Source: Octopus sinensis (lineage: Eukaryota). Taken from it: DNA of 64,000 nucleotides. The notes under the pieces were generated by a model. It saw nothing but the letters and a program-made list of their open reading frames with translations. It was not told the DNA's origin and ran no database searches. The position numbers were made by a program, and so were the translations under genes. Location: assembly GCF_006345805.1 (NCBI RefSeq), contig NC_043000.1:129332001-129396000 (forward strand). Reading direction: 5' to 3'. Below, one piece after another: positions 1 to 64,000 of the stretch. How positions within the stretch are numbered: the first letter of the stretch is position 1; the number at the start of each line of letters is the position of its first letter.

Positions 1-166
1 GTTAAATCCACTCTTGAAATGACAGATAACCTTGAACTGTGTTAACTTCCAAAATATCAGCACAGACTGACAAAAATATAAGCAATCAGGTTAGAGCAAA
101 ATTAACTGCAGTTTTAAACCATCTATTTTAAAGCGTTATATCTCTCAGCTCTGAAGAAATATTATT

Positions 167-363
167 TCTTTATTGCCTACAAGGGGCTAAACATAGAGGG
201 GACAAACAAGGACAGACAAAGGGATTAAGCCAATTAAGGAATTAATTTATCAACCCTGAAAGGATGAAAGGCAAAGTCGACCTCGGCGGAATTTGAACTC
301 AGAACGTAACAGCAGACGAAATACCACTCAGCATTTCGCCCAGCATGCTAACGTGTCTGCCAG
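167..363 (-). mobile_element. tRNA-derived SINE, family C (Nin/Deu-like core), with target-site duplication
   Basis: Minus strand has a B-box-like gagttcaaattcc and core gtcgactttgcctttcatcc, ending in an aaagaaata tail. Flanked by a direct repeat ctcagctctgaagaaatattatt at 144-166 and 364-386. Confidence 0.85.
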
Positions 364-458
364 CTCAGCTCTGAAGAAATATTATTAATTAAAATAATAC
401 TTATAGCATTTCTAGCAATATATAAACATTTCTCTGAAGAAAAGTTATTAACTAAAAT

Positions 459-870
459 ATTGGGTTGTCTGGAATGTTGATGCCGATTTTTAAAGGAAAG
501 AAAAAGGTCAATAAATACATACCATTACATTTTTAATAAACCAAATATGAACCATTTTGTTGCACAATGCGTCCCCATCTTTCCTTTAACTTGAAAATAT
601 CCTCTTCCCAGAATTGAGGTGGTTTCATGGCAAAGAATTCATCAGGGTATCTTTTTACGTCGTCCAAGGAATTGAAATTTTTACCATTAAGACTATTCTG
701 CAGAGACCTGAATAAGTGGAAATCCGAAGGAGCAATATCTGGTGAATATGGAGGGTAGGGTAACACATCCCAGCTGAGCTGCAGCAATTTTCGTCTGGTT
801 CCCAAAGCATCAAGTGCCAGAAATGAACTTTCTTATCTTCCATTTTAAAGGGATACAGAATTAACACAGG
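459..870 (-). mobile_element. mariner transposase C-terminal remnant
   Basis: ORF 533-805 contains WDVLPYPPYSPDIAPSDFHLFRSLQNSL, the mariner YSPDLAPSD motif. TIR-like tattgggttgtc near 459. Confidence 0.85.
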
Positions 871-1379
871 TTATAGGAACATAAACCCTCTTCCATGAAA
901 AGATAGCTAAAACTTTGCTCTAAATGGAAGTGTAGTCAAATCTTATTTTATGGACTCAACCATGTTCTAAAATAAGTCGAAATGTAAGCTACTATAAATC
1001 GGCATGAACTTTCCGGACAACCCAATACTAACCATTATAAACTAAACGCTTTTTCCAACAAGAAAGAAGTCTATTTATACTGATAACAGCATTCTGAAGT
1101 CCTGAAACTGATGATTTCTTCTATGACATTTTGCATTACTACTTGGTTGTTGAAGACTTTCTCTTGCAGGAGTATATTGAAATGCTTGAGTGAATGGTAG
1201 TTACTTTGTTTCATTTTCCTCTGCTCTATAATATTCATTCCTTTAGGCTTTCTGTCAGACAACTTTGTAGGCCTCGTCTTAACCTTCTTTGTAGTCCCTT
1301 ATGTTACACAGTGGCCTCGAGCCTTGTTTGGGACAAAATTGTTAAAAAGTAAAAAAAAGTAGAAAAAAAAAAAAAAAAA

Positions 1380-1544
1380 GGCACAGGAGTGGCTGTGTGG
1401 TAAGTAGCTTGCTTACCAACCACATGGTTCCGGGTTCAGTCCCAATGTGTGGCACCTTGGGCAAGTGTCTTCTACTATAGCCTCGGGCCGACCAAAGCCT
1501 TGTGAGTGGATTTGGTAGACGGAAACTGAAAGAAGCCCATCGTA

Positions 1545-1577
<33 letters not shown>

Positions 1578-1801
1578 GTGCGTGTGTGTTTGTGTGTCTG
1601 TGTTTGTGCCCCCCAACATCGCTTGACAACCGATGCTGGTGTGTTTACATCCCCGTAACTTAGCGGTTCGGCAAAAGAGACCGATAGAATAAGTACTGGG
1701 CTTACAAAGAATAAGTTCCGGGGTCGAGTTGCTCGATTAAAGGTGGTGCTCCAGCATGGCCGCAGTCAAATGACTGAAACCAGAAAAAGAGTAAAAGAGT
1801 A
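1380..1801 (+). mobile_element. tRNA-derived SINE, family A (internal TA/TG microsatellite)
   Basis: A-box-like tggctgtgtgg, B-box-like ggttcagtcc, central (TA)n/(TG)n, and 3' ggtgctccagcatggccgcagtc...aaaagagt tail. Many copies occur in the window. Confidence 0.85.
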
Positions 1802-2475
1802 TGTACCTAGGTGTTGTCATGTAAAAGAAATGGCTCCTTTGAATTAACCAATGCTGGAACATAATAGAGTTGCACTTGTTGGTACTTTTGTATCAATTTC
1901 TTGGCAATACTTCTCCACTGTTATGGTTCACTGGGGTTAAAGGAATGATAATGAATGATTCTATATGCCAGCTACCAAACAACAACCTGACAAATAGTAA
2001 TATTAAACATAAATATTAAACAGTCTTATTTTTGTTTTTCCTAAGACAAATAATTGCAATATCTAGTTTTAATACAAAAGTGAGTTTTCCAATTGAACTT
2101 TGTTGAGATTGCAATGCCAAAATTTGGTTTTAACTCTTCCAAAATGTTCCAGATATAAATGATTGCATTTTTCTTCCTCCCCTATCTTGTTCAAGTATTA
2201 GAATGTTTGACCACTTTCAGTAGTTTACCAGTTACATAGAGACAATACCATTGGACTCCTTTGAGCACAACTGTTAATTTCACATTGTGAAAAGACAACA
2301 ATTGGCAATAGTAATCAAGGCGACAGGACAACTGTCTTCCACTTGAAGTGTAAAGCATTGAGATCTTTCTGCGGATTTTAAGACATTATGGCATTCTTGA
2401 ACAGCATTGAAATTTTGGTGTGTTTGTATTGTTTATGTATATATATAAGTGTGTGTGTGTGTATTTATGTATGTG

Positions 2476-2520
<45 letters not shown>

Positions 2521-2523
2521 TAT

Positions 2524-2582
<59 letters not shown>

Positions 2583-2640
2583 ATATAGTGAAGGCACATG
2601 GCTCAGTGGTTAGAGAGTCGAGCTTATGATTGTGAATTGT

Positions 2641-4340
2641 ACCTGTGCCTCTTCCACATACACAAGCAAGTTTCCCTATTAACCTTCCTCTGATATTGCT
2701 GCACCTTTTATATGTCCAAAGCTTACACTGGGTGAATCTTATGAAGATTTTACTTATTCCTTTTCTACAGATTGAGCAGGATCATCTACCTGAAGGGATT
2801 TGTGATTTGTCTGCCGTCCTACTTACTAAGACTCTGGTTTTTGCTTGGTTAACTCTAAGGCCCTTTGACTCTAGGCCTTGCTTCCATTCCTGGAATTTCT
2901 TCTCTAGTTCTGATAGTGATTCTGCTATGAGGGCCAGGTCATCAGCATAGAGGAGCTCCCAGGGGTAGCCTGTCTTAAATTCCTGTTATTGCCTGGGGGC
3001 TTATGATGAACAAGAGGGGGCTGAGGACTGATCCTTGATGAACCCCTTCTTGTACCCTGAATACTTTGCTGTACTCATTGCCCACCCTCACCTTACTGGT
3101 AGCACCCCTGTACAAGGCTTGTACAGCTCTCACCAGCCACTTGTCTATCAGGGGACCCAGTCAAAGGTTTTCTCCTAGTGAACAAAAGCCAAGTACAGAA
3201 GTTTATCATTGATTAGGTATTTCTTGTGCAGTTGCCTTACCAGAAATATAGCATCAATGCTGCTTCTACCTGGCACAAAACCAAACTGCATCTCATCTAG
3301 ACTAACTCTCTCCCTAATTAGTTGGGTTATGACTTACAATATGGGTGACTAGACCATAAATCACACTGCCAGATATTTTAAGCATCTCAGCAGTGATTCC
3401 TGATGAGCCAGGGGCCTTCCCTGTTTTCATATCCATAACTGCTTTATATCTATCAGGGTACAGTTCATTTGGGTAGCTGATGCCTCAATTGGGTCAACAT
3501 TTGGCAGACTCTCCTCCTCCCATTCATTCTCCACATTCAGCAGCCTTTCATATTGGCATCACCAAGCCATTCTTTGCAGAATCATTAAAAGCAAGTGCAC
3601 CATCATCCATGCAGATACATTTCTCTCCTATGACAACACAATTTTCTCTCACACACTGTCTTGCAATCTGAAATACTTCAGTTCTTTGGTCCGCATGTCG
3701 CTGAACAGAGGCAAACTTCTTTTCTGCTTCTTCCTTGGCTAGATATACCTGTCTCATAGCTTCCCTTCTGGCTATCTGATACAGTTCCCTGCTACCCTCA
3801 CTCTTCCATGCTTTCCAGGCCTGTTTCTTTGTTCTAATGGCCCTGTCTACAGTATCGTTCAACCACAATGTTACCCTATGTCTGAAAGGGACTTTGCACC
3901 AGCCACAGATTTGGTCTGTGGTACTCAGTAAGCTATCCCACAGGAATTCTCAGTTGCCCTCTATGTCACAAGCCTGTAGCTCCTCCTCTCACTCATCAAA
4001 TTTCTTAGTTAGGATGTCCCTAAATTTCTGACCATATGAAGGGTCATTAAGCTTCCAAATCCTTCTTTTCCAGATTGGTCTGCTTCTTGGCATCCTTCTA
4101 GCCTGGAGTCTAAAGTCACTAACGATTAGTCGGTGCTGGGAGATACATTCTTCAACAGGGAGGATCTTTGTATTTAAGAGCAACCATGCATCCTGCTGTG
4201 TGGTGAGAATGAAATCGATCTGGCTAGTACAGTCACCTGACTGATAGGATATCAGATGGCTGGCTGGCTTACTGAAGTTGGTGTTGCAGATCAGTAGGTT
4301 ATTTGATTTGCTTCACAGAACTCCAGTAACCTTGTTCCCT
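2641..4340 (-). mobile_element. degenerate internal fragment of the RTE-clade LINE family seen at 30581-35040
   Basis: Broken ORFs (3548-3868, 3989-4183) align by eye to the 839-aa ORF, e.g. EECISQHRLIVSDF and DRAIRTKKQAWKAWK. Multiple stops and frameshifts. Confidence 0.9.
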
Positions 4341-4703
4341 CTTCATTTTGTGAATCAATTCCATAGCCCCCATGGAATATATATATATATACATACATAC
4401 ATGTATACATATATGTATACACACACACATGCACATAATTATATAATTGGTCAGTAGTTCATAAAGAAGCATGTTCTAAAAGTTAAGTATGTGTATATAT
4501 ATATATATACATACATACATACAGATACAGATATAAATACACATGTATATATACATATACAATGAGCTTCTTTCAGTTTCCATCTACCAAATCCATGGGC
4601 TATAGTAGAAGACATTTATCCAAGGTGCCTTACGATGGTTTTGAACAAAGAACTGTGTTTGAGAAGAAAGCTTCTTTACCACTCAGCCATGCCGGTGCCT
4701 ATA

Positions 4704-4907
4704 TGAGGCGGTGCTGGAAAGTTCATGGCTTTAAGGGTATCATGAAAGGCCTGGTTGAATGCAACTTCTTTTCCAGGGCTTAGAAAAACAGAAGGACCAC
4801 TGCAACAAGTGTGTGAATCTGAGAGGGGAATATGCTGTATCAAATCATAATGAACTGGTTCTCCTGTATTTTCTTTTACCGAAAACCAAGAACTTTTCAG
4901 CGCCTCA
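4704..4907. mobile_element. mariner-derived MITE
   Basis: Imperfect TIRs tgaggcggtgctggaaagttcatgg (4704-4728) and ccaagaacttttcagcgcctca (4886-4907), with TA on both sides. Confidence 0.75.
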
Positions 4908-5007
4908 TATATTACAGATGCATAGATACATACAGTTAAATATTCAACAAATTTTAAAATAAAGAAAGTGTTACATATTGTTTGTTTAGTTTTTTTTTCT
5001 TTTAAAT

Positions 5008-5214
5008 TTTATTCATTAAATTTTTAGTTCCAAGTATTACAACAAAACTGTCAGAAAATATTATTATTGACAGATACAAATATAAATTTTTGTTTTATTG
5101 TTTTTATTCTGTTATTACATTAAAAATAACATTTTCATAAAAAGAAACTTTAAAATTCTTTATGTCTTTATTTTTTGTGCTTAAATGTAAATATCCGTAT
5201 TAATATGCTTTATT
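5008..5214 (-). terminator. candidate polyadenylation region of the 379-aa gene
   Basis: Cluster of minus-strand AATAAA (tttatt on + at 5008, 5094, 5103, 5167, 5209) about 0.75-0.95 kb downstream of the stop. The background is AT-rich, so specificity is weak. Confidence 0.35.
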
Positions 5215-5950
5215 TCAATTATAAAACTCAATCTAATAATATACTATAAAATTATAATAGTGATAGGATGATGCTGATAATAATAAATTCTTCTGTAGAT
5301 TGACCACAATTGGTAGCTCATTGGTAGACCATGCCCTGTTGTATTTAGCAATGATTCATGTTTTGCATTCAAATCTCATGACTCTCTATCGATTATTAGC
5401 TTGAATTTATAATAAACCAGCTAAATTTAGATGACTTGCTCTGAGATACTTTGAGTTAACTGTGTGACCATCTCCAAATACAACAATATATATATATATT
5501 GTAAATAAGTACCACTGTTATACAAGTGGTGTTATTCATTTCCAATATTCTGTGAAAACATGTCTGCTCATGGGGAAATATTACTTTGATTGGAAACAGG
5601 TGAAAGTTGGTGACAGGAAGGGCATCTGGCTGTAGAAAGTTTGCCTTGATAAACTCCATCCAACCTATGCAAGCATGAAAAGTGGATGGGAACACATTTA
5701 TACTGTGTACATATGCACATATGATGGTCTGAGCACTGAGTTTAAAGCTTTCCCTGCTAAATGGAAATGATCAAGAGGAAAATGGTTTTTGAGCAGAATG
5801 AATTTCTCAGAAAAGACGGATTAAGAAAAAGAAACTGTTACTGCTGTTTGAAAGCTTCGAAGCAAAATAGTATTTTCTAAATTGTTAGTGAAATATTAAG
5901 AAACATGGAAAAAATAAAATATTGGAAATCAAAAATTTTAAAGTTTCATT

Positions 5951-7090
5951 TCAGTAAAAATCAAATTCTTTGAAAATTGGTCGATCTTCAATGGGAGTAT
6001 TCAGTTTAGAAAAACGACGGAAAAAGGGATGTCTTGGATGATGTGAGAAATGATCAAATGGTGGTCTGTCATATCTAGAATTCCATGTAAAATCTGCTTT
6101 GTCTTGGCTTTTTTCAAATCTTTGGTGAAAAGGGCCATGCTGGCCAAAATTTTCTGGTCTGCCAAAATGACGATGACTATCAAAATGCCATTCTTTGGGA
6201 GAATAGGAGGAATCATGTGTTTGTCTTGGCATCTGAAAGAAGCTGTTTTCAGATGGGTGACAGTTGTATTCATAATTTGGTCTTTGGAAATATCTCGGAT
6301 CTACAAAGTGATCTGGTCCACCATAATGACAAGGGATGTCAAAAGGACCTCTTCTATGAGATTGCCATGGAGCATTAAATTGCCATGGATTCATGAAGTG
6401 ATCTGGACCTCCATACATACATGGTCTATCAAAGTAATTTGGCATGTCCTCACAGTCAGGGCTAATAAAGTGATTTGGTCCACCATAAAAGCAGGGTACC
6501 TCAAAAGAATTGCCTCTACCAGGAAAACCATGATGACCTGGTCTATTGAAAGAAGGAGGAATATCTGAAAAGTGTGGTCTTCTAAACTGATCAAAATGCT
6601 CTGAATGGTTGGAGAAATTATGATTCCCAAAATGCCTCCCCATGTGGCAAGAAGAATCGGCATGACATTCTTCATGTTTGCTCTGATTTAGATTCTCAGT
6701 CTTGGAATCTTTACTTTCTTTGTCTTTTGAATTGTCCTTCTGATGGCATGAACAATTGGAATGATCTGAAAAAGTATTCCAGCCACTTCTAAAATAGTAA
6801 GGATGGCAACAATCATTTTGGTATCTACCAAAAAATCCAGGAAAATGGTGATTCTCTTCAGATATCTGTTTCTCTTTCATTGGATTGCAATTAGAAAATC
6901 TTCCATGTTTCCCAGAGTTACATGGTGTTTTCTTGGATGTATCTTTCTGTTGATTCTCTTTCTCAGTGTTCTTCCCTTCTGCTGCAGCAGGTATGTTTTC
7001 TTTATCAACATGTTCTTTGGCATCTGTTACCTTCAAATTTTGGTCTTTCTTGACTTCAGGAATTTCTTTCTTGCTGCTTTCTTCAGCCAT
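5951..7090 (-). CDS. unrecognised 379-aa low-complexity protein: charged N-terminus, His/Phe/Cys/Pro/Gly-rich C-terminal two-thirds, three 13-aa repeats
   Basis: Uninterrupted 1140-nt ORF with no microsatellite or TE motifs. ATG context acaATGG. Strong acceptor 23 nt upstream. Repeats differ mainly at synonymous and x positions. Confidence 0.8.
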   Translation of the reverse strand: MAEESSKKEIPEVKKDQNLKVTDAKEHVDKENIPAAAEGKNTEKENQQKDTSKKTPCNSGKHGRFSNCNPMKEKQISEENHHFPGFFGRYQNDCCHPYYFRSGWNTFSDHSNCSCHQKDNSKDKESKDSKTENLNQSKHEECHADSSCHMGRHFGNHNFSNHSEHFDQFRRPHFSDIPPSFNRPGHHGFPGRGNSFEVPCFYGGPNHFISPDCEDMPNYFDRPCMYGGPDHFMNPWQFNAPWQSHRRGPFDIPCHYGGPDHFVDPRYFQRPNYEYNCHPSENSFFQMPRQTHDSSYSPKEWHFDSHRHFGRPENFGQHGPFHQRFEKSQDKADFTWNSRYDRPPFDHFSHHPRHPFFRRFSKLNTPIEDRPIFKEFDFY

Positions 7091-7113
7091 TGTAAATTAT
7101 TTTGTATGTTGTT

Positions 7114-7140
7114 CTGTAAGATACAATAAGAAAGAAAAGT
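7114..7140 (-). promoter_or_regulatory. 3' splice site preceding the coding exon of the 379-aa gene
   Basis: Minus strand reads acttttctttcttattgtatcttacag|aacaacatacaaaataatttacaATG: a polypyrimidine tract plus CAG, with the exon starting at 7113. Confidence 0.7.
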
Positions 7141-7347
7141 AGAGAAAAGAAATATTATAAAACATATTAACCAAAAATGATATTTTAAATACTAACAAGG
7201 TATTTTTTCACATTGTGAATTTTGAATGTGAGCATATGCATGTATGTGCACGCATACTTATCTATGGTAGTTTTCTGTCACTACAGAAAACTCACCCACA
7301 CATAGTCACTCACAAATACTAGATCGTGCATATATTTGATGTATATA

Positions 7348-7790
7348 CAGGGTACAGTGAATAAACTGTCGTTCAAATTATGCAAAAATGAAAATAACAG
7401 ACATCCTATTTTAACAGATATGTTTACCAAAATTATATGAAAATATCTTGAAATACTAAAGAGTAAATTTATTCAACAAAATCGCCGTTGGCTTCAACCA
7501 CAGCCTCCGGATGACTTCAGAATCTTCTGCAACCCTTCTGGATGATCTCGTTTAAGTTGGTGAATGCTGCCATAATCCTTGCCATCAGTTCATCTTTGGT
7601 GTTACAAGGAGTTTTGTTGGTCTCTCACTCAACATAATAATCAAGGGGGTTGCAGTCTGGGGAGTTAGGTGGCCAGATGTTAGGAGTGATGTGGTCACAG
7701 GAATTGTTTGACTTCTGCTCAGCACTCCATTGGCACAACTCTTATGATCACTGTCACACACAAGCCACGATATTACAACAAGGACTGGAT
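7348..7790 (-). mobile_element. Tc1/mariner (maT/DD37D-like) transposase 3' remnant
   Basis: Minus strand translates to DHITPNIWPPNSPDCNPLDYY...TKDELMARIMAAF. TIR-like ta|cagggtacagtgaataaa at 7346. Confidence 0.75.
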
Positions 7791-9894
7791 CTTGTGATAA
7801 GCACAAATATTTTAATAATCTATATCAAGTGCAAACAATAGTCACAAAAGATACAGTGGGATCATTAGTTGATGGATAGCCAACAACTTTTAACGGCATA
7901 AATGTTGAGGTGTCATTAATAGTTGCAGCGTTAATGTAACAAAGTCTATAAATTACTAGTATGGTCCACTCAGAGTACTAAACAGTTTCTGTTAACTAGG
8001 TGACCTAATTATTACTGGAATATAACTATTTGTGAATATATCAAAGGTAGACTAACAAAGCAGAGGAGGAAATTTAGGGGCCTTTGTGGTTGTTAAGTCC
8101 CACATCTGCCCTGGGTAAAGAAACAAACCTATGATTAAAAACAGTCTGTTCATGACTTTACAATCTCTCTCTGAAGACATGGTATATCAAGGGCAACACC
8201 ATTCAATATGTCTATTTATTTTTTAAAGCTATTTGGGTGTGATATGAGAGAAATTTAATAGCTACTTGTGAATAAAATGTGTTGCTTAAAATACATTATT
8301 TTGTTTTTTTACATCTGGTTTTCTAAGCTTTGGCTCTAAAGTTGACAAACTACATTTTAATTCTGTGACACACTTTCCAGCAATATTTATTGATAAATAA
8401 TTGGTTGAGAATATATTTTATTGAAATTATGTACTGGTTATATAAAAAGAGCAAGAATTTACATTAGTAAAGAGCTGGGAAGGTAAGAAATATCTAATAT
8501 GCTGACAAAAGTATTTTACTATAGAATGAAAGGTGACAGGTTATTTTTGAGGCATTGACACCTGCCATAGTGGCCCTTGAGCCAATAAGAGAGAGTCCAG
8601 GCAGTCATTTCAACTGCTTGAAACAGAAGTCATCAAATGTTTCTTAAATCGCAAAAAAAAAAAAAAAAAAAAAAACATTTTTAAACAAAAGTATGTAGAC
8701 CTTAGTACACTAATACATATGATGTAGAACTAGATAACTATTCCTGAATGAAAAAAAAGATTAAAAAAAGGGAAATGTATTTTTACAAAGCAGTTGTTAT
8801 TATTGTTGTGATTTTAGCCTTCATAAGCAAACATGTGGTCAAGGCTTTTGAAAAGAGCCAGCAGTTATTTAGGTAAGCCATTTGCTTCCTATGGAGAAGA
8901 TGTCATGGATGACTTTTCTCCACTATTCTCGACTCTGGGCTGTCATTTCCTTTCACAAGTCTTGTTGGTTTTGAATTTTTATTGATGCTTCTGTAACTTT
9001 GCTTTTCTTTTCCTGAGTAGGGGTGTTGGCCCTACAGAAACCCATTTTACCTAGGAACAGGTGGTCCATATTGTTCAGGTCTGCATTATTTGACCTTTCC
9101 AGTATTGGGGCCCTATCAGGAGCTTGCATTCCACTGGCATGACTCTCAGCATCATTGAGGTACCCTAGCCTTTTCACTGCAACAATGAATGGACCTTGTG
9201 GTGGCAGTAGTTGTTTAGGGTTGACGTGTTTGCTGGACCTGAAAAGGTGAGCAAGTCTTTAGGATGTAGTTTTAGCTGCTATGAATATGCAATTATTGGG
9301 AGAGACTTCTGGTGATTCACTGTGCTTGAGAAGACACTTCAAGCTAAGTAAAATTGTGGCCATCCATACATACAAACATGTCCCTCTGTGAGCCATGAGG
9401 CCCTTGCCTTGTGAGTTTGGAGGAGCTAGTTCCACGTAAAAAGTACTTGTTTTGGTAATCATGTAAAAAACATCATCATCACCATTTAACATCTGTTTTC
9501 CATACTGGCATGGGTTGGATGGGTTTTTTTCAGAGCTGGAAAGTCAGAGAGCTGTTGTTTGTTTTGGTGTGGTTTCTATGGATGGATGCCCTTCTTAATA
9601 CCAACAACATTACAAAGTGTACTGGGTGCTTTTTTTTCTACATGGCACCAAATAACTTGCAAGACAAGATCCCTCAATTGAGGGTGTGTGTACTACTGAG
9701 GGAGGTGGCCTTGTGCCAAATAATGAGAGGTTAATGTATAATAGGACAGAAACATGTGTCTTGCTGTAGAGGAGTTATAGGGCTACCCCAGTTGGAAAAC
9801 AGAGAGACGGTGGTGAAAGGGTGACAGGGCATACTAATGTAAGTTGAAGTAGTACAGAAGATTGGGCAAGGCAAATGGAGAGGTAAGTTGTATA

Positions 9895-10864
9895 TGAGGT
9901 GCTTTCAAAAAGTATTCAGTTTTATTTTTTCCCACTGAAATTAATGCTGCATGGGAAAAATCCTTTGGGTGAGAGGTTATACAACCCTTCCTGCATGTGT
10001 GGGAAAATTTTCATGCTGGTAGGCTGCTATGCCTAGGGTATGGCCATGTGGTGCACACTTTTTGGATTTTTATTCCTACCAAATGCATTAAGTAGAGATA
10101 TTGCATCAAGTTTTGCCAAACATTTGATGATACTCCAGTTCATACCATCCAGAAGAGTCAGCAGGCCTTTGGTGAACTCAGATCAAGGAGTGGTACAACT
10201 GCTTCAAACATGGCAACACCTCAGTGGAGAGCAAGGCATGCTCAGGCATGCCATCCACAAACAAGAAGGAAGAGATGATTGAGAAGGTTCAGCAAATAGT
10301 TATGAAAGACCATTCATGTAAGAAATCAGAAAATTGCTCAGAAAGTGAGAATAAGCACAGAAACAGTGAATTAAATTTTAACAGAGGATTTGTGAATGCA
10401 GAGGGTGTCAGCGAAATTCATCCACAAGGCACAGACAGAGCAGCAGAAGAAACTTCACATGGAAATCATTCAGGCTAAGTAATATTGTGGCCATCCATAC
10501 ATACAAGCATGTCCCTCTGTGAGCCATGTGGCCCTTGCTTTGTGAATTTGGAGGAGCTAGTTCCATGGACTGCAATCCACAACCGAGACATCATGAAGAC
10601 TGTCATTGCTGGTGATGAGACATAGGCTTACGGTCTCTGTTCGATGAGGTCAGTCATCTTGCATGAAAATGAAAGTCTGATGAGCATGCACACTACACCT
10701 CTGTACTTTAAACGGAGCAGCTAGGAACTGATATGGCCTATTGGTGCAAAAATTTTCATGCATGCACAGGAAGGGTGGCATGACGTCTCACCCAAAGGAT
10801 TTTGTCCATAAAGCATCAGTTTTGGTGGGAAAAAATAAAATTGGATACTCTTTGAACACACTTT

Positions 10865-10865
<1 letters not shown>
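9895..10865 (+). mobile_element. degenerate, internally deleted mariner element
   Basis: Imperfect TIRs (tgaggtgctttcaaaaagtattc / ggatactctttgaacacactttg). Residual transposase peptides CIKFCQ, WYNCFKHG, ILTEDL.MQRVSAKF and IAGDET. Confidence 0.75.
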
Positions 10866-10908
<43 letters not shown>

Positions 10909-11039
10909 TTATATCTGTATATATGTTTATCGTTATTCAGTTTATTTCAATATTTCTAGCCAATAGAGAAAGAATAGGTTTCTAACCTAGATCCAAGGCT
11001 CCTTCATTGGAATTTCAACATCAACAACAGGGTATTTTT

Positions 11040-11408
11040 GTTTGTTTGTATGTATGTATGTATGTATGTATGTATGTATGTATGCAGATTTGTATGTTTT
11101 GCTTTATGTATGTATTCTCATGCATATAGTTGCTCATATATATTTAAATGATAAACTTCTGGAAAGTTTTACAGATTTTTACAGTTCCAGTGATAGACTG
11201 GATCTGTAGTCTTCGAATTAGCTTTCTCCTTTCTGGTTTTGAGAAGACTAATTTCTCAAGATTGGTATTTAGGCAGTGTGTTACATATCCCAGAGCCCCA
11301 ATAATTACAGATATAAACCTGAACTTGTAATCTGGATAGAGTAACTGCAGATTTCTCAATAGTTCAGCGTAGGTGTTCTCTTTTTCACTGATCTTCAGCT
11401 TTATAATG
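11040..11408 (-). mobile_element. 3' fragment of a REL-endonuclease non-LTR retrotransposon (R4/Dong or NeSL-like)
   Basis: ORF 11144-11359 (LLYPDYKFRFISVIIGALG...LQIQSITGTVKICKTF) resembles REL C-termini and is followed by a (TACA)n tail. Confidence 0.65.
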
Positions 11409-11807
11409 TACTAGCAGTATCGCCCGGCGTTGCTCGGGTTGTAAGGGAAATAACTATATAAGCATTTTTAGAGAGTTATAGCCAAAAAATAGCAAAAAAA
11501 TGCATTAAAAATTGAAAAAAATTAAGGTAAATTTTTTTTTTAAATCGTTGACACATCGTAGATATTTTTAGAGAGTTACTTCCCTTATATAAAAGCGAAA
11601 AAAATGCATTAAAATGGAAAAAAATGATGGTAAATTTTTTTTAAATTGTAGACTCATCGTAGACGCGCGCTAATACCCAGAAGGGCTCGATATGAATCAC
11701 GACTATAAGATACCCGCTTTTGGTTAAACTGCACCGCAAAATGTGGGAGTAGTTACGAATCTAAATCGTAGGAGACAGACACACAACTTCACTCTTATAT
11801 AAAGATG
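11409..11807 (+). mobile_element. non-autonomous Helitron/Helentron-like (DINE-1/Lep1-type) element
   Basis: 5' tactagcagtatcgcccggcgttgctcggg, internal ~105-bp tandem units, and 3' ggagtagttacgaatctaaatcgtaggagacagacacac...tatataaagat. The class call rests on terminal resemblance only. Confidence 0.5.
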
Positions 11808-12676
11808 CTTTTTTTTTTCAGTCATAGAGTTAGATTTATGAAGGTCTTCAGTAGAAAATCCTTCGAATTCTGACTCGCTGCTTGATATAATGAAATTCGT
11901 ATCCATTTTTTGTCAGAATTACAAATTTTGAAAACACAATACAAACAAATTTCAGAAAAAAATCTCCCATAATTCACGGAATTAAAATTACACTTCGATT
12001 TTTGTACAAAACTGTATTTGAAGTGTTTACGAAGTATAATACGTGTTTTCACGAATGTACTAAAGAGATTTACTCTGATATTCTCATTTAAATATGAATA
12101 GATAAATTCGGGCGGTTTGGTAACGAAAGGGTTAAACGGATGCATACATTTATTAATAACTATATATAAGTGTCGTCTGTTTATACATAAACACTGTTTC
12201 ATACTTTCAGTTTAGTCTTCCTCAAATCACTCTGTCGCTATTTACTCTCTTCCAAGAACATTTTCACTCACTCTTATCTCTTAGCTTGCCATACATTTTA
12301 CTCATGTATCTATCAGCGTGATAGACAGAAACAAATATTACATCGCCATCGCCATCGCATTCTATTGTCTACCTGTCAACAAACACACAGTGAATTAGTT
12401 TCACTTTATTCGTTGCACACTGTGTGTGTGCGTTTGCGTGTGCTGTAAACCAGACTAAGAAAAGCATTTGACATACACACCAGAATGTGAGTTTTCTGTA
12501 AATTTTGCTTAATTGGAGTTTAAATTTTAAAAACTGGACCTGGCATAACCCGATGCATTCTACTCTTAAAAATGCTAGGTAAATTGTAATTGAAGAAATC
12601 CTATATTGTAGATTTCTATAAGTGACAAAGGGAGGCAGATAAAATCTGCCTTTTATAATAAGAGATGTACGTAGGT

Positions 12677-12971
12677 ATCATCATCATCATTATTATTTAA
12701 TGTCCGTTTTCCGTTCTAGCATGGGTTGGACAGTTCGACCAGGGTCTGGGAAGCCAGGAGGCTGCACCAGGCTCCAGTCTGATCTGGCAGTGTTTCTACA
12801 GCTGGATGCCCTTCTTAACGCCAACCACTCTGTGAGTGTAGTGGGTGCTTTTTACGTGCCACCGGCACAGGGGCCAGGGGAGGCTGCCAGTGGCCATGAT
12901 TGGTTAGTGCTTTTTACGTGCCACCAGCACAGAAGCCAGTCAAGGTGGCGCTGGCATCAGCCGCGTTCGGA
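12677..12971 (-). mobile_element. 5'-truncated copy of the RTE LINE 3' UTR (family B)
   Basis: Matches 30581-30890 closely, including the (GAT)n tail and the repeated gcttttacgtgccacc motif. Confidence 0.85.
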
Positions 12972-14777
12972 TGTATGTATGTGTGTGTGTATACATGTTT
13001 ATTTAAATAGTTATATATCTACATATACGTACCTACATACATACAAATATATAACATATATACGTACATGCATACATTAAAGTTTCAGGGATGTCTCTCA
13101 CACCCTGTCACAAAAATATGTAAATAAGCAGATTGTCATTCTCCCAATGTCAAAATTATGTCTATCAATCCCTCCATTTATAGCTGTAATTAACATAATG
13201 AATTGTTTTTAAATTTGAAATAATGAGAGTTAATTATACATACAGATTAACTGGCTGAACTGACCAGTTTAACAAGAGTAGGAGGAGCTGAGTAGACAAA
13301 AATAAACAACATTTATAATATAAAATACTAAAACAAAAATATCACTAAGGACATCTATTAAGTTGCTTTTCTCTACAAATTACTGAAATGAAAAGCTGTT
13401 ATGCAACTTTTTTATGTTGTCAAAGACAAAAACTAGAACAAGTTGTGTAACTTCATGACAACAATCATCACAACCATCAATATCGACCACCACCACCACC
13501 ACCACCACCACCACTACCACCACCACCACCACTACCACCACCACCACTAAGACAGCCTTTGTGTGATTGATTCACGTACAGGTTATGGTAGTTGTCAAAC
13601 AGCTTTCATATTATGTTCTACGATTTAAAAAAACGGAAGGTCACATAGGGCAGTGTAGTCCTAAGTATTATAAATGACCCGCTAGCAGTAACAACAGCAA
13701 TAATCTAACTGCCATAATTTCACTGTTGCTTGCAATAGATTAATAAAGTTTATCCTAAAACACACAGACATATCAAGTGTTTGGCTGTTTGGTCTGGACC
13801 AGATCTTTGAGGTAGTTTGGATTTGCTGTATAAACCTGTATAGGCTCAGGTGCCCAGGGCAGTTGGGGTAGTAAACACACAGGCTACACTGGGTGGCACA
13901 CAACCAGGCTATGCCACTGAGTTGATACTGCAAATTTGTATATTACTCATGTTATTTATAACTACCTGCCCATTGTGCTTTATTTTGGTTTACATCTGAT
14001 TACAATGGAATGACTGCTCAAGTGTTTCCTGTGAGAGAAATGCATTACACTCATAAGAGATCCATCTGTTGCCAACACCCTCAGTATGTCCCAACTGATG
14101 ATGCACAGGCAAACACTGAAGCTGTAGGATCTGCAGAGATTCATGAATGGTGAGCAAGTGTGACAGATATTTGCAAACCACATCTTCCTCCAGCTCAAGT
14201 CTTTGACAGAGCTACAGTACTGGGTTGCACAAAGGCCAAAATCGGGGACCTGGAATCTGGAATGTTGTTAGGTGCTCATAGTTCACAAGTTGGGTAATGT
14301 GAGTGGGAAGTACATCAACCCTTACATTCGATGGAAGGTTAGTAGTAGGCAAGAGCTATGGCATTCTTTGGAAGACTGGGGCACCTATGACAAAAAAAAA
14401 GACAAAACGGCAGAGCTTATTCTAGGAGGACTTCAGTATAGGAACTATAGATAAGTTCCTGAAATCTCTGACTTGTTAATGCCACAGAGGGTGGGCATTG
14501 CTGATTTGAGATAAACTAGTCCTGTTTGAGATGTATGCAGAGCAATGAAAATATTCTGCACACATGTTTAGTGTGTTAGTTATGTCCAAACAGCTGTTGT
14601 GCTGTGTATGAAGAATCCAACTATTAGCCAAATACGTCATGAGAGTTTCCATGTCAGTTATCTTCTCTAGTGAAGGTGACATGTGTGCACAGTACACTCT
14701 ACAGAGTGGCTGGAAAACGAATGGAGAATACATAGAAGAGAGAGGAAACTCTAGTTTGTTTTGTTTATGACAACCTT

Positions 14778-15222
14778 ATTTCTTTACTACCCACAAGGGG
14801 CTAAGCACAGAAAGGACAAACAAGGACAGACAAAGGGATTAAGTCGATTACATCGACCCCAATGTGTAACTGATACTTAATTTATCGACCCTGAAAGGAC
14901 GAAAGGCAAAATTGACCCTGGAAGGACGAAAGGCAAAATCAACCTCGGCGGAATTTGAACTCAGAACGTAACGGCAGACGAAATACCTATTCCTTTACTA
15001 CCCACACGGGGCTAAACAAAGAGAGGACAAACAAGGACAGACTAAGGGATTAAGTCGATTATATCGACCCCAGTGCGTAACTGGTACTTATTTAATCGAC
15101 CCTGAAAGGATGAAAGGCAAAGTTGACCTCGGCGGAATTTGAACTCAGAACATAGCAGCAGGCGAAATACCGTTAAGCATTTCGCCCGGCACGCTAACGT
15201 TTCTGCTAGCTTGCCCGCCACC
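14778..15222 (-). mobile_element. head-to-tail multimer of family C SINEs
   Basis: Two units plus an internal duplication. Junction gacgaaatac|ctattcctttac at about 14986. Confidence 0.85.
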
Positions 15223-15809
15223 TTTATTTGTGACAACCTTGTCAGTGGTGATACCACAATGAAATGCACTCAATAAAACTTTTTAGAATGGCTGTTGTTA
15301 GGAAAGGAACCCAGCCATAGAAACCATGCCAAATCACAAGTAAAACTGAAGTTTTCTGACCTTTCTAGTTCAGCAGTTGTTCTGAATATGAAATGCAATT
15401 CATGACAGCATGGAAAGCAAATACAAAATACTGCTGATGTATACATGTGTGCATACACACACACACACACACACACACACATGCATGCAGATATATGCAG
15501 ACAAACATATGTACATACATATATATGTACATACATACTCATATGCACATATACATGCATACAAACATCCATATATACATAGATAAGTCTTGTGATTATC
15601 TGTCTAGTCAAAGGAACATGGCTGGGTCAATTAGATTATAAAAGTCAAAGTGTTGGCATTGAGTGTCAGGAAGTTTTATCAAAAACACTGAGTCTAACAA
15701 AACACATTTTGTTTTGTCTCAAAAGTGTTTTCATACAAAACAAAGCTTCCTGTGATGGATTCATTGTTTTCATCATTTTAAACACATACACATACAGACA
15801 AACACTCAC

Positions 15810-15814
<5 letters not shown>

Positions 15815-15854
<40 letters not shown>

Positions 15855-15954
15855 CTCTCTCTCTCTCTCTCTCTCACACATACACATACACCCATGCACA
15901 CACACACGCACAGACACATATATACACATAAACACATATATAAATAAATATATC

Positions 15955-15992
<38 letters not shown>

Positions 15993-16034
15993 ATTATATA
16001 TATATATGTATGTATATATATATATATATAATAT

Positions 16035-16068
<34 letters not shown>

Positions 16069-16075
16069 ATATACA

Positions 16076-16127
<52 letters not shown>

Positions 16128-16150
16128 ATATATATGTATATACACACATA
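15815..16150. repeat. compound (CA)n/(CT)n/(TA)n microsatellite block
   Basis: Directly visible. Source of spurious YIYI/HTHT ORFs. Confidence 0.95.
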
Positions 16151-16182
16151 AACATAAGCATACATGTGTGTGTAAGCATATA

Positions 16183-17444
16183 CAGGGGTTGGACAAAATA
16201 ATGGAAACACCTAGTATCATAGCATCATAATTTTGAAAGATCTATAATACTGTCAAAAGCATGTTTATTTTTATGTTTTTTGATTTATTATTAGTGTTGC
16301 TTAATATGTTTTGCTAAATTTGCTGCTTCTTTTCAGATATCAGAAAAAGGTAATTAAAATTCATTAAAATGACAGATCTATTGGACTTTCAAAGAAGTAA
16401 GATTGTTGGTGTTCATATGGCAGGCACTAGCGTAACAAAAGCAACTGAAATGTTTGGTGTATCAAGAAGTACTGTCTCAAAAGTAATGACAGCCTTTGAG
16501 AAAGAGGGAAAAACCTCCTCGTCAAAACAAAACTCTGGAAGAAAACCAAAACTTTCAGACTCTTCCGGACCCTTACATGAATTGTTAGAAAGGATCACAA
16601 AAGAACAGCTCCCACAATTACTGCAGAGCTTAATGACTACCTCGAGAACCCAGTTTCCACAAAAAACTGTTCGCTGGAGGCTGTACAAAGCTGGATTTCA
16701 CAGGAGGGCTGCAATCAGAAAACCACTACTTTCAAAATCAAACACTACAAAGCATTTAGAGTGGAGTAAAAACCTACAGAGTGGAGAAAAAATCTAGAGT
16801 AGTGGAAGAATGTTATTTTTTCGGATAAGTCATCCTTTACCTTATTTCCAACCACCGGCTGTGGAGACAGCCAAAAGAAGCATTTGACCCAGACTGCCTT
16901 CTTCCAACTGTTAAACATGGAGGAGGATCTATGATGATCTGGGGAGCTATATCTTGGAAATCCACTGGCCCAATGGTTTTTCTTCATGGCAGAATTAATA
17001 GTTAAGACTATTTAAGCATTTCATCAGATCAAATTGATCCTATGCTTGCAGAACTGTTTCTGGAGGGAAACGCAATTTTTCAGGATGATAATGCACCAAT
17101 TCACAGAGCTAAAGTTGTTACTGAATGGCACAAGGAACATTCTAGTGAAGTTGAACATCTTATCTGTCTACCACAGTCATCAGATTTCAATATTATTGAA
17201 CATTTATGATGCAATTTAGAAAAACAAGTAAGGAGTTGATATCCTCCACAATCATCACAACAAGAACTGGAGACTATTTTAGCTGAAGAATGAACAAAAA
17301 TTCCTTTGGAAACAATTCAAAGTTTGTACGAGTCCATACCTCATAGAATTCAAGCTGTAATTACTGCCAAAGGTGATCCTATTCCATATTAAAATAAATT
17401 TGTTTGAAATTTTAAGGTGTTTCCATTATTTTGTCTAACGCTTG
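16183..17444 (+). mobile_element. full-length but inactivated Tc1-like transposon with DD36E spacing
   Basis: ~30-bp TIRs cagggGttggacaaaataatggaaacacct / aggtgtttccattattttgtctaacgcttg. HTH N-terminus in ORF 16369-16797, then FSDK, QDDNAP and NIIE motifs. Frameshifts and stops present. Confidence 0.9.
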
Positions 17445-17574
17445 TTTCTATCAAATGAATAAATGAATAGATTTCAAATTTTGCAACAATTGTTCTGCAA
17501 AGAATCTTTATTTAATATAAACATAAAACAATACTTTGGATTATGGAATGATAATGCTCATACTTCATAAAGCC

Positions 17575-17767
17575 TATATAAATGAAATATGTATGTGCGT
17601 GTGTGTGTATATACATATGAACACACACACACACATATACATACATACATACATACATACATACATACATACATACATACATACATGCATACATACATAT
17701 ATATATATATATGTATGTATGTATAAATATATATGTATATATATGTATATATATGTATATATATATA

Positions 17768-17830
<63 letters not shown>
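17575..17830. repeat. compound (TACA)n/(TA)n microsatellite block
   Basis: Directly visible. Confidence 0.95.
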
Positions 17831-17831
<1 letters not shown>

Positions 17832-18302
17832 TTGCAGGTGTTGTTAAATGCTAACACATTTACGCTATCTATTGCAATTATTTTACTATATTTCACTTGA
17901 CCTTATTCAGCATTACTACTAAATGAAAAAAAAAACAAAAAAAACACTTCATGGATTCAAATTTCCCCTTGTTAAATTTCTGCAAAAACATTTTGTCCTT
18001 GAAAAATTTTATTTTCATAGAGCTCGGTCAGAGAGAGAGAAAGGCCATGCCTTAAACTCTTTTGCATGCCTCCATGGACGAAATACAGATACCAGATCTC
18101 AGAGCTTTCAACAAATTTTTCTCTGCTAATGTACACAAGAAGCAGATAGTTTTGATAAAATAGTTGATAAAATAGTCTACTATCATATTGTACTGGTTAA
18201 TTTAGTCCCAAAAATAACTCTTGGCTTCTAGTGCTAGTTTCATAATATTGACACCATAACTAGCTGAGAGCCATGGCAGGGTTAGCGTTGCATGTAAACA
18301 TT

Positions 18303-18380
<78 letters not shown>

Positions 18381-18552
18381 AAACTTTTCTTTCTTTATAT
18401 ATATACTTTTTATTTATTATTTTGTACTTTACTTAATTATTGGCATATGTTTTATCATATATTTAATTTTTTTCTATATGGTATAATTTAATTATATCAT
18501 TGTTATTTCATTGTTGATTTGATAAAAGGTGGTTCTTCTCTAATTTATATAC

Positions 18553-18585
<33 letters not shown>

Positions 18586-18839
18586 TGTATGTATGTATGT
18601 ATGTATGTATGTATGTATGTATGATAGATAGATAGGTAGATAAAGAGGGCGATAGATAGATAGATAGATAGACACAAAGAGAGAAGGAGAGAGAGGTCTA
18701 ATAGATAATAGTCTTGCTAGATGTCAATGTATGATATACAAAAATATAAACCAATTTCCATGGACTGAATTTTTAAACTGCCAAACATTTAATCTGTTAC
18801 TCAATACATGTACATTTTGCAAGTAATGTATGTTTGTGA

Positions 18840-18880
<41 letters not shown>

Positions 18881-19528
18881 TGTGCATATGTGTGTGTGTG
18901 TTTACATGCAACTCCAGTCCTATGATAGTATATTTTCTATTATTCCTTTCTGTCAAACTAATACACCTGCTTGTTGTTCATACACCTGTCTTGTCATTTG
19001 TTTTCTGTAAGTTTGAACTATATATATATCTATATACATAAATGTGTAATGGTGTGTGACTGTGTGTGTGTGTCTGGGGTTACTCTAACTCCTCCCACAC
19101 TGTCCAACCGATTTTAATGATTTTTGGCACATAAGTAGATCACATGCCCTGAAGTTCAAATAAGGCTGGAATTTTTCGAAAACTCGATAATGCTTAGTTG
19201 GCATCAATTTTTGTGAGCTCACTTGGGTGTTTGAATGGAAATTCCCATAACCATGTTATTTTTCCTGCAGCTTTTCCATTTTCCGCATGTAAAACTTCAA
19301 CAAAATCGATAGAATAGTCTCTTAGGAAATGCTTATTCCATACAAGGTCAGAGGTGGGCTTAACTTCAACACAGAAAACATGAGCAACACTGAGTCCAAC
19401 AACTAGTATATATACATATATATGGAAGTGTGCGTGTGTATTTGTATTTGTCTCTCCCTTGCTTTATATATATATATATATATAAATTATAAATAAAAGA
19501 CAGAAGATGGAATATACGAGAATATATT

Positions 19529-19640
19529 ATTAATCACGACAATTGTTTCGACACATCCAACATCAACTCCTCTTGTGGGACACACAAAAACTGGTACAGG
19601 AGCATCTGGCAGTGCGGACGTATCTCGTCAGGTGATAAAT
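19529..19640 (-). ncRNA. type I minimal hammerhead ribozyme (Penelope-associated type)
   Basis: Minus strand: AUUUAUCAC-CUGACGA-GAUACGUCC..57 nt..GGAUGUGUC-GAAA-C-AAUU-GUC/GUGAUUAAU. Stem I pairs 8 of 9, stem II 9 of 9 (two G-U), core intact, palindromic loop 3. Predicted cleavage between 19538 and 19537. Confidence 0.8.
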
Positions 19641-20104
19641 AGATAAAAAATTTTGTTAAAATGACAGTTCCATAATGCAACTCTTCGTTTTACAGAGAGA
19701 AAAACAGCCTGACAGAGGAAAATTCTTCATATATATAGAAGATCCAAAAATAAAATTGCAGAAGACAAAAAGAGAAATGAACACCTAATCGAGTGAGAAA
19801 AGTATTGAAAATAACCGTTAACCAATATGGATGTATAAATGCCCTTGGGCAAGAAGCATGGCACGAGTACACATGCTCATACAAGCGTCAGCAAAAATGT
19901 GAGCATATGCACATGTAAGGTTAGGTGCACTCATAATTACAAAGCGGGTTAGATATTTAGTAGGTGTTTAGAATAATGGGGAGGTTTAAAGTAAATTTAA
20001 GTCATCCATACCTCAAAATAAAATAAAATTACACTAAGTTAACAGTTACTCAAAATTAATTCTCACTACATAATGCGAAAGTACATTTATATGCTTGTAG
20101 GCAT

Positions 20105-20495
20105 CTCAATAGTCTTTCAGAAATTCTATTACCAACAACAACACTGAACACCTTTTTGATCTCCATGTGTCCAACACACGTGGACATGCATACAAAGTCA
20201 GAAAACAGCACAGCTCCCATGACTTTTGGAAACATTTTTTCACACTCAGAGTTGCTGAAGCATGGAACAAACTGCCTGCGTCAGTTGTTGACTGCCATGA
20301 CACTGCATCCTTTAAGGCCCTCATGCTCTCCGAAATCCGCCGAAACCACACCTGATTGTCCCCCTGTATGTCATGACTCATGCACTGTTCTTTTCCTGAC
20401 GCTTGTACATTAACCTATGTACTATACATACACTTTAGATGAGTTGTAGAGCACCTGAGCACTGTACACAATGTTTTATTATTATTATTATTATT
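20105..20495 (+). mobile_element. CR1-clade LINE 3' fragment
   Basis: TRGHAYKVRKQHSSHDFWKHFFTLRVAEAWNKLPASVV matches the CR1 ORF2 C-terminal motif. (ATT)n tail. Confidence 0.8.
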
Positions 20496-20959
20496 AGTCC
20501 ACAGAATAGACAGGGATTCCTCAGAGCAGAGACGGCATCTCCTGGAAATTGCACTGTATGGTTTTGCATGTCTAACTATGGACCAAGTAATGTTGTATTT
20601 CGTATTAGCCTCTTTCAGTCGCCATATAAAATCTGCCAAATATGTCGAATGTCTCTTATTGATTGACCTAAAGCTGGCAACATGATTACGATAACCTGTT
20701 ATTCAATCTGTCTCTCTCTCAATATATATATATATTATCTTTCTTTTGTTTGTTTTAGTCATTGCATTGTGGAGATTCTAGGCCACTGCCTTGAGGTGTT
20801 AAGCCAAAGACATAAACTCCAGTCCTGATCTTTTTTTTGTATTTTACAAGTTTGCTACTTATTCTATCTGTCCCTAAGACCAAACCGCTAAGTTATGGGA
20901 ACAAGAAGAAACCAACACTGGCTGTCAAGTGGTTGTGAGGGAGAAATACAAAGAAGCAC

Positions 20960-21089
20960 ACACACACACACACACACACACAACGAGAGGAGAGAGAGAG
21001 GGAGAAGAGAGAGGGGAGAGGGAGAGGAGAGGGAGAGAGGAGAGAGAGGAGAGAGGAGAGAGAGAGAGAGGGGGGAGAGGGAAGAGATA

Positions 21090-21140
<51 letters not shown>
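20960..21140. repeat. (CA)n plus long polypurine (GA/GGAGA) tract
   Basis: Directly visible. Confidence 0.95.
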
Positions 21141-21143
<3 letters not shown>

Positions 21144-21278
21144 AGTGTTCAAATAAATTGAGACAGAGATAAAAAAGCATTAATTAGAGAACAAGCATCA
21201 AATTGATTCCAATTTGATGTTTGTTCTCTAACCAATGTTTTTTTTTTATCTCTGTCTCAATTTTATTTGAACACTTCT
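21141..21278. repeat. fold-back palindrome, ~65-bp arms, 4-nt loop
   Basis: agaagtgttcaaataaattgagacagag...catcaaattg attc caatttgatg...ctctgtctcaattttatttgaacacttct, with few mismatches. Confidence 0.85.
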
Positions 21279-21376
21279 TTTTTGAAGTTTTATAAACACT
21301 TTTGTCTCCATAAAAAGAGGCAAAAATTATTTCTTGTCATATATATATATATATACACACAGACACACACAATTCT

Positions 21377-22240
21377 AGGTAAATTCCACTACAGAAAATT
21401 CCACCAGGTAAATTTCACCATAGATAAATTCACCCGCTAATAATCACCGCGGTCAGTTTCTCTAGACTGTGGGTCACTACCTGTTATTTAATCTGTCTGT
21501 CTCTCAAGTCTTAAGAAGAGAGAGAGAGAGAGAGAGAGTCTGAGGGTGAGATAGAAAATAATCTTTATAATCTACTTGAATTGAGATGGGATCACTTTAA
21601 TGTATTCCCATCGAGCAAGAATCTATGAAAAAGACCCATTACAAAATTTAAAAACTAATATAATTTGGGATAAAGAAAGGAAAGATTAAATTTTAGCACA
21701 CATTTTATTATAACAATAGGATAAAAAATAACAGTGAGTACATTGTGAAGTAGAGTTAGGATAAGAAAGTTTTATTTATTTAAAGAAAAATTTCTTAAGA
21801 CAAATTATGTGCAATACTTCTTAAAAATTATGGAAGGCTTTCATTTTGATATTCCTGAACTAAGTTCTTCAGTCGTGCATCAATAATTTGATAGGTCTTT
21901 TACTTTTGTTGTTGTTGAGTCTCCACGTCAAACGTGTGCAACTTTTGTTTGGCTTAATCCTTCCTGAGATTTAAGGACAGTGCATAGTTTCCACAATTTT
22001 GGATGTGTGGATGTTAGTGATGAACGCAAAGCACTGTGGAACCCTTCTAAATAATGATTTCATAATAATAATAATTAATAATAATAATAATAATAATATT
22101 GATAATAATAATAACGATAATTTCACCATAGGTGAAATTTACCATGGTAGAATATAGCGCGGTGGAATTTACCTATAGTGACATTTACCTGGTGGAATTT
22201 TCTGTGGTGGAATTTACTGCAGTGGAATTTATTGGTGGCC
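21377..22240 (-). mobile_element. Mutator-like (MULE) remnant with inverted ends built from ~15-bp tandem units
   Basis: Arrays of ggtggaatttacc-like units in opposite orientation at 21377-21450 and 22119-22240. Internal minus-strand peptide LEGFHSALRSSLTSTHPKLWKL...RLKNLVQEY...FLRSIAHNL resembles a MULE transposase C-terminus. Confidence 0.6.
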
Positions 22241-22256
22241 ATATACACACACATAC

Positions 22257-22289
<33 letters not shown>

Positions 22290-22787
22290 CCATGGATTTC
22301 CACACAGTTTCTGTCTACAAAGTTTTGTTCATATGGTGTTAGTTGGTCTGGGTCTATAGCAGAAAACACTTACCCAATGTACTGTGTTGTGGGACTGAAA
22401 CTGAAGCCATGTGGTTGGAAAGTGAGCTTCTTAACTACATAGCCATACCTGCACTTGTACCATACAGCCATGCTGATAGATACAAACATACATAGATACA
22501 TATATTTATACATACATATATATATGGCGAGAAGTTGAGGTTATAAGAGATAATGGTGTCATTGCGACCCAAAGGTGTCAGGTAATGCTGAATAAGTGCT
22601 ATAGACAAACCATAGTTAAGTTCCAGATTCAGTAATATTGTGAAAAAATGGTTCAACGTTGGTTCTATGTCAGCATGTGTATATAAGAATTTTTTGCATA
22701 ATAAGATAAAAACCAAGGTTGGATGCTCTAATATCTATACAGCCTTGGTTTTTTATCGTTTACGCAAATAATTCTTATATATATATA

Positions 22788-22860
<73 letters not shown>

Positions 22861-23247
22861 TGTATATATATGTATGTATATATTTATATAAATAAGGATA
22901 AGATCTTTATTTAAAATACTGATCATATCAAGTGGCCAGCATGGGAATAAAAACATTACAGGTATTAATAATATTTCCTGAGCATTATACTAATACATCT
23001 GTATATTGTCTACACCACCTGTCCTCGACTTTTGATTTTTTTGTGAATTCTCCTGCTATATATATATAATATATACAGATAAGGTAAGAAATGAAATGGA
23101 TCAACATGTAACAATTAGAAGCTGATCATTAATATTGAATGATCATAGTTTAATTATGGTTAAGATAACATTTATAGCTGTTTTTGTTCGTTATTTTTTA
23201 GGTAAACTTGCGTTTATTTCATTCCATGTAACAAATATCATCGGAAT

Positions 23248-23283
<36 letters not shown>

Positions 23284-23362
23284 AATATATATATGTCCTG
23301 GGGTTGATTTGCTCGACTAAAGGCAGTGCTCCAGCATGGCCGCAGTCAAACAAGTAAAAGAG

Positions 23363-23393
<31 letters not shown>

Positions 23394-23645
23394 TTATGTC
23401 TGTCTGTCTATCTATCTTCACTCTATCTATCAATCAGTCTCTCTCTATACACACACGCACACATATATGGATAGACACATACACAAACACATATATATAT
23501 ATGCATATATTTATACATACATATATATATGCATATATATGTGTGTATGTGTGTGTGCATATATATATATATATACACACACATATAGTTTAATAAATAG
23601 GCAGCTAGATAGATAGACAGATAAATATAAATATATATATATATA

Positions 23646-23970
23646 CGTGGCACCTTGGGCAAGTATCTTCTACTATAGCCTCGGGCCGACCAATGCTTTG
23701 TGAGTGGATTTGGTAGACGGAAACTGAAAGAAGCCCGTCGTATATATGTATATATATATATATATGTGTGTGTGTGTTTGTGTGTCTGTGTTTGTCCCCC
23801 TAGCATTGCTTGACAACCGATGCTGGCGTGTTTATGTCCCCGTCACTTAGCGGTTCGGCAAAAAGAGACCAGTAGAATAAGTACTGGGCTTACAAAGAAT
23901 AAGTCCTAAGGCGGTGCTCCAGCATGGCCGCAGTCAAATGACTGAAACAAGTAAAAGAGTAAAAAGACTA
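23646..23970 (+). mobile_element. family A SINE, 5'-truncated
   Basis: Matches 1450-1800. Confidence 0.85.
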
Positions 23971-24429
23971 TATACATATATACACACACACACACACGCA
24001 GACATATACACACACACTCACATGCATATGTATGTGCATAGTCACAGATTGATTACTTGAAGTTATCTTACTTACGGTATTACAGGCAGTTATTGCGTAA
24101 TACTTTCTGGTGCTGGTGGACTAATGATGCCTGACTGGTAACTTGGTTGTGAATGAGCCTAACTCAGCTTAGCCACACCTTTTTATATATCGCTGTTCAC
24201 ACGGTGAATAATATATTGAGGATATTATGAAATAACTTGTAGCTATTGCCGAATAATCTCCCCTCCCACTGATAACAGTCACTTACGACAATAGCAACTA
24301 CAACAACTGTGGTGTGGTGACCACTACAAAAACTACAGCAGTAACTGTAATAACTACTTCAACACTAACAGTTACAGTTACAGCTACTATAATAATTAAT
24401 ACAAAGAAAAATACAAGGCTAATAATGAT

Positions 24430-24577
24430 AGCAGCGGCAGCAGCAGCAGCAGCAGCAGCAGCAACCACCATCACCATCACCACCACCACCACCACCACCA
24501 AAACCACCAAAACCATCACCACCCCACCACCACCACCACCACCACCACCACCACCAAAACTACCACCACCACCACTA
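24430..24577. repeat. (GCA)n/(CCA)n trinucleotide tract
   Basis: Directly visible. Explains poly-Ala/Thr/Pro/Gly pseudo-ORFs. Confidence 0.9.
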
Positions 24578-25296
24578 TAGTGACAACTACAAAGTCTTCG
24601 GCAGTAATAACTTCTGCAACAATAATGGTTACGCTTGTGGATGTGTGGTAAGAAACTTGCTTCCCGACTACATGGTTCCAGGTTCAGTCCCACTGTGTGG
24701 AACCTTGGGCAAGTGACTTCTATTATAGTTTTGGGCTGACCATAGCCTTCTGAGTGGATTTGGTAGATGGAAACTGAAAGAAGCCCATCGTGTATATCCA
24801 GCTGTAAAAATCCTGCCAAATTAGTCACAGAAGTCTGGTGCAGGCGGCTTCAGCCTAGTCGTCTCTTGTGGTACCATCTCACTCATGCTAGTACGGAACA
24901 TGGACATGATGATGATGATGATGATGATGATGATATATATATATATATAAAAAATAAATAAATAAATTAATTAATTAATAAACAAAATAATATATAAATA
25001 TAAAAATATACATACATATATATATATATATATTTGTATATATATATTTAAAATTTATAAGTTTAAATTATTTTAATAATTTTTTTTTAACTTTTATATT
25101 TTTAAATTCATTTTATGTATTTGCTTATGTTTTTCACTGTTTGATTTGCCTAATAGTGGTTTTATCTGTAATTTAATATAATATAATATAATATATTTAT
25201 ACTATAAAATTGGATTTAATCCTAAATCTAATTTTTCCCTGTAAGTTTGGATTTATCCCTGATATTATTATTATTATATATATATATATATATGTA

Positions 25297-25336
<40 letters not shown>

Positions 25337-25689
25337 ATTGTGTGTATATGTGTGTGTATAAATATATGTTTGTGTTTGTGTGTGTTATTATGAGACTGTA
25401 TTTGTCCCCCACCACCACTTGGCAACTGGTGTTGGTGTGTTTATGTCCCCAGTAACTTACAAGTTTGACAAAAAGGACCAATAGAATAAGTACCAGGCTT
25501 AAACAAATAAGAACAGGGGTCAATCCATTTGGCTAAAATTCTCCAAGGTGGTGCCCCAGCATGGCCACAGTCTTATAACTGAATCAAGTAAAAGACAAAA
25601 GACACAAGAACCATCACAATAACCACAGAATCATTAGTGACGATAATCTTTTCTACTCTAGGCACAAGGCCTGAAAATTTGGGGGCGGG

Positions 25690-26240
25690 GGCCAGTCAAT
25701 TAGAACAATCCCAGTATGCAACTGGTACTTAATTTATCGACCCTGAAAGGATGAAAGGCAAAGTCAACCTCGGTGGAATTTGAACTCAGACGAAATGCCT
25801 CTAACCATTTCAACTGGCGTACTAACGTTTCTTATTTCTTTATTGCCCACAAGGGGCTAAACAAGGACAGACAAAGGGATTAAGCCGATTACATCGACCC
25901 CAGTGTGTAACTGGTACTTAATTTATCGACCCCGAAAGGATGAAAGGCATAGTCGACTTCAGCGGAATTTGAACTCAGAACTTAGCAGCAGACGAAATGC
26001 CTATTTCTTTACTACCCACAAGGGGCTAAACATAGAGGGGACAAACAAGGACAGGGACAGACAAAGGGATTAAGTCGATTACACCGACCCCAGTGCATAA
26101 CTGGTACTTAATCTATTGACCCAAAAAGGATGAAAGGCAAAGTTGACCTCGGCGGAATTTGAACTCAGAACGTAGCGGCAGATGAAATACCACTAAGCAT
26201 TTCGCCCAGCGTGCTAACGTTTCCGCCAGCTCGCTGCCTT
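25690..26240 (-). mobile_element. three-unit head-to-tail array of family C SINEs
   Basis: Units joined at taacgtttct|tatttcttt (~25832) and gacgaaatgc|ctatttcttt (~26000). Confidence 0.85.
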
Positions 26241-26690
26241 TGTTAATGACATCAATAAGCAACAACAGCAACAACAACAGCAAAAACCATACTAATTGCC
26301 ATAAAGACTACAACAACAAAAGCAGCAATTGTAATAACCAACACAAAAATTGCGTCTACAACAACAATGACAACAACCATAAAACAACCATAAGGACAAA
26401 TACAAAACAGTAACAACAACAACAACTGTAATAAACACTACAAAAAGCAACAATAATAACAGCAACAAAAAGCAACAATAATTGTAGTTACAACAACAAT
26501 ATTGATTATTTATAAGTGCAAGGAATGGTTGTGTGGTTAGGGGTCTCTCTTTGCAGCCATATCGTTCCAGGTTCAGTCCCTCTGTGAGGCATCTTGGGCC
26601 AGCAGTACTTTTTGCTTTAACCCAGAACTGACCAATTCCTTGTGAGTGAATTTAGTAGATGGAAACTATGTGGAAGCCCAGTGTTTATGC

Positions 26691-26726
<36 letters not shown>

Positions 26727-27889
26727 ATATGTGTGTTTGTGTGAATGTTTGTGTTTGTCCCACCACCACCACCACCACCACCACCACTCTCTTTTAAAAT
26801 ATGAGTAATGTAGCTCCTCTGAAGCAAGAGACCCATTCTGTTCTGGCACTTTCTTGCATACTTTTGTGGTCTTTTGCCCATCATCTGTTAGTATAACATT
26901 GCACTGTTGGGGTTTGCAGTCTTGCAAACTGTATGATGGCCACATCAGTGCAGAAAAAAGAAAAAGCACCTTGTACACACCGTAAAGTGGTTGGTTTTAG
27001 GTAGGTGGTGGGTGGGGTGGGCATTTAACCATAGGAACTGTGCCGAAGCATAAACTGGAGCATGCCAGAGTCCTTTGACCTATCAAATCCTGTCAGAGTC
27101 CAACACATGCAAATATGTAACAGGGATGTTAAATAATGATGGTGAGGAGAACGGGGATGATGATGATGATGATGACAACGACGTTGATGATGATGATAGT
27201 GATGATGATGATGATGAGAACGATGATGGTAATAACAATGATCACACACACACACACACACACATACAAATGTATGCATGGATTTTAACTCTGAGATTGG
27301 GTGGTGAATTGTCTCCTTCAACAAAACATTTAATTTCATTTTCTTCTTGTAAAAATCAGCTGAGAATGAGCACTTTTGGCGTTTTGGAGTTAACCCTGTG
27401 ACACACCAGCGTCCAGTTCAGTGGTCAGCTTATAGTCTCAACCTAAATGCTTTGAAAATTTAAATCAAGCTCTGGCTTCATGCACCTGTAGTTTTGAGGT
27501 AGCTTTTTTTCATATCTATACCTGCATCGTCATCATCATCATCACCATCCCCACCACCACCGCCACCACCACCACCACCAGTGGCACGTAAAAGCACTCA
27601 CTACACTCTCGGAGTGGTTGGCGTTAGGAAGGGCATCCAGCCGTAGAAACTCTGCTAGATCAGATTGGAGCCTGGTGCAGCCATCTGGTTCGCCAGTCCT
27701 CAGTCAAATCGTTAAATGGGGTGATAGTGCTAAGCAGTGAGGTGTATAATTAGACTGATAACAAGTTAGTAGTTTCGCTTTTGGATTTGGTTTGCAAGAT
27801 TCTTTATGTGAATTCGTGTGTTGAAGCATATTCTGTTGTGTCGGGGGAGAGTCATTTTCTTTTTGTCTTATCAGTAAAACTTCCATTTA

Positions 27890-28265
27890 TTTCTTATAAG
27901 GATGTTTGCAAAAGGGATATGAAGGCCTGCAACATCAATATTAGCGGTTGGGAGGCAGTTGCCGGCAACCGTGGAGAATGGCGACGTACAGTAAAAGAGG
28001 GAATACAAAAGAGTGACAGAGAGAGAGAGGAGAAATGGAAAGAAATGAAGAGACGTAAACAAGAGACTATGGCACTACAACCAGCCAGGAACAGTCTTCG
28101 CTACATTTGCGGTACCTGCCAGAGGGTGTGTTTGTCCAGGATAGGACTACACAGCCACAGCAGGAAATGTATCAGGACATGAAATATAAAAGCCGGACTA
28201 GACTACTTCATGCGCAACTCCATTGTCTCCCGAGACAGAAAGGATGCCAATACAATACAATTTGC
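27890..28265 (+). mobile_element. 3' fragment of a second RTE family (BovB-like)
   Basis: YKDVCKRDMKACNI...WRRTVKEG...ICGTCQRVCLSRIGLHSHSRKC, a terminal C2H2-like motif, followed by an (aatac)n tail. Confidence 0.8.
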
Positions 28266-29898
28266 CTAAAACTTTCGTTGCGTCTGGCAACCTTAAAAAT
28301 ACAAGGGGAAATAACTCTAGATTTCTTTTTATGATTAAAGTTCTTGGTAATATTGCGCAGCTATCCTGTTCCATGTTGAGATACGTTCACTAAGCAGATG
28401 ATTCGGAAGGAATCTATCCTAAGCAACATATTCATGTTACATAAACTGTGAAATTAGTGTCACAATATTAAGTGAGACACAATCGTTGTATGCTGATGAG
28501 TGAGTCGCAAAGTAAATGAGAAGACCACATTTTTGGTATAGATACTAGAATTATTTAAATGTAAATTGGGAAATTTTTGCTTACAGGTAACATTTCACTT
28601 GCATTTAAATATCAAATCACCTAGTGACGAAATATCTAAAATACACGTATAAAATGTGGTTGAAACCTAAGAGCAAAAACAATAATCTAATAGGTTTTAT
28701 TTATTTTTGTTTTGCAGCACATATGTTGTCTATCAAGATTTTAGCAACTTAAAATTCATTTCTGATGCTAAAAAAAGTTTCTGATTCTGATTCAGAGAAT
28801 AAATTACTTAATGAAACTATCTGCAGGAAAATCAGTATTATTGTATATATTTCAAACAGGAAGCAAAATAAAGCTAACTAAAATGATAATGTGGAGAAGT
28901 AACTCAAATTGTTAATGTATTTCAGTGTCAATCTATTTCAGCAAGTACACTGAAGTCTATGTTTTGCTAATGAGGTCATAATAAAGCTGAAGCATGTTGT
29001 TTTTTGTACTTGCTGACGTAATTAAAATAATATTGCTTTTTGGCCTCACCACATATTTTTACTAAGTCCTGCAAACTTAACTATTATTTGTTATGCAGAT
29101 GATGTCTCTAAGTAATTTATTCTTTAAGCAGTTCAAGTTTTCTTCATCAATTAGTGTATGCTCTCGTATATTTCTTTCACACTTCTCTCATCATTTGTTC
29201 AGTGAGTCTATACTGTGCTGATGAAGATTTAGCATGACTTAAATATGTCCAGAGTTGATTAGAGTAATTAAAATAGTATTAATAAGTTACTGATATTGTT
29301 TCCTCATTGTGTAAATGTTTCTAGTTAGCTTTTAGAAGCTTGCTTCATTAATTATGTTAAAATTAACTTAAAATGAAATAATAGGCTTAACATTTGGCAT
29401 CCAGAAGATTGGTTTCACTTGTCAATGGTACATTATGTTATCCTTTCTCCTTCGAATTTCCCTATACTACAGCAACAGCCAACCACAATCTTCAGATATC
29501 TTGACAGAAGCTCCCTAATGACAGTCCATTGGCTGAGAAAATCCAGACCTGGATCAGGCAAACTCCTGCATTTATTGGGAGGCTAAGGAAAAAGATCTTT
29601 CTAAATAAACATCTTAGTGATTATACTAAAGTCTGTTTATATTCAAACATGAAATGGATTATGTCATGAAGACTGAATCACATTAGACCTACAGAAGAGA
29701 CTTTTAGACTATACTTTTAGACATCTATATATGAATGTATATATATATATACATATATATAATTTAAATAATGAAGGTGATAAACTGAATATTAATTTAA
29801 TTAACATCAATTTAAAACCAGTGGCCTAGCATATAGAAAAATCTGAAAATTCATATATACACACACACACACACACACACATATATATGTGTGTGTGT

Positions 29899-29941
<43 letters not shown>

Positions 29942-30150
29942 CTTATAAGTAAGGGCTAAAGAAAATTATTTCAATGCCAATATGCTGATAACAGACTATT
30001 AAATCGTCAATTTCCACATATAATTTACTCGCTACAGAAAAAAACCGAAGAACTGAAATAGGGCAAGAATTTTTAAAAAGTTCGTTATTTCTATATTGAA
30101 TCAATTTTGGAATTAATCTCATAAAAGATTCATTTCCTCTTCAGTACTCT

Positions 30151-30186
30151 TATTCTGTACTACATTCTTAACAAAATATATCATAG

Positions 30187-30220
<34 letters not shown>

Positions 30221-30256
30221 CTATGATATATTCTGTTAAGAATGTAGTACAGTATA
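30151..30256. repeat. palindrome of 40-bp arms centred on a (TA)n tract
   Basis: 30151-30190 is the reverse complement of 30217-30256 with 2 mismatches. Confidence 0.9.
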
Positions 30257-30402
30257 AAGCTCGTCCACCTTCAGATTTACTCTGTGCTCTGTAGTAGTAG
30301 TATTGTACGTACTTTCAGGTTTGCATTTGGGTATCTGTCGTGTGTGAGTAGAGAGGATGTTCTTGAAGCCAAGGATTTTGAACTTACGGAGACAATATTT
30401 AC

Positions 30403-30512
30403 ATATCACCTGAGGAAACACGACTAGATCTCATAATACAAGGAAGCAATTACATAATTAAGTATCTACATGCCTCGAGAACTATTTTGTTTGGAAACAA
30501 TTGTAGGGATTA
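30403..30512 (+). ncRNA. degenerate hammerhead-like motif
   Basis: AUAUCAC-CUGAGGA...UGUUUG-GAAA-C-AAUU-GUA-GGGAUU has the same junction as 19529-19640, but with a mismatch in stem I and a broken base of stem II. Confidence 0.45.
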
Positions 30513-31093
30513 AAAAATAAATGTCCAACCACACTCCTTCTTGTTGACTCCAATTTTTTAAAATTTGTATATATGTAAGGATCATCATCATCATCATCAT
30601 CATCATTCAATGTCCGTTCTCCATGCTAGCATGGGTTGGACGGTTCGACCGGGGATCTGGGAAGCCAGAAGGCTGCACCAGGCTCCAGTCTAATCTGGCA
30701 ATGTTTCTACAGCTGGATGCCCTTCCTAACGCCAACCACTCCGTGAGTGTAGTGGGTGCTTTTTACGTGCCACCTGCACAGGTGCCAGGCGAGGCTAGCA
30801 ACGGCCACGGTCGGATTGGTGTATTTTATGTGCCACCGGCACGGAAGCCAGTCGAGGCGGCGTTGGCATCGGCCACGAGTCGGATGGTGCTTTTTACGTA
30901 CCACCAGACCAGGGATCCTGGCTGGTTCAATTCGGTTTCGATTTCGATTTCACTTGCCCCAACATGTCTTCGCAAGCAGGGGGGAGGGGGTTGGCATGGG
31001 TGCCTGTCGTCGGATGAGGTTCTATATCGACTTCGCTTGCCTCAACAGGTTTTTGTGTCCAAGGGAGGAAAGGCATTCATAAGTGGGCTGGGC

Positions 31094-31730
31094 TCACTTG
31101 TCCTGCCTGGTCTTCTCATGTACAGAATATTTCCAAAGGTCTCGGTCGCTGGTCATTTCCTCAGTGAGGCCTAAAGTTCGAAGGTCGTGCTTCACCACCT
31201 CGTCCCAGGTTTTCCTGGGTCTACCTCTTCCATAGGTTCCCTCAACTGCTAGGGATTGGCACTTTCTCACACACCTATCTTCATCCATTCTCGCCACATG
31301 ACCATACCAGCGCAATCGTCTCTCTTGCACACCACAACTGATGCTTCTTAGGTACAACATTTCTCTCAAGGTGCTAACGCTCTGTCGAGTATGTACACTG
31401 ACATTACACATCCATCGGAGCATACTGGCTTCATTCCTCACGAGCTTACGCATGTCCTCAGCAGTCACGGCCCATGTTTCACTGCCATGTAGCATGGCTG
31501 TTTGTACACACGCATCATACAGTCTGCCTTTTACTCTGAGCGAGAGGCCTTTAGTCACCAGCAGAGGTAAGAGCTCCCTAAACTTTGCCCAGGCTATTCT
31601 TATTCTAGCAGTTACACTTTCAGCGCACCCACCCCCACTACTGACTTGGTCACCTAGATAACGGAAGCTATCAACTACTTCTAGTTTTTCCCCCTGGAAA
31701 GTGACGGAAGTTGTTTTCTGCAGATTTTCT
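31094..31730 (-). pseudogene. RTE LINE ORF C-terminal part in a second frame
   Basis: EVVDSFRYLG...RIRIAWAKFREL...LHGSETW...RLRWYGH...GRGRPRKTW is the standard RTE C-terminus. It overlaps the end of the upstream ORF. Confidence 0.85.
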
Positions 31731-34190
31731 GCCACATACAAAAACTATCTTCCCAGTTAGCCTACCTTTGACATTGCTGCACCTCATATGTGTCCATAGC
31801 TTACACTGGGTACATCTTATAGAGTTTCTACCTACACCTTTTCTACAGATCGAGCAGGGCCATCTTCCTGAAGACATTTGTGGATTGTCTACCTTCCTAC
31901 TTATTAGTTCTTTGGTTTTAGCTAGGTTGACTCTAAGGCCCCTCGATTCTAAACCCTCCTTCCACACCTGGAACTTCTCCTCCAGTTCTGATAGTGACTC
32001 AGCAATAAGAGCAAGGTCGTCAGCGTAGAGGAGCTCCCAGGGACAACCTGTCTTGAATTCCTCTGTAATTGCCTGGAGTACTATGATAAATAGGAGGGGG
32101 CTGAGTACTGAACACTGGTGGACCCCAACCTCTACTTTGAATTCTTCTGTGTACATGTTGCCAACCCTAACCTTACTTACGGCATCTCTGTACATGGCTT
32201 GCACAGTCCTCACCAGCCATTCATCTATCCCTAGTTTCCTCATTGACCACCAGATAAGGGATCGGGGGACCCTATCAAAAGCTTTCTCCATGTCAACGAA
32301 AGCCAGGTACAGGGGCTTATCTTTGGCTAGGTATTTCTCCTGCAGCTGCCTTACCAGGAATATAGCATCAGTGGTACTTTTCCCTGGCACGAACCCAAAC
32401 TGCATCTCATCTAAACTAACTCTCTCTCTAATTAGTTGGGCTATGACCCTCTCCGTAACCTTCATTACTTGATCCAGCTTGATACCTCTGTAATTATTTG
32501 TATCTAGGGCATCACCTTTACCTTTGTAGCAGTTGACTAGTATGCTGCTGCACCAGTCATTGGGTATGACTCCTTCATGTATCACCTGGTTGACTATACG
32601 GGTGACTAGGTTATAGCTGACACTGCCAGATATTTTGAGCATCTCTGCAGTAATTCCTGATGGGCCTGGGGCTTTCCCTGTCTTCATGCTTCTAATTGCC
32701 TTAGCTACCACGGCACAATCAACTCGGATAGCTGGTCCCTCTGTTGGGTCAACATTCGGCAGACTCTCTTTATCCCATTCATTTTCTTTATTCAGCAACC
32801 TTTCATAGTGGCATCTCCAAACCTCTCTCTTTGCATCCTCATTTAGCGCAAGTGAACCATCATCCATGCGAACACACTTCTCTCCTACCACATCACGATT
32901 CTCTCTCACACACTGTCTTGCAACACGAAATACCTCAAGTCTTTCATCCTCACGGCTCAGAACATTGGCAAATTTTTTCTTATCCGCTTCCCCTCTGGCT
33001 AAATAAACCTGTCTCCTAGCTTCCCTTCTGGCTGTCTGATACAATTCCCTGCTACCACCGTTCTTCCAGTCCTTCCAAGCCTGTCTCTTTTGTCTAATAG
33101 CCCTGTCAACCACAGTGTTCCACCACCATGTTACTCTGGGTCGAGATGGTACTTTGCTCCATCCACAGATCTGGTCAGTGGCTGTCAGCAGATTGTCCCG
33201 TAGAAATCTCCAGTTGCTTTCCACATTAAGTGAAGCTATATCCACTTCTATTTCGTCAAAGGCTTCGAGTAGTATGTCTCTAAATCTCTGTCCATTTGCA
33301 GGATCTTTAAGCTTCCAGACCCTTCTCCTCCAAGCAGGTCCTCTTCTGGGCAACCATTTAGCTCTGATCCTGAAGTCACTAACTACTAATCTATGTTGAG
33401 GAGTACATTCTTCGCCTGGAAAGGTTTTGGCATTTATAAGCAGCCCTCTTTCCCTTTTTCTGGCAAGGATGTAGTCAATCTGGCTAGTGTGTCTGCCAGA
33501 ACGGTAGGTGACTAGGTGAGAGGTGGGTTTCCTGAAGTTGGTATTGCAGACCATAAGGTCATTTGCATCACAGAACTCCAGCAGCCTGGTTCCCTCCTCA
33601 TTACGAGAGCCAAAACCGTAGCCTCCATGAACGCCATGGAAGCCCCCGACATGCCGTCCAACATGTCCATTGAAATCACCTGCCACGAAGAGAAGGTCAC
33701 TGTCATTTGTCAACGAGGTAGTCCGCAATAGGGTGTCATAGAATTGGTCTTTTTGACCTTCCGGTAGCCCTGGTTGAGGGGCATATGCCGAGATGATAGT
33801 AGCTGACCTATGGTGAAGCACTAATCTAATCTTAAGTACTCTATCACTTACTCTGACTACCTCGATTACCTTATCTACCCATTTCTCTGCAAGAAGTATA
33901 CCCACGCCCCCGACCCCGTCAGTGTTCCCTACCCAGAAAATCTTGTACCTGTGTTCCTTGCCTGTGAGTAGCCTAGCGGAGCCTCCTCTCCACCTTACTT
34001 CCTGGATGCAGCATAAATCCACACGCCTCCGTTCAAGCAGCTCAACAATCTCTCCAGACCTACCTTTCAATGTGCCAACATTGAGTGTGCCAACTCTGAG
34101 GGTGTGGGAGGTGTGGGCCTCTGAGACCCTGGGATGAGGGACAGCAATGTCATGTACCTGAAAAGAAAGCTTGCATTTGCCAGATTTCAT
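31671..34190 (-). CDS. RTE LINE endonuclease-reverse transcriptase ORF, 5' part (839 aa, ends out of frame)
   Basis: ORF track. Contains APE, RT and a Cys-rich WPCSICRKGVGRNSIRCTQCKLWTHMRC finger. Frame break near 31730. Confidence 0.85.
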   Translation of the reverse strand: MKSGKCKLSFQVHDIAVPHPRVSEAHTSHTLRVGTLNVGTLKGRSGEIVELLERRRVDLCCIQEVRWRGGSARLLTGKEHRYKIFWVGNTDGVGGVGILLAEKWVDKVIEVVRVSDRVLKIRLVLHHRSATIISAYAPQPGLPEGQKDQFYDTLLRTTSLTNDSDLLFVAGDFNGHVGRHVGGFHGVHGGYGFGSRNEEGTRLLEFCDANDLMVCNTNFRKPTSHLVTYRSGRHTSQIDYILARKRERGLLINAKTFPGEECTPQHRLVVSDFRIRAKWLPRRGPAWRRRVWKLKDPANGQRFRDILLEAFDEIEVDIASLNVESNWRFLRDNLLTATDQICGWSKVPSRPRVTWWWNTVVDRAIRQKRQAWKDWKNGGSRELYQTARREARRQVYLARGEADKKKFANVLSREDERLEVFRVARQCVRENRDVVGEKCVRMDDGSLALNEDAKREVWRCHYERLLNKENEWDKESLPNVDPTEGPAIRVDCAVVAKAIRSMKTGKAPGPSGITAEMLKISGSVSYNLVTRIVNQVIHEGVIPNDWCSSILVNCYKGKGDALDTNNYRGIKLDQVMKVTERVIAQLIRERVSLDEMQFGFVPGKSTTDAIFLVRQLQEKYLAKDKPLYLAFVDMEKAFDRVPRSLIWWSMRKLGIDEWLVRTVQAMYRDAVSKVRVGNMYTEEFKVEVGVHQCSVLSPLLFIIVLQAITEEFKTGCPWELLYADDLALIAESLSELEEKFQVWKEGLESRGLRVNLAKTKELISRKVDNPQMSSGRWPCSICRKGVGRNSIRCTQCKLWTHMRCSNVKGRLTGKIVFVCGRKSAENNFRHFPGGKTRSS

Positions 34191-34352
34191 ACTGAGACTC
34201 TAGACTACAACCTGCATACATTTCACAGTTTTTGCGCTATATGATCACAATAAAACCTACATAGGGGTGTGGGGGGGGAGTCAAGAAAGGTAGAAAGGTA
34301 GAAAAAAGAAACTTCCGGTTCTGGTGGAGGGGTGGGAGGGCGGGGTCACCTC

Positions 34353-35039
34353 GAAGGAACAACAGGTTTAAGTTAATTCGTAGGGGAATTTCTGCAACAG
34401 AAATTACTGAACATCTAGAAACTTCGGGAATCGAGTAAAACATAATATAAATAGGAGAGAGAGAGAATATTTTGTAGTGAATTCTGGGAATGGAATAATA
34501 ACGGGATGACACTGAAATTAAAGGAGGAATTTAAAATGCATGATCTTAAGACAGACAGGAGGCCATGTATACAAGATGGCGAAATAAATAATAGAGAAAC
34601 GGGATTTAGGGTGACGAATCAACGCTTAAAAAATATGAATATGAATGACAGGTTGTAAGTTAAGTTCGCTTAGCTGGTCATTTTTTGGAGTCAGTGTTTT
34701 GTCAGCAAGATGTAGAATCGAGAAGAGGGACGAGATAAATCGAACACTGCTTTATAAAGAGTTAGGGATTGGGGGGGGGGTTATCAGGTGGCAGCATGAG
34801 GAAAGAGAGGGGGGGAGGGGGAGAAAGAGAGAGAGAGAGCTAAGGAACAACAGGTTTAATTCGTAGGGAATTTTCTGCAACAGAAATTACTGAACATCTA
34901 GAAACTTCGGGGTTCGAGTAGAACGTAATATAAATAAGAGAGAGAGAAAATATTTTGTAGGGAATTTTGGGGTAAAGGAATAACAACGAAGGAACAATAG
35001 GTTTTAAGTTAATACGTAGGGAATTTTCTGCAACAGAAA
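34353..35039 (-). repeat. ~147-bp monomer repeats in the LINE 5' region
   Basis: Copies at about 34353-34502, 34841-34987 and partial 34988-35039, all sharing ggaacaacaggttta..cgtagggaatt.tctgcaacagaaa. Confidence 0.85.
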
Positions 35040-35194
35040 GATATATATATATATATATATATAGATTCAGCAAAATTTAGATTTAAATGAATATGGTACT
35101 TAAGTTAAAGGCATCAGAATTTTGTATGGTATTATCCATATAAATCAAATGGGGTGATTATAATCAAAATAAGCAACAAGGATATCCAAGGTAG

Positions 35195-35283
35195 AGTAGT
35201 ACAATTGTTTCATGCTACTTCATTTTATTAAGCACTGTAAGTTATTTTATCAGTTTTAAAATGTCGAGCAATCTTCAGCCACT
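35195..35283 (-). ncRNA. hammerhead motif in the left arm of the inverted repeat
   Basis: AGUGG-CUGAAGA-UUGCU..AGCAU-GAAA-C-AAUU-GUA/CUACU. 5-bp stem I, extended stem II with a U-U first pair. Confidence 0.6.
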
Positions 35284-35448
35284 GATAGAATTTTCCAATT
35301 AAACGAACAGACGGAGAGTGAACATACTACTATCATGTTCTTAAGATTGAAATCAACTTCTCTGTCTAAATATCTACCCCCTTTATAATGTTGGCAAATG
35401 AAATAGGGATAAGAATGTGCATTGTTCGTTTAACTTGAAAATTCTATA

Positions 35449-35536
35449 AGTGGCTGAAGATTGCTCGACATTTTAAAACTGATGTAATACTTACAGTGTT
35501 TAATAAAATGAAGTAGCATGAAACAATTGTACTACT
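35449..35536 (+). ncRNA. hammerhead motif in the right arm of the inverted repeat
   Basis: CUGAAGA at 35454-35460, GAAA at 35520-35523, AAUU loop, GUA at 35529-35531, and stem I AGUGG/CUACU. Confidence 0.6.
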
Positions 35537-35566
35537 CTACCTTGGATATCCTTGTTGCTTGTTTTG

Positions 35567-35609
<43 letters not shown>

Positions 35610-36399
35610 GTATATATATACGACAGGCTTCTTTCTGTCTCTGTCTACCAAATCCACTCACAGGGTTTTGGTCAGCCCAAGGCTATGGTAGAAAGCACTT
35701 GTGCAAGGTATAATGCAGTGGGACTGAACCCAGAATTATCATCATCCTTTAAAATGGATGTTAAAGGATGATAATGATGGTGTGTGTGTGTGTCTATATA
35801 GACATATATACATCATTTGTACATATGCACACACATGCACACAAATATATATACACACAGAGGAAATAGCTGGGATTTACTCTAACTACTTATTGAAAGC
35901 TTAGCCAGAACATCAAAACATCAAAAGCAAGCTAGAAATAATTCTGTGCTGTAGACAAATATAATATTGCTCATGTAATAATATATTTTTTCTTATTATT
36001 TTGGCAAATAAGAAAGTAGCAAGCTGGCAGAATCATTAGCAGCTGGGCAAAATGCATCACAGCATTTTGTCTGTTTTTTACATTTTGAGTTCAAATTTTG
36101 CCGAGGTTAAATTTGCCCTTCAGCCTTTTGGGGACAATAAAATAAGTACCAGTTGAACACTGAAGTCGATGTAATTGACTCATCCCCTCCCCTGAAATTG
36201 CTGCTGTTGTGGAAAAATTTTGGCAAATAAGGCAGATATTTTTGGGCATATTTTGGTATTATTATGAGTTCAGGAGTGAAGCATAAAATTCAGTTTTTAA
36301 AAAAATTCCTAAATAAATCTAAAACAATGTACACTAGCTAGTTGTCATAGAAAAAATAAACTAGAATTGTTTTATACACATGCACACACGTATGTATGC

Positions 36400-36433
<34 letters not shown>

Positions 36434-36455
36434 ATGTATGTATGTATGTGCGTGC

Positions 36456-36491
<36 letters not shown>

Positions 36492-36899
36492 ATGTATGTA
36501 TGTATTAGAGTTCTAAGATCTTTTCGGTTTGAACAGCAGTTTTTTCTAGCGGTGTCATATGAAATTGTCACCCATAATTATGACCCTAGTATCGATCTAT
36601 TGCATTTCAATCTGTTTTAGGGTTAGGGTTAAGGTCAGGGGTGGGGGAAGGGTATCTTTTTTTCTTCACAAATGTAAATAAACTCAATCTGTTTCTTAAA
36701 CGAGGGATATATTCATACGGCACAGAATGTCTTTTTTTTTTTTTTACCTCAATAGACGTCAGTGATTGGTTGAAATTGCAGAAATTGAAGAAAAAAGATG
36801 TTTATTTTTCTGAAAGTTATGAGGAAACAAAGTCGAGGCAGGGAGCATAATTGTCACATTTTGTATATATATTTTTTAGTTACATAGTTCATCTTGTTT

Positions 36900-37401
36900 T
36901 CTTACACACGAAATTCAAGGAACGCCACTAATGCTACACACCAATTTCTTGCATTATATAACAGTATATAGAAAATTGCGAAACGGAATGAGTTCGTATT
37001 TTGAGAAGTGAACCTCAACGTTTTTGAATAGTGTAAATAATATATATGAACGTGTCTATCAGCTTGTTTGTACTGGAATATTTCCCATTTTCCGTCCAAA
37101 TTCTATAAATATATAAAACTATCGTCAAGAGAATTTGGACTAAAAACCGGAAGAAAGTTATCTCCCTTTAAAACAGTTTCGTTTTTAGTTTCAGAATTTT
37201 AACCGCCCGTTTCTGGCATTCATTTTTTTCATAATCGGGCTTGGTTACAAATCCAGTTAATCATGAAATTAGTAAGGTAAGTATTATATTATATGTTGTG
37301 AAATACGTTAAAGAAGAAGGAAAGGTGTATTTTAAAACATATATTTTTGTGTTAATATTTATTGTATGAAGATTATAGCGTGTAATAAAACTTCTTCCGG
37401 T
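36900..37401. promoter_or_regulatory. SNRPD1 promoter/5' region, possibly bidirectional
   Basis: Unique, relatively CpG-containing sequence upstream of the ATG. ETS/GABP-type ACCGGAAG at 37146-37153 (+) and 37394-37401 (-). Minus-strand GTAAGA donor at 36900-36905. Confidence 0.5.
37263..37276 (+). CDS. SNRPD1: SNRPD1 coding exon 1 (MKLV-R)
   Basis: ATGAAATTAGTAAG|gtaagt. Phase 2 matches exon 2. Confidence 0.93.
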
Positions 37402-40400
37402 TTCTGTCACGATGCTTTGTTGTAAACATGAAGTTTGAAAGTAATTTGTAAAAAGGCAAAACTCTGTAGAATAAACTTTATTTTCGGTTCCTTATTCGTA
37501 ATGCCTATGGCGAATAATTCATACTTAGCTTCATGGTAAATTGTCCTGTGTATTAATACGATTTATATTTGATAGGCAAGATACCGGCATAATTTCCATT
37601 TCTATTATCAAAAGTCTTATGCACGTTTTATTTACATTTTCTCATAATTTTACTTACATCTCCCAATATTCCATTTCCTACTTTGTATGCTGTGATAATT
37701 TTTATATATATATATATATATATTTATCTTCAAAGTGTCATCTGTTATAATGTTGAAAGTGTAAGCTCTGTATCTTGTGCAACTGATACAGAAATTGCAA
37801 GAGATCATCCTTATTCGTTAGCAAAATCTCATAGTTTAATTAGTTTAAGCAGTTGCAAAACATTATTAATGCCGATCCAGTTTTCTTTTTAACTCTTTGT
37901 AGTTAGTTATTTAGTTATTGTTTCCTTGTAGTTTTGTTAAAAATATACAGAACGAAATTAGCGTCGATTAGTGATAGAATTCGCTATTGTATTTCCCAGG
38001 TGACCCGTACTATATATGTACTCTTAGAGAAAGTATTAAATTATTGAAAACAGTTTTGTATTAAAAGTGGTATGTATAGTTGTATACGTTGTGTGTGTAA
38101 ACTGAGATAGCCATACGTACTTCTATAAAAACATATTCGTCATATTTTTATGTAAATTATTAAAGGCCTTCGACATCGCTATACACACAAGTGCTCTCAC
38201 TTCGTAGTTATTAATTCAAATGTTTATGTTTGGATAGTGGCCTAGTATTATTTCAAAATTTTCATATTTATTTTATGAGTAAATATACATCTCAACCATC
38301 ATTTTGGGATTGATATTAAGTTTCAGTATCGTTGTAGTAGCAACAACAATAATAATGATGATATTAATTCTAAGGGTCAATATGGAAACCTTCACCCGGG
38401 AACAGAAAAAAAAAATTAACCAACCTGCACCCACCAGGCTGGTTAATTTTTTTTTCTTGTTCCCGGGTGAGGATCTTCATATTGACCACTATTTTTTTCA
38501 GTTATCCGTTTTCATGATAAATTGATATGGAAAGCGTTTCTGCAATTGATTGAATATTCTTCCTAGGGTCATTGTTATTTCAAGTTCTATCATGACAAAC
38601 TAAGAAAAATCTGTGAAATCTATCCTTATTTATTGTAAAATTATGGTTTCAATATTCTGAAGAGTTAAAAAGCATGAATCGTGGAGAGGGTGGAATTAAA
38701 CACACCATTGGGATTTGAATGCAGATATGCAGGCATGACTGTGATGGACATAGGTGTAGTTGTGTGGTTAAGCAGTTCACTTCTCCAACAAGATAGTACC
38801 TTGCAGTTGTGAGTGCAACACCTTAATCACTAAGCCAATGCACCTTCATATATATATATATATATATATATCATCATTTAGTGTCTGTTTTCAATGCTGG
38901 CATGAGTTAGATGGTTTGACAGGGTCTGGTAAGTCAGAGAGCTGTACGATGCTCCAGTCTGATTTGACTTGGTTTCTACAGTTGAATGCCCTTCCTTATG
39001 CCAACCACTCCAAGAATATAGTAAGTGCTTCTTATGTTACGATTTCATTTGATGTGACATGTCTTCTCAAGCACACCAAATCGCCAAATTGCTTGATCAC
39101 ATGTCATTGCTTCCATGACCTCATAGGATGCTTCACCACCTCATCCTATGTCTTCCTGGGCCAACCTCTTCTATAGGTTCCCTCCACAGTTAGATCAGCA
39201 CTTCTTTACACAGCTGTCCTCACCTTGCTTATATGTATGTATTTATACACCACACATTCACACATGTATACACGTGTGTGCATACTTGTCTTAACATTGT
39301 GATAGTGTCACTGTTATAGAAATGTCCCCAATCTTCTGTGAAAGCTTGTCCAGTTATGGGGAAATATTACTTTGCCTGAAAACAAATGAGGTTTTGTGAC
39401 AGGAAGAGTATCTGGCTGATGAAAATATGCCTCAATGAATTTTGTCTGATTCATGCAAGCATGGCAAAGTGAGTTGTTAAAACTGATGATGATGATGGAC
39501 CTCATTTATGAAACTACATACTGTTATGTATATAGTGTAGCATTACTATTTCTACCAACACTCGTGCTCGTGCCACATAAAAAGCACCCTGTACATTTTG
39601 TGGAGTGGTTGGTGTTAGAAAGTGCATCCAACTGTAGAAACCATACCAGAACAGATATTGGGGTCTGGAGCAGCCCCTTGCCTTACCAGCTCTGGTCAAA
39701 TACCAACCCACGCCAGCATGGACAATGGACATTAAATGATGATATTAATTAAAGTAATAGTTTCTTGCATTGAAAGAAGTATAGGGTGGTTGTATCAAAC
39801 TGGAGTTTATTAACTCTGGATTTAATTAGTACAAAGTGACAGGTCAACTGAAATCAGTATACAAGGTGATACTTAGAGGGATGAAAGGTGAGATTGCTGC
39901 TGGCAATTTTTGTATGTGGAACAAAATATATGCTGTTGGGGGTTAAGTTAGGTGCCCCATTATTTCTGCCTAATGATGATAATAATATTGAAATTTATTC
40001 ATTTCAGATTTTTGATGAAACTCAGTCATGAGACTGTGACTATTGAATTAAAAAATGGCACCCTTGTACATGGAACCATCACAGGTCTGTTGTGTTATCA
40101 TACTTGTATAACTGTTTCATTTATCCTCTATTCAGTTATAATTTCAACTAATGATCTATTATATTTCCTGTCCATTTATATATTACTGTTATTTTCTTTA
40201 GTTAGATTGTCATAAAATGGCATCCCTTCCAAATAAATTTTATTTGTACCTTACAATGTTTCCTATTTATGATGCTGCATCATTTTAGTACTTGTTCATA
40301 TGAAATGAGAGTTCTATTTTGCTATATCACTGTCTTTTCAACTTTGTTTTCTTTGTGGATTAGGAAAATTCATTATTTACTCTTTACTTGTTTCAGTCAT

Positions 40401-43400
40401 TTGACTGCGGCCATCCTGGAGCACCACCTTTAGTCGAGCAAATCGACCCCAGGACTTATTCTTTGCAAGCTTAGTACTTATTCTATTGGTCTCATTTGCC
40501 GAACCGCTAAGTTACGGGGACGTAAACACACCAGCATCGGTTGTCAAGCGATGTTGTTGTTATTGCTTGAGTGATGGCGGTGATGATGACATTATAGGCC
40601 ATTGTTCTGATCTTTCAAACACCTCTGAAATAAAAAAAATAGTCTCCTACTTGAAAAACAGGTAAAGGTTAGCAACATGGAAAAAATCTGATTGTAAAAA
40701 TGCAGCCTGAAACAACTATCTCCCTAATTCCTGCTAGCATGGAAAAATGAACTAAATGAACAAACACCCCATCTATTATGCATCTTGTTTCATCAGCCAG
40801 TATGTGAATCTACATGGTTGCTTTATCTGTTAGAAATAGCAGCCAAATATCACTCAAATTACAGTTGGAATCTCTTTGATCATAAGTCTACTATATCAAA
40901 GCTGATTTGAGCTAAACTTCAACAATCACAACAACTTGATCCTCTATATAATCTTGTGGATTATGTAGTTTTTGGTGTTCAGCTTCTGGTCATTCCTGAT
41001 TCTATAGAGATATACTCTTTTACGCTTTTCAGTCATTTGACTGTGGCCATGCTGGAGCACCGCCTTTAGTCGAGCAAATCGACCCCAAGACTTATTCTGT
41101 GTAAGCCTAGTACTTATTCTATCGGTCTCTTTTGCCGAATCGCTAAGTTACGGGGAAGTAAACAAACCAGCATTGGTTGTCAAGCGATGTTGGGGGGCAA
41201 GCACAGACACAATACACACACATACATCATCATCATCATCGTTTAACATCCGTTCTCCATGCTAGCATGGGTTGGACGGTTCGACCGGGGATCTGGGAAG
41301 CCAGAAGGCTGCACCAGGCTCCAGTCTTATCTGGCAATGTTTCTACAGCTGGATGCCCTTCCTAACGCCAACCACTCCGTGAGTGTAGTGGGTGCTTTTT
41401 ACGTGCCACCCGCACAGTATATATATACACACACACACACACTCACATACATACATATATACGACGGGCTTCTTTCAGTTTCCGTCTACCAAATCCACTC
41501 ACAAAGCTTTGGTTGGCTCGAGGCTATAGTAGAAGACATTTGTCTAAGGTACCATGCAGTAGGACTGATCCTGGAACCATGTGGTTCATAAGCAAGCCAC
41601 TTACCACACAGCCACTCCTACGTCTATAATCAAAAACTTTGTGGCCATCCCATCTTTTTTTCCAGAACGTTGCATCCAGCACAACATTATCCATGTATTT
41701 GTTTTAAGATAATTGTGCATGACTTGGAGTGTATTGTAGCAGGTTGTTTAATCAGATAGACTCTGCTTCAGAAGCTGTATCTCATTCTCGAGCTGTTTCT
41801 TTTGTGAGGTGATTTCAATCAGTCCAAGCTTATTTTTGTTAACCTTTGACCCAACTTATTCTAATGAATTTTTTCTTTAACTTATTTTATTTTAATGTTC
41901 TTCTCCCAGGTGTTGATGTCAGTATGAACACACACTTAAAAGCTGTAAAAATGACTCTAAAGAATAAGGATCCTGTACAGTTGGAGACATTAAGTATACG
42001 TGGTAACAACATCCGGTACTTCATTCTTCCAGACAGTTTGCCCTTGGATACATTACTCATTGACGACACACCAAAGGCTAAAGCCAAGAAGAAGGAAATG
42101 GGTAAGTTGCTATCAGCTCAGTGTTTGTTCATTTTATGTTGCTGATTCTTGTTTCTTTCCCTTTTTTAGTTTTCAGGCAGTGGAATGTGGCTATACTGGA
42201 TTATTGCCTTCAAGGGATTTAGTTAATTTTATCAGACCCAATACTTAATCTGCTATTTAGTGTATTGATCTCATAAAATATGAAATGCAAACTACACATT
42301 AACTTATTTTTTTCAAATAGACTTGCTTTTGTCTGCTCCATACTGATACAAGTATATATATATATATATATCATCATCATCATCATCGTTTAACGTCCGT
42401 TTTCCGCGCTAGCACGGGTTGGACGGTTCGACGGGGATCTGGGAAGCCAGAAGGCTGCACCAGGCTCCAGTCTTATCTGGCAATGTTTCTACAGCTGGAT
42501 GCCCTTCCTAACGCCAACCACTCCGTGAGTGTAGTGGGTGCTTTTTACGTGCCACCCGCACAGTTATATATACACACACACACACACACACACTCACATA
42601 CATACATATATACGACGGGCTTCTTTCAGTTTCCGTCTACCAAATCCACTCACAAAGCTTTGGTTGGCTCGAGGCTATAGTAGAAGACATTTGTCTAAGG
42701 TACCATGCAGTAGGACTGATCCTGGAACCATGTGGTTCATAAGCAAGCCACTTACCACACAGCCACTCCTACGTCTATAATCAAAAACTTTGTGGCCATC
42801 CCATCTTTTTTTCCAGAACGTTGCATCCAGCACAACATTATCCATGTATTTGTTTTAAGATAATTGTGCATGACTTGGAGTGTATTGTAGCAGGTTGTTT
42901 AATCAGATAGACTCTGCTTCAGAAGCTGTATATCATTCTCGAGCTGTTTCTTTTGTGAGGTGATTTCAATCAGTCCAAGCTTATTTTTGTTAACCTTTGA
43001 CCCAACTTATTCTAATGAATTTTTTCTTTAACTTATTTTATTTTAATGTTCTTCTCCAGGTGTTGATGTCAGTATGAACACACCTTAAAAGCTGTAAAAA
43101 TGACTCTAAAGAATAAGGATCCTGTACAGTTGGAGACATTAAGTATACGTGGTAACAACATCCGGTACTTCATTCTTCCAGACAGTTTGCCCTTGGATAC
43201 ATTACTCATTGACGACACACCAAAGGCTAAAGCCAAGAAGAAGAAGGAAATGGGTAAGTTGCTATCAGCTCAGTGTTTGTTCATTTTATGTTGCTGATTC
43301 TTGTTTCTTTCCCTTTTTTAGTTTTCAGGCAGTGGAATGTGGCTATACTGGATTATTGCCTTCAAGGGATTTAGTTAATTTTATCAGACCCAATACTTAA

Positions 43401-43824
43401 TCTGCTATTTAGTGTATTGATCTCATAAAATATGAAATGCAAACTACACATTAACTTATTTTTTTCAAATAGACTTGCTTTTGTCTGCTCCATACTGATA
43501 CAAGTATATATATATATATATATCATCATCATCATCATCGTTTAACGTCCGTTTTCCGCGCTAGCACGGGTTGGACGGTTCGACCGGGGTCTGGGAAGCC
43601 ATATATATATATAATAGAAATATTAAAATTACTAAGTCTCTCTAAAGGAGATTACGGCAGTGTTACTGGAAATTAATAGTTATTGCCATACTTATCTGGC
43701 AGTCTTATAAATATGGACGCAGGTTGTGTGTCAAATAGCTAGCTTGAGGCGGTGGCCTCTTGGAGCTAATCAGCGACAGCTTTAGTCTTATATTATAAGA
43801 CTGCCATATAAGTATGGCGATAAC

Positions 43825-43886
<62 letters not shown>

Positions 43887-46800
43887 GCATGTGTCTTAAT
43901 GGCTAGGGCATTCGGCTCACAATTGTATGCAGACTTTCTATGGTCGGATCCCCTTTTGGTTGCCAAGCCTCACCTGCTTCCAGACAAGGTAATATTTTCC
44001 TCCATGACCGGGCATGTTCTTGCAGAATACTGGAAATGAATAATACTGCTTGTATGACAATCATTCACAACTATCACATGATGTCAAGACAAGGAGACAC
44101 ACACACACACACATATGATGTGCCTCGTTTAGTTTCCATCTACCAAATTCATTCACAAGACTTTGGTCAACCTGAGGCTATAGTGGATGCCACTTACTCA
44201 AGGTGCCATGTGGTTGGGAGTAAACCTCTTAACCACACAGATACTCCTGCATTATCCTGTGTATATCAATTCATATAACAGCAGATTTCGAGACTGGCAG
44301 TCCATGGGAACTCTTTTATGCTAATGACCTACTTCTTGCATCAAATATAGAATCAAGAGGACTAAAATATACGTAACAAGGACAAAAGTTTTAGTTAGGA
44401 ACATAGAATGCAGAATTGCCATCTGGGGAATGGTTATACTTTGAAGGCTGAAAATGTGTAGTTGTGAACTTTTGTACTGTGTTCCAAATATAAACTATGT
44501 GTGAGCAAGAAATGTAGTGGGATCACAGGTAGGCTAATAGAAGGGCTTTGTATGCATAGGAGTAGTTAGTAATAGGGGCAGCCATAAAATGAATTCTTTC
44601 AAATACCCACAACAGCCTTTGTTGTGTAAGTAATCTAATTTGGAGTGAAAGAAGGTTTGTTCAAAGTGCTTCAGTATGGGATTGAACCCAGAACCAGGTG
44701 GTTACAAAGCAAACTTCTAACCTACACGGCCATGTATGTGTGCATGTTGCTAGATTTGTTTCATTACTACAAACCTTAAACTAGCATTACTCTTTTACTC
44801 GTTTCAGTCATTTGACTGCGGCCATACTGGAGCACTACCTTTAGTCAAGCAAATCGACCCCAGAACTTATTCTTTGTAAGCCTAGTACTTATTCTATCGG
44901 TCTATTTTGCCGAACCGCTAAGTTACAGGAATGTAAACACACCAGCATTGGTTGTCAAGCGATGTTGGGGTGACAAACACAGACACACAAACACACTCAT
45001 ATATATACATATATACGACGGGCTTCTTTCAGTTTCTGTCTACCAAATCCAGTCACAAGGCTTTGGTCGGCCCGAGGCTATAGTAGAAGACACTTGCCCA
45101 AGGTGCCATGCAGGACTGAACCTGGAACCATGTGATTGGTAAGCAAGCTACTTACCACGCAGCCACTCCTGCGCCTATATGTTAACTTTAATGCTAAAAA
45201 TCAATCACATTGTTGAGCCTCATGTCAGAACTAATAGTACAGACTTATTTTGCATAGGCGTTCCAGCCGTGACCATTCCACAGTGACTCTGAGAACATAC
45301 AAATCTTTAATTTTTTAAAGATGTGATTTAAGGAACATTTGGCTGCTATTCCTACCATTTAGATGCTTCCTCATTGGCTTGGCCAACCATAGAGTAAATA
45401 AAACATTGTATTTTGTAAAGATTACCTCATCCTAAGATAACCAATAATGTTTTCGCAATGTGGTAATGTTTATACAGATCAAGCATGCGGACTATGCAAC
45501 GTTTTTGTCTTGTTTGAAACTACATAATTTTTCTGTGTTTGTGTTGTGTAGAGTGTGTTATGGAATGAGGAGATGTCTCTTAGGAAGAGAGGTGCATGAA
45601 GTACATGAAGGGCATATATTCTGGTCATTTGTTGTCTAGTAAACCACCGTAGTGACTTATTACAGCATACTTATTTCTTTACTACCCACAAGGGGCTACA
45701 TACAGATGGGACGAACAAGGACAGACAAAGGGATTAAGTCAATTATATTGATCCCAGTTCATAACTGGTACTTATTTAATCGACCCCGAAAGGATGAAAG
45801 GCAAAGTCGACCTCGGCGAAATTTGAACTCAGAACGTAACAGCAGATGAAATATGGCTACGCATTTCACCCGGCATGCTAATCTTTCTGCCAGCTCGCCG
45901 CCTTCAAGCATACTGGTATTATAAACTGGTATTTGGTGCATAGCAGAAAGGATGGAGGTTTTACCAACACATAGTTCACACATCATTGCAAGCACTGCAT
46001 TTTACCCTCAGACAAAACATTTAATTTTATTGATGTAGCAAAAAAAATGTGATTAACTCTTTTGTTATCATATTTCTGCTGAAATACACTGCCATTGTTT
46101 CAAATAATTTTGAAAAAATGATGAATTTAGTAAAATAACTTTATCATTAACCCTTTGAGCTTGTAACACCGGTTTACTGGTGGATGGCTTATTTTTCTTT
46201 ATACCAAAGCACCGCTCTACTGGTGGAGTGCATCAGGAAGCCAAGTGTATGATCAAATAAGGTTCAAAGGGTTAAAGAAATAATGTTGAGAACTTAAAAT
46301 GTGAAGAGAAAATCATTAACTTTCTTTTTGCGTTGTAAAAACCTCTTGGCATTGTTTCTTTATTGTTTTCTTATATCATATTGCTTCATGTGAACTATGA
46401 TACTCAGCTTTGTGATTGTTTGATGGAAGGTTTTAATTTAGATTACTTTCAAACAAGAGGTTTGTATCATGGAATCGGGGTGTAATCTTGGGCTAGTTGG
46501 TATCAAAAGGTTTTATTAAATTTTTTAGTAAGAATGTGCTAAACCCAAGAGCAGTAAACACAAGTGTAGCTGTGTAGTTTTGTACATTTACTTTGTCATC
46601 ATGTAAGTTTATTCAACAAAAATCCCTTAAAGGCTTTGCAGTCTACTGACTGAAACTATTAAAAGAAATTAGCAAACTGACCATGACAAAAATGACCATA
46701 CTTAAGAACTGCTGAAATGGATGTTATCAGAAGTATAATTAAAGAAAGCTTATCTGTTACTCACAAGTGAGTATGACCTGGTAGCTGTGTAGTATGTTTG

Positions 46801-49337
46801 GTTGTTGTTTTAGGTGCCTATGTAATCATGAGTATATATAGAAATCTTATCAGCCCATCTACCCTGGGCCTAGTGGAACATCGAAAACTTGATAGTTCAA
46901 GAGAGAGAGATAGCTGCACCACCTTTAGGCTATGCACTTTCAGCTGAGTATACTGGAGCAGCATGGAATGAAGTGTCATGCTGAAGGACACAACTTGTTC
47001 AGTCCAAAAATGAAACCTATGAGCTTACAATCATGATCCCAAACCCTAAGCACCTGGCCACATGCCCCCACTAATTATGTTGTTTAACCCTTTAGTGTTC
47101 TGATTATTCTATCAAACATAATTGATTCCCATTGATTTCAATTAATCATGCATTATCTCATATCTTCAAGATCTTGATGGTGTAATTACCTAATGTAGAA
47201 TAACATTATAGGGTAGGTGTGAGAGCCTGGATCTGGTCAGTTTGAACATAAAACAGATATTTTGGCCGGATATGGCCGGTTTAAATACTAAAGGGTTAAG
47301 GAGTATTATTAGTTTACATACTGGAAAAAATTATTTGACTTCTTTCTTGGTCACTGAAGAAACATCATTATCATCATTTAACATCCATTGCCCATGATGG
47401 CATGGGTTAGACGGTTTGACGAAGGCTGGTAACTGGGAGGCTGCACCAGACTCCAGTCTGATTTGGCATGGGTTTTTAGTGGCTGGATGCCCTTCCTAAT
47501 GCTGACCACTCTGAGAGTGTAATGGGTGATTTTACATGCCACCGGCATGGGTGCCATTTGCGTGACACTGCTATGACTGATTTTGTTCGGCTTGACGGGT
47601 CTTCTTCTCAAGCATGACATAATGCCAAAGGTCTCTGTGAGGACTACCGCTCGAAAGGAACTCAACCACTCTGCCTCCGTGAGGCCCGAAGATAATGCAT
47701 GATTAATTCAAAACTGTGAATCAATAACCATTACATTTGACAGAATAATCTAAATGCTAAAGGAGTAAAAGGCTGTATTACGATATGAACATATGGCTAT
47801 ATTGTCTGATTTAATGCTGTTGTACCTCATTTTCTTAAAAACTATGAATACTATTAATACTATTGGGGTTATCTAATTCTCTACCACACAGTCATCCATC
47901 TTCTCTGTCCACTGTTCTTGGGAGAGTTGTGTTAGAGTCCTATCAGAAGCAACCATCATGACGTTTTCTGGCTTGATTCCCAAACATGACCAACTAAGAC
48001 TGGCTATCATACAATCATTTCATTCTAGGTCTACCCCCAGGTATCCTACTAGTCAGCTTGACTTGAAGAATCCAACTTGCAGTTCTTTTCTGTGACATTC
48101 TAATCATGTCTGTGATACTAGAACTGTATCCTCTCAGTGCAGGGAAGTAGTGGTTTAACCGAGAGAGACTCTGGCCTAATCTCTGAGCTATGCACCCTGT
48201 CAAGTAATGATACTCCAGGAACCCTTTGGAGGAACCATATTTTGCTTGCTTGTATTTGTGATTGTATTCATGACTATAAGCATGTTAATTAAATTGTGTT
48301 TGGCTTTTTTTATTAACCTCTTTTCTCTGCTTCTGAGTACTGAATACTGGAACTGTTGCATTACTGTGTCAGCACTTGCAATTCAGAGCAGCTAACTGGC
48401 ATCCGTGCCGGTGGCACGTAAAAAGCACCATTCGAGCATGATCGTTACCAGCATCACCTTACTGGCACTTGTGCAGGTGGCACGTAAAAAAAAAAACACT
48501 GTTTGGGCGTAACCATTGCCAGTACCACCTGACTGGCCCTCATGCCGGTGGCACGTAAAAGCACCCATTACACTCTCGGAGTGGTTGGCATTAAGAAGGG
48601 CATCCAGCTGTAGAAACTCTGCCAGATCAAGATGGGAGCCTGGTGCAGTCATCTGGTTTGCCAGTCCTCAGTTAAATCATCCAACCCATGCTAGCATGGA
48701 AAGCGGACGTTTAACGATGATGATGAATCCAGCCTTCTACCTTCCATCACTGAATGGATTTGCTGCTGAGTGCTGCAAGACAGGGATGAGAATTAGTGTT
48801 GTAAAGGCTGGGACATTGGTCCTCTCAGGAAGCTCATCCCAATACATTCTGCATGTTAGCAGAATATCAATGAAACAAGTGGAGAAGTTTAAGTGTCTTC
48901 AGGGCCACACAGCTATTCAAGTAACAATTATTTTGTGAAAGAATCTTCTATTAAAAGCTCCAGCTGACAAAACATGAAAAATGGTAACATTTCCTGATTC
49001 CTGTAATTTTCATTTGATATTTATTGTTAAATATGTACCATTGTTTTTACTTCAGACAGAATTTTCTAAGGTGTTTATGGTGACATGAGAGAGTGTGGTG
49101 TGAAAGAGCAGTGACTTCAAGTAAATTGAATATGTTGAGATTTTAGCAAGAATTATAACTGGTTCTTAAGCTTTTACTCCTTTCGATTCCATCTGATTTT
49201 ATGTATGTGTGCGTAAAATATATGCATATACTTTATATCTTAATGATCTATTTTCTGTTTCAGCTGCCCCTGGACGAGGTCGGGGTCGTGGACGTGGTAG
49301 AGGTCGTGGCCGTGGCAGAGGCCGAGGGCGAAGATAA
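37263..49337 (+). CDS. SNRPD1: small nuclear ribonucleoprotein Sm D1, join(37263..37276,40008..40084,41910..42101,49264..49337), 118 aa
   Basis: Spliced product [118 protein letters not shown]. All introns GT-AG, phases consistent, 357 nt total. Confidence 0.97.
40008..40084 (+). CDS. SNRPD1: SNRPD1 coding exon 2
   Basis: tttcag|ATTTTTGATGAAACTC...ATCACAG|gtctgt, 77 nt. Confidence 0.95.
41910..42101 (+). CDS. SNRPD1: SNRPD1 coding exon 3 (intact copy)
   Basis: ttctcccag|GTGTTGAT...GAAATGG|gtaagt, 192 nt, open frame. Confidence 0.96.
43060..43253 (+). pseudogene. SNRPD1: duplicated SNRPD1 exon 3 with frameshift
   Basis: Splice sites retained (ttctccag| and |gtaagt). A 1-nt deletion gives ATG AAC ACA CCT TAA (stop at 43086-43088). 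An extra AAG codon lies near the end. Confidence 0.85.
43676..43827. repeat. fold-back element, 35-bp inverted arms
   Basis: 43676-43710 and 43793-43827 are reverse complements with 2 mismatches. The spacer core matches 61999-62040. Confidence 0.85.
44788..45176 (-). mobile_element. family A SINE
   Basis: Full-length reverse copy of 1380-1801. Confidence 0.85.
45672..45903 (-). mobile_element. family C SINE
   Basis: Full-length. Short direct repeat agcatact on both sides. Confidence 0.85.
46151..46271. mobile_element. piggyBac-like MITE
   Basis: TTAA|ccctttgagctt ... aaggttcaaaggg|TTAA. Confidence 0.7.
47088..47295. mobile_element. piggyBac-like MITE
   Basis: TTAA|ccctttagtgtt ... aaatactaaaggg|TTAA. 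Confidence 0.72.
47885..48900 (-). mobile_element. old RTE fragment with an inverted 5' segment, split by a family B insertion (48394-48726, +)
   Basis: The minus piece 48392-47885 gives C-terminal peptides ([13 protein letters not shown]...GGRPRMK). The plus piece ~48748-48899 gives [18 protein letters not shown]...KQVEKFKCL, the immediately preceding RT region. Confidence 0.55.
49264..49337 (+). CDS. SNRPD1: SNRPD1 coding exon 4 (RG-repeat tail)
   Basis: ttttctgtttcag|CTGCCCCTGGACGAGGT...CGAAGATAA. Confidence 0.96.
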
Positions 49338-49482
49338 TTTCTTATATAAATATTTTTACATTTTTTTTTGATTACCTTCTCTCATTTCAAATTTTATATG
49401 AAAACAACTTTTTTGTCAGCATTTTGTCATCTTCAAATTATTGCAGTGGAGTCCATTGCATCATTTTCCTTATCACATCCGT

Positions 49483-49525
49483 ATTAAAAGATATTAGAAT
49501 ACCTTTTGAATAGTTGTTGTGTTTA
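49483..49525 (+). terminator. candidate SNRPD1 polyadenylation signal
   Basis: ATTAAA at 49483-49488, with a downstream GU-rich ttgttgtgttt. Confidence 0.55.
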
Positions 49526-50514
49526 TTTTACTCCATTTTTATGACTGAACACAGTTTCACTATTCTAGATTTGCTGGGTTCTTATTGTAACACAGCCACT
49601 GTTACACATGCACACACACACCATCATCACAATTGTCGCCATGATGCCGATGATGTGTACTTCCCTTGCATTGGGGAACCATGCCCTACTCCATTGTCTT
49701 AGTTTTGTCATGGTTTCTGTGGCTTGATACTCTTCCTAACACTAACCACTTCACAGAGTATACTGGGTACTTTGGCATTAGTGAGGTCACCTCACAAATG
49801 AAAGGCGAATAGAAAAGAATGTTGGCATAAGGTAATGGAAGAGGATAAAGATATAGACGATAATGGCGATGATGATGATAATCATCTTCATGATTGATTG
49901 TTTTCACATCTAATTTTCCATGCTTGCTTGGATCAAATGAAATTTATTCAGGTAGGTTTTCTGTGGTTGGATACCCTTTCTATCACCAAACTTCACCTGT
50001 TTTTCAATCCAGGTAAGATTTCCCCATGACCAGACATCTATTATATAAAATCCGTTCTGTCTGTGTGTGTGTGTGTCTTCTAGGATCTTGGGCATTCTCC
50101 ATCCGATTGCGCTCAAATTTGACATGTAGATACCGACGGTATCAGGGCATGTATAAGTCTTGAAAAAAATTACAAAACTCGATTCTAGGTGAGAATGCGA
50201 TTGATAAAGCCGTGGGAACGTGCATTCGTACGTGCAAGTACATCAGCTGTTGCGATCGATATGTGTATGCGAGAAAAATGCACGTGCAGTTTGCGCAATC
50301 AGTGTTTCTCAAAGAGGAGGTCTATGGGACGGTCGGACAAATTGTTTTGAGAAAATTTGGGTTAAATGTTTGACAACTTAGCACTGTCCATTGGACGGGG
50401 GGCGTTTTACTCATATATTTATATGGAAGATTGGCAATGGAGAACACTGATGGTGATGCTTGTACTATTGTGCAGTGTCAAATCAAGAACACAATTACAC
50501 CTCACACATATATA

Positions 50515-50730
50515 TATTTCTTTATTACCCACAAGGGGCTAAACATAGAGGGGACAGACAAAGGGATTAAGTCGATTACATCGACCCTCCACCCAGTGCG
50601 AAACTGGTACTTTATTTATCGACCCCGAAAGGATGAAAGGTAAAGTCGACCTCGGCGGAATTTGAACTCAGAACGTAACGACAGACGAAATACCGCTAAG
50701 CATTTCGCCCGGCGCGCTAACGAGTCTGCC
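50515..50730 (-). mobile_element. family C SINE
   Basis: Same core and tail as the other family C copies. Confidence 0.85.
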
Positions 50731-51358
50731 ACATATGCGTGTATAAATATATCTATCCATCATCATCATCTTTAAACCCATTTGCCTTTAAACCAGCCAT
50801 ATTCAGCTCAAACATTCTCTCTGTTTTATATTAAAACTGGCCAGATCCAGCCACTCATACCTGCCCTACAGTGTCATTCTAAAAATAAATAATCACATTG
50901 AAATTCCAAAGCTACAACATAATGTGTGTCTTCTATGAGGTGAATGATGTACCAAAATCCAGTGGGTTAGAGGATTGTTGTGCTTCAATATTTGGTGTGG
51001 TTTCTATGGCTGGATGCTCTTTCTAATGCCAATGATTTATAGAGTGTATTGGTTGCATTTTTCTTGGCACTAGTACTAGTGAAGTTACCATGTAGCTCTT
51101 AGGACTAAGGTTCCCATCAAATGAGTGGGTTCACAGTAGAACAGTGGGTAGCTTTATGTGAGGTAACAAAAGGTTAGTATGAATAAAGGTGCCCAAAACA
51201 GATTTTTTGCTGGAGAAAATCTGATCTGATGAATTCTGCCTGAGAGATGCAAGCAATAGGAAGATGTATGTTAAGACGATGATGATGAAATTATATACAC
51301 GACATTTGTAAATATGGCTGAAGACAGAAAAGATCCCAATATAAGCGAGGGACCAAGT

Positions 51359-51694
51359 ATTTCTCCCTTATTGCGTATTCTTGATATCAAATAGTTTTTA
51401 TATATGGCTAGAGCTGTTCATTTAGGTTTGACCCGGTCTTACATAAACGACAGAAAGTAGTACTCTACCAGAAATTTACTGATTGCAATAAAATATTTGC
51501 TACACTCATCTAAAAGTACTGCTACATATTCTGAAATATATATTGATAATCGACACAAAGTCCAATCTCTCGATCGTGTAAAATATCTATAATGATTAAG
51601 CTGATAGGAAATTAAATTGAAGTTGTTACTTGTCACTTCATAGCCAAAAAACAAGAGAAAATTACAAAATGAGAACGAGAGAGCAAGTATGGCT
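51359..51694. repeat. unclassified ~335-bp sequence duplicated, partly inverted, at 56325-56639
   Basis: 51359-51471 is direct with 56325-56447. 51504-51692 is the reverse complement of 56448-56639. Confidence 0.9.
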
Positions 51695-52798
51695 ACTTAG
51701 TTACAAGATATACCGTGTCTGAAGGTTTGCTCGATCTAGGATGATTTTGGGTTGCATAGCAACAAAATTCGTATTCTTTTTAATATATATAAAAAAGGAA
51801 AGATAATTCTGTAATTTTATTAAAGAATACTCTCCCTTAAGTTTCCATCAGTTACGTCCCTTCGACGCCAAACGTCGCGCTATTAATTTCAACAAGCTGT
51901 AATAACTTAAAATACCTCATTAACCACTGTTTTGGGTAACATCTGTCTCTCGGACTATGTATTGAAGTAATACTCTGTGGTTTTGTAATAAATTATATTT
52001 GTCAGTGAAATATAGCAACTGGAAACAGAATATCTGTTGGAGAGACCTTGACTATTTAACAAAACCTCCTGACTCTAAAGAATATTTTAACGAAGTCCAC
52101 TTTGTTGCCAGGATTCGATTCAGCCCACTTGCAGGTTCGGGACAGTTATCTTCCCCAGATAAGGGCTATGATCGCTGCCTTTCCATTCAGTTGCAGAGTT
52201 AAATTCCAGTAACAGCTGGAGATTAACTCTGTAACGGACTTTAATCTCGTTCAACAAGGTAGTATTGTACTGACAGTTGGTTTTACAACAGGGGTAAACT
52301 GGATAAGCTCAGGACTTATGGGACTATAGGATCGAAACAGACCTAAGGCTTAGCTAGGACTCCATTGGTTACGATGATGAGTGTTGTAGTTGATATGATC
52401 AACAGAACAGCCTATTCGTGAAATGAAAGTAGATGTAGCTGAGCACTCTACAGACACAATCGTACCCTTAGCGTAGTTCTCAGGGAGATTCAGCGTGACG
52501 TAGAATGCAACAAGGCTAGCCCTTTGAAAAATAGGGAGGTGCAATTCATTTTTGTCAGGTGAGTGAACTGGAGCAGCGTGGAATAAAGTGTCTTGCTCAA
52601 GGACAACGCATCGCTGGGAAACGAACTCCCGATCATAAACCGAATATCCTTATCAATAAGCCACGCGCCTTCATACCTAGGACATATATATATATATATA
52701 TATATACGCGTGTATGTGTGTGTATACATGTTTGAATGTGAGTGCGCGCGCGTGGGTGAATGTGTAAACAACGCTATTGTTGTGAAGAAGTAAACGAT

Positions 52799-53210
52799 AG
52801 GCGTAGGAATGGTTGTGTGGTAAGTAGCTTGCTTACCAACCACATGATTCCGGGTTCAGTCCCACTGCGTGGCACTTTGGGCAAGTGTCTCCTACTATAG
52901 CCTCAGACCGATTAAAGCCTTGTGAGTGGATTTGGTAGACGGAAACTAAAAGAAGCCCGTCGTATATATGTATATATATATATGTGTGTGTGTATATATG
53001 TTTGTGTGTCTGTGTTTGTCCCCCCAACATCGCTTGACAACCGATGCTGGTGTGTTACGTCCCCGTAACTTAGCGGTTCAGCAAAATAGACCGATAGAAT
53101 AAGTACTAGGCTTACAAAGAATAAGTCCTGGGGTCGATTTGCTCGACTAAAGTCGGTGCTCCAGCATGGCCACAGTCAAATGACTGAAACAAAAAAAAAA
53201 GTAAAAGAGA
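52799..53210 (+). mobile_element. family A SINE
   Basis: Full-length copy. Confidence 0.85.
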
Positions 53211-54104
53211 TAGAGCCTCTCGGCAGACGCTCGAAATGCTGGAAATAGCTGCGAATTCACTTTCAAATTTACAGAGGATGGATACAATTGATAAAATATT
53301 CCTCGACACATTAATTCGAAACAGTAATGCTGGACTCAAGAATTTTTGAGCAACTAAATGGATGGGCAGCGATCATAACCCTTATCTGGTGAAAAGGAGG
53401 GAGATAACTGTCCCCGAACCTGCAAGTGGGCTGAGTCGAATCCTGGTGACAAAGTGGACTTCGTTAAAAGATTCTTTAGAGCCAGGAGGTTTTGTTAAAT
53501 TGTCAACAACTCCAAGACAAGTAGGTCTCTCCAACAGCTATTCCGTTTCTAGTTACCGTATTTAAGAAGTTCACCTCGCAATTACGAAATCACGGGTTTG
53601 ATATCATTGCGTAGCATCTTGGGCAAGTTTCTTCTCGCATGCTCTCGGGTTGACCCAAGCCGTGCCAGTGAAATTGAGTTGACGGAAACTGTGTAGAAGC
53701 CCGCCGTAAGGATCGTAACCAATTCACAAGGTTCGCTATGTATCACATAAATGTCAAACTGATTTTGCCTGAGGATTATGTTAAGGGTTACACATGTCTG
53801 CGGAGTACTCAGCCACTTATACGCTATTTCAAAGAGCAGGTAATTCAGTTGATCAAATTACTCGAACAGCCATTGTCGAAACTGATGGATATCCATTTAC
53901 ATTAAAATAACAATAATAAATAAATAGAATGCTCGGTAGAGTTCCTATGGAAAGTCTGTCTCTTAGGGACAGCAAGAATTATCAGGAGGTTTCCAAGCAC
54001 TTGAAGAACTGCTGGAAACTTATGGATACCTAAGGTTACAGGTAATAACTCGCGACCCACATAAATCGTACCAGGAATAAGACCGAACCTGAGCTAAACC
54101 AAAG

Positions 54105-54147
<43 letters not shown>

Positions 54148-54265
54148 GATGATGATGATGATAAGAAGAAGAAACGGACTGTATACAGTCCGTTTCTCTG
54201 CCCTAGGTGCCAGGAAGACACTCGGCAAGAAATGGAAACAGAACTGAAAGAAAATGATAATACAC

Positions 54266-54628
54266 TTTTATTTGTTTCAGATATTTGACTGCGGCCATGC
54301 TGGAGTCGAACAAATCGACCCTCAGGACGTATTCTTTGTAAGCCTAGTACTTATTCTATCGGTTTCTTTTGCCGACCGCTAAGTTACGGGGACGTACACA
54401 CACCAGCATCAGTTGTCAAGCGATGTTGGGGGACAAACACAGACACACAAATACACATATATATATATATACATATATATACGATGAGCTTCTTTCAGTT
54501 TCCATCTACCAAAACCACTCACAAGGCTTTGGTCGGCCCAAGGCTATAATAGAAGACACTTGTCCAAGGTGGCATGCAGTGAGACTGAAGCAGGAACCTT
54601 GTAGTTGGTAAGCAAGCTACTCCTGTGC
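54266..54628 (-). mobile_element. family A SINE
   Basis: Reverse copy. Confidence 0.8.
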
Positions 54629-54674
54629 CTAATGAAAATAATAATGATAATAATAATAATAATAATAATAATTT

Positions 54675-55415
54675 TATGTGCCTAGGAAAAAGAGGGGAAG
54701 AGGTTCATGTGTCGAGGAACAAGAGAGGAAGCGATGTATATATGCCTAGGAACAAGAGAGGGAAGAGACCTTATAGAAAGCAAGATCCTTATTGTCAACA
54801 AAGAAAACAGTCTAGGGTGGTACATCAAACAGCTGAGGGAACCGTTGCTCGCCGCTGTTAGAAATAACACGATACCTACCGAAAACGTGTCGCACCCAAA
54901 ACATTTAAGAAACAAGATGAAGAATAAAGATTAAACAGCTGGAAAATGAAAATAATGCGTGGGCAATACCTCAGTGAGATCAAAGGAAAAGACAAGACTA
55001 ACACCTGGAGGTGGCTAAGAAAAAGTGAACTGGAAAAAAAAAAAAAGCAGTGAAGCATTGACATGCAGCGCCTAGGAACAAACTCTGAGAACTAATTATA
55101 CAAATTCCAAGTAGATAAGAGCAGTGAATCGCTCCTTTGTAGGATGTGTGACAGTAAAAACGAAACAATCTCACATGTTGCAAGTGAGTTAGCAAACTGG
55201 CCCAAAAGGAGGCGCAAATATGTCGTTAAGTTTTTCACTGGAGATTGTGTGAAAAGTAGGGTCTTGGAAGACCATGGGGATGGTACGAATATGAAACAGA
55301 AGGTGTCACTGAGTATACTGAATATAAGATCTTGTGGAATTTTACAATGCAATGTATAGATGCCCGAAGACCAGATGCTGTAGTAGATAAAAGGCAAAGA
55401 GAAACTAAAGAAAAT
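54675..55415 (+). mobile_element. degenerate R4/Dong-like non-LTR retrotransposon C-terminal fragment
   Basis: Residual peptides LYMPRNKRG, SLGWYIKQ, MRGQYL..IKG, TWRWLRKS and CRMCDSKNETISHVASE, with many frameshifts. Confidence 0.6.
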
Positions 55416-55559
55416 AAACTCACTCGAAGCACCCTCTATTTCCTTTTCAAGTGAAACTTGAAGAAGTCAATGAGACATCTACCAAAGAAGAAAGTATCTG
55501 TCCTCATGCCTTTCTGCCTTGTCCACCAAATAACCTCTTTTACCACCACCACCGCCATT

Positions 55560-56320
55560 ATTAAAGGAGGGCGACACGGCAATCATCACTGTGGACTCGG
55601 CTGATAGACGGATCCGCCCCACACGCGGCAGCAGCTGTTCGACATAACTCCTCAAGTCAATAATACCCGGACACTACGAGTGTGTGCAGAACGGTTTCAT
55701 CGCTCTGCGCGCACCAACAAGCCCGTCTGGCAGCACATCCGTGACTGTAGAGTTTATCTTGAACCTGTAGCACCCCCCGCTCAGGTAACACTGTTAAAGA
55801 ATTTGGAAATAATCCATGACAGTTCCCGACCGGAAGGTCTTCCGGAATAGACTTGCCAGTTTGTTTCCGTCGATGCCCAGAGACTCCATGAGAAGGTCGT
55901 CGCACTTCACCGCTACTAATCTTCTACAAATTGCTAAAGCGGAACATCCATCGATCCCATTGCTCGACTGGTAGAGGGTTGTGAGCGCCTGACGACATTC
56001 TAGGTGCCAGGCGCCCAGTCTTGGTCCTCTCTTTACACAGGACTGCAGCTTCGCCAAGGAGACTAGCTGCGAAAAGGCGTGCCCCACACGATCACCATCC
56101 AGAAATCGTTGTCGGTGACGCAACTGAAGAGCGTGTCTGCGCATTAGAAGTCACGGCATACCTAATCCGCCATTCAGAGAGTGCTGGCAGCAGACTAACC
56201 GCCTGGCCACTGGAATGCGTCCCTTCCCCAAGAAATTAAATAAGAGATGCTCCAACCAAGTCAAGCAGTAACCGGGACAAAGCGCAACGGTCAGACGATA
56301 AATGATATCAGAGGCGATGT
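55560..56320 (-). mobile_element. Tx1/L1-clade LINE ORF2 3' fragment
   Basis: GC-richer island. Minus strand gives FLGKGRIPVARRLVCCQHSLNGGLGMP and VQDKLYSHG...CWCAQSDETVLHTLV, resembling the post-RT/zf-RVT region. Confidence 0.65.
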
Positions 56321-56324
56321 AAGC

Positions 56325-56639
56325 ATTTCTCCCTTATTGCGTATTCTTGATATCAAATGGATTTTATATATGGCTAGAGCTCTTCATTTAGGGTTGACCT
56401 GGTCTTACATAAACGACAGAAAGTAGAAGTAAATAGTACTCTACCAGCCATACTTGCTCTCTAGTTCTCATTTTGTAATTTTTCTCTGTTGTTTTTTGGC
56501 TATGAAGTGACAATTAACAACTTCAGCTTAATTTCATATCAGTTTAATCATTATATATATTTTACACGATCGAGAGACTGGATTTTGTGTAGATTATCAA
56601 CATATATTTCAGAATATGTATCAGTACTTTTAGATGAGT
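56325..56639. repeat. rearranged copy of 51359-51692 (direct part plus inverted part)
   Basis: See the partner feature. Near-identical short ORFs appear at 51439-51654 (-) and 56489-56686 (+). Confidence 0.9.
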
Positions 56640-57390
56640 CTGCTCGACCTTTCAAGGACAGATTCCTCCCAGCCCATTTTGGATAAGACTGACCACCTTG
56701 TTCATCACTTCGTCCCAGTTCTTATCTACCTGAAGGTTGGGACCAAACAAGAGCCAAGATCAGCAAATTTGAGGAGAGGGACTTAGTTGATACTACAGAT
56801 CCCAGTATTAGACTGGTACTCTGTTTTATTGACCGTGAAGGGATGAAAGGCAAAGTTGACCTCAGCAGAGTTCAGAACGCAGAGAGCTCGAAGAAATGCT
56901 GCTTAGCTCTAACGATTCTGTCACCGTCCTAATAATCCTTTCCAAAGTAGGTATAAGGCCTGGAATTGGGGAGGTGAGTAGTCGATTACATTCACCCAAG
57001 TACTGTACTGGCAATTATTTCATCCGAAATGATGAAAGGCAAATTCGACCTCGGCAGAATTTAAACTCAGAACGTAAAGGACGGACGAGATGCTGTTAAG
57101 CATTTTGTCCAGCGTGCACCGTCTTGATTATAGTACTAATGTTTTCTGATTTAGGTTGAAAGTCAACAAAGTCAAAAGCAATAATAATGGTTCCAAAGTT
57201 TGGCAATTTCAGGAGGAAAAGGTAAGTTTATGACATCGATCCTAATGATCAGCTGACACTTTATTTTTATCTACTTCGGAAAGATGAAAGACAGGATTTG
57301 AACTCAGAATGCTAAGAAACATAACTAAATATCGTTTTTTAACACTGACATACAGTCACACAATTTGAGGGTTGAGTATTGCTGATGAGT

Positions 57391-57774
57391 GGAGGCGCAA
57401 TGGCCCAGTGGTTAGGGCAGCGGACTCGCGGTCGTAGGATCGCGGTTTCGATTCCCAGACCGGGCGTTGTGAGTGTTTATTGAACGAAGACATCTAAAGC
57501 TCCACGAGGCTCCGGCAGGGATGGTGGTGATCCCTGCTGTACTCTTTCACCACAACTTTCTCTCACTCTTACTTCCTGTTTCTGTTGTACCTGTATTTCA
57601 AAGGGCCGGCCTAGTCACTCTCTGTGTCACGCTGAATATCCCCGAGAACTACGTTAAGGGTACACGTATCTGTGGAGTGCTCAGCCACGTACACGTTAAT
57701 TTCACGAGCAGGCTGTTCCGTTGATCGGATCAACCGGAACCCTCGTCGTCGTAACCGACGGAGTGCTTCCATCC
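57391..57774 (+). mobile_element. tRNA-derived SINE, family D
   Basis: A box tggcccagtgg (57401), B box ggtttcgattcc (57444), and a long non-tRNA body. A near-identical copy lies at 60607. Confidence 0.88.
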
Positions 57775-59430
57775 ATTGCTGATGAATTCAGCGCCAGTGT
57801 TTTGGTATATAAATTTGACTGGCATTTATATATTTGGGGTAAGATATCGTCAGTTAAACTTAGCTCAATCGTGTCGTTCTCGGTGGGGTTTGAAATCAGA
57901 ACATAGAGAGGAATCTCGGTTAATCGTTGTAAATTAAAACTATTGGGAAGAGTAAGATGGCTTCCCTGTTTTGATTTCTCGTAGGAGCTAGTCATTTCAG
58001 TTCACTTACATTGTCAATGCATTGGGGAAGCACGAATTTCTCTATTTCACTTATCCCCAAATTAGAAGTTATTTCATCAAGGTGAAACAGAATTCAATGA
58101 ATCGGCAATGCGGTTAATAAACGTTTGATTTATTTCACATGTGGGTAAAGTAATAATTGCTTTTAATTTAGAAACAAGGCCAGCAATTTTCAGGGGGCGG
58201 AGATCAACCGATAACATTGATCCTAGTAATTAATTGGTACTTTATTTTATAGATTACAGAGTGCTGAATGGTAAACGTTGACGTTGTTTGAACTCAAAAC
58301 GTAAAGAGTTAGAAGAAATATCACTAAGCATTTTCCCCCGACACTTTAACGATTCAGCCGGCTTGTCACTTCAGGTGAATATAATGCTTTTAACATTGAC
58401 AAAAAGGCTTGGATTTTGGAGCGAGGGATTAGTCATTAGCATCATCTCCAGTACGCCACTGGTACTTTATTTAGAAAGGCTAAATTAACCTTGGCGGGAA
58501 GAAATACTACGACACACTTTTTCGACGCTCTAACGATTCTGCGAGTTCACCGTCTTAGGTGTCTTAGGTAAAGTAAAAATATATCTTTTTTTTCTTTTTT
58601 AACATCTGGGTAAAATAAATGAATACCTTCTTCGAATGCGAAGGCTGGCATCAAGAGACTATCGTCTGTGATATATTTGTTGTGGCGGTGCATTATCTAT
58701 ATATGATGAATTGAGGTAGTACATTACTTATTTATGGTTGGCACACATTAATCATATCATACAACCATACGGCACTAACCTAATAGCAAAGTAGTCAAAG
58801 CTAATTGAGAAATTCTGGTCAGAGGGTAAATACCGGAGTGATTTTACTAGACCTTACAAGGAGAATAGAACTCGACGCTGAAAGCTAATAAATCACATGT
58901 CAATTTCCCCGAATTTCCGCTGCTTAAAGCGATCAATTATTTCTACTCAGTGGTATTTATTTTTATATAGATAAACTGGGGCATCTGAGAGTTTAGTTTT
59001 TGTACTTTTGACAGTCAGTATTTTGTCTACATCCAAGATAATTAAATTTCATCTATTTGCTCGGATTAATGCCCGACCGGTCAGTAACACTCACTGAAAC
59101 AAGTTATATATCTTAATTATCTTCATAATTTGCTTTTCGAAATACTGGATGAAGTTTTGCCAACAATATAATTACTAATCCTTCTTGACACAAAGTACCA
59201 TTTCTCTTCTGACTCTCGCAAGCATTCCCCAGTTTTGACAAGATCATTTAAAAAAATGAAATTCTCTTTACAAACTAAATAAAAACCATCAACTGAGATA
59301 TTAGTGTCTGTCGTTTACAACATCCTCTTTATGTTATGGTATACGCACACGCGCGCATACACACACACAGTGTGAGGGGGAGAGAAAGTATGTGCGCGAG
59401 TGTGTGAGAGGGAGAGAAAGAGAGAGAGAG

Positions 59431-60126
59431 TACTAAAGGCCTGAAATCTTGGGGGAGAGGACTAGTCGATCACGTCGACCCCAGTGTTTCACTAGTACTT
59501 CATTTATCGACTCCGAAAGAACGAAAGACAAAGTTGACCTCAGCAGAATTTGAACACGGAACGTGAAGACGGGCGAAATGCCGCTAAGCATTTTGCCCGG
59601 CGTCCTAACGTTTCTTATTTCTTTATTGTCCAAAAGGGGTTAAACACAAAGGGAACAAACAAGGACAGACAAAGGGATTAAGTCGATTACATCGACCCCA
59701 GTGCGTAACTGGTACTTAATTTATCGACCCCGGAAGGATGAAAGGCAACGTCGACCTCGGCGGAATTTGAACTCAGAACGTAACGGCAGACGGAATATCT
59801 ATTTCTTTACTACCGTGCGTAACTGGTACTTATTTTATCGACCCCGAAAGGATGAAAGGCAAAGTCGACCTCGGCGGAATTTGAACTCAGAACGTAAAGA
59901 CAGACGAAATACCCATTTCTTTACTACCCACAAGGGACTACACACAGAGGGAACAAACAAGTACAGACAAACGGATTAAGTCGATTATATCGACCCCAGT
60001 GCGTAAATGGTACTTATTTAATCGACCTCCGAAAGGATGAAAGGCAACGTCAACCTCGGCGGAATTTGAACTCAGAACGTAACGGCAGACGAAATACCGC
60101 TAACATTTCTGTCAGCTCGCCGCCTT
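59431..60126 (-). mobile_element. four-unit head-to-tail array of family C SINEs
   Basis: Junctions at about 59615, 59798 and 59912. One unit is internally deleted. Confidence 0.88.
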
Positions 60127-60606
60127 AACACACTCAAAAATAATAACTAGTATCCATATTAATATAAATCAATGAAGCTTTACTAACCATATTGGTTTCA
60201 AATTTCGGTACAAGGTTAGCAGTTTCGGTGTGTGTGTGTGGGGGGTGTAAATCGATTACATTGATCCTAGACCTCCAGCAGCACTTATTTTATCGATCTC
60301 GAAAGGGTGAACGGCACAGTCGACTCGACAGCATTTGAAATTTGAACATCAAATCAGAAGAAATGCTGCTAAGCGCATTGTCCGGTGCGGTAACGATTTT
60401 ATCATCTCACCACCTTAGCTTTATGAACCATATTAAGCATTTTTATTTGGTGTAAAGATACATATTCATACAAAGCGTATTGTGTAGTTCTAGCGGTGTT
60501 GTAATTGTGCAGAACGGAATGTTTGAGGAAATTCGACTGTGACGGGACTGTTTGCTTGGCAGTGAGAACTGAGATAAATTAAAATTTATATTTATTTATT
60601 ATGTGT

Positions 60607-60974
60607 GGAGGCGCAATGGCCCAGTGGTTAGGGCAGCGGACTCGCGGTCGTAGGATCGCGGTTTCGATTCCCAGACCGGGCGTTGTGAGTGTTTATTGAG
60701 CGAAAACACCTAAAAGCTCCACGAGGCTCCGGCAGGGATGGTGGTGATCCCTGCTGTACTCTTTCACCACAACTTTCTCTCACTCTTACTTCCTGTTACT
60801 GTTGTACCTGTATTTCAAAGGGCCGGCCTAGTCACTCTCTGTGTCACGCTGAATAATCCCGAGAACTACGTTAAGGGTACACGTGTCTGTGGAGTGCTCA
60901 GCCACTTACACGTTAATTTCACGAGCAGGCTGTTCCGTTGATCGGATCAACCGGAACCCTCGTCGTCGTATCCG
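60607..60974 (+). mobile_element. tRNA-derived SINE, family D
   Basis: Matches 57391-57760 with few differences. Confidence 0.88.
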
Positions 60975-61914
60975 AAATATTATTTTGAATGTTTTCTTTT
61001 CCTTTCGTTCATGTAAAGGCAGGTGGTCTAGTTGTTAGTGTGCCGGATCATAAGGACACTCGTACTTGGTTTCCGGACATGTCGGTGCGTTGTGTCGTTG
61101 AGCAACGCATTTCATTTAACATCGATTCAGTCTACTCTGCTGAAAGTGTGTACCTGTCTAGTGCTGATGCACCTCTTAGTCTGTCTGTCTACGGGAGTTA
61201 TATCCTTGATGGATCGAGAGTGGCTGTCATATCAAGTGTGTGTCGCTGTCTGCTTGTGACTATATTGTCATTCAAAAGAAATAGCGAAAGCGTGGTACAA
61301 ACAATCAGGTAGGTGTGCATTTGCCAGTGATGGCTAAGCTTTTCTTGTAAGCATTCCTATTGATCGTAACATCTGCAGACTTTCACAAAGCGATATCAAA
61401 ATGTGCGCAGATAAATTTTGCGAAATACCTATATATACAAGGTGGCCCAAAAGTAGGTTTACAATTATTCAACTATCTCTTTCGCATTCATATATTAACA
61501 GTTTAGATCTTAATTATAAAAAAAAATAATATGAAACCATTATTCTATGCAAATTTAGTTAATTCTGTCAAGCTCCCTTTTCAGTTGACAGTAAGAGACT
61601 ACCTTAACCAAGCCTTTTCACAGCGTTGGTTTCGAAGACGGGGCAGCATCAAATGACCACCACGTTCACCTGACCTGGCTCCAATGGATTTCTTTTTTTG
61701 GGGTGTTGTAAAGAACAAGGTTTATGAGAAGAATCCCGAAACAGTAAATTAACTAAAAAATTACATTTCTGATGCATTCACTGAAATTGGTGGAGATCGG
61801 AATTTGTGCCGCACTGTGTGTCAGAGTGTTCTCAAGAGGTTTGAAGAATGTTGCAATGTTGAAGGAGGACATTTTGAGCATATGATTGTAAGATAGAGAT
61901 TTAATTGTAATAAA

Positions 61915-62104
61915 ATCGTGACGTATATTTGCCATTGAAATATGGCTAACTCCTAAGGGTGGATGCTACTGTAGTTTGTAGCCCCAGGAGCACAGAAAGT
62001 GTGTCTATAGTCAGCTGGAGGCGGTGGCCTCCTGGGGCTACAAACTACAGTAGCATCCACCCTTAGGAGTTAGCCATATTTCAATGGCAAATATACGTCA
62101 CGAT
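61915..62104. repeat. perfect 76-bp inverted repeat with a 38-nt spacer
   Basis: 61915-61990 is the exact reverse complement of 62029-62104. Confidence 0.97.
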
Positions 62105-62212
62105 GTGCTATAGCTACTGTTTATAACTCGCTCTGAGATTTATTATTGTAATAAAATGTTTTAAAAGAAATTTTTTTTGTTTGCGTTTATTTTATGTGGA
62201 CATTTTGTCCTC

Positions 62213-63368
62213 ATGGCAGAGAATATAAAGAAAAATAAGGCTACCGCTTTGGAGTGGGAGATTGTCTCACTCTAGCAGTGGATTGGAGACCTTGAGAGGA
62301 GGACAGTGGTACTACGGACGTATTCTAGGTCGCGTGATGCCATCGCCCACTTCAACAAGGGTATTATTAATAAAGGGTTGGCAAAACGTTTGCCAGCCAA
62401 AAATTATAATGTGACCAGGGGTGTCAAATATGCTACGGTGTGACTTCTTTTTGACACCTCTGAGGAGGCTTGCACTGGGGCAGGTCAGCCCCTGGATGGG
62501 GAGGAGATTTTGTTTCTTCCCACATATCGTGGGAAGAAGGTGATAAAGACCTGGGTATGTGGTCATCCCCCGGGCACCGAAGCGGAGTGGATTGCAGATG
62601 CCATCCGGCGGGGCCTGGCTCTTAAATATAGAGATAAAGCCTGCGGTCGACTGGGAGGGTGCAAAAGCGACTTTGACACTATGGACCCCAGTGGCCGCGG
62701 GTGAAATGACTTGCCCTGACTTTTTGAAAATGGCTGGCTCAAGGTATCCAGTGATACTTGAGGGTCGCCCCCGCCCCCGCCCCTCAATTGTTGCTCACCA
62801 ACAGACGCGCAGGTTGCGGGAGAGGAGGAGGACCCCCGGGTGTGCCGGTGGAGGCCCCGACTTCCGCAACTGTAAGAAGGAAAAGAAGAAAGAAGAGAAA
62901 CGGGAGACGTCGGCGGATGTCGCTGTGCCGCCGACCGAACCCGATGCTCCTCCGGTGGGAGGTGTGCCGCCGGAGCGAGAGGCTCTGTCAGTGGGAATTG
63001 TGCCGCAGGCAGAGCAGGCTGAGGTCCCTCTCCGCGAGGAAGAGGTAAAACCCGTAGTTTTCTACCTCAGGGGAGGGCCTGTCGAGAAATGCTTGGATAG
63101 TCTTCCAGGCCGAGAACAATTTGACTCGGTCTGTATAGACTGTCCAGGCTAGCCTCCGCAGTCAGAAAGAACTACTCGGGGTCATAGTGGCCTGTAATAA
63201 ATAAGATTTTGTTTTCCTCTTTCCGGGCCCCGACCTGCCAATGCAGGCTTTCCTGCAGGCGGCGGGTCATTTGTTTAGGGGCCCCGATGAGGAGGATTGA
63301 TCTTATAGATTGTGTGATGATTGTATGTTGACTATTTTATTGTAAATGATTATTCTGTCGGAAAAAAA
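62213..63368 (+). mobile_element. degenerate ORF1-like coding region plus 3' stem-loop and A-rich end; possible ORF1-only LINE derivative
   Basis: One frame from ATG 62213 runs through two stops into ORF 62510-62704, then shifts into 62559-63152 (YPVILEGRP, basic tract). Stable hairpin at 63225-63284. aaaaaaa at about 63362. Confidence 0.45.
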
Positions 63369-63519
63369 GAACAACGTTTTAGAGAAGGAGAAATTCGGCG
63401 GGCGTTTTTAGCCTTCTCTCATCAATATCATCCTCGTTTCATCATCCACCTCATCAATGTATATGTCCAGCCCGCAAGCTACTCTTTGTAATGCCTTTAT
63501 GGCAAATCTTAATGAAATA

Positions 63520-63660
63520 AAGTAGCTTGCTTACGAACCACATGATTCCGGGTTCAGTCCCACTGCGTGGCACCTTGGGCAAGTGTCTTCTACTATAGCC
63601 TCGGGCCGACCAAAGCCTTGCGAATGGATTTGGTAGACGGAAACTGAAAGAAGCCCGTCG

Positions 63661-63691
<31 letters not shown>

Positions 63692-63912
63692 ATATATGTC
63701 CGTGTGTCTGTGTTTGTCCCCCCCCCCAACATCGCTTGATAACCGATGCTGGTGTGTTTACGTCCCCGTAACTTAGCGGTTCGGCAAAAGAGCTCAATAG
63801 AATAAGTACTAGACTTACAAAGAATAAGTCCTGGGGTCGATTTGCTCGACTAAAGCGGTGATCTAGCATGGCCACAGTCCCATGACTGAAACAAGTAAAT
63901 AAAAGAGTAAAG
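63520..63912 (+). mobile_element. family A SINE, slightly 5'-truncated
   Basis: Matches 1403-1800. Confidence 0.85.
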
Positions 63913-64000
63913 AGAGAGAGATAAAGAGAGTGCCTACGTGATAATTGTAAATCTACTTTTGGGCTACCCTGTATGTGTGTGAGTGAGCGCAGAAATATAA

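What the first reader, a model, noticed from the sequence alone, without database searches (positions are those of the whole stretch)
5951..7090. Orphan 379-aa His/Phe/Cys-rich low-complexity protein
Seen: a clean 1140-nt ORF with a proper acceptor and no TE motifs. By manual count it has about 33 His, 38 Phe, 13 Cys and only 3 Leu. The N-terminus is Lys/Glu-rich with no signal peptide or hydrophobic segment. Established: coleoid cephalopods have lineage-specific disordered, aromatic-rich proteins (reflectins, suckerins, His-rich beak proteins). This sequence matches none of their motifs as I know them. Inference: a cytoplasmic or nuclear disordered protein capable of pH- or metal-dependent self-assembly, possibly a novel cephalopod material or condensate protein.
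Basis: partly seen in the sequence, partly recalled or inferred. Interest (0 to 1): 0.7.

Follow-up and report, generated by a model that had tools for sequence, protein, structure and literature searches.

The report
Octopod-only disordered Phe/His-rich protein gene
This is a real, evolutionarily maintained gene, found so far only in octopuses and the argonaut, that encodes an unstructured intracellular protein rich in phenylalanine, histidine and proline whose net charge should flip near neutral pH; its function has never been tested.

Summary
Window 5951-7090 (minus strand) is a 379-codon ORF with exactly 33 His, 38 Phe, 13 Cys and 3 Leu, and no hydrophobic segment. A splice acceptor and an in-frame TAA upstream of the ATG are conserved in Argonauta.

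It is a genuine coding gene. Orthologues exist in O. vulgaris (99%), O. bimaculoides (84%), another Octopus species (80%) and Argonauta hians (42%). All 12-13 indels are in frame. dN/dS is 0.13-0.64 depending on method.

Nothing else matched in 1.84 billion representative proteins, Pfam or PDB. A profile-profile test against real reflectins was negative, and the motifs of reflectins, beak proteins and suckerins are absent.

AlphaFold (mean pLDDT 32.5) and the charge-hydropathy rule predict disorder.

Selection appears to act on composition. His, Phe, Cys and Leu counts and pI (7.06-7.33) are nearly constant across 42% identity. Phe and Pro positions are preferentially invariant; Cys positions are not.

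Conserved parts are three tandem PxxYGGP(D/N)H(F/Y) repeats, an N-terminal EHVDKENIP block and a C-terminal FSKLxxPIEDRPIFKEFDF motif.

The most likely role is a multivalent aromatic/His scaffold with a pH- or metal-sensitive charge switch. That is inferred, not shown. No expression data could be obtained. Interest is moderate.

The parts
5951..7090 (-). Complete coding sequence (379 codons plus TAA), a single coding exon
   Evidence: The exact protein is on record in NCBI. Orthologous single-exon CDS in Argonauta at L002 10001-11080 and in O. vulgaris at L003 10001-11140.
7091..7113 (-). 5'UTR part of the coding exon, with an in-frame TAA at 7097-7099 and a Kozak-like ACAATGG
   Evidence: The TAA at -9 and the ACAATGG context are conserved in Octopus sp. 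and Argonauta.
7114..7140 (-). Splice acceptor (CAG) and polypyrimidine tract at the end of a 5'UTR intron
   Evidence: The T-rich tract plus CAG is conserved in Argonauta although the sequence further upstream does not align. Splicing itself was not observed.
6911..7090 (-). aa 1-60: Lys/Glu-rich N-terminal region with no aromatic residues
6989..7015 (-). aa 26-34, EHVDKENIP. Eight of the nine residues are invariant in all five orthologues (D29 is N in one). Contains a D-KEN-x-P sequence that resembles an APC/C KEN degron.
   Evidence: A KEN arises by chance in 14% of shuffles of this region, so the degron reading is only a lead.
6641..6910 (-). aa 61-150: first aromatic/Cys/His patch, followed by a Lys/Asp/Ser/Asn-rich linker
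6737..6757 (-). aa 112-118, NCxCHQK: the only Cys cluster conserved from Octopus to Argonauta
   Evidence: invariant N112, C113, C115, H116, K118.
5954..6640 (-). aa 151-379: Phe/His/Pro/Arg/Gly-rich domain with 46 aromatic residues, 23 His and 29 Pro; HF occurs 9 times here and F-x-R-P 5 times
6257..6496 (-). aa 199-278: three tandem repeats of 24, 30 and 26 aa, each starting P-C-x-Y-G-G-P-(D/N)-H-F (6425-6496, 6335-6424, 6257-6334)
   Evidence: hhalign between the repeat sub-alignments gives probability 96-97% and E 1e-9 to 1e-11. The repeats are present in Argonauta without the Cys.
5954..6013 (-). aa 360-379, FSKLNTPIEDRPIFKEFDF(Y/C): the longest conserved block (17 of 20 residues invariant across the five orthologues) and the only stretch with pLDDT above 50
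   Evidence: The last residue is Cys in the four other orthologues and Tyr in the window.

Best explanation
**Shown**
- This is a functional protein-coding gene restricted, as far as can be detected, to incirrate octopods (Octopus species and Argonauta).
- It has a non-coding 5' exon or exons and one coding exon.
- It encodes a 379-aa intracellular protein with no signal peptide or membrane segment.

**Predicted**
- The protein is intrinsically disordered along essentially its whole length.

**Inferred mechanism**
- It acts through bulk sequence chemistry plus short linear motifs, not through a fold.
- The C-terminal two thirds is a multivalent array of aromatic (mainly Phe), Pro, His and Arg 'stickers'. 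It includes three PxxYGGP(D/N)H(F/Y) repeats.
- These stickers would mediate weak self-association, or association with a partner, as a condensate or scaffold.
- About 32 His hold the protein at zero net charge near pH 7.2. A small acidification, or binding of Zn/Cu-type ions to His, would swing it to strongly cationic and so switch association on or off.
- The conserved EHVDKENIP block and the C-terminal PIEDRPIFKEFDF motif are probably docking or turnover motifs that link this body to cellular partners.

**My probabilities**
- Real constrained coding gene: about 0.95.
- Disordered intracellular protein: about 0.8.
- pH- or metal-tunable multivalent assembly as the working principle: about 0.35. 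The confidence field gives this last figure.
For: **Coding and constrained**
- The ORF is intact in five sequences from four or more species, down to 42% identity.
- All 3 Octopus-Octopus indel events and all 12-13 Octopus-Argonauta indel events are whole codons.
- dN is below dS by every method: omega 0.38-0.57 for the close pair and 0.13-0.64 for the distant pairs. Fisher p is 2e-6 to 7e-13.
- The flanks are unalignable with Argonauta apart from interspersed repeats.

**Intracellular**
- The in-frame stop upstream of the ATG is conserved.
- There is no hydrophobic stretch.

**Disordered**
- AlphaFold gives mean pLDDT 32.5 and pTM 0.12, with no secondary structure beyond three 4-residue helical turns.
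- Mean hydropathy is 0.342 against a charge-hydropathy boundary of 0.417.
- Leu+Ile+Val make up 4.2%.

**Selection on chemistry**
- Across 42% identity, counts stay at His 31-34, Phe 37-41, Cys 13-14 and Leu 3-5, and pI at 7.06-7.33.
- Phe and Pro positions are invariant at 47 of 73, against 134 of 379 overall (odds ratio 4.55, p 2e-8). Ser/Thr/Asn/Gln 'spacer' positions are depleted among invariant sites.

**Charge switch**
- Computed charge is -2 at pH 7.4, +12 at pH 6.5 and +27 at pH 5.5, and is similar in all orthologues.

**Precedent**
- His deprotonation drives coacervation of squid beak proteins, and reflectins assemble through aromatic, Arg and His chemistry (PMC11931252).
Against: - No experiment or expression datum supports assembly, and no tissue is known.
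- Aromatic residues are not significantly more evenly spaced than in shuffles (z about -1.5).
- His positions are conserved only at the average rate (14 of 33).
- With only five related sequences in the alignment, a low pLDDT is weak evidence for disorder.
- dN/dS is fairly high. In the close pair the nearby non-coding flanks (d 0.07-0.16) diverge about as little as non-synonymous sites (0.09). The case for constraint therefore rests mainly on the Argonauta comparison and the in-frame indels.
- Composition-level conservation fits a metal buffer equally well.
Confidence: 0.35

Rival explanations
1. It is a cytosolic metal (Zn/Cu/Ni) buffering or storage protein. The roughly 32 His and 13 Cys act as a diffuse, low-affinity ligand pool, so the number of ligands matters and their positions do not.
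For: - His is 8.7% and Cys 3.4%.
- Their counts are almost constant across orthologues (His 31-34, Cys 13-14), while Cys positions turn over (3 of 13 invariant).
- A conserved NCxCH cluster exists.
- From general knowledge: cephalopods handle large copper fluxes for haemocyanin.
Against: - The residues under the strongest positional constraint are Phe and Pro, not His or Cys. A simple ligand pool does not explain this.
- There are no CxxC motifs and no long His runs.
- No metal-binding family matched.
Confidence: 0.15
2. It is a regulated adaptor or cell-cycle/germline factor whose function lies in its two conserved short linear motifs. The N-terminal D-KEN-x-P would be an APC/C degron or pseudosubstrate, and the C-terminal PIEDRPIFKEFDF a docking peptide. 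The Phe/His-rich body would be mostly a spacer.
For: - EHVDKENIP (eight of nine residues) and the last 20 residues are the most conserved blocks in an otherwise fast-evolving protein.
- The C-terminus is the only part with pLDDT above 50.
- KEN followed by Pro in a disordered, acidic/basic context resembles known APC/C substrates such as securin (general knowledge).
- Fast evolution and a single coding exon are common in germline genes (general knowledge).
Against: - KEN occurs by chance in 14% of shuffles of this K/E/N-rich region.
- There is no D-box (RxxL).
- A pure spacer would not keep its composition, its pI and 63-66% of its Phe and Pro positions across 42% identity.
Confidence: 0.12
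3. It is not truly octopod-specific. It is the rapidly diverged orthologue of an older coleoid or molluscan gene whose similarity has decayed below detection.
For: - Identity already falls to 42% between Octopus and Argonauta, with 12-13 indels.
- Extrapolated to the older octopod-decapodiform split, similarity would be hard to detect.
- Which cephalopod proteomes the libraries hold is not known.
Against: - A full-HMM search of 1.84 billion representatives found only the octopod sequences.
- Those libraries do hold decapodiform proteins, since reflectins of Sepia, Doryteuthis, Loligo and Acanthosepion were retrieved.
- This concerns origin, not mechanism, and is compatible with the best explanation.
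Confidence: 0.3
4. It is a secreted structural material protein (beak, sucker lining, radula or egg case), an octopod counterpart of the squid His-rich beak proteins or suckerins.
For: - The composition is rich in His, aromatic residues, Gly and Pro, with YGGP repeats.
- His-rich beak proteins and suckerins were reported as not found in O. bimaculoides (PMC9068888), which leaves that role open.
Against: - There is no signal peptide or hydrophobic N-terminus.
- The conserved in-frame stop between acceptor and ATG excludes an upstream signal-peptide exon.
- Gly+Ala+His is 16.6%, against more than 50% in beak proteins.
- There are no GHGxx, GFA or GGY/GGL modules.
Confidence: 0.03
5. It is a highly divergent reflectin.
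For: - Shared traits: single coding exon, no signal peptide, depletion of Leu/Ile/Val, richness in polarizable residues.
- Rough computed refractive increment is 0.200 overall and 0.205 for the C-terminal domain, against 0.206-0.218 for reflectins and 0.193-0.196 for two controls. The per-residue values were recalled from memory.
- It is on the same Argonauta chromosome as a reflectin.
Against: - hhalign of the family profile against ten real reflectins gives probability 0.11% and E 0.5.
- It has 0 reflectin repeat motifs and no MEPM N-terminal motif, against 2-7 motifs in reflectins.
- Met is 1.8% against 9-16%, Tyr 3% against 11-20%, and Lys 7% against 0-3.5%.
- The Argonauta reflectin lies 53 Mb away.
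Confidence: 0.02
6. It is a non-functional chance ORF or annotation artefact.
For: - No transcript evidence could be obtained. The three Logan contigs are unspliced, genomic-looking sequence.
- All four differences from O. vulgaris are non-synonymous.
- Flank divergence in the close pair is similar to dN.
Against: - The chance expectation for an ORF this long is about 1e-6.
- The frame is kept open through more than 50% amino-acid divergence and 12-13 in-frame indels.
- dN is below dS with p down to 7e-13.
- Start context, upstream stop and acceptor are conserved.
- The extreme composition is maintained against mutational expectation.
Confidence: 0.03

Closest known systems
Reflectins (cephalopod iridophore and leucophore proteins)
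   Same: - Lineage-restricted.
- Single coding exon.
- No signal peptide.
- Disordered.
- Poor in Leu/Ile/Val.
- Rich in aromatic, His and Arg residues.
- Assembly controlled by charge neutralisation.
- Relatively high predicted refractive increment.
   Different: - No sequence or profile homology.
- No MDx5MD repeat motifs and no MEPMSRMTMDF N-terminal motif.
- Phe/Pro/His-rich rather than Met/Tyr/Arg-rich.
- Has a 150-aa Lys/Glu/Asp-rich N-terminal part.
- pI is about 7.2 rather than strongly cationic.
- One copy per genome as far as seen, not a gene cluster.
Squid histidine-rich beak proteins (HBP-1/2/3)
   Same: - His-rich disordered proteins.
- Deprotonation of His near neutral pH changes net charge and lets aromatic contacts drive coacervation (PMC11931252).
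- This is the same physical principle as proposed here.
   Different: - HBPs are more than 50% Gly+Ala+His, are built of GHGxY and GAGFA pentapeptides, have pI about 6, and are extracellular beak matrix proteins known only from decapodiforms.
- This protein has none of those motifs, 16.6% Gly+Ala+His and no secretion signal.
Suckerins (sucker ring teeth proteins)
   Same: - Cephalopod-restricted.
- Contain His and Gly/Tyr.
- Modular repeats.
   Different: - Suckerins alternate Ala/His-rich beta-sheet modules with GGY/GGL-rich modules and form secreted materials.
- There are no such modules here, and no beta structure is predicted.
Aromatic 'sticker-and-spacer' low-complexity domains of condensate proteins such as FUS and hnRNPA1 (general knowledge)
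   Same: - Disordered.
- About 15% aromatic residues, with Arg partners.
- Aromatic positions are conserved while spacers drift.
- Few aliphatic residues.
   Different: - Phe dominates rather than Tyr.
- Very Pro- and His-rich, and charged rather than Gly/Ser/Gln/Asn-dominated.
- No RNA-binding domain attached.
- Even spacing of aromatics is not demonstrated.
APC/C KEN-box substrates and pseudosubstrates such as securin (general knowledge)
   Same: A conserved D-K-E-N-x-P near the N-terminus of a disordered protein.
   Different: - No D-box.
- No homology.
- The motif could be a chance occurrence (14% in shuffles).
- Nothing is known about cell-cycle behaviour.

Membership tests
Reflectin | Repeating motifs MDx5(MDx5)nMDx3-4 (PMC11931252) | tested here: not met
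   Regex [MF]D.{5}MD.{5}MD finds 0 in all five orthologues and 2-7 in ten real reflectins. The MD dipeptide occurs 0-1 times against 9-18.
Reflectin | Conserved N-terminal motif MEPMSRMTMDF(Q/H)GR...VDP | tested here: not met
   There is no MEPM core. The N-terminus is MAEESSKKEIPEV.
Reflectin | Detectable sequence or profile homology to reflectins | tested here: not met
   hhalign of A1 against A3 gives probability 0.11% and E 0.5. No reflectin appears among the hits.
Reflectin | Composition: high Met, Tyr and Arg; Leu/Ile/Val below about 2-3%; little Lys | tested here: not met
   Met 1.8% against 9-16%, Tyr 3.4% against 11-20%, Lys 6.9% against 0-3.5%. Only the Leu/Ile/Val depletion (4.2%) is similar.
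Reflectin | Single coding exon, no signal peptide | tested here: met
   Argonauta gene L002 10001-11080 and Argonauta reflectin L006 10001-11344 are both uninterrupted. There is no hydrophobic N-terminus. This feature is shared but is not diagnostic.
Histidine-rich beak proteins | Gly+Ala+His above 50%; GHGXaXb pentapeptide repeats with or without GAGFA/GFA (PMC11931252) | tested here: not met
   Gly+Ala+His is 16.0-20.9%, with 0 GHGxx and 0 GFA/GAGFA.
Histidine-rich beak proteins | Secreted into the beak matrix, which implies an N-terminal signal peptide (general knowledge) | tested here: not met
   There is no hydrophobic segment anywhere (maximum 19-residue KD -0.005). The conserved in-frame TAA upstream of the ATG excludes an added exon.
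Suckerin | [quoted passage not shown] | tested here: not met
   0 GG[YL], Ala 2.1%, and no predicted beta structure.
Sticker-and-spacer condensate-forming IDR (functional class, not a homology family) | Intrinsic disorder | tested here: met
   Mean pLDDT is 32.5. Charge-hydropathy gives 0.342, below the 0.417 boundary. This is prediction only.
Sticker-and-spacer condensate-forming IDR (functional class, not a homology family) | Aromatic stickers conserved while spacers vary | tested here: met
   Phe is invariant at 24 of 38 (p 3e-4). Phe+Pro are invariant at 47 of 73 against 35% overall (p 2e-8). Ser/Thr/Asn/Gln positions are depleted among invariant sites (p 1e-3).
Sticker-and-spacer condensate-forming IDR (functional class, not a homology family) | Aromatic residues more evenly spaced than random | tested here: inconclusive
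   Patterning z is about -1.5 in three orthologues, which is not significant.
Sticker-and-spacer condensate-forming IDR (functional class, not a homology family) | Phase separation or self-assembly of the protein | not testable with these tools
   Needs recombinant protein.
APC/C KEN-box substrate | Conserved KEN in a disordered region | tested here: inconclusive
   The KEN at aa 30-32 is invariant and sits in an EHVDKENIP block with eight of nine residues invariant. A KEN arises in 14% of shuffles of the N-terminal 60 aa. A second KEN at aa 44 is not conserved.
APC/C KEN-box substrate | Cdh1/Cdc20-dependent ubiquitination and degradation | not testable with these tools
   Needs a biochemical assay.

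The most novel reading that the evidence does not exclude
Octopods carry a second family of charge-switchable, high-refractive-index, aromatic/His-rich intracellular assembly proteins. It would have arisen independently of reflectins (Phe/Pro/His chemistry in place of Met/Tyr/Arg) and would build a tunable condensate or optical or structural body in a specialised octopod cell type.
Probability: 0.1. Interest if true: 0.75.

Novelty: new variant of a known kind. Interest (0 to 1): 0.4.

Why it matters
- **A second, unrelated family:** cephalopod-restricted disordered proteins (reflectins, suckerins, His-rich beak proteins) have taught much about pH-switched protein assembly and have seeded biomaterials work. 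A family with a different chemistry (Phe/Pro/His, pI about 7.2, intracellular) would allow a comparative test of which sequence features really encode such switches. It would also be a candidate for an octopod-specific cell-biological innovation.
- **Selection on composition:** residue counts and pI are held almost constant while 58% of positions change. This makes it a clean example of selection acting on composition rather than on sequence.
- **Caveats:** octopus genomes contain many uncharacterised lineage-restricted genes, and nothing here ties this one to a tissue or phenotype. Its present value is as a well-defined, testable candidate.

Tried and rejected
- **Family and structure searches:** Pfam on the window protein and on all five orthologues and PDB sequence and profile searches gave nothing. 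The best PDB E-values, 0.28 and 0.95, are noise.
- **Word-indexed search of 5.8 billion proteins:** only octopod orthologues.
- **Full-HMM search of 1.84 billion representatives:** only octopod orthologues.
- **Reflectin hypothesis:** short similarities I recalled (VDPRY, HFDS, NPF/W) prompted a real test. I fetched ten reflectins, aligned them and ran hhalign. The result was negative, and Pfam has no reflectin model.
- **Transcript evidence:** the Logan contigs L001, L004 and L005 contain the intron side of the acceptor and end in repeats, so they look genomic and say nothing about expression. The run accessions were not found in the literature.
- **Literature:** searches for LOC115210916, A0A0L8I6E0, A0AA36F232, CAI9720860 and for the peptide strings returned no paper.
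- **Synteny route to a decapodiform orthologue:**
  - XAP5/FAM50 lies 5 kb downstream in Argonauta.
  - It is not within the window, nor within 10 kb in O. vulgaris.
  - The XAP5 search returned only unnamed short contigs and non-cephalopods, so this was a dead end.
- **Paralogues in the window:** none.
- **Conserved non-coding elements or a 5' exon, compared with Argonauta:** only interspersed repeats align.
- **Aromatic-spacing test:** not significant.
- **Further internal repeats beyond the three YGGP units:** not significant.
- **Fold search:** not run, because a model with pLDDT 32 gives meaningless matches.
- **Rfam, tRNA and tandem-repeat scans:** empty.
Full report
**1. What is in the sequence**

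The finding is an ORF on the minus strand of the window. The ATG is at 7090-7088 and the TAA at 5953-5951, giving 379 codons.

There are also 35 Pro.

- **Chance:** with the window's base composition (38% G+C) the per-codon stop probability is 0.065. An open frame this long is expected about 1e-6 times in 64 kb.
- **Composition bias:** it is not a consequence of base content. Relative to the CDS's own base frequencies, Leu is at 0.08x, Ile and Val at 0.25x, Thr at 0.32x, and Phe and His at about 2.5x.
- **Not low-complexity in the strict sense:** the protein has 4.05 bits of entropy and no tandem DNA repeat.
- **No hydrophobic segment:** the highest 19-residue Kyte-Doolittle mean is -0.005 and the overall mean is -1.42.

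**2. Gene structure**

- Twenty-three bases upstream of the ATG there is a polypyrimidine tract followed by CAG.
- Between that acceptor and the ATG lies an in-frame TAA (window 7097-7099).
- The start context is ACAATGG.
- All of this is conserved in another Octopus species and in Argonauta hians, although the sequence further upstream no longer aligns.

The gene therefore has non-coding 5' exon(s) and one coding exon. No signal-peptide exon can be added in frame.

The Argonauta and O. vulgaris gene models are also single uninterrupted CDSs.

I could not locate the 5' exon or promoter. Against Argonauta only interspersed repeats align.

The first AATAAA downstream of the stop is 737 nt away, at about window 5214.

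**3. Relatives**

A search of 5.8 billion proteins found only four clusters:

| Source | Identity to window protein | Length |
|---|---|---|
| O. vulgaris | 99% | 379 aa |
| O. bimaculoides | 84% | 373 aa |
| Unnamed Octopus species (Logan assemblies) | 80% | 376 aa |
| Argonauta hians | 42% | 359 aa |

- The window's own protein is on record in NCBI.
- The window is 96-99% identical in DNA to O. vulgaris chromosome OX597817.1 around 37.7 Mb. It therefore comes from the O. vulgaris species complex.
- A profile of the five sequences, run without any word filter against 1.84 billion representative proteins, recovered only the octopod sequences.
- Pfam and PDB gave nothing, by sequence or by profile.
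- There is no paralogue in the window.

**4. Is it under selection?**

- **Frame conservation:** between Octopus and Argonauta the protein has diverged by more than half of its residues and acquired 12-13 indels, all of whole codons. The three indels between the two Octopus lineages are also in frame.
- **dN/dS, close pair:** 0.38 (NG86), 0.54 (LWL85), 0.57 (YN00) and 0.43 (ML).
- **dN/dS, Argonauta comparisons:** 0.13-0.64, with dS saturated.
- **Significance:** the excess of synonymous over non-synonymous change gives Fisher p from 2e-6 to 7e-13.

Caveats:
- In the close pair the adjacent non-coding flanks diverge little (d 0.07, 0.10 and 0.16). This is comparable with dN (0.09). These flanks may be UTR or intron ends under their own constraint, or dS may be inflated.
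- The four differences between the window and O. vulgaris are all non-synonymous, including the last residue, Cys to Tyr.

Constraint is therefore real but relaxed, as is usual for disordered proteins. The strongest evidence is the preserved frame and start/stop architecture across the Argonauta distance.

**5. What selection preserves**

Composition is almost frozen despite 42% identity:

| Property | Range across the five orthologues |
|---|---|
| His | 31-34 |
| Phe | 37-41 |
| Cys | 13-14 |
| Leu | 3-5 |
| Pro | 32-38 |
| pI | 7.06-7.33 |

Positional conservation is uneven:
- Phe is invariant at 24 of 38 positions and Pro at 23 of 35. Together that is 47 of 73, against 134 of 379 overall (odds ratio 4.55, p 2e-8).
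- His is average, at 14 of 33.
- Cys is poor, at 3 of 13.
- Ser/Thr/Asn/Gln positions are depleted among invariant sites.

The Cys at the start of each PCxYGGP repeat is absent in Argonauta. Computed net charge is about -2 at pH 7.4, +12 at pH 6.5 and +27 at pH 5.5 in every orthologue.

**6. Architecture**

- **aa 1-60:** Lys/Glu-rich and free of aromatics. It contains an EHVDKENIP block with eight of nine residues invariant.
- **aa 61-150:** an aromatic/Cys/His patch, then a Lys/Asp/Ser/Asn linker. It contains the only conserved Cys cluster, NCxCHQK.
- **aa 151-379:** the Phe/His/Pro/Arg/Gly-rich body, with 9 HF dipeptides and 5 F-x-R-P motifs.
- **aa 199-278:** three tandem repeats of 24-30 aa beginning P-C-x-Y-G-G-P-(D/N)-H-F. 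They are related at hhalign probability 96-97% (E 1e-9 to 1e-11). Further repeats were not significant.
- **aa 360-379:** FSKLNTPIEDRPIFKEFDF(C/Y), the longest conserved block (17 of 20 residues invariant across the five orthologues) and the only stretch with pLDDT above 50.

**7. Structure**

- AlphaFold2 on the five-sequence alignment gives mean pLDDT 32.5 and pTM 0.12, with no secondary structure beyond three 4-residue helical turns.
- The charge-hydropathy rule places the protein in the natively unfolded region (0.342 against a boundary of 0.417).
- With such a shallow alignment, low pLDDT alone is weak evidence. Combined with 4.2% Leu+Ile+Val and 9% Pro, disorder is the reasonable reading.
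- I did not run a fold search on this model because the matches would be meaningless.

**8. Comparison with known cephalopod families**

I fetched real reflectins (Sepia, Doryteuthis, Loligo, Acanthosepion, O. bimaculoides, Argonauta) and aligned them.

*Reflectins*
- Profile-profile comparison with this family is negative (probability 0.11%).
- The defining reflectin motifs, as given in PMC11931252, are absent. There are 0 repeat motifs against 2-7 in reflectins, and no MEPM N-terminal motif.
- Met is 1.8% against 9-16%.
- Shared with reflectins: a single coding exon, no signal peptide, depletion of aliphatic residues and richness in polarizable residues.
- A rough refractive-increment estimate, using per-residue values I recalled from memory, gives 0.200 overall and 0.205 for the C-terminal domain. 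Reflectins give 0.206-0.218 and two control proteins 0.193-0.196.
- The Argonauta reflectin lies on the same chromosome but 53 Mb away.

*His-rich beak proteins and suckerins*
- Their criteria also fail: Gly+Ala+His above 50%, GHGxY and GAGFA repeats, GGY/GGL modules.
- Those families were reported as not found in O. bimaculoides (PMC9068888). However, this protein has no secretion signal, so it is unlikely to be their extracellular replacement.

**9. Most likely mechanism and its rivals**

*Shown:* a constrained, octopod-restricted coding gene for an intracellular protein.

*Predicted:* disorder.

*Inferred:* the protein works through multivalent weak contacts of conserved Phe, Pro, Arg and His 'stickers'. 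About 32 His poise it at zero net charge near cytosolic pH. Mild acidification or His-metal coordination would then switch its self-association or partner binding. The two terminal conserved motifs would serve as docking or turnover signals. I put this at about 0.35.

Rivals:
- A diffuse metal buffer (0.15). Ligand counts are conserved, but Phe and Pro, not His and Cys, are the positionally constrained residues.
- A motif-driven regulator with a KEN degron (0.12). KEN arises by chance in 14% of shuffles and there is no D-box.
- A secreted material (0.03).
- A divergent reflectin (0.02).
- A non-functional ORF (0.03).

Independently of mechanism, the gene may be an older gene that has diverged beyond detection rather than an octopod invention (0.3).

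**10. What could not be done**

- **Expression:** there is no transcript evidence. The Logan contigs carrying the 80%-identical orthologue include the intron side of the acceptor and stop in repeats, so they look genomic.
- **Literature:** no paper mentions the gene, its accessions or its peptides.
- **Synteny:** the route through the Argonauta neighbour XAP5/FAM50 failed.

**11. Verdict**

The self-assembly and material role are untested.

It is an undescribed family within a familiar kind, the compositionally biased taxon-restricted disordered proteins. Interest is moderate (0.4). It would rise sharply if expression tied the gene to a specialised octopod cell type or if the protein shows switchable assembly.

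Noticed in passing
window 1430-1545, 23647-23741, 24677-24790, 35618-35747, 41459-41580, 42581-42731, 44117-44239, 45013-45117, 52844-52965, 54479-54597, 63542-63663: There are at least 11 copies of a short interspersed repeat, on both strands. The same element occurs in the Argonauta locus (L002 about 13325-13446 and 5719-5768) at up to 98% identity over its 46-nt core. It produces spurious ORFs such as '...[25 protein letters not shown]'. No tRNA or Rfam match.
   Followed up: partly
window 9471-9524, 12676-12826, 27602-27664, 30581-30743, 41221-41379, 42353-42525, 43521-43588, 48575-48727: A second interspersed repeat family of about 150 nt, also shared with the Argonauta locus at 70-89% identity.
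   Followed up: no
window 31094-34190 (-): A non-LTR retrotransposon ORF of 839 aa with an endonuclease (Exo_endo_phos), a reverse transcriptase (RVT_1) and a PHD-like zinc finger. A 215-aa ORF (31094-31741) follows it and looks like its shifted C-terminal continuation.
   Followed up: partly
window 16369-16797 (+): A fragment of a Tc1/mariner-type transposase N-terminus (HTH_Tnp_Tc3_2 and Sleeping Beauty-like HTH), next to a long TA/CA-type microsatellite tract at 15270-16230.
   Followed up: partly
window 7155-7736: A 582-bp segment in the presumed 5'UTR intron just upstream of the acceptor. It is absent from the orthologous contigs of another Octopus species (L001, L004, L005) but present in O. 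vulgaris. There is no other copy in the window, so it is an insertion or deletion of unknown nature.
   Followed up: partly
L002 11386-11442 (Argonauta, 3' flank of the orthologue): A duplicate of about 55 nt covering the gene's last codons plus the stop region (78% identity to window 5929-5980). It lies about 335 nt downstream of the real stop and is not part of an ORF.
   Followed up: partly
window 5954-5956, 6425-6427, 6434-6436, 6581-6583 (codons 379, 222, 219, 170): The window's CDS differs from O. vulgaris at four codons, all non-synonymous (Y/C at the last residue, P/S, E/D, H/N), with no synonymous change. The surrounding non-coding DNA differs by about 1.8%. The numbers are too small to test for positive selection.
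   Followed up: partly
L002 16261-20899 (-) (Argonauta): An XAP5/FAM50 gene lies tail-to-tail 5 kb downstream of the Argonauta orthologue. It is not within the 5.9 kb available downstream in the window, nor within 10 kb in O. vulgaris.
   Followed up: partly
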